Source of the DNA: Octopus vulgaris
Taxonomy: Eukaryota
Length of the DNA: 64,000 nt
Direction: 5' to 3'
NCBI GenBank assembly: GCA_951406725.2
Contig: OX597830.1
Location: forward strand, 79,856,001-79,920,000
This document shows positions 1-64,000 of this stretch, piece by piece. Within the stretch, counting starts at the first letter, position 1. Every line of letters starts with the position of its first letter. Below the pieces are notes generated by a model, which worked only from the letters and a program-made list of their open reading frames with translations, was not told the DNA's origin and did no database searches. The position numbers and the translations under genes were made by a program.

Positions 1-3000
1 TGCAAAAAATAATTTTTAAATATAGTAAGGCCTCCATATACGAGTTAATTTGTACTCGGAAACCGCTCCTAAAACAAAAACTCGTAAAGCAGAGCAATAA
101 TTTTCCATAGTAGCAATGTTATAAACCGTAATTCGTTCCCAGAAAAATATTTTCTCTATAAAATATATAATACTCGTCAATAAATGGCAATAAGCACCAA
201 GTTTTGTCAGTGAACAAACAGGTCGTGGTTTTCAAGACGAAGAAAATATTTTGACACAAATGAAAATTAAATTAACGGTTTTTGTGTGTTCTTGGATGGC
301 TTACAAATATCTTCCATGCTGCAATTGTTTTTTTTGTTTTAGCACACGATCTCAGATCAAGTCACTTGCTATGCAAATACATCTCCGTAAATGTAAAGAA
401 TATTTTATGTAAAGTGAAAAGAATGTCAAGATCATTTCTAATAAAAAAAATATTATTATAATCGTTTTCTGAATCACTTTTACTCGCACTTGACTCGCGC
501 ACACCATCACTTGTAGACTCTCAGATATCAGCGGAGTCGACAACGAAGAAACGAGCCAGAGACTCGCTTTAATGAATCATTCATAATTTTACGAAGGACC
601 GTGGAATATGTTCGCAAAACTATTCGCCAGCAAGAATATATATATTGGCTTCAAATTTTGGCACAAGGCCAGTTACATCGACTACAGTGTTCAACTCGTG
701 TTTATTTTATCGACCCCGAAAGGATGAAAGGCAAAGCCGACCACGACGGTCTTTGAACTCAGAACGCAAAGTCTGAAGAAACGTCGCTAAGCATTTTCCC
801 CGGCGCCATAACGATTTTACCTACTTGCCGCCTTTAAATATATAAATTTTGGTTTCAGATTTTTCGCACAAGGCCAGCATTTCGATGGAGTAGTTAAGTC
901 TATTACACTGACTCCAGTACTCAACTGGTACTTATTTTAGCGACCCCGAAGGGATGAAAAGCAAAGTCATCCTCGGTGGAATTTGAACTCGGAACATAAA
1001 GACAGACGAAATACTGTTAATCATTTTGTCTGGCGTATATTTAAATGCGGGCGAGCTAACAAAATCGTTTGCACGCCGGACGAAATACTTAGCGGCATTT
1101 CGTTCGTTTTTACGTTCTGAGTTCAAATTTCGCCAAGGTCGACTTTGCCTTTTATTCCTTTCAGGGTCGATAAAATAGGTACCAGTCATGTACTGAGGTC
1201 GATGTATTCGACTTATTCACTCATCATAAATAATTGGCCTTGTGCTAAATTTTGAAACGAATATTAGGAATATATTATTATTATTATCAAGCGTGTTATT
1301 TTCCCTCATAATTCTTAATTTCTCTTTTTTTTTTTTTTTTTCTAAATTTTCCCGACTTGATTGGTGTAAAGAAATTTAATTTTGTCTCCACTAACCAAAC
1401 ACATCTAAAGAAAGTTGAAGAATTGTTAGAACGAAGCCAAAAATTAATATTGCGAATCTCTTATGAGCAGGAACAGGTTGACAAGAGTTGTTTCCCTTTA
1501 ATTGCTTTTCCTACAAAATTAAGCACAGAATAATTTTTAAATATAGTAAGGCCTCGATATACGAGTTAATTTGTACTTGGAAACCGCTCCTAAAACAAAA
1601 GCTCGTAAAGCAGAGCAATAATTTTCCATAGTAGCAATGTTATAAACCGTAATTCGTTCCCAGAAAAATATTTTCTCTATAAAATATATAATACTCGTCA
1701 ATAAATGGCAATAAGCCCCAAGTTTCGTCAGTGAACAAACAGGTCGTGGTTTTCAAGACGAAGAAAATATTTTGACACTAATGAAAATTAAATTAACGGT
1801 TTTTGTGTGTTCTTGGATGGCTTACAAATATCTTCCAAGCTGCAATTGTTTTTTTTGTTTTAGCACACGATCTCAGATCAAGTCACTTGCTATGCAAATA
1901 CATCTCCGTAAATGTAAAGAATATTTTATGTAAAGTGAAAAGAATGTCAAGATCATTTGTAATAAAAGAAATATTATTATAATCGTTTTCTGAATCACTT
2001 TTACTCGCACTTGACTCGCGCACACCATCACTTGTAGACTCTCAGATATCAGCGGAGTCGACAACGAAGAAACGAGCCAGAGACTCGCTTTAATGAATCA
2101 TTCATAATTTTACGAAGGACCGTGGAATATGTTCGCAAAACTATTCGCCAGCAAGAATATATATATTGGCTTCAAATTTTGGCACAAGGCCAGTTACATC
2201 GACTACAGTGTTCAACTCGTGTTTATTTTATCGACCCCGAAAGGATGAAAAGCAAAGCCGATCCCGACGGTCTTTGAACTCAGAACGCAAAGTCTGAAGA
2301 AACGTCGCTAAGCATTTTCCCCGGCGCCATAACGATTTTACCTACTTGCCGCCTTTAAATATATAAATTTTGGTTTCAGATTTTTCGCACAAGGCCAGCA
2401 TTTCGATGGAGTAGTTAAGTCTATTACACTGACTCCAGTACTCAACTGGTACTTATTTTAGCGACCCCGAAGGGATGAAAAGCAAAGTCATCCTCGGTGG
2501 AATCTGAACTTGGAACATAAAGACAGACGAAATACTGTTAATCATTTTATCCGGCGTATATTTAAAAGCGGGCGAGCTAACAAAATCGTTAGCACGCCGG
2601 ACGAAATGCTTAGCGGCATTTCGTTCGTTTTTACGTTCTGAGTTCAAATTTCGCCATGGTCGACTTTTCCTTTTATTCCTTTCAGGGTCGATAAAATAAG
2701 TACCAGTCATGTACTGAGGTCGATGTATTCGACTTAATCACTCATCATAAATTACTGGCCTTGTGCTAAAATTTGAAACGAATATTAAGAATATATTATT
2801 ATTATTATTATTATTAAGCGTTATTTTCCCTCATAATTCTTAATCTCTCTTTTCTTTTTTTTTTTTCTAAATTTTCCCGACTTGATTGACGTAAAGAAAT
2901 TTAATTTTGTCTCCACTAACCAAACACATCTAAAGAAAGTTGGAGAATTGTTAGAACGAAGCCAAAAATTAATATTGCGAATCTCTTAAGAGCAGGAACA

Positions 3001-5089
3001 GGTTGACAAGAGTTGTTTCCCTTTAATTGCTTTTTCTACAAAATTAAGCAAAGAATAATTTTTAAATATAGTAAGGCCTCCATATACGAGTTAATTTGTA
3101 CTCGGAAACCGCTCCTAAAACAAAAACTCGTAAAGCAGAGCAATAATTTTCCATAGTAGCAATGTTATAAACCGTAATTCGTTCCCAGAAAAATATTTTC
3201 TCTATAAAATATATAATACTCGTCAATAAATGGCAATAAGCACCAAGTTTTGTCAGTGAACAAACAGGTCGTGGTTTTCAAGACGAAGAAAATACTTTGA
3301 CACTAAAGAAAATTAAATTAACGGTTTTTGTGTGTTCTTGGATGGCTTACAAATATCTTCCAAGCTGCAATTGTTTTTTTTGTTTTAGCACACGATCTCA
3401 GATCAAGTCACTTGCTATGCAAATACATCTCCGTAAATGTAAAGAATATTTTATGTAAAGTGAAAAGAATGTCAAGATCATTTGTAATAAAAGAAATATT
3501 ATTATAATCGTTTTCTGAATCACTTTTACTCGCACTTGACTCGCGCACACCATCACTTGTAGACTCTCAGATATCAGCGGAGTCGACAACGAAGAAACGA
3601 GCCAGAGACTCGCTTTAATGAATCATTCATAATTTTACGAAGGACCGTGGAATATGTTCGCAAAACTATTCGCCAGCAAGAATATATATATTGGCTTCAA
3701 ATTTTGGCACAAGGCCAGTTACATCGACTACAGTGTTCAACTCGTGTTTATTTTATCGACCCCGAAAGGATGAAAAGCAAAGCCGATCCCGACGGTCTTT
3801 GAACTCAGAACGCAAAGTCTGAAGAAACGTCGCTAAGCATTTTCCCCGGCGCCATAACGATTTTACCTACTTGCCGCCTTTAAATATATAAATTTTGGTT
3901 TCAGATTTTTCGCACAAGGCCAGCATTTCGATGGAGTAGTTAAGTCTATTACACTGACTCCAGTACTCAACTGGTACTTATTTTAGCGACCCCGAAGGGA
4001 TGAAAAGCAAAGTCATCCTCGGTGGAATTTGAACTCGGAACATAAAGACAGACGAAATACTGTTAATCATTTTGTCTGGCGTATATTTAAAAGCGGGCGA
4101 GCTAACAAAATCGTTAGCACGCCGGACGAAATACTTAGCAACATTTCGTTCGTTTTTACGTTCTGAGTTCAAATTTCGCCAAGGTCGACTTTGCCTTTTA
4201 TTCCTTTCAGGGTCGATAAAATAGGTACCAGTCATGTACTGAGGTCGATGTATTCGACTTATTCACTCATCATAAATAATTGGCCTTGTGCTAAAATTTG
4301 AAACGAATATTAGGAATATATTATTATTATTATTATTAAGCGTGTTATTTTCCCTCATAATTCTTAATTTCTCTTTTCTTTCTTTTTTTTCTAAATTTTC
4401 CCGACTTGATTGGTGTAAAGAAATTTAATTTTGTCTCCACTAACCAAACACATCTAAAGAAAGTTGAAGAATTGTTAGAACGAAGCCAAAAATTAATATT
4501 GCGAATCTCTTAAGAGCAGGAACAGGTTGACAAGAGTTGTTTCCCTTTAATTACTTTTCCTACAAAATTATACAAAGAATAATTTTTAAATATAGTAAGG
4601 CCTCGATATACGAGTTAATTTGTACTCGGAAACCGCTCCTAAAACAAAAACTCGTAAAGCAGAGCAATAATTTTCCATAGTAGCAATGTTATAAACCGTA
4701 ATTCGTTCCCAGAAAAATATTTTATCTATAAAATATATAATACTCGTCAATAAATGGCAATAAGCACCAAGTTTTGTCAGTGAACAAACAGGTCGTGGTT
4801 TTCAAGACGAAGAAAATACTTTTGACACAAATGAAAATTAAATTAACGGTTTTTGTGTGTTCTTGGATGGCTTACAAATATCTTCCAAGCTGCAATTGTT
4901 TTTTTTGTTTTAGCACACGATCTCAGATCAAGTCACTTGCTATGCAAATACATCTCCGTAAATGTAAAGAATATTTTATGTAAAGTGAAAAGAATGTCGA
5001 GATCATTTCTAATAAAAGAAATATTATTATAATCGTTTTCTGAATCACTTTTACTCGCACTAGACTCGCGCACACCATCACTTGTAGAC
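1..5089 (+). repeat. Tandem array of a ~1.52 kb unit (3 full copies plus a partial copy; may continue left of the window)
   Basis: Near-identical blocks recur at ~1521-1525 bp spacing; for example 'tatagtaaggcctc' occurs at 21, ~1542, ~3068 and ~4591. The spurious ORFs recur at 352/1873/3398 and 932/2453/3978. Each unit is a Tigger-like 3' end, several SINE fragments and short unique spacers. Confidence 0.97.
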
Positions 5090-5285
5090 CCGATCGCTGA
5101 TTCACAAGCACTCGTAGACGGACTTGTAGATTTCTGTTTAAAAACCAAATATAGAGTTGTTTGCTTAGAAGAAGCCTTTTTTCACTCTCTATAAATTTCT
5201 CTGTAACCTGCAGAAGAATTTGTTATGGTAATACGAACTTTTGCACTTCATTCAAAATTTGGATCTTGTATATCCTGAATTTAAA
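4591..5285 (-). mobile_element. Tigger/pogo-like DNA transposon 3' remnant
   Basis: The minus strand reads DPNFE*SAKVRITITNSSAGYREIYRE*KKASSKQTTL..STSPSTS, resembling the TIGD1/Tigger transposase C-terminus. It ends in a TIR-like 'ta-tagtaaggcctcgatatacgagttaat'. The terminal ~500 bp is repeated in every array unit. Confidence 0.65.
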
Positions 5286-5621
5286 CCTTTCTGAAATATG
5301 AATAAATAAGTATTAAATAAGTAATCTGAATGCTAGAGGGTTAAAGATGTTCACCATTTATCCAATCAATGGAGTAATAGATACATTTACCCTGTTTGTA
5401 GGGGTACTATATAAGTTTACTATAAACGGCTATCAAAACGAAGCGCTGATACTGAGCTTTCCCATGAAACTACTCATATCATGTCATACTGTAGTGGAAT
5501 ACGTCTTGAATAAACAAAAATATAATTCTTTTTTAGGAAGGGTGGGTCTCAAAGCAGATAAAGCTATAAATAATAGCCTCTAAATATTGGTTTAAAATCC
5601 TTGTGGATAGAAAATATTGAC

Positions 5622-5693
5622 GGTGGCTCATGGGACTCAAACCTTCATCTCCTGTTATCATGACAGATGTTCTGCCATTGTACCAAAGCAATC
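5622..5693 (-). pseudogene. Decayed tRNA-like sequence (pseudo-tRNA or SINE head)
   Basis: The reverse complement has A-box-like TGGTACAATGG and B-box-like GGTTTGAGTCC at tRNA spacing. The acceptor and T stems are mismatched. Confidence 0.4.
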
Positions 5694-5756
5694 TTTTTAA
5701 TTATTCAAACCGTTTTAAAACTTCATTGTTTCTAGCATGAATGTAATATGTAACTA

Positions 5757-6323
5757 TTGGGTTGTCCGGAAAGTTCATGCCGATTTTTAAAAGAAAGAAA
5801 AAGGTCAATAAATACTTGCCATTACAATTTTAATCAACCAAATATGAAACATTTTGTTGCACAATGCGTCTCCATCTTTCCTTTAACTTGAAAGTACCCT
5901 CTTCCCAGAACTGAGGTAGTTTCATAGCAAAGAATTCATTAAGGTATCTTTTTTACGTCATCCAAGGAATTGAAATTTTTACCATTAAGACTATACTGCA
6001 GAGACCTGAATAAGTGGAAATCCAAAGGAGCAATATCTGGTGAATATGGAGGGTGGGGTAACACATCCCAGCCGAGCTGCAGCAATTTTTGTTTGGTTCC
6101 CAAAGCATCAAGTGCCGAAAATGAACTTTTTTATCTTCCATTTTAAAGGGTTACAGAATTAACACAGGTTATAGGAACATAAACCTTCTTCCACGAAAAG
6201 ATAGCTTAAACTGTGCTCTAAATGGAGGTGTAGTCAAATCCTATTTTATGGACTCAACCATGTTCTAAAATAAGTCGAAAGGTAAGCTACTACAAATCGG
6301 CACAAACTTTCCAGACAACCCAA
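5757..6323 (-). mobile_element. Internally deleted mariner element
   Basis: TA-flanked TIRs (ttgggttgtccggaaagttcatgccgattt ... aaatcggcacaaactttccagacaacccaa). The minus strand gives the transposase N-terminus MEDKKVHFRHLMLWE and C-terminus HPPYSPDIAPLDFHLFRSLQ (mariner YSPDLAP motif). Confidence 0.92.
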
Positions 6324-6460
6324 TATAATATTCTCTGTATGCACCATATTCCCTTTAATATTTCTTATTCATAATAATATGTGTTTATCTTAAATGGAAT
6401 GCAAAACAGTTCTCACCATTGTTCATAACATTTTTTTCTTTTCGTCTCTTTTTCTCAAAG

Positions 6461-6573
6461 GAATGCAAGACTGCCCTTACTATGTCCGAGCAGAGCTGCT
6501 TGGGGACAAACTCGCACGTAACCTTCCAGATTTCAAAATTCACAAGATTGTGAAAACAACTGCAGAATGGCCG
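6461..6573 (+). CDS. MDH1B: MDH1B-like, coding exon 2 (first identifiable exon)
   Basis: Polypyrimidine tract plus AG at 6459-6460, and GT at 6574. Encodes (G)[37 protein letters not shown], matching the MDH1B N-terminus ([30 protein letters not shown]). Joins in phase 0 to 10239. Confidence 0.92.
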
Positions 6574-6599
6574 GTTAGTTATATTTCTTTTTATAAATA

Positions 6600-7500
6600 T
6601 CATCATCATCGTTTAAACGTCTGCTTTCCATGCTAGCATGGGTTGGATGATTTTGACTGAGGGCTGGCGAACCAGATGGCTGCACCTGGCTCCAATCTTT
6701 GTCTGGCAGAGTTTCTACAGTTCGATGCCCTTCCTAACGCCAACCACTCCGAGAGTGTAGTGGGTGCTTCCTTTTGTTATATAGATGTATGTATGCATAT
6801 GTGTGTGGGGGGACATAAAGATAACTATATATATATATTTATTACCCACAGGGGTCTAAACATAGAGGGGACCGACATGACCAATTATGTTGATTACATC
6901 GACCCCAGTACATAATTGGTATTTATTCAGTCGACCCCCCCAAAAGGATGAAAGGCAAAGTCGATCTCGGTGGAATTTGAACTCAGAACATAAAGACAGA
7001 CAAAATACCGCTATGCATTTTGTCTGGCGTGCTAATGATTCTGCCAGCTCACCTTACAATATGTGTGTGTGTGTATGTGTGTGTGTGTAGTGGAGGTGCA
7101 TGGCTTAGTGGTTAGGGTGTTGGAGTTCTGATCATGAGTTCATGGCTTTCATTCATGGATCGGACAATGCATTGTATTCTTTGAGACAAATCACTTTATT
7201 TCACGTTGCCCCAGTCCACTCAGCTGGCAAAAGTGAGTAATCCAGTGAGGAATATATCATCATCATCATATTCATCATCGTTTAACGTCTGTTTTCCATG
7301 CTGGCATGGGTTGGATGGTTTGACTAATGTCTGGAAAGCCAGTGGCTGCACCAGGCTCCAGTCTGATCTGGCAGTGTTTCTACAGCTGATGCCCTTCCTA
7401 ACATCAACAACTTTGTGAGTGAGTGGATATTTTTTACATGTTGCCGGCACAGGAACCAGTCAGGAAGCACTGGCATTGACCACTTTTGAATGGTGCACAC
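6600..7500. mobile_element. Cluster of SINE fragments in intron 2
   Basis: (CAT)n-tailed 'catcgtttaacgtc' family at ~6600 and ~7260. The 'aaaggatgaaaggcaaagtcga' family lies at ~6850-7055. A tRNA-like head with A/B boxes starts at ~7090. All recur elsewhere in the window. Confidence 0.8.
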
Positions 7501-7607
7501 CAGACAAACTGGAAAACTGGTTTTGTGCTCCTTACTGAGTTATGTGGACTAACCATATATATATATATATATGTATATATAAATACACACACACAAACAC
7601 ACACATA

Positions 7608-7678
<71 letters not shown>

Positions 7679-7680
<2 letters not shown>

Positions 7681-8225
7681 TTATATTAAATTAGAGATAA
7701 AACCACTATTAGGCAAATCAAACAGTGAAAAACATAAGCCAATACATAAAATTAATTTAAAATATAAAAGTTAAAAATAAAAAATTATTTGAATAATTTA
7801 AACTTATAAATTTTATATATATATATATAAATATATATATATATGTATGTATGTATATTTTTATATTTATATATTATTTTATTGATTAATTAATTTATTT
7901 ATTTATTTATTTTTATTTTTATTTATTTATTTATTTTTATATTTTTTTTAAATATATCAAAAGTATTAAAAGTTTAAAAAATAAATAAATAAATTAATTA
8001 ATAAATTAATTAATTAATCAATTAATAAAATAATATATAAATATAAAAATATACATACATACATATATATATATTTTTATATATATATATAAAATTTATA
8101 AGTTTAAATTATTTAAATAATTTTTTATTTTTAACTTTTATATTTCAAATTAATTTTATGTATTGGCTTATGTTTTTCACTGTTTGATTTGCCTAATAGT
8201 GGTTTTATCTCTAATTTAATATAAT
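7679..8225. repeat. ~550 bp AT-rich inverted repeat (fold-back)
   Basis: 'attagagataaaaccactattaggcaaatcaaacagtgaaaaacataagccaatac' (~7690-7745) is mirrored by 'gtattggcttatgtttttcactgtttgatttgcctaatagtggttttatctctaat' (~8160-8216). The arms continue inward to a centre near 7950. Confidence 0.9.
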
Positions 8226-8314
8226 ATAATATAATATAATATATTTATACTATAAAATTGGATTTAATCCTAAATCTCCTTTTTCCCTGTAAGTTTGGAT
8301 TTATTCCCTAATAT

Positions 8315-8350
<36 letters not shown>

Positions 8351-9040
8351 TCATCATCATTTGTGAATGCCTATGGCTCTGTGGTTAGAGCGTCGAGCTT
8401 ACGATTGGGAGGTTGTGAGTTTGAATCCCGGACTGGGCTGTGCGTTGTGTTCTTGAGCAAGACACTTTATTTCATGTTGCTCCAGTTCACTCAACTGTAG
8501 AAATGAGTTGCGTCATCACAGGTGCCGAGCTGTATCGGCCTTTGCCTTTCCCTTGGATAACACTGGTGGCGTGGAGAGGGGAGGCCGGTATGCATGGGCC
8601 ACTGCCGGTCTTCAGTAAACAACCTTGCGCAGACTTGTGCCTCAGAAGGTAACTTTCTAAGTGCAATCCCATGGTCAGTCATGAACGAAGGGGGTCTCAG
8701 CATATTATCATCATCATTATTTAACATACATTATCCATGCTGGTATGGGCTGGATGGTTTAACCCATGCTAGTAAGATGGAAGGCTACACCAGACTCCAG
8801 TCTGCTTTGGTATGGTTTCTATGGCTTAATGCCCTTCCTAATGCCAACAACTCCGAGAGTGTAATGGGTGCTTTATTCGTTCTACTGACACTGGTGCAGT
8901 TTGTGTGACACCAGTGTCTACCACGCCTGTGGTTTTACTTGGCTTGGTGGGTCTTCTTCCCAAGCTTGGCATAATGACAAAAGCCCAACACCCAAAGCAC
9001 AGCATAATGCCAAATGGTCTCAGTCCTTGCCTCTGTATGA

Positions 9041-9094
<54 letters not shown>

Positions 9095-9445
9095 ATGTCT
9101 TTGAGTCTATGTTTGCCCCCACCATCACCTGACAGCCAGTGTTGGTGTCTATGTCCCCATATCTTAGCAGTTCAGCAAAAGGAGACCAATGAAATAAGTA
9201 CCTGGCTTCAAATGAAAATAATAAAGACTGGGGTCGATTCAGTCAACTAAAATTCTTCAAAGCGGTGCCCCAGCATGGCCGCAGTCTGATGACCGAAACA
9301 AGTAAAAGATTCAAAAGGAAAAAGATATATATATGACAGTTGCTGCGTCTCTACACTCGATGATGGTGTGCAGCTCAGTGCAATCTTAGGTGCACTGTTT
9401 CCTTTAAGCTGTGCACTTGCTCGTGTGCATGCATATTTTACACCT

Positions 9446-10047
9446 ATAGGCACAGGAGTGGTTGTGTGGTAAGAAGCTTGCTTCCCAGCCATGTTGTTCT
9501 AGGTTCAATCTCACTGTGTGGCACCTTGGGCAAATGTCTTCTACTACAACCTCAGGTCAACCAAAGCCTTGTGAGTGGATCAGGTAAATGGAAACTGAAA
9601 AGAAGCCTGTCGTATATACATATACTCTTTTACTCTTTTACTTCTTTCAGTCATTTGACTGTGGCCATGCTGGAGCACTGCCTTTAGTCGAACAAATTGA
9701 CCCCAGGACTTATTCTTTGTAAGCCTAGTACTTATTCTATCAATCTCTTTTGCCGAACCGCTAGGTTACAGGGACATAAACACACTAGCATCAGTTGTCA
9801 AGCAATGTTGGGGAGACAAACACAGACACACAAAAATATATATACACACACACACATACACACACACATATATACATATATGCGACGGGCTTCTTTCAGT
9901 TTCTGTCTACCAAATCCACTCACAAGGCTTTGGTCGGCCCAAGGCTATAGTAGAAGACGCTTGCCCAAGTGCCACACAGTGGGACTGAACCCGGAACCAT
10001 GAGGTTGGTAAGCAAGCTACTTACCACACAGCCACTCCTGTGCCTAT
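9446..10047. mobile_element. Tail-to-tail pair of tRNA-derived SINEs between direct repeats
   Basis: A + SINE head at 9446 and a full - SINE ending at ~10047. 'tgtgcatgcatatttta' is repeated on both sides (~9424 and ~10050). The whole block is absent from the inverted copy (~21050-21070). Confidence 0.8.
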
Positions 10048-10238
10048 TATGTGCATGCATATTTTATACGTATTGCTCAAAAGATAATAATTGTGTGTAC
10101 ACAAACATTTTTCCTAGAGGAAATTGAATTTCTGCAATAGTTAATGGCTATGATATAATAGTTAATACCTATGCTTTATCAATGTTTCAATTCAATTTTA
10201 TGTTGGTTTTAATTTTTGTTTAACTTTGTGTGATTCAG

Positions 10239-11337
10239 GAATGGCTTTGTGAAATATGTGAGGCAAATGGTTGGAAGCATGAACAATCACCAATAATTTG
10301 GAGAGAATTGGTTGATCGAGGTGGGAAAGGTGTTTTAATTGGTGGATCGAATGAATTTGAAGAATATGCATACGGCTACTATGGCGTTACTATTGATTTG
10401 GACGGCAAAAGTATGAAAGTCATTGCTTATGAAAATCAAAGCACTAAAATCGAACTTGATGAAGAAGAAAGAGAAAGGATAAGAAACGAAAAATTCATTA
10501 AAGTGTGCATAACAAATGCTAGTAGCCCAGTTTGTTTCAGTTTGGTCGACAGTTTACTCTCAGGGAAAATATTTGGTGAAGAGAAAATTTCATTGTGTCT
10601 TCTGGACTGCGATCCAGCACAGACAGCTGAATTGCAATACATCGCTGAAAATATACAAAACATGGCTTATGGACTTCTGTATTTGAATGTCTTTGTTACA
10701 TCTGACTGTGAAAAAGCTTTTAAAGGAAGTAGAATTATTATCTTTTTGGATGAGGTAGAAAGGAAAGAAGAGGAAAAAGTACATCGGTGGACGGAAAGAA
10801 ACGCTGTTCTTTTTGGGTTTTATGGGACAACTCTGTTGAAAGTTGCCAAAAGTGACACGTTGCTATTAGTTGCAGGAAATAATTACATGTGTTTAAATAT
10901 GAGCATATTAAATGAGATTGTTTCTCACATTTCATCCAGAAATATTATTGGTGTTTCAAAAGTAATTGAAAACCAGGCCAAATCTGTTTTAGCTGAAAAA
11001 CTGCCAGCAAGCAGCTGCTCCATTGATAACGTTGTTATATTGGGAAGTATCAGCAATGATTATTTGATAGAATTGGACAAGACTTTAGTTAGAGAGTTTG
11101 ATTGTGCAGTTGTTGGTCCAGCTACATTCTCTCAGCCATTAAATGATATTTTTCATCAACAAAGCTGGCTCAAGAAGGAGTATGTAAATGAAGTCAGTTC
11201 AAGAAAACACGTCAATGAAATGAATTTACGGCACCCTACCTACCATCTCATTGGTCATGCCATAACAACAACATTAAATTACTGGTGGAATGGTTTATCA
11301 TCAAATGCCATATTCTCTGCGACTCTTATATCCGATG
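10239..11337 (+). CDS. MDH1B: MDH1B-like, large coding exon 3 (1099 bp)
   Basis: AG at 10237-10238 and GTAAGC at 11338. The motif SPIIWRELVDRGGKGVLIGG is diagnostic of MDH1B. It is followed by an LDH/MDH-fold region (KVCITNASSPVC, NVVILGSIS). Confidence 0.96.
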
Positions 11338-11479
11338 GTAAGCAAAATTCTTCCGTATTTAATCTTAATTCATTTCGGTTGCAGTCAGCGTTAAATTCTT
11401 TAGAAGCGAAAGTTCCAGTTTAGTTCTTTAGAGAGCATTTTTCTTGAACAGCTAGTCATGAAATTTATGACGACAACGA

Positions 11480-11540
11480 AATCATCATCATCATCATTAT
11501 CACCATCACCACCATCGCCGCCGCAACTACCACTATCACC

Positions 11541-11571
<31 letters not shown>

Positions 11572-11680
11572 CCACCATCATCACCATCATCATCATCATC
11601 ACCATCACCATCATCATCACCATCATCATCATCATCATCATCACCATCACCATCATCACTATCACCATCATCATCATCAT
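11480..11680. repeat. (CAT/CAC)n microsatellite following a tRNA-like head on - (11685-11757)
   Basis: Direct reading. A longer mirror copy lies at 19272-19637. Confidence 0.9.
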
Positions 11681-12374
11681 CCAGTCACTGCCTGGAATCA
11701 AACCCGGAATCTCGGGGTTAGTAGCCTGCACTCTTAACCACTATGCCATATGCCCGTGAGCAACTATGGAGTAAATTTTAGGGCTTATAACTCTAATATT
11801 CTCCTATCCTTCTTTAATACCGGTTCCCATATGCTGTTCATATCTGCACTCGATCTGCTTAGGAGCTTCTTGTGTCCTAGCATTTGTGCTGCTTCTTTTG
11901 GTTTCCATATTTTCCAGTACACTTAATTGAAAATGAGTACCAAAAATACCATCTTTGCTACATTCACCCACCTTTTTACGAAACTTTCACGAGACAAAAC
12001 CTGCCTCTCCATTCTCATCTTCCTTTTCAAGTGGTACCTGAAAAAGTTGATGAGTGATACTCTAGACCTCATAACCTGACTCTAGACTTCATAACCTGCA
12101 TTTAAAAGCTCATATCATTATTTGGTTACCACATGATATCCTACACGGGGTATATTCTAGGGCTGAATGCACATGTGGAATTCTGCTCTACATTAGATTG
12201 ACACAAGGATAATATAACATGGGGTTGGAGGATAATAAGCTTTAACTGTAGATCACAACATTTATTTCTTCCTCGCATGAAAGCTTTAAGTTGCTTTGTT
12301 TATATTCCAACCACTGACATAGCATTCTTGATGAAAACAAAGCTGTTTAGAAATACTTTCTTTTCTATTACCAG

Positions 12375-12505
12375 GTTGGTATGGTGTTCCAGAAGGCATC
12401 GCTTTTTCATTCCCAGTAGCATTTTATCTACCATTAGCATATTCTGTCATTGAAAATCTGAGTATATCTGAAAAATGCAGAGAAGATATGGATTTAATAA
12501 TCGAA
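12375..12505 (+). CDS. MDH1B: MDH1B-like, coding exon 4
   Basis: CAG acceptor at 12372-12374 and GTAAGT donor at 12506. Encodes (G)WYGVPEGIAFSFPVAFY...DLIIE, the MDH C-terminal 'YGVPEGxxFSFPV' motif. Phases are compatible with both neighbours. Too short for the ORF track. Confidence 0.93.
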
Positions 12506-12561
12506 GTAAGTATCTTGGATTTTTTCTTCTCTATTTTGGTTTTTAATCTCTAAACATTTAA

Positions 12562-12782
12562 ATCCTTTTGTTACCAACCCGGCTGAAACCGGCTCTGGCT
12601 CTGACGACAAATGTCTTGTTTTCATAAGTTTTAAATTAAAATCTTCCACCAAACCTTAGTCACAATTTATGTTCCTAACACTAGCTTAATGATAACTAAG
12701 TTATTTTACTCAATTCTTTGTTATATTTAAAGTAATTGAAAGAAACAAAAATCATCTTAAAATAAATGCAGTAACAAAAGGG
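12562..12782. mobile_element. TTAA-flanked MITE (piggyBac-like ends)
   Basis: The ends 'ttaa-atccttttgttac' and 'gtaacaaaagggttaa' are inverted and resemble the ends of the element at 56477-57564. Confidence 0.65.
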
Positions 12783-13189
12783 TTAAATCCTTTTGCAACC
12801 ATATTAATTATGAAATTCGCTATCCATGATAGATTTAGGAAAACAATCTATCTCTAGGTTATTAAGATGGTGTTTGGAATATACCAAAAAAGTTCTTTGA
12901 TAAAATTATGCCAAAAAGGTTATACACTTGCCCAAGATGCCACGCAGTGGGACTGAACCTGGAACCATGTATAAACAGTTTGAAATGCCAACCACTTTAC
13001 AGCGTGTACTGGATGCTATTGTAAGGGGAGATCACTCTGTAGAGCACAAGACTTGAACTGACCGGGTTACAGTGGAGGATCCCTTTCAGCTGAATGGAGA
13101 TACAGTTGAGAAGTGGCTTTGAGCTAGATGAGAGGTTGAAGTATGAAAAAGGAACCAGAACTAAAGAGGTTTCTTTGGGTGTGGTCATC

Positions 13190-13660
13190 AGCATATAGCA
13201 GTTCCCACAGGTATTTGCTCTTAAATTCTTCCATTGTTGCCTGGATAATTGTGATGAATAGAAAAGGCAACTGTGAACCAAATCCTGATGAACTCCTGTC
13301 TGTACTCTAAACTCATCATTGTACTCATAGCTAAACTCTCACCTTACTAACAGCATCTCTGTACATGACTTTTATGGTTCTCACAAGCCATTCTTCCACT
13401 AACTAGCTCTCTCAACAAGTAGCATGCAAAAACACCTTTTGAGCATAGTTGTTGCCAGAACTGCCTGACTGGCCCTTGTGCCAGTGGTACATAAAAGCAC
13501 CCACTACACTCTCAGAGTGGTTGGCATTAGGAAGGGCATCCAGCTGTAGAAACTCTGCCAGATCAGATTGGAGTCTGGTGCAGCCTCTGCCTCACCAGTC
13601 CTCAGTCAAACCGTCCAACCCATGCCAGCATGGAGGGCAGACATTAAACGATGATGATGA

Positions 13661-13700
<40 letters not shown>

Positions 13701-14100
13701 AGTGCTGTGTGGAAAGAAGCTTGCTTCCCAATCTCATGATTCCAGGTTCAGTCCCACTGCATAGCACCTTGGGCAAACCACAAGACCACAAAGTGAGAAA
13801 TCATGAAGACAGCTTAGTACAACAGCTTACTTTTAGCTTAGTGCTTCTCCTGCACACTAGTCTCATTCATAGCACTTTCGTCCCCGGCACAAAATCAAAC
13901 CACATCTCATCTACTCTCTCTCTTTCTTTCTCCAATTAATTGAGCTATAACTCTTTCCATAGCTTTCTCGACCTAGTCCAGCTGTTTGATGCCTCTGTAG
14001 TTACTTCAATCTGTGGCAGACCCTTTACTTTTGTAGCAGTTGTCTTCGATGCTGTTTAATCAGTCATTCGGTATGACATCTTCCTGTATAACCTCATTCA
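13190..14100 (-). mobile_element. Decayed RTE-clade LINE RT fragment interrupted by SINEs (~13445-13775)
   Basis: Minus-strand remnants NYRGIK, EFRVQTGVHQ and WELLYADD, with stops and frameshifts. Confidence 0.8.
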
Positions 14101-14145
14101 CTATACTGATAACTAGGGTTTATCCTTTTCCTCCACACCCACACC

Positions 14146-14183
<38 letters not shown>

Positions 14184-14620
14184 ACATCATCCTCAACATC
14201 CATATCATGATAATCATAATCACGATCTTCATTATCATCATCATCATCATCATTGTGATCATTTTAATGGTGGTGGTGGTGGTGGTGGTGGTGATGTGTA
14301 TGTGTGTGTCTATGTATTTATGAAGCAGCGGGCATGGCTGTGTGGTTAGGGAGCTTGCTTCCTAGCTATGTGGTTTCGGGTCAGTCCCACTGCGTGGCAC
14401 TTTGGGTAGGTGTCTTTCACTATAGCCCCGAGCTGACCGGAGCTTTGTGATTGAATTCGGTAGGTGGAAGTTACTGCCGTGTGTGTATATGTGCGTGTAG
14501 GTGCTTGTGCCTCTCCGAAAGAGAGAGAGGGAAGTCTTCTTTCTTCATGCATAATTTTACATATGAAACCTTCATTTTGGTCACTGGTGTACATTAATTA
14601 ATATGTTATATTTTTGACAG

Positions 14621-14795
14621 AACTTGGTAAAAGATAGAGCCTTGTTTGTAGTCAAGGATGGAAAATTGATCTCAAAAGTTGTGTCTGTTGAATCATTACC
14701 AGAATCAGAAGATACTGATTACTCAGCGTTTATGAGTTCCAGAACACCGTCCAGTCAAAGAAGTGACGTCTTAAGCTTTCTGTTGGAAGAAATGG
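14621..14795 (+). CDS. MDH1B: MDH1B-like, coding exon 5
   Basis: tttttgacAG acceptor and GTAAGG donor at 14796. Open frame NLVKDRALFVV...LLEEM, phase 0 in and phase 1 out, matching both flanking exons. Confidence 0.82.
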
Positions 14796-14849
14796 GTAAG
14801 GCAAAAAAAAAAAAAAATCGAGGCTTACTAGTTTTGCTATCAAATTACA

Positions 14850-15450
14850 CAAAGGTGGTGAGCTGGCAGAGTCGTTACCAAGCTGGGGGAAATGCTTAGT
14901 GACCTTAGTTCTGAGTTCGAATGCCATTAAGGTCGACTTTGCATTTCATCCTTTTGGTGTCAATAAAATAAGTACCAGTTGAGTACTGGGGCTGATGTAA
15001 TCACCTTACCCCTCCCTCAAAATTGCTGGCCTTGTGCCAACATCTGAAACTGTTATTAAATTACTTGAAAGCAGTGAGATGGCAGAATTAGTATCACACT
15101 AAGGCGGCAAGCTGGCACCAGTTGCTAGCACTGGGGTTCAAATTCTGCCGAGGTCGACTTTGCCTTTATCCTTTCGGGTCGATAAATAAGTACTTATGCA
15201 CTGTTGATATAATCACCGTCCTTTGTCTGTCCTTGCTTGTCCTCTCTGTGTTTAGCCCCTTGTGGGCAGTAAAGAAATAGGTATTTCATCTGTCTTTACA
15301 TTCTGTGTTCAAATTCTGCTGAGGTCGACTTTACCTTTTATCCTTTCAGGGTTGATAAATTAATTACCAGTTGCGTACTGCAGTCGATCTAATCGACTGG
15401 CCCCCTCCCCCAAAATTTCTGGCCTTGTGCCTAGAGTAGAAAAGAATATT
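14850..15450 (+). mobile_element. SINE cluster ('tttcatcctttcggggtcgataaa' family)
   Basis: Repeated heads 'ggcggcaagctggca' and the shared core are also seen at 17616-18213 and in the 1.5 kb array units. Confidence 0.8.
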
Positions 15451-16039
15451 TACCAAGAGAGAAAACCCTCATATGGTTAACTGGTGCACAAAGGCACGTC
15501 ATATCTATCACCAGTGGCAGACAATCCCCACTACTTCCACTGCTCAGACTATCACATCATATGATTTTGGCCTGATTGGGCTTTTTCAATATAACCATAT
15601 GGATGTCTTGTCTCTCGGTAAATATTGCAGTATTTAATTGTTTTAATGCAAATTTCACTTTTAAGTGGTGAATATTTTACCTTTGGTTCTTAATATTACC
15701 TCTGTCACTCTATTTTTTAATAAGCCCACTGTCCTTTAGCAACATCAGTGCCAGTTATGGCTCTGTATTTCTATGTATATTGCTAGCATGGCAGTTACTG
15801 CTATTTCCAGCTATTTGGTGTCCATCACTGAAATGGCCAAATGAGGCTGAAATCACGTGATCTGGTAGTCCAAGCAGTGGAAGTAGTAGTGATTGTCTAC
15901 TGCTGGCGATAACTATGATGTGCTTCTATGCACCATATAAGCATATGAGAGTTTTCTCCCTTGGTAAATATTACATCATTTGTGTTCTAATGCAACGCCC
16001 TCTTTTAAGTGGTGAATATTTTACCTTATATATATATGT

Positions 16040-16440
16040 ATAGGTGCAGGAGTGGCTGTGTGGTAAGTAGCTTGCTTACCAACCACATGGTTCCGGGTTC
16101 AGTCCCACTGCGTGGCACCTTGGGCAAGTGTATTCTACTATAGCCTCGGGCTGACCAAAGCCTTGTGAGTGGATTTGGTGGACGGAAACTGAAAGAAACC
16201 CGTCGTATATATGTATATGTATATATATATGTGTGTGTGTTTGTGTGTCTGTGTTTGTTCCCCCGTATCTTATGGTGTGTTTACGTCCCCCGTATCTTAG
16301 TGGTTCGGCAAAAGAGACCGATAGAATAAGTTTTAGGCTTACAAGGAATAAATCCTGGGGTTGATTTGCTCAACTAAGGGCAGTGCTCCAGCATGGCCGC
16401 AGTCAAATGACTGAAACAAGTAAAAGAGTAAAGAGAGAAT
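16040..16440 (+). mobile_element. Full-length tRNA-derived SINE
   Basis: Head 'ggtgcaggagtggctgtgtggtaagtagcttgct...ggttcagtccc', an internal (TA)(TG) tract and tail 'gaaacaagtaaaagagtaaa'. The same family occurs at ~9625-10047, 16820-17220, 18486-18920, 54488-54960 and 61068-61520. Confidence 0.88.
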
Positions 16441-16819
16441 ATGAATTATACAATAGCTGAAGTGTACATTATTATAATATGCATCAATACCAATCTTACC
16501 ATTTGGTTTTGCACCAGAGATTCAAAAGAGTGTTAGGTAACAATCCAATCATGTAACCCTACACTCTTCATAGCTACATACAATTTATATCTGGATATTT
16601 CTACTTTTCTATTCAGTGTTTACTTCACTAAAGCACCTCATTTGTTTTTAATGAAATACAGAGCTAGTCAAAGTGCCATGTCAGAGAATTGCCTTTGATG
16701 TTCATGTTTGGTTTGCATGCTAGCAGGAGTTAGAGGGTAGGAGTGAAGTACAGAGATGTAGATGTGGTGGTGGTGGTGGTAGGTGGTGGGTGGAGAATCA
16801 TTCAGGAGATTAATTGATT

Positions 16820-17220
16820 ACTCTTTTACTCTTTTACTTGTTTCAGTCATTTGACTGCGGCCATGCTGGAGCACCGCCTTTAGTCGAGCAAATCGACTCC
16901 GGGACTTATTCTTTGTTAGCCCAGTACTTATTCCATCGGTCCCTTTTGCTGAACCGCTAAGTGACGGGGACGTAAACACACCAGCATCGGTTGTCAAGCA
17001 ATGCTAGGGGGACAAACACACACACACACAAACACACATACATATATATATATACATATATACGACAGGCTTCTTTCAGTTTCCGTCTACCAAATCCACT
17101 CACAAGGCATTGGTCAGCCCGGGGCTATAGTAGAACACACTTGCCCAAGATGCCATGCAGTGGGACTGAACCCGGAACCATGTGGTTGGTTAGCAAGCTA
17201 CTTACCACACAGCCACTCCT
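16820..17220 (-). mobile_element. Full-length tRNA-derived SINE, inverted relative to 16040-16440
   Basis: Reverse complement of the same family. It ends ~45 bp before the last exon acceptor. Confidence 0.88.
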
Positions 17221-17267
17221 GATTGATTGCTTTTTATATATATATATTTTTTTTTTTTCTAATTCAG

Positions 17268-17491
17268 TTGAAGAACAAGAAGCGCTGGAGAGGAGACGTA
17301 CGAAAATGTCCGCATCCTCAATGCCACGTGGGAGCCTAGACAGTGAGCACGACTTGGAGCTTGAAAATCTAGACGCTATAATGCCTGAAGAAGAGGTGGA
17401 AGAGGAAATTTCAGAAACTGCATTAAATACTGAAGATATCGAGATAGAAGATAATAATAATAATCCACCAGCAGAAGAAACTGAACAATAA
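17268..17491 (+). CDS. MDH1B: MDH1B-like, terminal coding exon (acidic low-complexity tail)
   Basis: Poly-T plus CAG acceptor at 17265-17267. A phase-1 join gives V-EEQEALERRRTKMS...EETEQ-TAA. Confidence 0.8.
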
Positions 17492-17615
17492 TTAGTTTAT
17501 AATCTAAACTAAAATATTTTATTATTGAAAAAGATCAAAATATTTCTAGTTTTTATATTTCATTTTGATTATGATTTTTTTCTTCTTATTTCTTGTGGTG
17601 CTGGAGATAATGGGT

Positions 17616-18213
17616 AAGGCGGCAAGCTGGCAGAAACGTTAGCACGCTGGGCGAAATGCGTAGCCGTATTTCGTCTGCCGTTACGTTCTGAGTTCAAATT
17701 CCACCGAGGTCGACTTTGCCTTTCATCCTTTCGAGGTCGATAAATAAAGTACCAGTTTCGCACTGGGGTTGATGTAATCGACTTAATCCATTTGTCTGTC
17801 TTTGTTTGTCCTCTCTGTGTTTAGCCCCTTGTGGGTAATAAAGAAATTGGTATTTCGTCTGCCGTTACGTTCTGAGTTCAAATTCCACCGAGGTTGACTT
17901 TGCCTTTCATCCTTTCGGGTTGATAAATAAAGTACCAGTTTTGCACTGGGGCTGATGTAATCAACTTAATCCCTTTGTCTGTCTTTGTTTGTCCTCTCTG
18001 TGTTTAGCCCTTTGTGGGTAATAAAGAAATAGGTATTTCGTCTGCCGTTACGTTCTGAGTTCAAATTCCACCGAGGTCGACTTTGCCTTTCATCCTTTCG
18101 GGGTCGATAAATAAAGTACCAGTTTTGCACTGGGGTTGATGTAATCGACTTAATCCCTTTGTCTGTCTTTGTTTGTCCCCTCTATGTTTAGCCCCTTGTG
18201 GGTAGTAAAGAAA
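17616..18213 (+). repeat. SINE with three tandem ~182 bp copies of its body
   Basis: 'gtatttcgtctgccgttacgttctgagttcaaattccaccgagg' occurs at ~17667, ~17850 and ~18033. Confidence 0.92.
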
Positions 18214-18667
18214 TATATATTATATTTTCCAGCATACAATCTAAAGTTTTCAAGCCAAAATTTACAGCCAAAAATGAGGTACGAGGGACGTTCAATAAGT
18301 AATTCCCCTGACCCACTTGCAGTTGGAAGGGCATCCAGCTGTAGAAACTCTGCCAGATCAGATTGGAGTCTGGTGCAGCCTCTGCCTCACCAGTCCTCAG
18401 TCAAACCGTCCAACCCATGCCAGCATGGAGGGCGGACATTAAACAATGATGATGATGATATATATATATATATATATATATATATGGAGTGCTGTGTGGA
18501 AAGAAGCTTGCTTCCCAACCTCATGATTCCAGGTTCAGTCCCACTGCATGGCACCTTGGGCAAGTGTCTTCTTCTATAGCCTCAGGCCAATCAAAACCTT
18601 GTGAGTGGATTTGGTAGACAGAAACTGAAAGAAGTCTGTCGTATGTATGTGTGTACTTTTGTGTGTG

Positions 18668-18710
<43 letters not shown>

Positions 18711-19012
18711 TTGTGTCTCTGTGTTTGTCTCTCCACCATCGCTTAACAACCAATGTTGGTGTGTCTACACCCTCGTAAATTAGCAGTTCAGCAAAAGAGA
18801 CTGATAGAATGAGTGCTGGACTTGACTTACAAAGAATAAGTCCCGGGTCGATTTGTTTCACTAAAGGTGATGCTCGAGCATGGCCACAGTCAAATGACTG
18901 AAACAAATAAAAGAACAAAAGAAAGAACATATACAAATACACACACACTTGTGCAAATACATACACACACACACACACACAGACACACACACACACACAC
19001 ACATGGAAACTA

Positions 19013-19527
19013 GTATTTTTGGTACTCATTTTCAATTAAGTGTACTGGAAAATATGGAAACCAAAAGAAGCAGCACAAATGCTAGGACACAAGAAGCTCC
19101 TAAGCAGATCGAGTGCAGATATGAACAGCATATGGGAACCGGTATTAAGGAAGGATAGGAGAATATTAGAGTTATAATTTACTCCATAGTTGCTCATGGG
19201 CATATGGCATAGTGGTTAAGAGTGCAGGCTACTAACCCCGAGATTCCGGGTTTGATTCCAGGCAGTGACTGGATGATGATGATGATGATGATGATGGTGA
19301 TGGTGATGATGATGATGATGATGGTGATGGTGATGATGGTGGTGATGATGATGGTGATGATGATGGTGATGGTGATGGTGATGATGATGATGGTGATGGT
19401 GATGATGATGGTGGTGATGATGATGATGATGGTAATGGTGATGATGGTGGTGATGATGATGGTGATGGTGATGATGATGGTGATGATGATGATAGTGGTA
19501 GTGGCAGTGGCGGCGGTGATGGTGATA

Positions 19528-19580
<53 letters not shown>

Positions 19581-21358
19581 GATGGTAATAGTGGTGGTGG
19601 TGGCGGCGGTGATGGTGATGATGATGATGATGATGATTTCGTTGTCGTCATAAATTTCATGACTAGCTGTTCAAGAAAAATGCTCTCTAAAGAACTAAAC
19701 TGGAACTTTCGCTTCTAAAGAATTTAACGCTGACTGCAACCGAAATGAATTAAGATTAAATACGGAAGAATTTTGCTTACCATCGGATATAAGAGTCGCA
19801 GAGAATATGGCATTTGATGATAAACCATTCCACCAGTAATTTAATGTTGTTGTTATGGCATGACCAATGAGATGGTAGGTAGGGTGCCGTAAATTCATTT
19901 CATTGACGTGTTTTCTTGAACTGACTTCATTTACATACTCCTTCTTGAGCCAGCTTTGTTGATGAAAAATATCATTTAATGGCTGAGAGAATGTAGCTGG
20001 ACCAACAACTGCACAATCAAACTCTCTAACTAAAGTCTTGTCCAATTCTATCAAATAATCATTGCTGATACTTCCCAATATAACAACGTTATCAATGGAG
20101 CAGCTGCTTGCTGGCAGTTTTTCAGCTAAAACAGATTTGGCCTGGTTTTCAATTACTTTTGAAACACCAATAATATTTCTGGATGAAATGTGAGAAACAA
20201 TCTCATTTAATATGCTCATATTTAAACACATGTAATTATTTCCTGCAACTAATAGCAACGTGTCACTTTTGGCAACTTTCAACAGAGTTGTCCCATAAAA
20301 CCCAAAAAGAACAGCGTTTCTTTCCGTCCACCGATGTACTTTTTCCTCTTCTTTCCTTTCTACCTCATCCAAAAAGATAATAATTCTACTTCCTTTAAAA
20401 GCTTTTTCACAGTCAGATGTAACAAAGACATTCAAATACAGAAGTCCCATAAGCCATGTTTTGTATATTTTCAGCGATGTATTGCAATTCAGCTGTCTGT
20501 GCTGGATCGCAGTCCAGAAGACACAATGAAATTTTCTCTTCACCAAATATTTTCCCTGAGAGTAAACTGTCGACCAAACTGAAACAAACTGGGCTACTAG
20601 CATTTGTTATGCACACTTTAATGAATTTTTCGTTTCTTATCCTTTCTCTTTCTTCTTCATCAAGTTCGATTTTAGTGGTTTGATTTTCATAAGCAATGAT
20701 TTTCATACTTTTGCCGTCCAAATCAATAGTAACGCCATAGTAGCCGTATGCATATTCTTCAAATTCATTCGATCCACCAATTAAAACACCTTTCCCACCT
20801 CGATCAACCAATTCTCTCCAAATTATTGGTGATTGTTCATGCTTCCAACCATTTGCCTCACATATTTCACAAAGCCATTCCTGAATCACACAAAGTTAAA
20901 CAAAAATTAAAACCAACATAAAATTGAATTGAAACATTGATAAAGCATAGCCATTAACTATTATATCATAGCCATTAACTATTGCAGAAATTCAATTTCC
21001 TCTAGGAAAAATGTTTGTGTACACACAATTATTATCTTTTGTACATTAGGCATAAAATATGCATGCACATGAGCAAGTGCACAGCTTAAAGGAAACAGTG
21101 CACCTAAGATTCCACTGAGCTGCACACCATCATCAAGTGTAGAGACGCAGCAACTGTCATATATATATCTTTTTCCTTTTGAATCTTTTACTTTGAAGAA
21201 TTTTAGTTGAATGAATCGATCCTAGTCTTTATTATTTTCATTTTAAGCCAGGTACTTATTTCATTGGTCTCCTTTTGCTGAACTGCTAAGATATGGGGAC
21301 ATAGACACCAACACTGGCTGTCGGGTGATGGTGGGGGCAAACATAGACTCAAAGACAT

Positions 21359-21416
<58 letters not shown>

Positions 21417-22155
21417 TCATACAGAGGCAAGGACTGAGACCATTTGGCATTATGCTGTGCCTTGGGTGTTGGGCTTTTGTCATTATGCCAAGCTTGAGAA
21501 GAAGACCCACCAAGCCAAGTAAAACCACAGGCGTGGTAGATACTGGTGTCACACAAACTGCACCAGTGTCAGTAGAACGTATAAAGCACCCATTACACTC
21601 TTAGAGTGGTTGGCATTAGGAAGGGCATCCAGCCATAGAAACCATGCCAAAACAGACTGGAGTCTGGTGTAGCCTTCCATCTTACTAGCCCTGGTTGAAC
21701 CGTCCAGCCCATTCCAGCATGGATAATGGATGTTAAATGATGATGGTGATGATGATGATGATGATGATATGCTAAAACTCCCTTCGGTCATGACTGACCA
21801 TGGGATTGCACCTAGAAAGTTACCCTCTGAGGCACAAGTCTGCGCAAGGTTGTTTATGGAAAACCAGCAGTCGCTCATGCATACCGGCCCCCTCTGCATG
21901 CCACCAGTGTTATCCAAAGGAAAGGCAAAGGCCGATACAGCTTGGCATCAGTGACATTGTAAATCATTTCTACAGTTGAGTGAACTGGAGCAACATGAAA
22001 TAAAGTGTCTTGCTCATGAACACAACATGCAGCCCGGTCCAGGATTCAAACTCACAACCTCACAATCGTAAGATCAACGCTCTAACCACTGAACCATGTG
22101 CATTCACAGATGATAATGATGATGATGATGATATATATATATATATATATATAAT
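19013..22155 (-). repeat. Inverted duplicate of ~8315-11949 (intron 2 part, exon 3, intron 3 part)
   Basis: Reverse-complement identity across unique intron sequence, the exon, SINEs and microsatellites. The breakpoint 'aatgagtaccaaaaatac' lies at 11949/19013. Confidence 0.96.
19781..20880 (-). pseudogene. MDH1B: Orphan inverted copy of MDH1B exon 3 with a +1 frameshift
   Basis: 1100 bp versus 1099 bp. There is an extra C at ~20446-20448 (gaagtcccat vs gaagtccat). The split ORFs 20413-20889 and 19695-20603 match the + exon except for V>I and S>T. Splice sites are retained. No copies of the other exons were seen. Confidence 0.88.
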
Positions 22156-22320
22156 ATATGTGTTTGTTTGTGTGTACTCCCCAAATTGCATGCATAAAAT
22201 TTATGCAAACTACAAGAACTATAGACCCACCCGGCATCCCGATTGACGACACCCCCCCCCCCCCCAACCCCACCGTTCCCCCAGCACCCCCCGATTAACT
22301 TTCCTCCTAAGACTATTCAC

Positions 22321-22538
22321 AGATTGTATATGTACACTTGTATATATGTATTGTATATATGGATAGAAATGAATGGGTGTAAGTAGGAATATACGCATGT
22401 ATGTGAGTGCGTGTATATGTATGTGTATATGTGTATGTACATGTGTATGTGTGTATGCGTGGGTTTTTTTTATACACTTATATATATGTATATATATATG
22501 AGTATGTGTGTATGTGTGTGGTTTTTTATATACTTATA

Positions 22539-22586
<48 letters not shown>

Positions 22587-23121
22587 AGTATGTGTATATG
22601 TATATGTATGTATATGTGTATGTATGTGTATGTGTATGTGTATGTATGTATGTGTATGTATATATGTGTATATATATGTGTGTATATGTATGTGTGTGTA
22701 TATATGTATGTGTATATATATATGTGTAGATATATATATATATATGTGTGTATATATATATATGTATATATATATATGTGTGTACGCTCGTGTGTTTATG
22801 TATATGTAAGTATGTAGAGTTGTGTGTATGTGCATGTATATATGTATATATACATATGTGTAGATAGGTATATATGCGTGTATGCTTATATGTATGTTTC
22901 CGTCTGTACAAAGGGTAACTGCATGTGTATATATATCTATTATTCCTTATTCATTATTTATTACATGAGTATGCGTTTGTATGCATGAATGCATTTATGT
23001 ATATAAGGAGGCGCGTGAGTGTGTGTATGTGTATGCATTCGTATAGACATATGTATACATTTATGCATGTATGTGCTTGTGTGTATGTATGTGTGTATAT
23101 GTATGTATATATGCACACATG

Positions 23122-23152
<31 letters not shown>

Positions 23153-23278
23153 GTATGTGTATATATATATATGTGTGTATGAGTATGTGTATATATATGC
23201 GTGTATGTGTAATGTGTGTGTATATGTGTGTATATATGTGTGTATATATGTGTGTGTATGTATGTATGTGTGTATATA

Positions 23279-23325
<47 letters not shown>

Positions 23326-23472
23326 GTATATGTGTATGTATGTGTATGTGTGTGTATGTGTATGTATGTATATGTATATGTGTGTATATATGTGTGTATA
23401 TATGTGTGTAGGTATGTATGTATGTGTATATATGTGTGTGTATATATATATATATGTATGTATATATATATA

Positions 23473-23517
<45 letters not shown>

Positions 23518-25250
23518 GTATATAATAATGAAATTATTGTATACAGTGCTTAGGTGCACCATAACTTCTCAAAAGTTCGTATAAAGTATATGCAGTAATG
23601 TACTAATGTCTGGAAAGTAAGCAGTGCATGAGTCAGATACATGCTTGCGTGTGTATGGAGGGGAGAAAATCAGGTGTAGTGTTGGAAGTTTTGAAGGATG
23701 CAGGAAAAGCATTGTTAATTTTATAGATACCCAGTTTGTAATAATAGTATTTATATTATCGGCACACTTTGGAAGATGAAAGGCAAAATTAGTTCCACTG
23801 AGATTTGAACATAGAGTGGAAGGGATGTAACTAAATATTATTTTCAGCTCTCCACTGATTTTGCTATACAACACCCTTTCAATCGGTAAATTTTTTTCTT
23901 TGATTTTGTTTTCTTTTATATAACAATAATAACAACAATAATAATAATAATTGTGAACAGTGGCTTTCAGGTGCACTACAACTCATCTAAAGTGTATATA
24001 TATATCAGGTATGTAGTTTCGGGGCGGATTTCGGAGCATGTAGGGCCTTAAAAGATGCAGTGTCATGGCAGTCAACAACTGACGAGGCAAAGTTTATTCC
24101 ATGCTTCAGCAACTCTGAGCGTGAAAATGTTTCCCGAAAGTCATGGGAGCTGTATTGTTTTCTGACTTTGTAGGCATGTGTCCACGTGTGTTAGACACAT
24201 GGAGATCAAAAAGGTGTTCAGTGTTGTTGTTGGTGAGGTGGTTGATAACTTTGTGGGTGTTTACCAAGTCCGTCGCCAAACGCCGGAGCTTCAGTGAATC
24301 CATGCCCAGGGAAACAAGGCGCTCAGAATATGGTAGGTGTCTGATGGAGGGTATATGCGTTTGGTTGCACGTCTCTGGACAGATTCCAGGAGGTCAATGT
24401 TCTGTGCAAGATAGGGGTTCCAAACTGATGATGCGAATTCCAAGTGTGGTCGTACCATAGCTGCTATACAGTTTTAAATAGATGGCTGGAGAGCGGCTAA
24501 CAAAAGACCTGCTGAGTGATGCCTACACTCGTGTGTTTATGTATATGTAAATATGTAGAGTTGTGTGTATGTGCATGTATATATGTATATATACATGTGT
24601 AGATAGGTATATGCGCGTATGCTTATATGTATGTTTCCGTCTGTACAAAGGGTAACTGCATGTGTATATATATCTATTATTCCTTATTCATTATTTATTA
24701 CATGAGTATGCGTTGTATGCATGAATGCATTTATGTATATAAGGAGGCGCGTGAGTGTGTGTATGTGTATGCACTTGTATAAACACATGTATACATTTAT
24801 GCATGTATGTGCTTGTGTGTATGTATGTGTGTATATGTATGTATATATGCACACATGTATATATATATATGTATATATATATATATGTATGTGTATATAT
24901 ATATATGTGTGTATGAGTATGTGTATATATATGCGTGTAAAAATGTGTGTAAATGTATGTATATATGTGTGTGTATGTATGTGTGTGTATATGTGTATGT
25001 GTGTATATATGTATGTGTATATGGATATATATATATATATATATATATGTGTGTATGTATGTGTGTGTGTATGTATATATATATATATATATATATATGT
25101 ACGCTTGTGTGTTTATGTATATGTAGGTATGTAGAGTTATGTGTGTGTGTATTTATGTACATATACATATGTGCAAATAGGTATATATGGGTATGTTTAT
25201 ATGTATGTATCCGTATGTATAATGGGTAACTGCAAGTATATATATATATA

Positions 25251-25295
<45 letters not shown>

Positions 25296-25479
25296 TTGAG
25301 TATGCATGTATGTATATATGTATATGCCTGTATGCATGTATGTATTTATGAACATAAGGGAGGCGCGTGTGTGTGTGGATGTGCATGCATATGTATAGAT
25401 ATGTGTATACATTAATGCATGTATGTACTTATGTGTATATATAGATGTGTGTGTGTGTGTGTGTATGTGTACGTATATG

Positions 25480-25550
<71 letters not shown>

Positions 25551-26105
25551 ATGTGTATATATGTATGAATGTATATGTGTATGTATATGTACATGTATAT
25601 GTATGTATATATATATATATATGTATATGTGTATGTATATGTATGTATGTGTATGTATGTGTATATGTGTATATATATTAATTAGTGTATATGTAGGGAC
25701 TAGTCTTATGTGAGTGTTTTGAGGTATGTATGTGTATGCGTGTATGTGAATATACATGAATGTATGCGTGTGCGTATGTGTATGTGTGTACGTCTGAGTG
25801 TGTGGGCGTGAGTGAGTGCTTGCGTTCGTATAAGTAAGTAGATAGATAAACGGAATCTTAAGCTCATCCCTTGAGACCGGCTGACCTCGGCCAAGATAAA
25901 AATAAAAATAAAAATAAAGATATAAACAAATGTAGTAATAATAAAATTAAAATAAGAGAATAAAAATGTGTGTGTATGTGTGTGCATGTATATGCATTTG
26001 TATAGGTGCGAGTGAGTATACATATGTGTATGTATATGTATGTATATGTGTATCTGTGTGTACGTTCATGGGTATGTGTATGTATATGTATATATATGTA
26101 TGTAT

Positions 26106-26137
<32 letters not shown>

Positions 26138-26330
26138 GTATGTGTGTATGTATGTATATGTGTATATATATATCATATGTATATGTGGGTATGTATGTAT
26201 CGGGATGTACAGATATATGTGAATATGTGCTTTTTTACGTGCCACCTGTATATATGTGTATGTATATATATATATATATATATATATGTAGATATGTACA
26301 AGTGAGAGTCTCCTTACTTACCTAAACTCT
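22321..26330. repeat. (TA/TG)-rich microsatellite field with three copies of a complex unit
   Basis: The unique anchors 'tgtgtttatgtatatgta..gtagagtt', 'gggtaactgca' and 'ggaggcgcgtg' recur in units starting at ~22785, ~24527 and ~25100. Confidence 0.85.
23950..24522 (-). mobile_element. CR1-like LINE 3' fragment
   Basis: The minus strand reads DSLKLRRLATDLVNTHKVIN...SNTRGH...FFTLRVAEAWNKL, typical of the CR1 ORF2 C-terminus. An (ATT)n tail follows. Confidence 0.8.
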
Positions 26331-26521
26331 ATTTTTCTATTTATTTTTTTATTCTTTTATTTTATTTTATTTATTCTTTTATCTACTTTACCACTGATTC
26401 CTTTGACCACTCCCCTAATAATGACATGTTTTTGCGCCATGCCTACCCCCCAAAAAGTCCCCCACCACCACCCATTTAAACCTGCCTAAATGTATAAATG
26501 CCAAAACAACTCTTGTCTACT

Positions 26522-26572
26522 AGCTTCCTGATGATTTCTTTTGAATGAAACAGTTCTAGTCCTGTAGAAGCT
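26522..26572 (+). ncRNA. Type I hammerhead ribozyme motif (stem II weakened)
   Basis: agcttc-CTGATGA-t ttc tttt gaa t-GAAA-cag ttctagtc ctg-TA-gaagct. Stem I has 6 bp, the core is intact, and stem III leads to a GUA cleavage triplet (after 26566). The stem II closing pair is U-U rather than G-C. Confidence 0.7.
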
Positions 26573-26701
26573 CCTTCTTATATAATAAATTAATTTACTC
26601 TGCTATGTATTGAGTACCTTATTTACTGTGGTTAACCCCGACTCAACCCGGGACCTACATATATATATATATATCTATATATATATTAATATGTGTGTGT
26701 T

Positions 26702-26754
<53 letters not shown>

Positions 26755-27769
26755 GGCCTATATGCTTATGCCAATAAGTGATGATGTATATATATATATG
26801 TATATGTGTATGTGTATATATGTGTATGTATGTGTATATATTAATATGGTTATTTATAGTCTTATGTGAGTGTTTTGAGTTATGTATGTGTATGCGTGTA
26901 TGTGAATATATGTATGCGTGTGCGTATGTGTATGTGTGTACGTCTGAGGCTCTTGTGCTGGTGCATGTTACTATAGAGTGATTATAGGAAGGACATCAGC
27001 TGTAGAAACATTGCAAAATCAGATCCCTGGTGAGCCAATGGTGACATCAGTAAGATAAAAATAAAACAGACGTTAAAAATATGATGATGATGATATATTC
27101 CTTATGGATAATGATGAGTAATAATGTGAAATAAATATTTGTCTCAAAGAATACAATGCATTGTGTATGAATGTGCCATGTATATGTATGTGTATATAAG
27201 CCATGATATACATATTATAAGGTGTATGTATATTGATGTGTACAAAATGCATGCGGTATTTTTGTATGTATGTGTATATATATGAGTATATATATTACCG
27301 ATATATATATGTATATGTATGTGTATGTATGTATATATATATTATGTATATTGATGTATAACATAATTCCTTTGTCTGGTATGTGGTTTGTTTATGTGTA
27401 TATATATATATATATATTCTGTATGACACACACATATGCATACATACATATATAAAACAAGGGAAGCACACACTAATAGTGGTTTTATATCCAGCTGTAG
27501 AAACTCTGCCAGATCAAGATTCCTGGTGTAGCCATCTGGTTCGCCAGCTAGTCAAAATATCCAAATTATAAAGCGGACTCAAAGCCTTGTGAGTGATTTG
27601 GTAATGAAATGTAGAAGCCTGTATATAATTACATTTATATTATGCGTGTGTGTGTATTGTGCATTGCTGTATGTGGTGTGTTAGTCCCCGTTACTAACGG
27701 GGACCATAGAATAAGTATTTATCTATAAAGAATAAGTCTTTTGTGTGTGTGTGTATATATATAGAAAGA

Positions 27770-30700
27770 GTAGCACAAGGCCAGTAATTTATGATGAGTG
27801 ATTAAGTCGAATACATCGACCTCAGTACATGACTGGTACTTATTTTATCGACCCTGAAAGGAATAAAAAAAGTCAGTACATGAAAAGTGAAAGGAATAAA
27901 AGGCAAGTCGACCATGGCGAAATTTGAACTCAGAACGTAAAAACGAACGAAATGCCGCTAAGCATTTCGTCCGGCGTGCTAACGATTTTGTTAGCTCGCC
28001 CGCCTTTAAATATACGCCGGATAAAATGATTAACAGTATTTCGTCTGTCTTTATGTTCCAAGTTCAGATTCCACCGAGGATGACTTTGCTTTTCATCCCT
28101 TCGGGGTCGCTAAAATAAGTACCAGTTGAGTACTGGAGTCAGTGTAATAGACTTAACTACTCCATCGAATTGCTGGCCTTGTGCGAAAAATCTGAAACCA
28201 AAATTTATATATTTAAAGGCGGCAAGTAGGTAAAATCGTTATGGCGCCGGGGAAAATGCTTAGCGACGTTTCTTCAGACTTTGCGTTCTGAGTTCAAAGA
28301 CCGTCGGGATCGGCTTTGCTTTTCATCCTTTCGGGGTCGATAAAATAAACACGAGTTGAACACTGTAGTCGATGTAACTGGCCTTGTGCCAAAATTTAGA
28401 AGCCAATATATATATTCTTGTCAAGTGCGAGGTCCTTCGTAAAGAATGATTCAGAAAACGAGTCTCTTATAATAATATTTGCTTTTCAGAAAACGATTAT
28501 AATAATATTTCTTTTATTACAAATGATCTCGACATTCTTTTCACTTTACATAAAATATTCTTTACATTTACGGAGATGTATTTGCATAGCAAGTGACTTG
28601 ATCTGAGATCGTGTGCTAAAACAAAAAAAACAATTGCAGCTTGGAAGATATTTGTAAGCCATCCAAGAACACACAAAAACCGTTAATTTAATTTTCATTT
28701 GTGTCAAAATATTTTCTTCGTCTTGAAAACCACGACCTGTTTGTTCACTGACAAAACTTGGTGCTTATTGCCATTTATTTACAGTATTATATATTTTATA
28801 GATGAAATATTTTTCTGGGAACGAATTACAGGTTTATAACATTGCTACTATGGAAAATTATTGCTCTGCTTTACGAGTTTTTGTTTTTAGGAGCGGTTTC
28901 CGAGTACAAATTAACTCGTATATCGAGGCCTTACTATATTTAAAAATTATTCTTTGCATAATTTTGTAGGAAAAGCAATTAAAGGGAAACAACTCTTGTC
29001 AACCTGTTCCTGCTCATAAGAGATTCGCAATATTAATTTTTGGCTTCGTTCTAACAATTCTTCAACTTTCTTTAGATGTGTTTGGTTAGTGGAGACAAAA
29101 TTAAATTTCTTTACACCAATCAAGTCGGGAAAATTTAGAAAAAAAAAAAAGAAAAGAGAAATTAAGAATTATGAGGAAAATAACACGCTTAATAATAATA
29201 ATAATATATTCTTAATATTCGTTTCAAATTTTAGCACAAGACCAGTAATTTATGATGAGTGAATAAGTCGAATACATCGACCTCAGTACATGACTGGTAC
29301 TTATTTTATCGACCCTGAAAGGAATAAAAGGCAAAGTCGACCTTGGCGAAATTTGAACTCAGAACGTAAAAACGAACGAAATGCCGCTAAGTATTTCGTC
29401 CGGCGTGCTAACGATTTTGTTAGCTCGCCCGCTTTTAAATATACGCCGGATAAAATGATTAACAGTATTTCGTCTGTCTTTATGTTCCAAGTTCAGATTC
29501 CACCGAGGATGACTTTGCTTTTCATCCCTTCGGGGTCGCTAAAATAAGTACCAGTTGAGTACTGGAGTCAGTGTAATAGACTTAACTACTCCATCGAAAT
29601 GCTGGCCTTGTACGAAAATCTGAAACCAAAATTTATATATTTAAAGGCGGCAAGTAGGTAAAATCGTTATGGCGCCGAGGAAAATGCTTAGCGACGTTTC
29701 TTCCGACTTTGCGTTCTGAGTTCAAAGACCGTCGTGGTCGGCTTTGCCTTTCATCCTTTCGGGGTCGATAAAATAAACACGAGTTGAACACTGTAGTCGA
29801 TGTAACTGGCCTTGTGCCAAAATTTGAAGCCAATATATATATTCTTGCTGGCGAATAGTTTTGCGAACATATTCCACGGTCCTTCGTAAAATTATGAATG
29901 ATTCATTAAAGCGAGTCTCTGTCTCGTTTCTTCGTTGTCGACTCCGCTGATATCTGAGAGTCTACAAGTGATGGTGTGCGCGAGTCTAGTGCGAGTAAAA
30001 GTGATTCAGAAAACGATTATAATAATATTTTTTTATTACAAATGATCTCGACATTCTTTTCACTTTACATAAAATATTCTTTACATTTACGGAGATGTAT
30101 TTGCATAGCAAGTGACTTGATCTGAGATCGTGTGCTAAAACAAAAAAACAATTGCAGCTTGGAAGATATTTGTAAGCCACCCAAGAACACACAAAAACCG
30201 TTAATTTAATTTTCATTCGTGTCAAAATATTTTCTTCGTCTTGAAAACCACGACCTGTTTGTTCACTGACAAAACTTGGTGCTTATTGCCATTTATTGAC
30301 GAGTATTATATATTTTATAGAGAAAATATTTTTCTGGGAACGAATTACGGTTTATAACATTGCTACTATGGAAAATTATTGCTCTGCTTTACGAGTTTTT
30401 GTTTTAGGAGCGGTTTCCGAGTACAAATTAACTCGTATATCGAGGCCTTACTATATTTAAAAATTATTCTTTGCATAATTTTGTAGGAAAAGCAATTAAA
30501 GGGAAACAACTCTTGTCAACCTGTTCCTGCTCTTAAGAGATTCGCAATATTAATTTTTGGCTTCGTTCTAACAATTCTTCAACTTTCTTTAGATGTGTTT
30601 GGTTAGTGGAGACAAAATTAAATTTCTTTACACCAATCAAGTCGGGAAAATTAAGAAAAAAAAAAAGAAAAGAGAAATTAAGAATTATGAGGGAAAATAA

Positions 30701-31098
30701 CACGCTTAATAATAATAATAATATATATCCTAATATTCGTTTCAAATTTTAGCACAAGGCCAATAATTTATGATGAGTGAATAAGTCGAATACATCGACC
30801 TCAGTACATGACTGGTACTTATTTTATCGACCCTGAAAGGAATAAAAGGCAAAGTCGACCTTGGCGAAATTTGAACTCAGAACGTAAAAACGAACGAAAT
30901 GCCGCTAAGCATTTCGTCCGGCGTGCTAACGATTTTGTTAGCTCGCCCGCTTTTAAATATACGCCAGACAAAATGATTAACAGTATTTCGTCTGTCTTTA
31001 TGTTCCGAGTTCAAATTCCACCGGGGTCGACTTTGCTTTTCATCCCTTCGGGGTCGCTAAAATAAGTACCAGTTGAGTACTGGAGCCAATGTAATAGA
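27770..31098 (-). repeat. Inverted tandem array of the same 1.52 kb unit (~2.2 copies)
   Basis: Reverse complement of the units in 1-5089. The mirror ORFs lie at 27924, 29290 and 30808. The first copy is locally garbled (~27870, ~28420-28490). Confidence 0.95.
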
Positions 31099-31100
31099 AA

Positions 31101-31200
31101 ACTAATAAGAAGAGTACAGTAGGCGGTGGAAAAAGCCAGCTTCTATCTATGGCTGAAGCGGGAAGACCGAAAATGGCTTGAAAGTCATAACATGCCGGCA
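31101..31200 (+). mobile_element. Extreme 3' fragment of a restriction-like-endonuclease LINE (HERO/NeSL-like)
   Basis: Reads LIRRVQ*AVEKASFYLWLKREDRKW, similar to the C-terminal 'AEKASxWLWLKR' motif of such elements. Confidence 0.5.
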
Positions 31201-32072
31201 GGAAATAACATCACTAGGCGAGACAAGCTGACACTGAATCAGCTTCGCTGAATGACAGGTGACGGTCGTTTAGAGAATGCGAGGGCTAAGACTACGTTCC
31301 TTCACTAGTCAGTTAAGGTGAGACAGTATCACGCGACAACTTGCTGGGGCTGCAAGCTGGAGACTGGCGGCAGGTATTTAAAGGGGAAAATTTGACAAGT
31401 TAGTCAGTGACCGGCTGGCACTCGCTGACGATACATCGAAGAGGCCAGGAAACAAAAGAAAGGAGACACCTTCCGAAAGGGGCCGGGCCCCTCCACGTCA
31501 AAACAGTAGAGGAGTAGGGGCCGAAACCGGACGTGGTTCCTCCTGATGATGTCTTGAGCTAACTGGATCCTATAAAGGAGCTGTTGTGGTAGCAGACAAC
31601 GAAACACGGTTGTAATTCCCCCCACAAACACACACTTCCCACAAAATGTACACACGCACCAACACACATAGCATACACCCCTTCAAAATATATACACACA
31701 CCAACTCACATAGCACCCCACCCCAAATAATATACACACAGACCAACTCACATAGCACACACTCCCACATAATACACACACACACGCAAACAATATAGAA
31801 ACACAGCAACACACATACCATAAACACCTCCACAAAATATACACATTAACCAACAAACAGAGCATACACACTCACATAATATGCACACAACGGACGCACA
31901 TAGCATACACACACACAAACTGTACACGCATACCAATACACATAACAAACATACACACCTAAAATACATACACACCAACAAACAGAGCATATAATCTCAT
32001 ATAATATGCACACATAGCACCCCCCACCCATACACAATATGCACACAGACCAACATACATTCATACAGCCCC

Positions 32073-33185
32073 TCATGATATGATGGAAGTCTGTTGGGGT
32101 TTGACAGTGACATCAGTGACGCCAGAGGTGAGAGCGGAACCCAAAGGCGGACGCGCAGACGTGGCCACATGTTGGGCACGTAACAGCAGAAGTAGGATTG
32201 GAGATCCTCTCTTTTCGGGCTTGTCGCTTCTGGTCCAGGCTCTTGAGGCGCTTTTCCTCGAGCAGCCTAACACCCTTTTGGACAGCTGGACGCCAGGTGC
32301 TGCGGTCAGAGGCAAGCGATTCTTAGCCACGAGCTGAAATGCCGCAGGCCTCAAGGGAAGTTTTCAGACTGTCCTTGTATCGCCCCAGTGGCCTTCCAGG
32401 GTTTCTTACTCCAGAAGCCAGCTCAGAGAAGAAGATCATCTTTGGTAGATGCGCGTCGTCCATTCGGACTACATGTCCGACCCACCGGAGTTGGGCCTTC
32501 ATGATGAGGGCTTCGATACCGGGCATTTAGGCTCTGCAAAGCACCTCAGTGTTGGAGACTCTGTCCTCCCAGGAAATTCACATGATTCGTCGCAAGCAGC
32601 AGAGATGGAACTAGTCAAGTACTCGCATTTGCCTCCTATACAGCATCCATGTCCCACAGTCGTAGAGCAGAGAGGTGATGACGACTGCCGTATAGACTGC
32701 CAGCTTGGTGGAAAGTCTAACGCTTCGTTCGGCCCACACACATGTCCAAAGTCTGCCAAACGAAGCTCCTGCTTTTGCAAGCCTCATGGAGACATGTTTG
32801 TCCATGCTGCAGCTTGAGGACAGACAGCTTCCCAGGTATGTAAAGCTCTCCACGTTGTTCAGGGTTGTGCCCTCAATCTAATCTGAGACTCAGGAGGTGT
32901 CATGCCAGGTGCAGGCTGAAGCATCATTTCAGTGTTTCGCAGGCTAAAGGTCAGTCCGAAGGCTTTTGCTGCTTCTGCGAGACAAGTGTCAAGTTCTTGC
33001 AGCAGGTCTGGTTCATTCAATGCTGCAAGCGCACAATCGTCTGCAAACAGGAAGTCTCTCACTACGGCGCCCAGGACTTTGGTTTTTGCCTTCAGACGTC
33101 TGAGGTCAAAGAATCGGCCGTCACATCTGTAGCGAATAGTGACACCAGCATCAGACTTTGATAGGGCGCGGAAGAGCATGGCTCT
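32073..33185 (-). mobile_element. RTE-clade LINE 3' half (RT C-terminal), frameshifted
   Basis: IRYRCDGRFFDLRRLKAKTKV..RDFLFADDCAL, ESFTYLGS and QLRWVGHVVRMDDAHLPK. Confidence 0.92.
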
Positions 33186-33186
33186 C

Positions 33187-34620
33187 GAGTGCTACAGGTA
33201 CCATGTAGCCCAGTACCACACGTTCCATGGTCGGGTCGTCGGCGACTAAACTGCCAACTCCACCAGGCTTGCTTGGTAAGGTCGGTGCTTGTTGAACACC
33301 CTACGGGACAAAAAAGTAAGACCTGTAAAAGAGTGGAGGAACTACAACGTAGTCAACGGCCATTCAACTATGTGTGTTTGTGGGGTGTTTGTGTGTGTGT
33401 TGAATTTTGGACTCCCTGTGTGTATGTATTGTATATACTGAGTTCTTTCTTTTTTAAATTGTATATATCGTTTAGGCAGTGGGCAGGTCCTTCTGGTCCT
33501 GTACGGGTAGTGAGACGTTCCCGCTCTCCAAGAGTCTCCTGCTGCCTTGCGGGTAGGTTTTGTTGGTTAATCAAAGGCTAGGGAGTAAACCGTATCCAAA
33601 GCCGAAGTGGCGCCCCTAAGGCGGTTAGGTAATGAAGTCCATCATCTCCAGCAGCGCCTGCAGTCCAGTCGTGGCTAGGATGTATCGTCCTGCGTCCCTC
33701 CTGGCTAGATCAGCTGGACCGAGAGAGGGGTGGGGTGGGCTTGCGCAACTCAAGGCCTCCACAGTTCCCTTGTCCAGGATTCAGTGACTCCACCTCCTCT
33801 ACTTCTTCTTCTTCCAAGTCCTGAGGCGATGGGCGCGTGGTGGTTGTGGCAGGTGCAGGATAGCGCTGGGAGCTGCTAGCCATGTACCTACACTCGGGTT
33901 GTCGTTCTGCAACCTACTGGGGCAAGGGCATAGTTCGGCAGCCACTCTGACGACGGAGCAGCCCTCTTCAGGGATATCACTGCTCGCCCCCTTAGGGGGA
34001 AGGGTCTAGAAAAGGTGACCTAAAGAAAGCTTGCCTCATCTCATCCTTCCAGCATACCGCCGCTAACTGGTCATATACCACTCGGTCGAAACATGAAAGA
34101 AATACGAAAGATGAATCCAAAATCTTCCCGCCCGAAAAGTACTTTATGTGTTGGAGCCTGGAGCATCAGGACACACATGGACAACCAAAACTGTGACAGA
34201 CCAGAACGTCGAACAGTACTTGTGGGTTGTGAACTGCAGAGATACAGCATTGATGTTGCTGCCCTCAGCGAGACACGCCTCGCCGTCACGGGGGAGATCA
34301 CCGAGGCTGGGGCTAGATACACTTTCTTTTGGTCAAGGAAGGCAGCGGATGAACGCAGGGAAGTAAGAGTTGGCTTTTCCATTCGCACCGCCCTCGTCAA
34401 GAACATGGAATCCCTCTCAAGAGGAATCAGCGATCGCCTGATGGTGATGAGAACTCCTCTCCAAGGCAAGATGCACCTGACACTCATCAGTGCTTAAGCT
34501 CCAACTGCGACCTACACTCTGGAGCAGAGAGAATTGTTCTATCAGAACCTCACCAAAGTGCTACGGTCAGTTCCTAAAGAATAGCAAGCTGCTGATACTC
34601 GGGGACTTCAATGCCCGTGT
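33187..34620 (+). mobile_element. RTE-clade LINE 5' UTR plus APE endonuclease N-terminus
   Basis: ORF 34093 reads GAWSIRT..RPERRT..IDVAALSETR..YTFFWS, followed by LILGDFNARV. The 5' leader is shared with 38135 and 50075. Confidence 0.9.
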
Positions 34621-35340
34621 AATGTCAACATCTTCAGCTGAGAATATATCTTTAAGTGCAAGACGGATTTTACCAATTACTTTCAGGTTTTGGTTAGAGT
34701 TGTGAATTTGCGGGAGAGTGTCACGCTCATTCATACCAGTTTCTTTAATTTTCAGCCATTCTATCAGGATTTCATTGCTTAGATCCTCCAGTTCAGTTGG
34801 GGCAATTTCTGTGCGACTTTCTTCATCTATTTGATTTTCATCTGCCTTGGTGTTTATGCTTGGTTTAGAGAGTATTTCACTTTGCTTATAAGTTACATTG
34901 ACTCTTATTATCATTACCGCATTTTCATCAGACCTGGGTTAGTCTGTAATTATTTCCACAGTAGTATCTTCTTTACCTGCATCTTCGTTTCTTCTGACGT
35001 TGGCAAGGTTGTTACTATATAAGATCTTACTTCAAGATGCTCCTCTCTTCAGTTTAGGTAGGTTTGTTCAGTATTAGATCTATCTCCCAATGACCATTTT
35101 TCATTCTTTTTCTTTTGGTTATTTGATGACGAGCTTGGATGGCCATTTGATGGAATATTCCGGTTGTGGGGCACTTCGAGCTCCTGCGTCATGGAAAGAT
35201 TTGAACCAGTATCTGATTTTTCACACCCAGTCTGGTCCCTCACTGGCGTGCGCGGCCCATGTTGACTCTGGTGACGAACGATCCGGTGTGTATATTGCTT
35301 TGTTATCTTTGAGGCATGATGCGTTTGGACGTTAATATTA
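34621..35340 (-). mobile_element. Probable R4/Dong-like LINE 5' fragment
   Basis: The minus-strand coding-like remnant LIEWLKIKETGMNERDTLPQI abuts and truncates the RTE. The family assignment is by resemblance only. Confidence 0.4.
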
Positions 35341-36004
35341 AGGTAGGATCTGTTTGTTTTGCGTTAACATTTTGAGACAACATGTTCTCTGAATGAAAGC
35401 ATTGCTCGTAACATCGCTTTTAAAGGCAAACAGATCTGTATTCGTCTGTATGTTTTCGTTGTTGTTGACAGATTTATCTCCGGGCATAGTTTCGTTGCAG
35501 TTATTTAAAACTTATGAATTATTCACTCTGTGTTAGTTCGAAGAAAATTGTATTCTTATAGTTTTGTTTCGTTTGCGACACGTGCTGTCATATACTTGTA
35601 TGTGTGTCCTGTAAATTTCACGTAGTTGTGTAAACATTGGGTGTATGTGTAGTCCTATGGGTATTAATATATGAATGCATAGACATCCGAGTGTATGCAT
35701 AATTAAATCAATTTATGAATTTACTGTTTTCTTCCTCTTATATTTTATAATTTGTAAAGTTTTCGACGTTGATTTCGCGCGTGTCTTTCGCACATCTTTC
35801 ACTGAGACATCGTACATGGGAGAAACTGTTTTCCTATGGCAGTAAAATTTCGCTTTTTGTGATTATTTTCGTTATAATGCCGTTTCCTGCAAGTCTTCCG
35901 CGGGTTCCTTTTTCCTATTACACTGGTGTTATTAGATTAGATTTGTATTTGTATGGAGAGTCCCGTGTAACACGCCCATATTGTTATTCAGCGCGGAGCT
36001 GACA

Positions 36005-36291
36005 TCTTCTTCTTCTTCTTCTTCTTCTTCTTCTTCTTCTTCTTCTTCTTCTTCTTCTTCTTGTTCTTGTTCTTGTTCTTTTCTTCTTCTTCTTCTTCTT
36101 TTCTTCTTCTTCTTCTTCTTCTTCTTCTTCTTCTTCTTCTTCTTCTTCTTCTTCTTCTTCTTCTTCTTCTTCTTCTTCTTCTTCTTCTTCTTCTTCTTCT
36201 TCTTCTTTTTTTTTTCTTCTTCTTCTTCTTCTTCTTCTTCTTCTTCTTCTTCTTCTTCTTCTTCTTCTTCTTCTTCTTCTTCTTCTTCTTC
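36005..36291. repeat. (TTC)n microsatellite
   Basis: Direct reading. Confidence 0.98.
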
Positions 36292-36415
36292 TAGTCAAGA
36301 GGAAGAGCGCGATGCGACTGCAGTCGATATTTTATTGGTTGAACGATATTTCGACAGATAGCTTGTCTTTGTCGAGTTCAGAATGAAAAGTGATAAAATC
36401 TCAAAATTATAGAAA

Positions 36416-37620
36416 CTAGCTGAACCACCGCCCTCCAGTCGGTCGATTCAGTTACTTACATATCTACACTCCTGTTTGTAGTTTGAAAGTAAAATGTGAA
36501 ACCTACTATAATTTTCTTATAGAATTTCCTAATAGACATCTTTGTCAGTGTATATTCCATTCATACCCTTATACTTTGAGTCCAAAGCCAATATATGCTC
36601 ATTGTTCCCAGAACCGATTCTGCTGTTGGCAACATAGCACTGGCCATGGATGAACATAGGTGTTGGCGGGTAAATTCCAACTGTTTCTTAAGTCTGACCT
36701 TGGGATTTGTCCTTTCAAAAGCCAGTTTCAGAGGAAACTGCTTCCTGGAAAATGAGAACGGATAGTCTTCAGTGGTGGTCAGTGGAATTCGTGGTATCAT
36801 TATTCGGATTCCAGCATGTGTCCCATCGGCCACATCTGCTTCAATAAGGTGGTTGTGCAAATTCACGACCATATATCTTGTTCCGTTACAGTGACCTCCT
36901 GCTGGATCAAGGTTTCTGAGCAGCATAATTGAAGAGTGCTTCTTCAAAACCAAAATGTATGGTGGAAATCCTGATGAGTTGAGATCATTGATCAGTTCCG
37001 GCGGGAACTCAGTCTCGTTTTCGTATAAAGTATCACAGCTTTGATAAGTTCTACTATATCCTTGTAGAAGTTTTGACATGACAACTTTATTACTTTTTCA
37101 GCAGCCTTGTTTGTAGGAATAATGATGGCTCTGCTGCTTATCCATAGACCCTCTCTATATTTATTCTCAATAGCCCTGAAGACCACTTCACAAAGATCCT
37201 GTAGCCTTGTAGAGTCAATCAAATGCGGTGGGGCTATAGATTTTTTGTATTCACAAATTTCTTTATTGAGAGAAAATGTTCTATTCCCCAGCTGGTCAAG
37301 ATAGGGTGCGAAAGTAGTGTCAACACCGCAAGAATTTCGGACTCTCATATTGACAGACAACTGAAAGCTTTGGACATGGTTCCAAATGTATGACTGTTTT
37401 AATATGGCATGAACAATCTGGACTCTGTAACCTCTTTGCACCAAGCGCAAGATCTGCTTCCATTCTCCAGAAAACAAAACAGTCAGACCGCCAAACAGCT
37501 TATCTGGTTGTTGTCAAACTTCTCTAGGACTGCGATCAACACAATCATAGACATGCCTCTGGCCCATTGTAACCTCGTCAATTACCTCTGGAATCACTTA
37601 TTTTCATATGGCACATAAAT
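36416..37620 (-). mobile_element. Helitron 3' part with decayed PIF1-like helicase
   Basis: FGGLTVLFSGEWKQIL, LLRNLDPAGGHCNGTRY and RKQFPLKLAF. The minus-strand 3' end has a GC-rich hairpin followed by CTAG|T at 36419-36416. Confidence 0.9.
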
Positions 37621-37669
37621 TCTTCTGTAATTCGCAATGGAATACTGCATCTGGATTTGAACTCTAGCT

Positions 37670-38134
37670 TTATCTAGTGTGATGCTGCTACTCTTAAGTA
37701 GATCCCATCTTTTCAAGGTTGCTTTGGCACATTTTTCTAAGCCAAATTTCATATTTATTTGTTTGGTAAATCCATGTACTGTCTGTAGTATTGATTCCAG
37801 GTGTTTATCATTTGTAGTCTACAGTTTTAGGTCATCCATACATAAGAGGCGGCTGATTGCTTTGCCGTAACAGTCGTATCCGCTTTCAGTTCTGTCAGAT
37901 AAAGGTGTCAGTGTGAAACATATAAGGAGTGGAGAGAGCGTGTCTCCCTGGAATATTCCTCTTCTAATGGGGATGGCTTTGGTTTTTATGAATCCCTCTT
38001 TTGTTTGGAGCTGTAGCAAGGTCTGCCATTTATTTATGGAATGTGTTATACATTTTATGATTATTAGTGCCACCTTGTTCATGGCTAGTGTTTCTAGGAT
38101 CCATGTGTGGAGAATGCTATCAAACACCTTTCGG
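37670..38134 (-). mobile_element. R4/Dong-like LINE RT fragment
   Basis: IRRGIFQGDTLSPL and LCMDDLKL. Homologous to the element starting at 44668. Confidence 0.85.
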
Positions 38135-40259
38135 TAGTACAACCTGTTATATGGTCGGGTTGTCGGCAACTAAACCGGTAACCCCACAATGGCTTGCTTG
38201 GTGAGGTGGGTATTTGGTGGATGCCCTGCGGGACAGAAAATAAGACATGTCAAAGGGCGGAGGAACTACAGCGTAGTCAACGGCCATTCAACAACGTATG
38301 TTTGTGGATGTGCGTGTGGAGTGTTTAAGTTTGTGTGTATGTGTTGTAAATATTGCATTTAAAACCTGTGTGCCTATCTGTATATACTGTATATATTGTA
38401 TTTCAAGCTGTTTGTGTGCATATTGTATATTGTGTTTTACATTGTATATATTGTATGTCAATTTTATTCTTAATTTTATTTTTCTTATCTTAGTCTTTTT
38501 TAAATAAATAGATGAGGGTTGGATAGGATTCCTCTGCTTACGCAAGTCGTGGCGAAGGTAGTCTATCTCGGAGAAAGTAACTCTGAATTTAAATACTTCA
38601 CTGCTGTCTTGTAGTTAGCCTTTGGCTGAGCAAAGACTCGGAGAAGAACACTTGGATATAAAATATGCGACTGCAAATGCACCCAATGATCTCGACTTAT
38701 TATTCTTTTTGGATCATGCATTGTAGTTTAGAGAGTGGGAATGGTTGCTGTGCAACACTCTTCCTCGTTTTAAAATGTGTCAGGCACAGGTATTGCTGGA
38801 GAGGAAAAGGAAATGAACATCTTGTATGTACATGGTTGGCCACCAAAACTTAAAAAGGCACAACTAAACAATGAAAGTTCATATTGATACTGAAGCAAAT
38901 GACAAAAAGGGCTCTGGAACATTTTGTTTTGTGGTTTGGCCCGGCAGGTGTCCCAGGGCACGACAACCTGGATCTGGTCGTCATCTTGCAACTGTGAGTA
39001 AATTCAGGTTAAGATGCAAGCCTTTGAATATAGGATGTTGGAATGTTCGAATGTTAGACAATGATTGTCTGAAATCTCGTCCGGAGAGGAGATCCGCGCT
39101 TGTTGAAAAAGAGTTACAGCGACATGAATGTTGTAGAGTTAGCCGAAACAAAAATTCATGGAAAGTGGGATTTGGTAGAGAAATCTGCTGTGTATCATTT
39201 ATTTTGGAGCAGTAGAGAGGAGACCTATAAGACAGAATCAAGAGTGGGATTTACTATCAAAACCACTTTGGTTTCAAACCTTGAGGAACTACCATGTGAT
39301 AATTCTGATCGTTTGATGTCTTCAACACCTCCATTAAGAAAAGGTCGCTATGCAACACTCATTACTGCATATGCTTCAACTATATCTTATATAGATCCCT
39401 TCAGTGCAATCTTCAAAAGCTATTTGAAAGACTATTGCAAAATACATAGCAAACAATGCAGGAGCAGGAATATCACCTTGTTTTACACCATTTTATAGAG
39501 AAATTGGATCTGATAAGGTACCTCCAACATTAGCTCTCACTTCTGTCTTGTCATGAAATTGTCTAAGCATTCTTACAAATTTTTCAGGGCATCCTAGCTT
39601 TTTCAGGATCTCCCAAAGTGCAATTCCATTGATAGAATCAAACGCTTTTGTTAGATCATTGAAAATCTGGTATACGTCCATATCCTGTTCGATGTACTTC
39701 TCTTGCTAAAAATATCATATCCATAGTACTCCTTCTATCCCTAAACTCACATTGCGATTCTGGTAGAACCTCATCAGCAATGTGCAGAAACAATCTGTCC
39801 AGCATTACTCTACAAAGGACCTTTCCAGCAACAACTAACAGATACCGCGATAATTATCACAGACATCGTTTCCATAGTTGCTTCACGCCAATCCGGAGGA
39901 ACCTCTTCACTATGCCAAACCGTCTGAATCACATCCGTCAACATTGTACAGTGATGATCACCACCATATTTATATATCTCTGTACCTAGTCCATCCATGC
40001 CATGAGCATTTCTATAGTTCAATTTCCTGATAGCTGCTTTTATTTCAACCAGGTTTGGAACTTCTGCTATAAGATGTTTTATTGGTCTCCCAGATATATT
40101 ATCAAGAAAAGAGAGGTCAACTTTAGTAGGTCTATTGAGCAAATCGTCAAAATGTTCTTTCCATCTCCCAACAATATCTTTAGGATTTGTTAATAATTCT
40201 GTACCATCCTCGCTCCGAAGCGGCGCAACCTTTGATGACACTGGTCCAGAAACTTTTTT

Positions 40260-40319
<60 letters not shown>

Positions 40320-42070
40320 AAAAAGTTTGGAATTGTTAGCATTTGAAACTTCTTGGATTTCATTGCATATATCACTCCACCAATTTTCCTGCATCATCCT
40401 CAGCTTCGTCTGCACTGTTGCTTTTACTGCCTTGAAGTGTGTAGCCACTGTCCTGATTGCTGACAGGTCAATATTTTGCAACATGTTAAATGCCTTTTGC
40501 TTCTCCTCTAAGATAAAACTAACTTCTTCATCATTATAGTCAAACCAATCTCGGTGTCTTTTTTGCAACAAACCCAAGAATGTTACTACAAATCTTGTAC
40601 ACTCTTTCTTTGAATGACTTCCAGCTTCCACCACAGGACAAATTCCATCACAACTCCCATCACAAACTCATTGCGTACTGATGGAGTCTTAAGTTTATTG
40701 ACATCAATCCGATTAGGTAACATGTCATTATTTGCTCTAACCTTAGGCTTGAGAGCAAAATTCACCTTGGCACGCAAAAGCTTATGATCAATCAAGCACT
40801 CTGCACCACACATCAATCGTAGTATAGCAAAGCCCCTAGTATCTCGTTTCCTGGAGAGGATGTAATCTACAAGGTACCATTTCTTAGAACCAGGGTGCAT
40901 CCATGTTGTTTTACACTTACTCTTTCGTTGAAACATTGTATTCATGATACACAAATCCATCTCTACGCACATATATAACAGTAATAAACAATTATTGTTG
41001 GAACTCCCAACGCTATGCTTTCCTAAGACACCCCAGGTCTACAAATCTGCACCAACGCGTGCATTAAAATCACCTAAAATGACAACTTTGTCATCATGAG
41101 TAACGCTGCGTATAATCACTGTTAAGTGATAGATAGAAGGCAAGTTTATCATCTATATAAGATATAGGACAAGAGGAAAGCTGTTCAATCTCAAAAGACT
41201 CTGTGCCAAAAGGAAAGATGATTGTGACCTGTTGGAACATTCCCAGAAAGGTATGCAGCATATTGTGAATGCGATTTCTGCAGCATGTGCAGCATTTGGT
41301 CTAACGATCAATCTAAAAAAAAACTGTTATGAAGTACCAGCCCACTCCCACAAAATGTATGTGGAACCTTTTATAACTGTGAATAGTCAAAGGTTGGAGG
41401 CTGCACCTAGACTTATTTATTTAGGAAGTACCTTGAGCGCTGCTGGTCTTCATGATAACATTTCATACAGAATCAGCAGGGCTAGTAGTGCTTTTGGTAG
41501 ACTAGATAGTCGTCTGTGGAAACAACATAATATAAATTAAAGTTAAGGTATATAACAGGTGCGACCTCCCATCTTTGTTATAGGGGAGTGAGGTGAGGCA
41601 TGGGTTGTTTAATGTAGGCTTGTAAGTCATTGGAATGATACCATGAATACTGTCTGAGAAAAGGTTTGAGGATAAACTGGAAAAATGGCCATGAGTAATG
41701 TGGCGCTGCTTGAGAGGAGTGGCAGTAGAAGTACAGATTCAAAGATTTTGTAAAAAACTTTGAGGTTGGAGTCGGGAGACATTTGGTAAGGATGAGTGAT
41801 GAGCGACTACCCAAGAAGCTATTGTGTGGTGAGCTGGAAGACGGCAGGAGACCAGCACATAAGCCTAAACTAAGATTTAAGGATTGCCTTAAGAATGCTC
41901 TAATACAGACAGGAATTACAGCTGGTGATTGAGAGAGGGAGACACAAGACCGCGATGGATGGAAGAAGATAGTGCATGATGGTTGTTCAAGGTTCGAGGG
42001 GGAGAGAATGAAGTATGAGATAATTAGAAGGGAGTTTAGAAGGAGGGAACCAGTGGAAAGTGAGAGAGTG

Positions 42071-42125
<55 letters not shown>

Positions 42126-42590
42126 GTTTGTGGGAAGAGGTGTTTGACTCGTGCAGGCCTGGTGAGCCATCAAAAATCTTACAGGAATCGACCCATGATA
42201 AACAGTGATGTGGCTATTAAAATTCACAACGGAACATGTCTCAAATGTGGAAGAGAGTGCCTCTCATCTGGAGGTCTGGAAAGACACGTTAAGAGAGTGA
42301 ATATGGTGGCACCTGTTTCTGCTGCCAGCCAGCACAGTTGTGCAGTATGTAATAAAATGTGTAAAAGTTTGGTTGGGCTTAAAAGTCATATAAGCGCATC
42401 ACATGGCATCAACAATGAGTCATTTCAGTAAGTCTTTTTGGAAATGGCTTTTCTCGTGTAACGAGGGTGCAGCTATGATGTATGTATGTATGTATGTATG
42501 TATGTATGTATGTATGTATGTATGCATGTATGTATGTATGTATGTATGTATGTATGTATGTATGTATGTATGTATGTATGTATGTATGTA

Positions 42591-42600
<10 letters not shown>
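38135..42600 (+). mobile_element. Near full-length decayed RTE LINE with its central 39397-41150 segment inverted
   Basis: On +: leader and endonuclease N-terminus (IGCWNVR..RPERRSALV). On -: endonuclease C-terminus to mid-RT (VILGDFNARVG, TTWMHPGSKKW, DLTKAFDSI). On + again: RT C-terminus (IYLGSTL, ERLPKKLL), C2H2 fingers and a (TATG)n tail. Confidence 0.9.
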
Positions 42601-42643
<43 letters not shown>

Positions 42644-42680
42644 ATGTAATTGTAATATGTGACAATTATTTACTAGCCGT

Positions 42681-42741
42681 GATAAAAGTCCGAGTTTCGG
42701 ATGTCGGGGTGGAAAGCCACGCCGCCATCTCTTCAGTTATC
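42681..42741 (-). ncRNA. Degenerate hammerhead ribozyme motif downstream of a Penelope-like element
   Basis: The minus strand reads gataa-CTGAAGA-gatggcggcgtgg cttt ccaccccgacatc c-GAAA-ctcggac-tt-ttatc. Stem I and a long stem II pair; stem III is imperfect. Confidence 0.55.
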
Positions 42742-43489
42742 CGGCCATCAGAAGAAACGCTATGAAAATGAACCGTTAAACAAAGGGAAATTACTGTGTG
42801 ATTGACCGTTATTAAGACAAAAGAGCTATTTGAATGACCGCTAAGTGAGGGGAGGGAGTAAAAGTAAGGGGATAAAATGTTCATAGTATTCGCGTAAGCG
42901 CGCATGTCCATACCTACACATGCGCGTCCGCACACCCACGCACATGCACCTATAAGTATACACTCATTCACCCTCACTTGAAACGTACACATTCTCACCC
43001 ACACCATTCGCCATACACACATGCGCACCAACTAGGTTCGTACACACATCTATATACGCACACACCCGTATGCACGCACACACACGCGTCTATATACGCA
43101 CATACTCGCATGCACGCACACACACACATCTATATATGCACATATCAACACACACGCACACATCTATACGCACGCACAAACGATTCCATTTATACGTCTA
43201 TATACGCACAGGTAAAATGCAGGGTGGAAGGTAGAATAAGGAAAAATTATGAGTAAAATATATATGAGCAATAAACCTATAAAACTATCTCTATAGATAT
43301 GTAAAAAATACGTATAAAAGATATATAAATATATATAAAAATATATAAGAAATATAAGTAAAAATTATAAAGAGATAAAAAGCTTGTACGTGAACACAAT
43401 ACAGAAAGCAAGTCCTATCTGTAATCTCGGCAGGACCAAAAACGTAACAAATATTGAGCCACGCATGGGCATGATCCGAAAAGTTCAAT

Positions 43490-44650
43490 TCTTGAATTCA
43501 GACATGTAGCGGGGTCTAAGCTGCTTTTCCAGATGAGCCATCTTTCCATATCACAAAGACCACACTTTCCACTGCCGTTGGTGTAGGGTTTAAACTTGGC
43601 TAAGATCTTCTAATGGATGTTGTAACTGACACCTTTATTCTTTAATGACCATATATGACTGGATAATTTGGTCGTTTTCCTTTTATCCCAGTGCCTGGAG
43701 CTCAAGGTGTGATTATCGAACCTGGCCTTGAAACTACCCTCTGTAAGGCCTATGTATTTCTTCGTCGAAACCGTGTCCTTAGTGTATATAGATTCTACGG
43801 TGGCTTCATAAATGATGGTCTCGGTCATGCAAGCTCCATTTAGCGGGCACAAATTTTTATCCCTGCATGAACAGCTGGTTTTGTATTGTGATTTTTGTGG
43901 GTTGTGTGCGATTATATTTTTTAAATTGGTAGTTGAGCTGAAACTGATTTTTAAGTTATGTCTATTGAAGAGCTTTCTGTAAGTATGGTTGACTGGAACA
44001 TGTCTATCAGTGCTAAGAAATTCTTGCCTATATTGAAGCTCACCTCGGGTGAGTAGGGGTGTGTGAACCAGATAGTTTTCCTATTTCTATGTTTCCTCTT
44101 TATTATTGGACTGGTGGCAGGTGTTTAGGTTATTTCCTCGCCAAAACCATTATCTTTTATATCTTTTATCTTTTCAAACGCTATTAAAAATGTCCCTATC
44201 GGAGGAGAGGCTAGAAAATCTTTTGCTAAAGATTTTAACTAAATTTTTAAACAGTACGGGGGGGATGGCAAGAATCCACATTAACATATCTAAGTCTATC
44301 GTTGGGCTTCCTATAAGGCTTATAAATGTTCTTATTTAGATCTAAGGATACACCTAGGAAATTGACAACCGCCAGGTTGGTGTCTGTAGTCATGCTAAGT
44401 CTGTAGTCATGCTAAGTCTGTAGTCATGCTAAGTCTGTAGTCATGCTAAGTCATGCTAAGATAACGTCCTTCCTAAACCGATCCTGTGCTGGTCCTTTGG
44501 TATTAGCAGTTAAGGCGAGGGCATCATCTTTGTAAATGGCGAAGTATACGTCAGGAAAGATCTTGCCCAACGTATCGAGTAGGAATAGTCCAATAAGATA
44601 GCAAAGAGATACACCAATAATAAAAATAAAAATACATCGCATCAAAGTCT
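43490..44650 (-). mobile_element. Penelope-like element fragment (RT plus GIY-YIG endonuclease)
   Basis: IYKDDALAL (RT) and CPLNGACMTETIIYEATV...KYIGLTEGSFKARFDNH (GIY-YIG). Confidence 0.9.
44383..44460. repeat. 17-bp minisatellite (tctgtagtcatgctaag) x4 plus a partial copy
   Basis: Direct reading; it lies inside the Penelope RT remnant. Confidence 0.9.
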
Positions 44651-44667
44651 TGAACGATAGTATACAA

Positions 44668-46403
44668 ATCGCACATAGAACTGGATGCGGATATAAATGT
44701 TACGGCAAAACGATCGGCCACCTTTTATATATGGATGACCTAAAACTATACGCTGCAAATGACAAACAGCTGGAAACACTATTAAAGACAGTTCATGGAT
44801 TTACCAAAGAAATAGATATGAAATTTGGATTAGAAAAATGCGCCAAAGTAACCATGAAAAGAGGAAAACTAGTTAAGAGTAGCAACATCACACTAGATAA
44901 AACCAATGAAATAAAAGAATTAGACCAAAGCCAAACTTACAAATACTTAGGAATCCATGAACTAGATAAGACACAACACACACAAATGAAAGAGAAACTA
45001 AAAAAGAATATTATAGACGAGTTAGATCAATACTAAAAACAGAGCTCAATGCTAAAAACAAAATAATAGGTATTAACACTTTAGCTGTCCCAGTTATAAG
45101 TTACAGCTACAATATCCTTAACTGGACACGAAATGAACTGACCAAAATAGATAGGAAAACAAGAAAAATAATGACAGGATCTAGGATGCATTACCCAAAA
45201 TCTGACATAGAAAGACTATATATACAACGTATAGAAGGTGGTAGGGGCCTTATACAGCTGGAAAACTACTATAAAATAACCACCATAGGACTGCAAAAAT
45301 ATCTACTTCAGAAGGAAGGAAGACTGATACAAATAGCGGCAAAACACGAGCAAAAAACTGTTCTCAGTATTTAAGGAAAAAAACTGTTCTCAGTATTTAA
45401 GGAAGCTGACAAATACAAACAGGAAATCATACCACCTAATAAATATGAAGAAGAAGAAGAAGAAGATGAAGAAACAACAAAAGCTATAAAACAAATGAAA
45501 TCCAAACTAAAAATAGAACAGCAACGAACCATGATAAAACGATGGCAAGAAAAGCCCTTCATGGTAAATACTGGACTAAACTAAACGCAAAAGAAATAGA
45601 CAAAGAAAAATCCCAGCAATGGTTGAGAAGCTCAGGACTCAAAGCAGAAACAGAGGGATTTTTAATTGCAGCACAAGACCAAAGCCTCCCCACCAGAAAT
45701 TACCAAAAACATGTAATGAAAAGAAATATTTCAAGTAACTGCAGAATATGTGGAGATGGACAAGAAACAATAAATCATATTATCTCTAGCTGCCCAGTCC
45801 TGGCTAAGAAGGAATATATTCACAGACATGACAGAGTTGGAACCTACATACATTGGAAGCTATGCCAACATTATGGAATAACAACAGAAAAAAGATGGTA
45901 TAGGCACACACCAGAAAAGGTCACAGAAAACGAGAAAGCAACCATACTCTGGGATATGCTGATACACACAGATAGAGAAATTAAGGCCAACAGACCAGGT
46001 ATAGTTGTCAGAGATCATGAAGAAAAAAAATGCTTTCTAATTGATGTATCAATACCGGCAGATGACAACGTGTCTATAAAAGACATTTAGAAACTCTCAA
46101 AATACAAAGACCTGGAAATAGAGGTAACTAGAATGTGGAATCTGAAAACAGAAACAATTCCTATCATAGTAGGTGCATTAAGCATGATAAAAAAATAATC
46201 AGACAAATACATAACAAAAACACCAGGACTTACAAACACATATAACGTACAGAAAATTGCACTACTAGGCACTGCACACATCCTACGCAGAACACTTTCC
46301 ATACAATAACCATCAGAGCATCACAACAAATCACAGCACATACCCAAGGCACACAAAGCTGCGCTCGGTAGTGAAGTGAAAGCACGCTATAAAAATAAAA
46401 CTA

Positions 46404-46483
<80 letters not shown>

Positions 46484-46485
46484 GG

Positions 46486-46548
<63 letters not shown>
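44668..46548 (+). mobile_element. 5'-truncated R4/Dong-clade LINE with a (TAA)n tail
   Basis: RT motifs HLLYMDDLKLY and YKYLG; CCHC knuckle CRICGDGQETINHIISSC; RHD; restriction-like endonuclease NRPGIVV..LIDVSIP. There are few frameshifts. (TAA)n runs 46409-46548. Confidence 0.93.
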
Positions 46549-46603
46549 TAACAACATTGAAAAATACCTTAGGAATGAGAACCCAGGTTCGAAATTTCCC
46601 CAA

Positions 46604-46649
46604 GACACCTGATGAAGGCTGGAGAGTATATCAGCCGAAACGTTGTGTT
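46604..46649 (+). ncRNA. Minimal Penelope-type hammerhead ribozyme motif
   Basis: gacac-CTGATGA-a-ggctg gagagtatat cagcc-GAAA-cgtt-gtgtt. Stems I and II pair, and a palindromic AACGTT replaces stem III. Confidence 0.7.
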
Positions 46650-46790
46650 AACAAGAAACAAGATGAGGACAAATATCCGTCAAATGTAAATAATGTAGAA
46701 AATACTTTGTAGGCAATAAAAGTGTAAACATGTAAAACTATATAAATACAATAATATTGTAAAATTCCGGTTTCTTTCGGGTAAACCCTC

Positions 46791-46835
<45 letters not shown>

Positions 46836-47951
46836 GTGTGTGTATGTTTGTGTGTGTGTGTGGTGTGCGTGTGTGTGTCTGAGTGTGTATGTGTATATGT
46901 CTGTGTCTGTGTGCATAAAATAAAGTTCACAATGGAAAAGTGGTATAGCAATTAATTATTTATTTCTCCTAATATCTATAAAGTTCACAAAAGATTAATA
47001 AGTAAATAAAATATCCGACACATCCTTCAGCTAATTTACCAAGAGCATATCCGTTTATGATTATATAATTAAATGATTCAATAATTAAATAATTAATCAA
47101 TACAATGCATTTAGGAAAACAGCTTCATCAGGGAACTTAAGAGAAAGTTCCTTGTTACAACATTTTGGTAAATAAAAATAACGCAAATCTCTATTAAACC
47201 GTTAGGAGCATTTTCGCTGTCAGGAATCTGCGTGTGTGTAGGAGGTAGATAGAATACACTTCAAACAAAATGACTAATCTAAATTATTACGCTCAGCAAT
47301 AGTATACAAACAAAAACTGCATGACATTATGTTCCGTAAACCGAATCTTCTTTGCTAATTGTTAACCTTACTTTAATTATAGTATAAGTTAATATTTCTA
47401 AATTCTACTTTATATAGTTGTCTATATAAATATGATTTACATATATCGACAACTAAACCCCCACTCATAGACATAAACATCAATACACACAGACACATAT
47501 ACATATACATAAATTCATGCATACACATACATACACACCCATTCAGACTCATATACACCCATACATACACATATATACACATATATGCCTATACATATAT
47601 AAATGTATATATATATATATATATATATATATTTACACACACACACAAACATATATATATGGAAAAAAGTCAAGATAGAAAATGCTAAAATAATTTTTTA
47701 AAAAACATTTCAGTACCGGTTCCGTTCATTGAGACTTTTTCAGCTGCAAGTATGGAAATTTGGAAAAAATTAAATGAAAAGTATTTTAAAAGAATATTTA
47801 CATAATATTCAAATACAAGAGGCATTTTCCTTGTTTCTGCCTGTCTCTGTCTCCCTTGTTTACACTTGTGGGTTCGATGTCGAAACCACAAGAGTAAGCA
47901 AGAGAGACAGAGATTGACTTGATCTTCTCTCTCTCTCTCTCTTTCTCTCTC

Positions 47952-48005
<54 letters not shown>

Positions 48006-49005
48006 CGTCATGATTCCTTATGTGTTTAAATATACAATATGTAGTATGACTAATATATAGTCTTTTTGACTAATTGTTTTACACGTTAGACCACTGGAAA
48101 TGTAAATTTTGATTAAATGTTTATAATTTTAATTAAATTCTATTTCCCTTTGATATGATTATATATACATCATTGTCAGATCATTAACCTTTATCAAGTT
48201 AGATTCAGAACAAAGGCATATTTCTAAATATAGAACCAATATACATAGAAAATTCTGAATATACAAAATATATTTAAATATTAATTTGAACATTAACCTC
48301 ATCATTTATATAATAATAATTGATACATGATTTACCAGCCAATCAAGAACGTTCAATATAACTTTCACATGTTTTGTCAAACAACAGAAATATATGATTT
48401 ATTATATGACGCTCAACTAGTGCAAAGATTGTATGTCAACAACATATATGGCTATACAGACATAAGCACATGTACATAGACACACACACACACACACACA
48501 TATATACAAAAGTATAGCTATACCTATACACACACACACACTCATCCTCATCTTCAGAGATACATAGAGACATAGACAGAGATATACATACACAGTAAAA
48601 CAATGAATCAATGGCTAGTTATTGTACGTTATTAATTTGTTTTTGTTGTGAGCATGGTTTCCTTCTACTAGTATGTTGAGGTACTACCTCAACATACAAG
48701 TAGAAGACTGTTTTCCAAAATGGAGTCGAACACCTTCATGTGATAGACTTGAAAACTTGTCTAGACACAAGGATATTTTCCTACTTTTCTTAACATGAAA
48801 CCAATGGTAGCCTTAATTCACAGATAAAGAAATTATGTACACGGCTACCAACGGCAATAATATCTAGGAGCTTTGTTCTATTTTGTGTAAGAAACATTTT
48901 AAAAACCTTTTAAGCTAAAAAATTAAATATATAATTTCTTCAACTTTGTCTAACTAAGAAAAGATTATCTCCCTTTTGATTATTCCCCAGAGGCAAACCA
49001 CGTTC

Positions 49006-49163
<158 letters not shown>

Positions 49164-49249
49164 TACATACATACATACATACATACATACATACATACAT
49201 ACATACATACATACATACATACATACATACATGCTTCAACCTATTTGGC

Positions 49250-49860
49250 TCGGAATTCACTTCAAAAAACGACAGGGATTTACAATTAGGATTAATTTCA
49301 TTTGTGCTTGCCAAGTTTTTTTTTTTTATTTATGTATTAACTTGTTCAGGATGCCGACACAACTATATAGGCCAAACAAAGATGCCACTTAGACGGAGAA
49401 CTATATTTCCTAAAGAAAAGATTCATTTCCCAAGGTGCAAATACATATCATTCAGCGAACAAATAGAGATGTGCAGGGAATTTCCCCTTCTACAAGTGCA
49501 GGGAAACAATCTCTGTATAAGAATGATTAAATAAAATGAAAAATACAAACCGTATCTGGATATGAAGGCATAACCAATTTTGGATTTTTTAAATATTTAA
49601 TTCATGAACGCATAACCAACTTCGTAGTATAAATACTGTAAATTTACCCTCCCCCAAAAGTGTAACCCACAAAAAGTGTTCCGCGAGAAATAACAATCAC
49701 CAATTACCTCTCCTTAGATTTTTTGACATACTGGTTCATTTTCAAGCAATCTCTAATGCAATCAAAATGGTCTAAAAACTCCTTAAAATGCTATGAAATT
49801 GCAGTATTTCCACCGATTTCCCAGCCATAATTAGCAAAACGCGAAACCGGTAGACTATGA
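49250..49860 (+). mobile_element. Penelope-like GIY-YIG fragment and decayed 3' region
   Basis: IYVLTCSGCRHNYIGQTKMPLRRR; a downstream 'cgaaaccggta' hammerhead-like remnant lies at ~49842. Confidence 0.75.
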
Positions 49861-49990
49861 TAATACTCTATTATAAAATATATTAAAAGTATATAGATTG
49901 TGTGCATTTTCCTCCTTTTACTATATGTTTGATATTTCTCACCCCTTCAACTTATTACTCAGTGAAAATCTCTTCATGGAAATTTCTTAC

Positions 49991-50072
<82 letters not shown>

Positions 50073-50074
50073 AT

Positions 50075-50700
50075 GTGAGGTTTCTCATGAGTGCTACCAG
50101 TAACATGGAATCCAGTGAAGTTGTTACATGGTCGAGTAATGGACGACTCAACCGGCTTCACCACTAGGCTTGCCTGATCAGGAGGGATACTAGAAACCCA
50201 GCAGGACTAAAAACAAGACTTGCTAAAGGGACAGATGAACCTTGTGTATGTTCAACAACTATCTTGCAACAGTACTGGATCTCAGAAATCCCGCGTTGGT
50301 GTCCGGTGAATTGGAAGACCCCTGGGAGAAAGTCACTCTGAATTAAAAATATATAGGGAACGGCATTGAACATTTTGAAGATCTTTTGTTTGCACTTGTG
50401 AGTATGGTCCTCCATATCCAGTGCAACAACGGGCCTGCGACCCGTGGTTGCACTGGATATCTTGCGTTGGCTTTTCTCTGGATCATCAAAGATGAGTGGT
50501 GAAGAGGGCCTGTGAGGTGTTGTGAAGCCTTATTGGACCTAAGATTGTAGGTTGTGCAATTGCCAACGAGGCGACTCTGTGATACCCAGTCCAGTAGAGA
50601 GGCGAAGCGGGCGTGAACTTTTGTGAAGCCAACAGTGGGTGCAAGGACCACATGCACGGGCAATGCCGGCATTTTGCCTGGACACTGGTCATTGTTGGTT
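50075..50700 (+). mobile_element. RTE-like LINE 5' UTR fragment
   Basis: Shares 'gagtgctac..catggtcg..ggcttgc', 'actctgaatt' and 'tggatcat' in the same order as the leaders at 33187 and 38135. Confidence 0.6.
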
Positions 50701-50999
50701 GCTAGTGGATTACCATTACATAAATGTTTCTGTTTCATATTCTCCATGAATGAAAGAATAAATGAAAATCAGTCACTCGCATTTTACGATTAATTGTTGA
50801 CACTCTTCGAAGTGTTACAACTAATAATAAATGTCTTATTTATTAAGATACTACCTTAACTACCGAAGTAAATAATTGTGTTAAATGCTGAAAGCTCAAA
50901 TTTAAACATTATCCTAGTTCGTTTCTCTATTTGGGGATGATCAATTTATCTTTTGGACTTTCCTCATTATTGTAGATTCCATTTTTATTGACTCAGCCA

Positions 51000-51550
51000 T
51001 TATAGAAGCTGGTGTTTGAGACCACGGCCACCATACATGCTTGAGAAGTATAGCCTATCAAAATCTCCAATGGATTTGAAGTTTCCGTACCACCTAGCAG
51101 CTCATGGGATATATATCTATCTCACTGAGTTCTGATAGTGACCAGTTCAGAACGTATAGTGTAGGTGTGAGGAAAAGCACTGCAAAGGAGTAGTACACGT
51201 GTTGTAAGCTGAGAGTTCAGATGACCATAGTTTTTTACCCTCTTCAAGTACTTATAGTTTGTCCTCTCCTTATTGATGGATCCGACATTCTCATCCTGTT
51301 CAAGACATTTGTAAGTTTTCCCAGAGAGCTGAGGCTGTATTTCTAGGTGGTTAATGTTTAATGTGTTGGAGAGGGGGAAAAGGTTACCAAATTTTGTCTC
51401 TCAAAGTTTACATTTGGACACAACAAATTCCATTCCGATATCTTTTGAGAAACGGATTATGAGATCCAGTTGCTCTTTATCGTGATTAATATTTGGCTCA
51501 TACTGCTTCAGATCATTAACAAAGAAAAGATAAGAGATGTTATTGAAACC
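51000..51550 (-). mobile_element. Old R4/Dong-like RT fragment
   Basis: The minus strand reads LFFVNDLKQY..IRFSKDIGMEFVVSKC..ETYKCLEQDENVG. Confidence 0.6.
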
Positions 51551-53221
51551 ATTCCTATGGCTGTTATGTCTGATGGCTGTTAAGGCTGTTATGGCTGTTA
51601 TGTTTGATTAGATATGACATCGGGGACTCAATGACAGACAGAAAGGAAGCATGGAGAGAAAGAGGGAGCACATGCGAGAGGGAGGGGGATGTAGGAGAAA
51701 TAGAAAAAAAGGGTATCTTAGGAAATATCAGTCTGTGAAAAGTAAAGGAAATAGTTTGAAATTATATTTAAGAGAAATGATAAAGGGAGAATAAATACTC
51801 CTCAAAACAATAGAGGAGAGAAAGGAAAGAAAGATGGTGAAAAAGAAAGTACAGAAGAGAGGGGAGGGGTATGTAAGACAGATATAAAGATGGGTGTCTT
51901 TGGAAATGGTCAGTCTGTGAATTGATTGATAGAGAGCATTAGCAGTTGGAAAATAAATATAAATAGAAATATACCCGAATATATGAATAAAAGTAGGGTA
52001 TGATCATACAGGGCATAAGTACCGGAAGGTCTATTTCAATGTTGCAAAAGGACTAAATCGTAACACGTATATATATATATATTGTTTGAGGGAGAAAAAG
52101 ATAGATCTATACAAATATACACATATACCCAAATCGAAGGTCGCTTAGACACCCAAAGACGAACACACACAAAATAAAGTGTATATATATATATGCATGT
52201 ATGTATGTATGCATGTGTGCATGTAGGTAGGTATTTATGTATATATGAATGCATGTAATATGTGTGTATCTATGTATGCATGCATGCATGTATGTGTGTA
52301 TGTATGCATATGCGTGTGTGTATGTATATAGACAGGTAGATAGGGAGCACGGCAAGTACGTGTATACGTATGAAAATAGGTTCAACCTAAACTTTATTGC
52401 TAATGATTTTGTTGCTGCATTTCTCGTTCCTAAGGGTTGATGTTACATGGCAACGCCTGGGTATGTTTAAAATAGGGCAGGGTATTTATGAGAATTTCAA
52501 CAAACATTTCAAATCGAATACAAACAAATTAAATAAATCTACATGAATTCCGAGAGAGATAAAGGAGACTGAACGTGGTTTTATGCGTGAGAGAATGTGC
52601 ACATGTGTGAGTGCGTGCCTGTATGTGTATGTGTGTGTGTGTTATTTATGTATTTACATGTCAAAACCTATTATGATATTTGTCATCCTTGTTTCACTTT
52701 GCAGCTAACAACCAATGTATCATAGTATTAAATTGAAAAGGATTTTTAAATGCATATAGCTAAATCCACACACCCTAATATTCCCTTACATACCCAATAA
52801 CAAGATGGAAATATCTGCGCTCCTACAGGTCATGCATCACCAAAATTGAGGAGTACTTTTGAGCCTTCTTCGAAGACTACATTCAACTTCCAGAAAACGC
52901 TGCCAAGATTATTATTGTTTTATCCTGCATTTATCGTGAATATAGTTCAATGTTTCTTTGCTGTAATATCGTTTGCCCAGACAGAAGTTGATTTCTATAC
53001 AAAGATATTTGTGATTATTCATTGAATTAGGAAGTAAAAATAATAATACAACGTGTAGGTTTGTTTAAAATAGAGCAGAACATGATTCATCGATTAATTA
53101 TGAGAATGTGAGCAAGAATCTCAAATGGAATACAAAGAACTATATCAAAACTGCATGGTACTTGAATTACGGGCGACAATAAGGATATTAAATGTCGCTG
53201 CATACTTCTGTGTATGAGCGT

Positions 53222-53314
<93 letters not shown>

Positions 53315-54654
53315 TGTGTGTGTGTGTATGTGTGTGTGTGTATGTGTGTATGTATGTGAGTGTTTGTGTGTCTGATTGATATATTTACCTCTCAAATCCT
53401 GTAATCCTACACATCCTTCCTTGTTTCACCTTACAGCTAGCAACCAGGGCAGTTTAATTATATATGCATGCATACATGTATGTATGTATGTATGTATGTA
53501 TGTATGTATGTATGTATGTATGTATGTATGTATGTATGTATGTATGTATGTATGTATGTATGTTTGTATGTATATGTACGTATGTATGTATATGTACGTA
53601 GGTATTTATGTGTGTATGTTTGTATGTATATATCTATGTAAAGATTTGCTTTCTCTTTTCAATATTGACCGGGCAGCTACATATTATCAAGGTTTTAAAG
53701 AAAAGTTTCTAAGTTTAACTGAAAATATGTCCCATGCAATCAGTAACCCCTAAAATGTTTTCAGACTGCTAGGGCTTCACTGTATCTTTCGCTTATTAAT
53801 TATTTCCTATCAATCTCTCGTTTTTGCATTTCAAATGCTTTGCCTTCGAATTGCGATGTGATGTGGCGGAGACTTTCATTTAATTAGAAATATCTTCTAA
53901 TCAAAACATTGTATACCGTGTCGCTACAGCTTCCAACAATTATAATTCCGTTAATTATCTTTTCCTGTTACTCATCTCTCTCACCCTCAACAGGCTCGAC
54001 AGCGATAAAACGTATTTTTGAGCAATATCTTAACAATAATTATCGATGTTAAGTCTGTATGTCAATATTTACGAATACATTTACGCCTGCACGAACACAC
54101 ACACACACGCATATATATGCATGACCAATTCCGATAAACTCAAGGCTAGATTGTTCGTTCCAACGTACGTTTCACTATTCTAGTTCTTTGCGACACTGCA
54201 TTGGATGTTTCAAGTGGAATGGATTCTTAACAACAACGGATCATCAGGGAACATCTTACTGCATTACGTTATATACGCCTAATGTGTTGAGTTGGGCAGA
54301 TGGCGCGAGATTTTATAAGAATTTAGAGGGGGAAGGATGAAAAAGATATGATCAGAGAAAGATAAAGGGAGACGAAGAAAGAAAGAAAAATGTGAGAGAG
54401 AAAACGACAATATTGTAATTATAAAAAGAAAGAATGAAAGATGAGAAGGACTGAAGTGGAAAACTGAATAAAAATTAAACAAAATAGGCGTAGGATTGGC
54501 TGTGTGGTAAGTAGCTTGCTTACGAACCACATGGTTCCGGGTTCAGTCCCACTGTGTGTCGCGTTGGGCAAGTGTTTTCTATAGCCTCGGGCTGACCAAT
54601 GCCTTGTCAGTGGATTTGGTAGACGGAAAATGAAAGAAGCCTGTCGTATGTATG

Positions 54655-54707
<53 letters not shown>

Positions 54708-55486
54708 CATACATATGTATGTGTTTGTGTATATGTTTGCGTGTCCGTGTTCGTCTCCCCAACATCGCTTGACAACCGATGCTGGTGTGTTTACGTCCCC
54801 GTAACTTAGCGGTTCGGCAAAACACCCCGTTATAACAAGTACTAGGCTTACAAACAATAAGTCCTAGTGTCGATTTGCTCGACTAAAGGCTGTGCTCCAG
54901 CATGGCAGCAGTCAAATGACTGAAACAAGTAAGAGAGTAAAAGAGTAAAAAGAGTAAAATATTTAAAAATAATATCATGTTAAGAGAAATAGTAAAGACA
55001 CAAATAATAAATAAATAAATAAATAAATACTCGCCAAAACATAAAATACACGAGAGACAGAAAGTAAGCGTGGTGAGAAGGAGAAAGCACATGAAAGAGG
55101 GAGGGGGAAGGAAGAGGACTATAAAAAGTTTATCTTTGGAAATGGTCAGTCTGTGAAAAGTAAAGGAAATAGTTTGAAATTATATTTAAGTGAAATGATA
55201 AAGGGAGAATAAATACTCCTCAAAACAATAGAGGAGAGAAAGGAAAGAAAGATGGTGAGAAAGAAAGTACAGAAGAGAGGGAGGGGTATGTAAGACAGGT
55301 ATAAAGATGGGTGTCTTTGGAAATGGTCAGTCTGCGAATTGATTGACAGAGAGCATTAGCAGTTGGAAAATAAATATAAATAGAAATATACCCGAATATA
55401 TGAATAATAGTAGGGTATGATCATACAGGGCATAAGTACCGGAAGGACTATTTCAATGTTGCAAAAGTACTAAATCGTAACACGTA

Positions 55487-58698
<3,212 letters not shown>

Positions 58699-59839
58699 TA
58701 TATATATATATATATATTGTTTCAGGGAGAAAAATATAGATCTATACAAATATACACATATACCCAAATCGAAGGTCGCTTAGACACACAAAGACGAACA
58801 CACACACACACAAAGTGTATACATATATATGCATGTATGTATGTATGCATATGTGCATGTAGGTAGGTATTTATGTATGTATGAATGCATGTAATATGTA
58901 TGTATCTATGTATGCATGTATGCATGTATGTGTGTATCTATGCATTTGCGTGTGTGTATGTATATAGACAGGTAGATAGGGAGCACGGCAAGTACGTGTA
59001 TACGTATGAAAATAGGTTCAACATATAATTAATTGCTAATGATTTTGTTGCTGCATTTCTCGTTGCTACGGGTTGATGTTACATGGCAACGCCTGGGTAT
59101 GTTTAAAATAGGGCAGGGTATTTATGAGAATTTCAACAAACATTTCAAATCGAATACAAACAAATTAAATAAATCTACATGAATTCCGAGAGAGATAAAG
59201 GAGACTGAACGTGGTTTTATGCGTGAGAGAATGTGCACATGTGTGAGTGCGTGCCTGTATGTGTATGTGTGTGTGTGTTATTTATGTATTTACATGTCAA
59301 AACCTATTATGGTATTTGTCATCCTTGTTTCACTTTGCAGCTAACAACCAATGTATCATAGTATTAAATTGAAAAGGATTTTTAAATGCTTATAGCTAAA
59401 TCCACACACTAATATTCCCTTACATACCCAATACCAAGATGGAAATATCTGCGCTCCTACAGGTCATGCATCACCAAAATTAGGGAGTACTTTTGAGCCT
59501 TCTTCGAAGACTACATTCAACTTCCAGAAAACGCTGCCAAGATTATCATTGTTTTATCCTGCATTTATCGTGAATATAGTTCAATGTTTATTTGCTGAAA
59601 TATCATTTGCCCAGACAGAAGTTGATTTCTATACAAAGATATTTGTGATTATTCATTGAATTAGGAAGTAAAAATAATAATACAACGTGTAGGTTTGTTT
59701 AAAATAGAGCAGAACATGATTCACCGATTAATTATGAGAATGTGAGCAAGAATCTCAAATGGAATACAAAGAACTATATCAAAACTGCATGGTACTTGAA
59801 TTACGGGCGACAATAAGGATATTAAATGTCGCTGCATAC

Positions 59840-59922
<83 letters not shown>

Positions 59923-61230
59923 TGTGTGTGTGTGTGTATGTGAGTGTGTGTGTGAGAGTATGTGAGTGCTTGTGTGTCTGATTGATATATTTACCTCTCA
60001 AACCCTGTAATCCTACACATCCTTCCTTGTTTCACCTTACAGCTAGCAACCAGGGCAGTTTAATTATATATGCATGCATGCATACATGTATGTATGTATG
60101 TATGTATGTATGTATGTTTGTATGTATATGTACGTATGTATGTATATGTACGTAGGTATTTATGTGTGTATGTTTGTATGTATATATCGATGTAACCATG
60201 TATGCACGTGTGTGTATGTATGTGATTTGCTTTCTCTTTTCAATATTGACCGGGCAGCTACATATTATCAAGGTTTTAAAGAAAAGTTTCTAAGTTTAAC
60301 CGAAAATATGTCCCATGCAATCAGTAACCCCTAAAATGTTTTCAGACTGCTAGGGCTTCACTGTATCTTTCGCTTATTAATTATTTCCTATCAATCTCTC
60401 GTTTTTGCATTTCAAATGCTTTGCCTTCGAATTGCGATGTGATGTGGCGGAGACTTTCATTTAATTAGAAATATCTGCTAATCAAAACATTGTATACCGT
60501 GTCGCTACAGCTTCCAACAATTATAATTCCGTTAATTATCTTTTCCTGTTACTCATCTCTCTCACCCTCAACAGGCTCGACAGCGATAAAACGTATTTTT
60601 GAGCAATATCTTAACAATAGTTATCGATGTTAAGTCTGTATGTCAATATTTACGAATACATTTACGCCTGCACGAACATACACACACACGCATATATATG
60701 CATGACAAATTCCGATAAACTCAAGGCTAGATTGTTCGTTCCAACGTACGTTTCACTATTCTAGTTCTTTGCGACACTGCATTGGATGTTTCAAGTGGAA
60801 TGGATTCTTAACAACAACGGATCATCAGGGAACATCTTACTGCATCACGTTATATACGCCTAATGTGTTGAGTTGGGCAGATGGCGCGAGATTTTATAAG
60901 AATTTTGAGGGGAAGGATGAAAAAGATATGATCAGAGAAAGATAAAGGGAGACGAAGAAAGAAAGAAAAATGTGAGAGAGAAAACGACAATATTGTAATT
61001 ATAAAAAGAAAGAATGAAAGATGAGAAGGACTGAAGTGGAAAACTGAATAAAAATTAAACAAAATAGGCGTAGGATTGGCTGTGTGGTAAGTAGCTTGCT
61101 TACGAACCACATGGTTCCGGGTTCAGTCCCACTGTGTGTCGCGTTGGGCAAGTGTTTTCTATAGCCTCGGGCTGACCAATGCCTTGTCAGTGGATTTGGT
61201 AGACGGAAAATGAAAGAAGCCTATCGTATG

Positions 61231-61344
<114 letters not shown>

Positions 61345-63019
61345 CATATGTATGTGTCTGTGTATATGTTTGCGTGTCTATGTTTGTCCCCCCAACATCG
61401 CTTGACAACCGATGCTGGTGTGTTTACGTCCCCGTAACTTAGCGGTTCTTCAAAAGACCCCGATAGAATAAGTACTAGGCTTACAAAGAATAAGTCCTGG
61501 TGTCGATTTGCTCGACTAAAATCATGTTAAGAGAAATAGTAAAGACACAAATAATAAATAAAAAAATGAATAAATAAATAAATAAATAAATACTCGCCAA
61601 AACATAAAGTAGACGAGAGACAGAAAGTAAGCGTGGTGAGAAGGAGAAAGCACATGAAAGAGGGAGGGGGAAGGAAGAGGACTATAAAAAGTCTATGTTT
61701 GGAAATGGTCAGTCTGTGAAAAGTAAAGGAAATAGTTTGAAATTATATTTAAGTGAAATGATAAAGGGAGAATAAATACTCCTCAAAACAATAGAGGAGA
61801 GAAAGGAAAGAAAGATGGTGAGAAAGAAAGTACAGAAGAGAGGGAGGGGGATGTAAGACAGGTATAAAGATGGGTGTCTTTGGAAATGGTCAGTCTGCGA
61901 ATTGATTGACAGAGAGCATTAGCAGTTGGAAAATAAATATAAATATACCCGAATATATGAATAATAGTAGGGTATGATCATTCAGGGCATAAGTACCGGA
62001 AGGACTATTTCAATGTTGCAAAAGGACTAAATCGTAACACGTATATATATATTGTTTGAGGGAGAAAAAGATAGATCTATACAAATATACACATACATCC
62101 ACATCGAGGGTCGTTTAGACACCCAAAGACGAACACACACAAAATAAGTGTATATATATATATGCATTTTATATCTATGTACATATGTGTGTATTCATTA
62201 ATGCATGCATGTATGTAGGTGTGTATTTATGTATGTATGAATGCATGTAATATGTATGTATGTATCTACGTATGTATGTATGCATGTATGTATGTATGCA
62301 TATGCATGTGTGTATGTATATAGGTAGATAGGGATCACGGCAAGTATATATGTATACCTAGGAAGATAGATTCAACCTAAACTGTAGTGTTAGTGGTTTT
62401 GTTGCTGCATTTCTCGTTCATACAAGTCGTTTGTACTCAGCAATATCGGGGTATGTTTAAAATAGGGCAGGGTATGAATCGGCGAATATTTATGAGAATT
62501 TCAATAAAAATTTTGAAATCGAAATGAAACAACGTTTGCAAAACTAAGTTTTCTGGATTAGTTTGATAAGGCTTCCTCTATTAGAATATATTCCATCCAC
62601 TTCGGGACAGTTTTGTAACTTCCATACTACTCTAACCAAATACCCACATACCCACGTGTTGTGGTGGACTACGAACTATATATATATAGCTACACGTATT
62701 TATTTGTGTGTTTGTCCCACACCATTGCTTGACAACCGATGTTGGTACGTTTACTTCCCCGTAATCTACCGGTTTGGGAAAAAAGACTGATAGAATAAGC
62801 ACCAGGCTTTCAAAGAATAATTCCTGGGGTCGATTTGTTCGACTAAAGGCGGTGCACCAGTATGGCCGCAGTTAAATGACTGAAACAAGTAAAAGAATAA
62901 AAGAATGTGTATTTTTTTCATTCTTATTCTACTACATTCTATTGCATCCTGTTGCTTTCTATTTTTATCTTTATACATATATAAAGCATATTTTATGTTT
63001 TATATTTGTACGTTTTTAT

Positions 63020-64000
63020 GATTCCCGGCTTCCGATGGAGACCTGGCTACTGATAGCTAAGGTCCTTGTTGATGGTAGTTCGGGTCATCTTCCCTAATTT
63101 ATACGGCGGTAATTCTTGCCTAGCGCTTCCATGTCGCGGTGCAGGTACTGTGAAAGTAGCAGCCAAGTTCAGGCAAGGGCCCTGTATTACGGAGTATAAC
63201 GCTTCTTCGTGGTAAGGGTTACGACTGAAGGTCAACTGTGTTTCGGTGAATGTGGGCGTAGATATCCTTTCTGTGAGATGGTGAAAGAGCATTCAGAAAT
63301 AGCTCTGTTCGCGAGCAGATGGAGCTCATTAGCCTTGAGAGGCAATCTTTCTACGAGATGGAAACTCCAACCTAAAACCTTGCCCAAGTGAGTAGCAACC
63401 TGGATTCCGGCAACTAGCTGCAATTTCTTGACAGCTTTTGGTCGTCTTGGACATTTCTCTTGTCACCGAAGTACTGCTGAACAAGAGTCAGGTGCATGCG
63501 AATGGGACTAACTGCCCGTCCCATCACCCTATACAACTCCGTGCGTAAGCTTTGTTCTCACACCTCTTATCCCACCTTCTTGGTGGTGCAGGCAAGACGG
63601 TGGTCTCGATGTGACTCTGGGACTTCACACCGATTTTTGTCCTATCTGTGTGACCAGGAGGATCTTTTGTAGACTCTCAGCGCCTCAGTTGAGGAGAGGC
63701 TTAGGAAATGTAGTCTAAAAGATGTCAGACCTTTTACCTAGCTAGAATACCGCACCTGGCAAGCCATCTCCATACTGCGGTCGAAGATTAATAAGAAAAC
63801 CATCACAATCTCTCATTTTTTGCTACATGGAATATACGAACTTTGATTGACCGTGATGACCACGATCGACCCAACCTTAGGACCGCGCTCATCGCCTTTT
63901 AACTGAAAGGGTGCAATGTGGATATGCATTCAGCATAACAAAATTCTCTGATGACGGATCTCTCACTGAAGTTGATGAAAGATACATATACTTCTGGAAA
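63020..64000 (+). mobile_element. RTE LINE 5' UTR and endonuclease start (runs off the window)
   Basis: ATWNIRTLIDRDDHDRPNLRTALIA...GSLTEVDERYIYFWK at ~63820-64000. Confidence 0.8.

What the first reader, a model, noticed from the sequence alone, without database searches (positions are those of the whole stretch)
8315..22155. MDH1B exon 3 has a near-identical antisense twin just downstream of the gene: a possible long dsRNA or RNA-editing hairpin
Seen: a ~3.1 kb inverted copy of intron 2/exon 3/intron 3 begins ~1.5 kb after the stop codon. Its exon translation differs only by V>I, S>T and one extra base. Known: coleoid cephalopods recode mRNA heavily by ADAR A-to-I editing, which needs dsRNA, and long hairpins can feed small-RNA pathways. 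Inference: a read-through pre-mRNA would fold the 1.1 kb main exon into an almost perfect duplex, making the 'pseudo-exon' a cis-regulator of its own gene.
Basis: partly seen in the sequence, partly recalled or inferred. Interest (0 to 1): 0.7.

Follow-up and report, generated by a model that had tools for sequence, protein, structure and literature searches.

The report
Mirror exon yields edited antisense RNA
An octopus cilia gene (MDH1B) has a near-perfect reversed copy of its main exon just downstream, as part of a young multi-copy duplication, and one RNA dataset holds a rare fragment of that exon with a cluster of changes typical of the editing enzyme ADAR acting on the opposite strand, likely because run-on transcription into the mirror copy makes double-stranded RNA, probably as a by-product rather than a control switch.

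Summary
The twin is real: 19013-22158 mirrors 11949-8318, starting 1,522 bp after the stop, and the exon differs by two substitutions and one G. It is not a lone 3-kb insert. It is the inner end of a ~27-kb inverted arm in a young MDH1B amplicon: 7 exon-3 copies, 4 gene bodies, 3 gene+twin units and only one exon 1, all on contig C17. Depth in another DNA run fits real amplification.

Spliced mRNA in 4 of 4 organism-A RNA runs carries the window copy's private allele. The deepest run also holds a 217-nt contig (depth 8.4 against 236) with 16 differences. All 12 listed are T>C, i.e. A>G on an antisense exon-3 RNA, with ADAR's 5'-neighbour bias. No genomic copy explains it.

However, read-through was not shown, the bulk mRNA is unedited, the signal is one contig in one of five RNA runs, and molluscs reportedly lack endo-siRNAs. 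Best reading: a low-level by-product duplex. A regulatory role is unproven.

The parts
1..5089 (+). Tandem array of a 1,525-bp unit (intron-1 fragment plus SINE-like pieces), part of arm A; CpG o/e 1.1-1.5; possible substitute promoter (untested)
6461..6573 (+). MDH1B exon 2 (first exon present in the window; has an in-frame [10 protein letters not shown]); 4 copies in the genome
8318..9440 (+). Intron-2 part mirrored in the twin; about 10% diverged in 8360-8880, about 2% in 8880-9440
9441..10048 (.). ~600-bp insertion (SINE-like) present in the gene arm, absent from the twin
10239..11337 (+). MDH1B exon 3 (1,099 nt); 7 copies in the genome, 0.07-0.93% apart; identical to the main mRNA contig
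10526..10742 (-). Stretch covered by the T>C-only RNA contig of run X14 (A>G on the antisense strand); mirror position in the twin about 20376-20593
11338..11949 (+). Intron-3 part mirrored in the twin; 11949 is the inner end of arm A
12375..12505 (+). Exon 4 (in the spacer, not mirrored)
14621..14795 (+). Exon 5 (4 copies in the genome)
17268..17491 (+). Exon 6 coding part to the stop; first AATAAA downstream is at 17743, inside a tandem repeat
18279..19012 (+). Linker found in the three gene+twin units and not in the twin-less gene; 18319-18563 is a 94-96% copy of intron 4 (13524-13776)
19013..22158 (-). The twin: inverted copy of intron 3 / exon 3 / intron 2; inner end of arm B
19781..20880 (-). 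Twin exon 3 (1,100 nt, one extra G); read on the + strand it is antisense to exon 3
22551..26773 (.). Simple-repeat expansion specific to arm B, shared with the other two twins
26780..27770 (-). Degraded inverted copy of intron 1 / intron 2 pieces with exon 2 deleted; 75 small gaps against the sister arms, like a poorly polished consensus
27771..45913 (-). Rest of arm B: inverted 1,525-bp repeats and inverted copy of the ~15-kb transposon-rich block that lies upstream of the gene, outside the window

Best explanation
The twin is the inner end of a real, young inverted duplication of an expressed MDH1B gene, and transcription that likely runs on through it would make antisense exon-3 RNA, which is predicted to pair with exon 3 over about 1.1-1.9 kb and is likely hyper-edited by ADAR at low level, probably as a by-product with little effect on the bulk mRNA. 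Shown: the anatomy, the copy counts in the assembly, spliced expression of window-type alleles, and one T>C-only RNA contig with ADAR neighbour bias. Inferred: (1) arm B arose from a copy like the 69.3-Mb gene, lost exon 2 by a deletion between SINE-like repeats, and was cut in intron 3; (2) exchange between copies keeps exon 3 nearly identical while intron 2 next to large indels drifts; (3) polymerase passes the weak 3' end and reaches the twin exon 2.3-3.4 kb after the stop; (4) the antisense RNA pairs with exon 3 in the same nascent transcript or with nearby mRNA after 3' cleavage; (5) edited molecules stay a small minority.
For: Same twin junction in 3 of 3 units. Exon copy counts 7/4/4/1 for exons 3/2/5/1. 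DNA contig depths in X1: 210 (exon 3), 124 (exon 2), 27.4 and 20.5 (single-copy stretches); exon 3/exon 2 ratio 1.69 in X1 and 1.5-1.8 in X7, organism B. O. sinensis records hold a full model and an exon-3-only model on one contig (P0086, P0089). Spliced RNA contigs match the window exon with 0 differences in X14, X13 and X11; X8 and X14 carry 10441G and the window-only exon-2 allele. X14 minor contig: 16 differences in 217 nt, 12 of 12 listed are T>C. On the antisense strand 0 of 12 have a 5' G (10 of 37 unchanged A's do, one-sided p=0.042) and 9 of 12 have 5' U/A (12 of 37, p=0.012). This is the preference reported for ADAR across metazoans (PMC9989829, passages). No diverged genomic copy of that stretch: 7 of 7 matches are the known copies. 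Divergence gradient 27/295, 20/300, 5/260 in intron 2 against 2/300, 0, 0, 0 across the exon; two independent four-gamete conflicts among copies.
Against: The editing signal is one contig at depth 8.4, in 1 of 5 RNA runs laid; the other four had exon depth 3.6-25. Four of its 16 differences lie near the contig ends and were not listed. There is no matched DNA, the library type is not on record, and the 3' G preference was not significant (4 of 12 vs 9 of 37, p=0.40). No sense-strand A>G contig was seen, though a hairpin should be edited on both arms. The contig lacks the window twin's extra G and the private alleles of the other twins (10610, 10578), so it fits antisense transcription across the gene itself as well as the twin. 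The tool warns that contig depth is not copy number, and the baseline rests on two contigs. Variant shuffling during assembly could mimic gene conversion.
Confidence: 0.55

Rival explanations
1. Functional cis-regulator: the hairpin or antisense RNA lowers or gates MDH1B output, for example by diverting read-through transcripts to hyper-editing and nuclear loss, or by helping silence surplus copies of the amplified gene.
For: The editing-like cluster exists. The twin is kept in three units and apparently in a second species. Only one allele type appears in mRNA although four gene bodies exist. MDH1B is a structural heterodimer subunit of radial spoke 3 (bioRxiv 10.1101/2025.05.19.654877, passages), so dosage could matter (inference).
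Against: The minor contig has about 3.6% of the main contig's depth and the bulk mRNA is unedited. Retention is explained by youth: arms are only 0.3-1.3% apart in the flanking block. Silence of other copies could simply reflect missing promoters (one exon 1). Molluscs reportedly lack an siRNA pathway (PMC12479628, passages).
Confidence: 0.15
2. The antisense RNA does not come from read-through into the twin. It comes from transcription on the opposite strand across the gene, for example from arm B, which carries the same upstream block and 1,525-bp repeats, or from a cryptic promoter. It then pairs with mRNA or with the sense twin exon.
For: The edited contig has 0 gaps and matches the window gene and the 79.81-Mb gene at all diagnostic sites, without the twin's extra G. 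Both arms share the upstream block. Antisense editing that reads as U-to-C on the sense gene is known (PMC9852825, abstract).
Against: The extra G may be an assembly error or private allele (1 of 7 copies; the arm holds a noisy stretch). Run-on of 2-3 kb past an expressed gene's end is the simpler source (general knowledge). No antisense promoter was found.
Confidence: 0.15
3. The twin is inert duplication debris, and the T>C contig has another source: an edited RNA copied back into that animal's DNA, a library chemistry effect, or an assembly oddity.
For: Single contig, single run, no matched DNA. Earlier AI notes on this genome describe edited RNA written back into DNA (leads only).
Against: No such copy in G000 (7 of 7 matches are 99-100% identical). 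The changes do not follow the O. bimaculoides protein, so they are not that species' reads. The ADAR-type 5' bias argues against random error. A retrocopy of edited RNA would itself imply that the duplex once existed.
Confidence: 0.1
4. The window's unit is an assembly duplicate: the second haplotype of the 79.80-79.82-Mb unit joined at an artificial fold-back, with exon alleles mis-phased between repeats. The true expressed gene would then be the exon-1-bearing one with its own twin, and the hairpin model would apply there instead.
For: The large palindrome has a loop of only 10 bp (C17:79,840,695-704) near the contig end, with arms about 0.2-1.7% apart in most 2-kb blocks. A noisy stretch lies at 26780-27770. 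mRNA alleles match the window copy, yet exon 1 sits 12.7 Mb away. A scaffold gap adjoins the 67.2-Mb unit.
Against: The arms differ right up to the loop (18 substitutions in the first 2 kb), unlike a single fold-back read. X1 depth fits about 7-8 exon-3 copies better than 5. Seven distinct exon sequences need at least four copies per haploid genome. The twin itself survives under this rival.
Confidence: 0.2

Closest known systems
Young Drosophila hairpin-RNA (hpRNA) loci born beside their parent gene, e.g. D. simulans hp58 next to CG17385 (PMC10317233; abstract and sections 7 and 12 read)
   Same: A recent, local, partial inverted duplication of a coding exon, often in several copies, able to form long dsRNA matching the parent gene.
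   Different: Fly hpRNAs are separate transcripts diced by Dcr-2 into 21-22-nt siRNAs that repress targets. Here one arm is the gene's own exon, the loop is 7 kb and holds exons 4-6, the observed mark is A-to-I-type editing, and siRNAs were not tested and are reported absent in molluscs.
ADAR editing of antisense RNA read as U-to-C on the sense gene (DDX58, lincRNA-p21; PMC9852825, abstract) and sense-antisense editing across metazoans (PMC9989829, passages)
   Same: T>C cluster on the sense strand with ADAR's 5' neighbour preference.
   Different: There the antisense RNA is transcribed from the same locus. Here a mirrored genomic copy offers a second source and a possible intramolecular fold; which source is used was not resolved.
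Hyper-editing of inverted-repeat dsRNA in transcripts (Alu-type; recalled)
   Same: Long near-perfect duplex from two inverted copies a few kb apart, edited at many A's in a minority of molecules.
   Different: The repeat here is a 1.1-kb protein-coding exon of a housekeeping ciliary gene, not a transposon.
Palindromic amplicons homogenised by gene conversion (mammalian X/Y type; recalled)
   Same: Nested inverted arms about 99% identical, several gene copies of a cilia/flagellum gene, patchwork sharing of variants.
   Different: Not on the likely sex chromosome: two Z-marker families map to C16, not C17. Most copies lack exon 1.

Membership tests
MDH1B | Best matches are MDH1B proteins, well above MDH1 | tested here: met
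   PDB MDH1B chains E 2.5e-60 and 6.5e-58 against 5e-16 for MDH1; 90% identity to O. bimaculoides MDH1B. Pfam scan of the exon alone gave 0 families.
ADAR hyper-edited dsRNA | Long complementary partner available | tested here: met
   1098 of 1099 nt pair in the predicted duplex; 827-bp perfect run.
ADAR hyper-edited dsRNA | Dense single-type A>G cluster in RNA | tested here: met
   12 of 12 listed differences are T>C on + (16 in all, 4 unlisted), one contig in 1 of 5 RNA runs.
ADAR hyper-edited dsRNA | 5' G avoided, 5' U/A favoured; 3' G weakly favoured | tested here: met
   5' G 0 of 12 vs 10 of 37 (p=0.042); 5' U/A 9 of 12 vs 12 of 37 (p=0.012); 3' G not significant (p=0.40).
ADAR hyper-edited dsRNA | Changes absent from the same animal's DNA | tested here: inconclusive
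   Absent from G000; no matched DNA run for X14 was available.
ADAR hyper-edited dsRNA | Editing on both strands of the duplex | tested here: inconclusive
   No sense-strand A>G contig; contigs drop rare variants.
Read-through intramolecular hairpin | One transcript containing exon 3 and the twin | not testable with these tools
hpRNA / endo-siRNA locus | Dicer-dependent 21-22-nt siRNAs from the arms | not testable with these tools
   No small-RNA run listed; PMC12479628 (passages) reports no endo-siRNAs in molluscs.
hpRNA / endo-siRNA locus | Target derepressed when the hairpin or Dicer is lost | not testable with these tools
   Needs genetics.
Site-specific recoding via an editing-complementary sequence | High-level A>G sites in the mature mRNA exon | tested here: not met
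   0 differences in the main exon-3 contig of X14, X13 and X11; the three differences in X8 against the 67.19-Mb copy are all genomic variants. Majority level only.
Sex-chromosome amplicon | Located on the Z chromosome | tested here: not met
   Families of two published Z genes (SPAG9, EIF5; PMC10925132 Table S6) hit C16 (plus C1 and C20), not C17; a third family (OCIA) found nothing. Family-level markers, so indirect.
Conversion-homogenised palindrome | Exchange of variants between arms | tested here: inconclusive
   6 of 10 pairs among five chosen shared columns show four gametes (two independent conflicts), plus a divergence gradient; assembly shuffling not excluded.

The most novel reading that the evidence does not exclude
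In octopus, where long dsRNA goes to ADAR rather than to an siRNA pathway, a young inverted copy of a gene's own main exon works as a built-in attenuator. Transcripts that overrun the 3' end fold the coding exon into a kilobase duplex, are hyper-edited and removed, and this buffers the dosage of an amplified ciliary structural gene. It would be an ADAR-based counterpart of the fly hpRNA, caught at birth.
Probability: 0.12. Interest if true: 0.8.

Novelty: new variant of a known kind. Interest (0 to 1): 0.5.

Why it matters
It is a natural, datable test case for how new editing substrates arise in cephalopods: a whole coding exon has gained a near-perfect complementary partner, yet the mature mRNA stays unedited at majority level while an antisense fragment is heavily changed. 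That makes two open points testable at one locus: whether long coding dsRNA in molluscs goes to ADAR instead of RNAi, and whether such duplexes ever seed stable recoding sites. In practice it warns that editing calls in multi-copy exons here are confounded: two apparent A>G sites against the 67.19-Mb copy are differences between genomic copies. It also shows that three gene models (P0002, P0006, P0090) join a PIF1-helicase fragment to the twin exon and are likely annotation artefacts.

Tried and rejected
Sex-chromosome amplicon: rejected (uninformative).

Lone 3.1-kb insertion: rejected, the arm continues to about 45,900.

Extra G as a twin-defining frameshift: rejected, 1 of 7 copies.

O. bimaculoides contamination as source of the T>C contig: the implied residues do not match its protein.

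Edited genomic retrocopy in G000: none found.

Telomere repeats (motifs recalled) in the 258 kb fetched up to the contig end: none.

First exon of the expressed mRNA: a search for short N-terminal proteins returned 13 hits, none labelled as cephalopod; unresolved.

Intronic RNA contigs at depth under 3 (X11 10060-10177, X8, X19) could not be assigned to gene or twin and are not used.

No listed holder was on record as RNA; the 'RNA?' runs are treated as RNA because their contigs join exon 2-3 and exon 3-4.

Pfam gave no hit for the exon alone. Earlier-finding look-ups by place and by sequence returned nothing.
Full report
OBSERVATION. Self-comparison and a full alignment confirm the inverted copy: 8318-11949 (+) against 22158-19013 (-). 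The exon has two substitutions (V>I, S>T) and one extra G. The arm starts 1,522 bp after the stop, and the twin exon lies 2,290-3,389 bp after it. Exons 2-6 have canonical splice sites and give an open 579-residue frame from an ATG in exon 2, identical to database protein P0001 from its residue 12. The protein is MDH1B, labelled Octopus vulgaris by the source. In mouse, MDH1B forms a structural heterodimer with MDH1 in radial spoke 3 of cilia (bioRxiv 10.1101/2025.05.19.654877, passages).

WHAT THE TWIN BELONGS TO. The window is G000:C17:79,856,001-79,920,000, 44 kb from the contig end. Exon 3 has 7 matches in the genome, exons 2 and 5 have 4 each, and exon 1 has one, all on C17. There are four gene bodies: G1 (window), G2 (79.81 Mb), G3 (67.19 Mb, the only one with exon 1) and G4 (69.32 Mb). 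G1-G3 each have a downstream twin (T1-T3) with the same inner junction and linker. The twin continues outward through simple repeats, a remnant lacking exon 2, inverted 1,525-bp repeats and an inverted copy of the block upstream of the gene. Each complete unit is therefore a palindrome with ~27-kb arms around a 7-kb spacer holding exons 4-6. G1/T1 and G2/T2 are in turn the two arms of a larger palindrome, with arms of at least 96 kb and a 10-bp loop at 79,840,695-704. G4's intron 2 is twin-like (2.5-3.7% from twins, about 9% from G1/G2) and keeps exon 2, so the twins likely derive from a G4-like copy (inference). G4 alone has a different 3' flank after window position 18278. A further remnant without exons lies at 68.32 Mb.

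IS IT REAL? In DNA run X1 the collapsed contigs have depth 210 (exon 3) and 124 (exon 2), against 27.4 and 20.5 for two stretches private to G3. That gives ratios of about 8-10 and 4.5-6, close to the assembly's 7 and 4. The exon 3/exon 2 ratio is 1.69 in X1 and 1.5-1.8 in X7, a second organism. The tool cautions that depth is not copy number, and the baseline is two contigs. O. sinensis records include a full model and an exon-3-only model on one contig (P0086, P0089). So orphan exon-3 copies are very likely real. The outer palindrome is less secure: a 10-bp loop near a contig end, a noisy stretch at 26780-27770 and the lone extra G all suggest local assembly weakness, although the arms differ by 18 substitutions in the 2 kb next to the loop.

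WHY THE EXON IS SO ALIKE. Most of the arms are simply young (0.2-1.3% in three 2-kb samples of the flanking block). The odd part is intron 2, about 10% diverged next to large indels, falling to about 2% and then to 2 changes in 1,200 bp across the exon. Among five shared columns chosen from the 20 variable ones, 6 of 10 pairs show all four gametes, which amounts to two independent conflicts. This fits exchange between copies; mis-phasing in assembly could mimic it.

EXPRESSION. Five 'RNA?' runs were laid (X8, X14; X14, X13, X11, X19). Their contigs join exon 2 to 3 and exon 3 to 4, so they are spliced RNA. All four organism-A runs (two studies) carry 10441G, found in 1 of 7 genomic copies (G1). 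X8 and X14 also carry the G1-only exon-2 allele, while the DNA majority has the other letters. The main contig has 0 differences from the window exon in X14, X13 and X11. The mRNA has sequence upstream of exon 2 that does not follow intron 1 (about 78 nt in X14 by subtraction), but I could not read it. Either G1 uses a new first exon, or exon 1 belongs with G1-type exons and the repeats are mis-phased or converted. This is unresolved (one search did not help).

THE EDITING SIGNAL. X14, the deepest run (236), has a second contig over 10526-10742 at depth 8.4 with 16 differences and no gap. All 12 listed are T>C; four near the ends are not listed. T>C on the sense strand is A>G on an antisense RNA. 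Read that way, 0 of 12 sites have a 5' G (10 of 37 unchanged A's do; p=0.042) and 9 of 12 have 5' U or A (12 of 37; p=0.012); 3' G is not enriched (p=0.40). PMC9989829 (passages) reports this 5' preference in all metazoans it examined, and PMC9852825 (abstract) shows that antisense editing reads as U-to-C on the sense gene. The genome has no diverged copy of this stretch, and the changes do not match O. bimaculoides. The other four runs were 3.6-25 deep and showed no such contig. Limits: one contig, no matched DNA, no sense-strand A>G counterpart, and no letter that ties it to a twin rather than to the gene's own opposite strand.

MECHANISM AND RIVALS. The simplest source of antisense exon 3 is run-on transcription of the expressed gene into the twin; the first AATAAA after the stop is 252 bp downstream, inside a repeat. 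The RNA could fold back within a nascent transcript or pair with mRNA after cleavage. Because arm B carries the same upstream block, convergent transcription is a real alternative and would also give a duplex. The bulk mRNA is unedited and the edited form is a few percent by depth, so I read it as a by-product (0.55). The rivals are a regulatory role (0.15), another antisense source (0.15) and an inert twin with a spurious contig (0.10). A separate 0.2 goes to the window's unit being a mis-joined haplotype, which would move the same model to G2/T2 or G3/T3. The small-RNA branch is weak: PMC12479628 (passages) finds no endo-siRNAs in a survey of 32 molluscs and used O. bimaculoides among its animals.

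COMPARISON AND NOVELTY. It is built like young Drosophila hpRNA loci born beside their parent gene (PMC10317233, abstract and sections 7 and 12), but membership (siRNAs, target repression) was not testable. It works most like inverted-repeat or antisense hyper-editing. It fails the test for majority-level recoding. It is not shown to be Z-linked: using PMC10925132 (parts 1-2 of 5 and supplement Table S6 passages), two marker families map to C16; PMC13122204 (passages) gave no vulgaris assignment. The listings (titles and abstract starts only; one search listed 15 of 2,571) showed no paper on an octopus MDH1B amplicon or its editing; subscription journals are not covered.

Noticed in passing
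G000:C17:79,840,695-79,840,704 (15 kb left of the window): Centre of a palindrome with arms of at least 96 kb and only a 10-bp loop, formed at a 4-bp inverted microhomology inside a LINE-like fragment; a fold-back or breakage-fusion-bridge product, or an assembly join.
   Followed up: partly
G000:C17:67,201,861 and 69,325,500: The only exon 1 (at G3, - strand) and the only twin-free 3' flank (at G4, + strand) lie at opposite ends of a 2.1-Mb interval; flipping that interval would give one complete gene plus one more palindromic unit, suggesting an inversion between MDH1B copies or a mis-join.
   Followed up: partly
window 1-5089 and 27771-31098: 1,525-bp tandem unit built from an intron-1 fragment and SINE-like pieces, CpG-rich (o/e 1.1-1.5 against about 0.5 in the intron); candidate substitute promoter.
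   Followed up: partly
window 36561-37616 (-): PIF1-like helicase fragment (probably Helitron; label recalled). Database models P0002, P0006 and P0090 fuse it to the twin exon, and the predicted first exon of P0001 (MCHMK) lies in this block; probably ab initio joins, but not excluded as real splicing.
   Followed up: partly
L010 (G2 exon 5, about C17:79,810,880): One-base deletion in an A run that would shift G2's frame; error or pseudogenisation.
   Followed up: no
window 18319-18563: Linker before the twin contains a 94-96% direct copy of intron 4 (13524-13776), like a templated insertion at the rearrangement junction.
   Followed up: partly
window 7650-8254: AT-rich fold-back of about 600 bp (91% self-complementary) in intron 2, where arm A and arm B differ.
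   Followed up: no
window 52068-55487 and 58703-62044: Direct duplication of about 3.4 kb at 92%, part of a ~6.5-kb tandem block repeated in the outer arms and at 69.27-69.29 Mb.
   Followed up: no
L048-L051 (C17:68.32-68.35 Mb): Older (about 3.5% diverged) copy of the upstream block and intron 1 that stops before exon 2.
   Followed up: partly
G000:C16:29.9 Mb and 32.2 Mb: eIF5- and SPAG9-family matches suggest C16 is the Z chromosome of this genome.
   Followed up: partly
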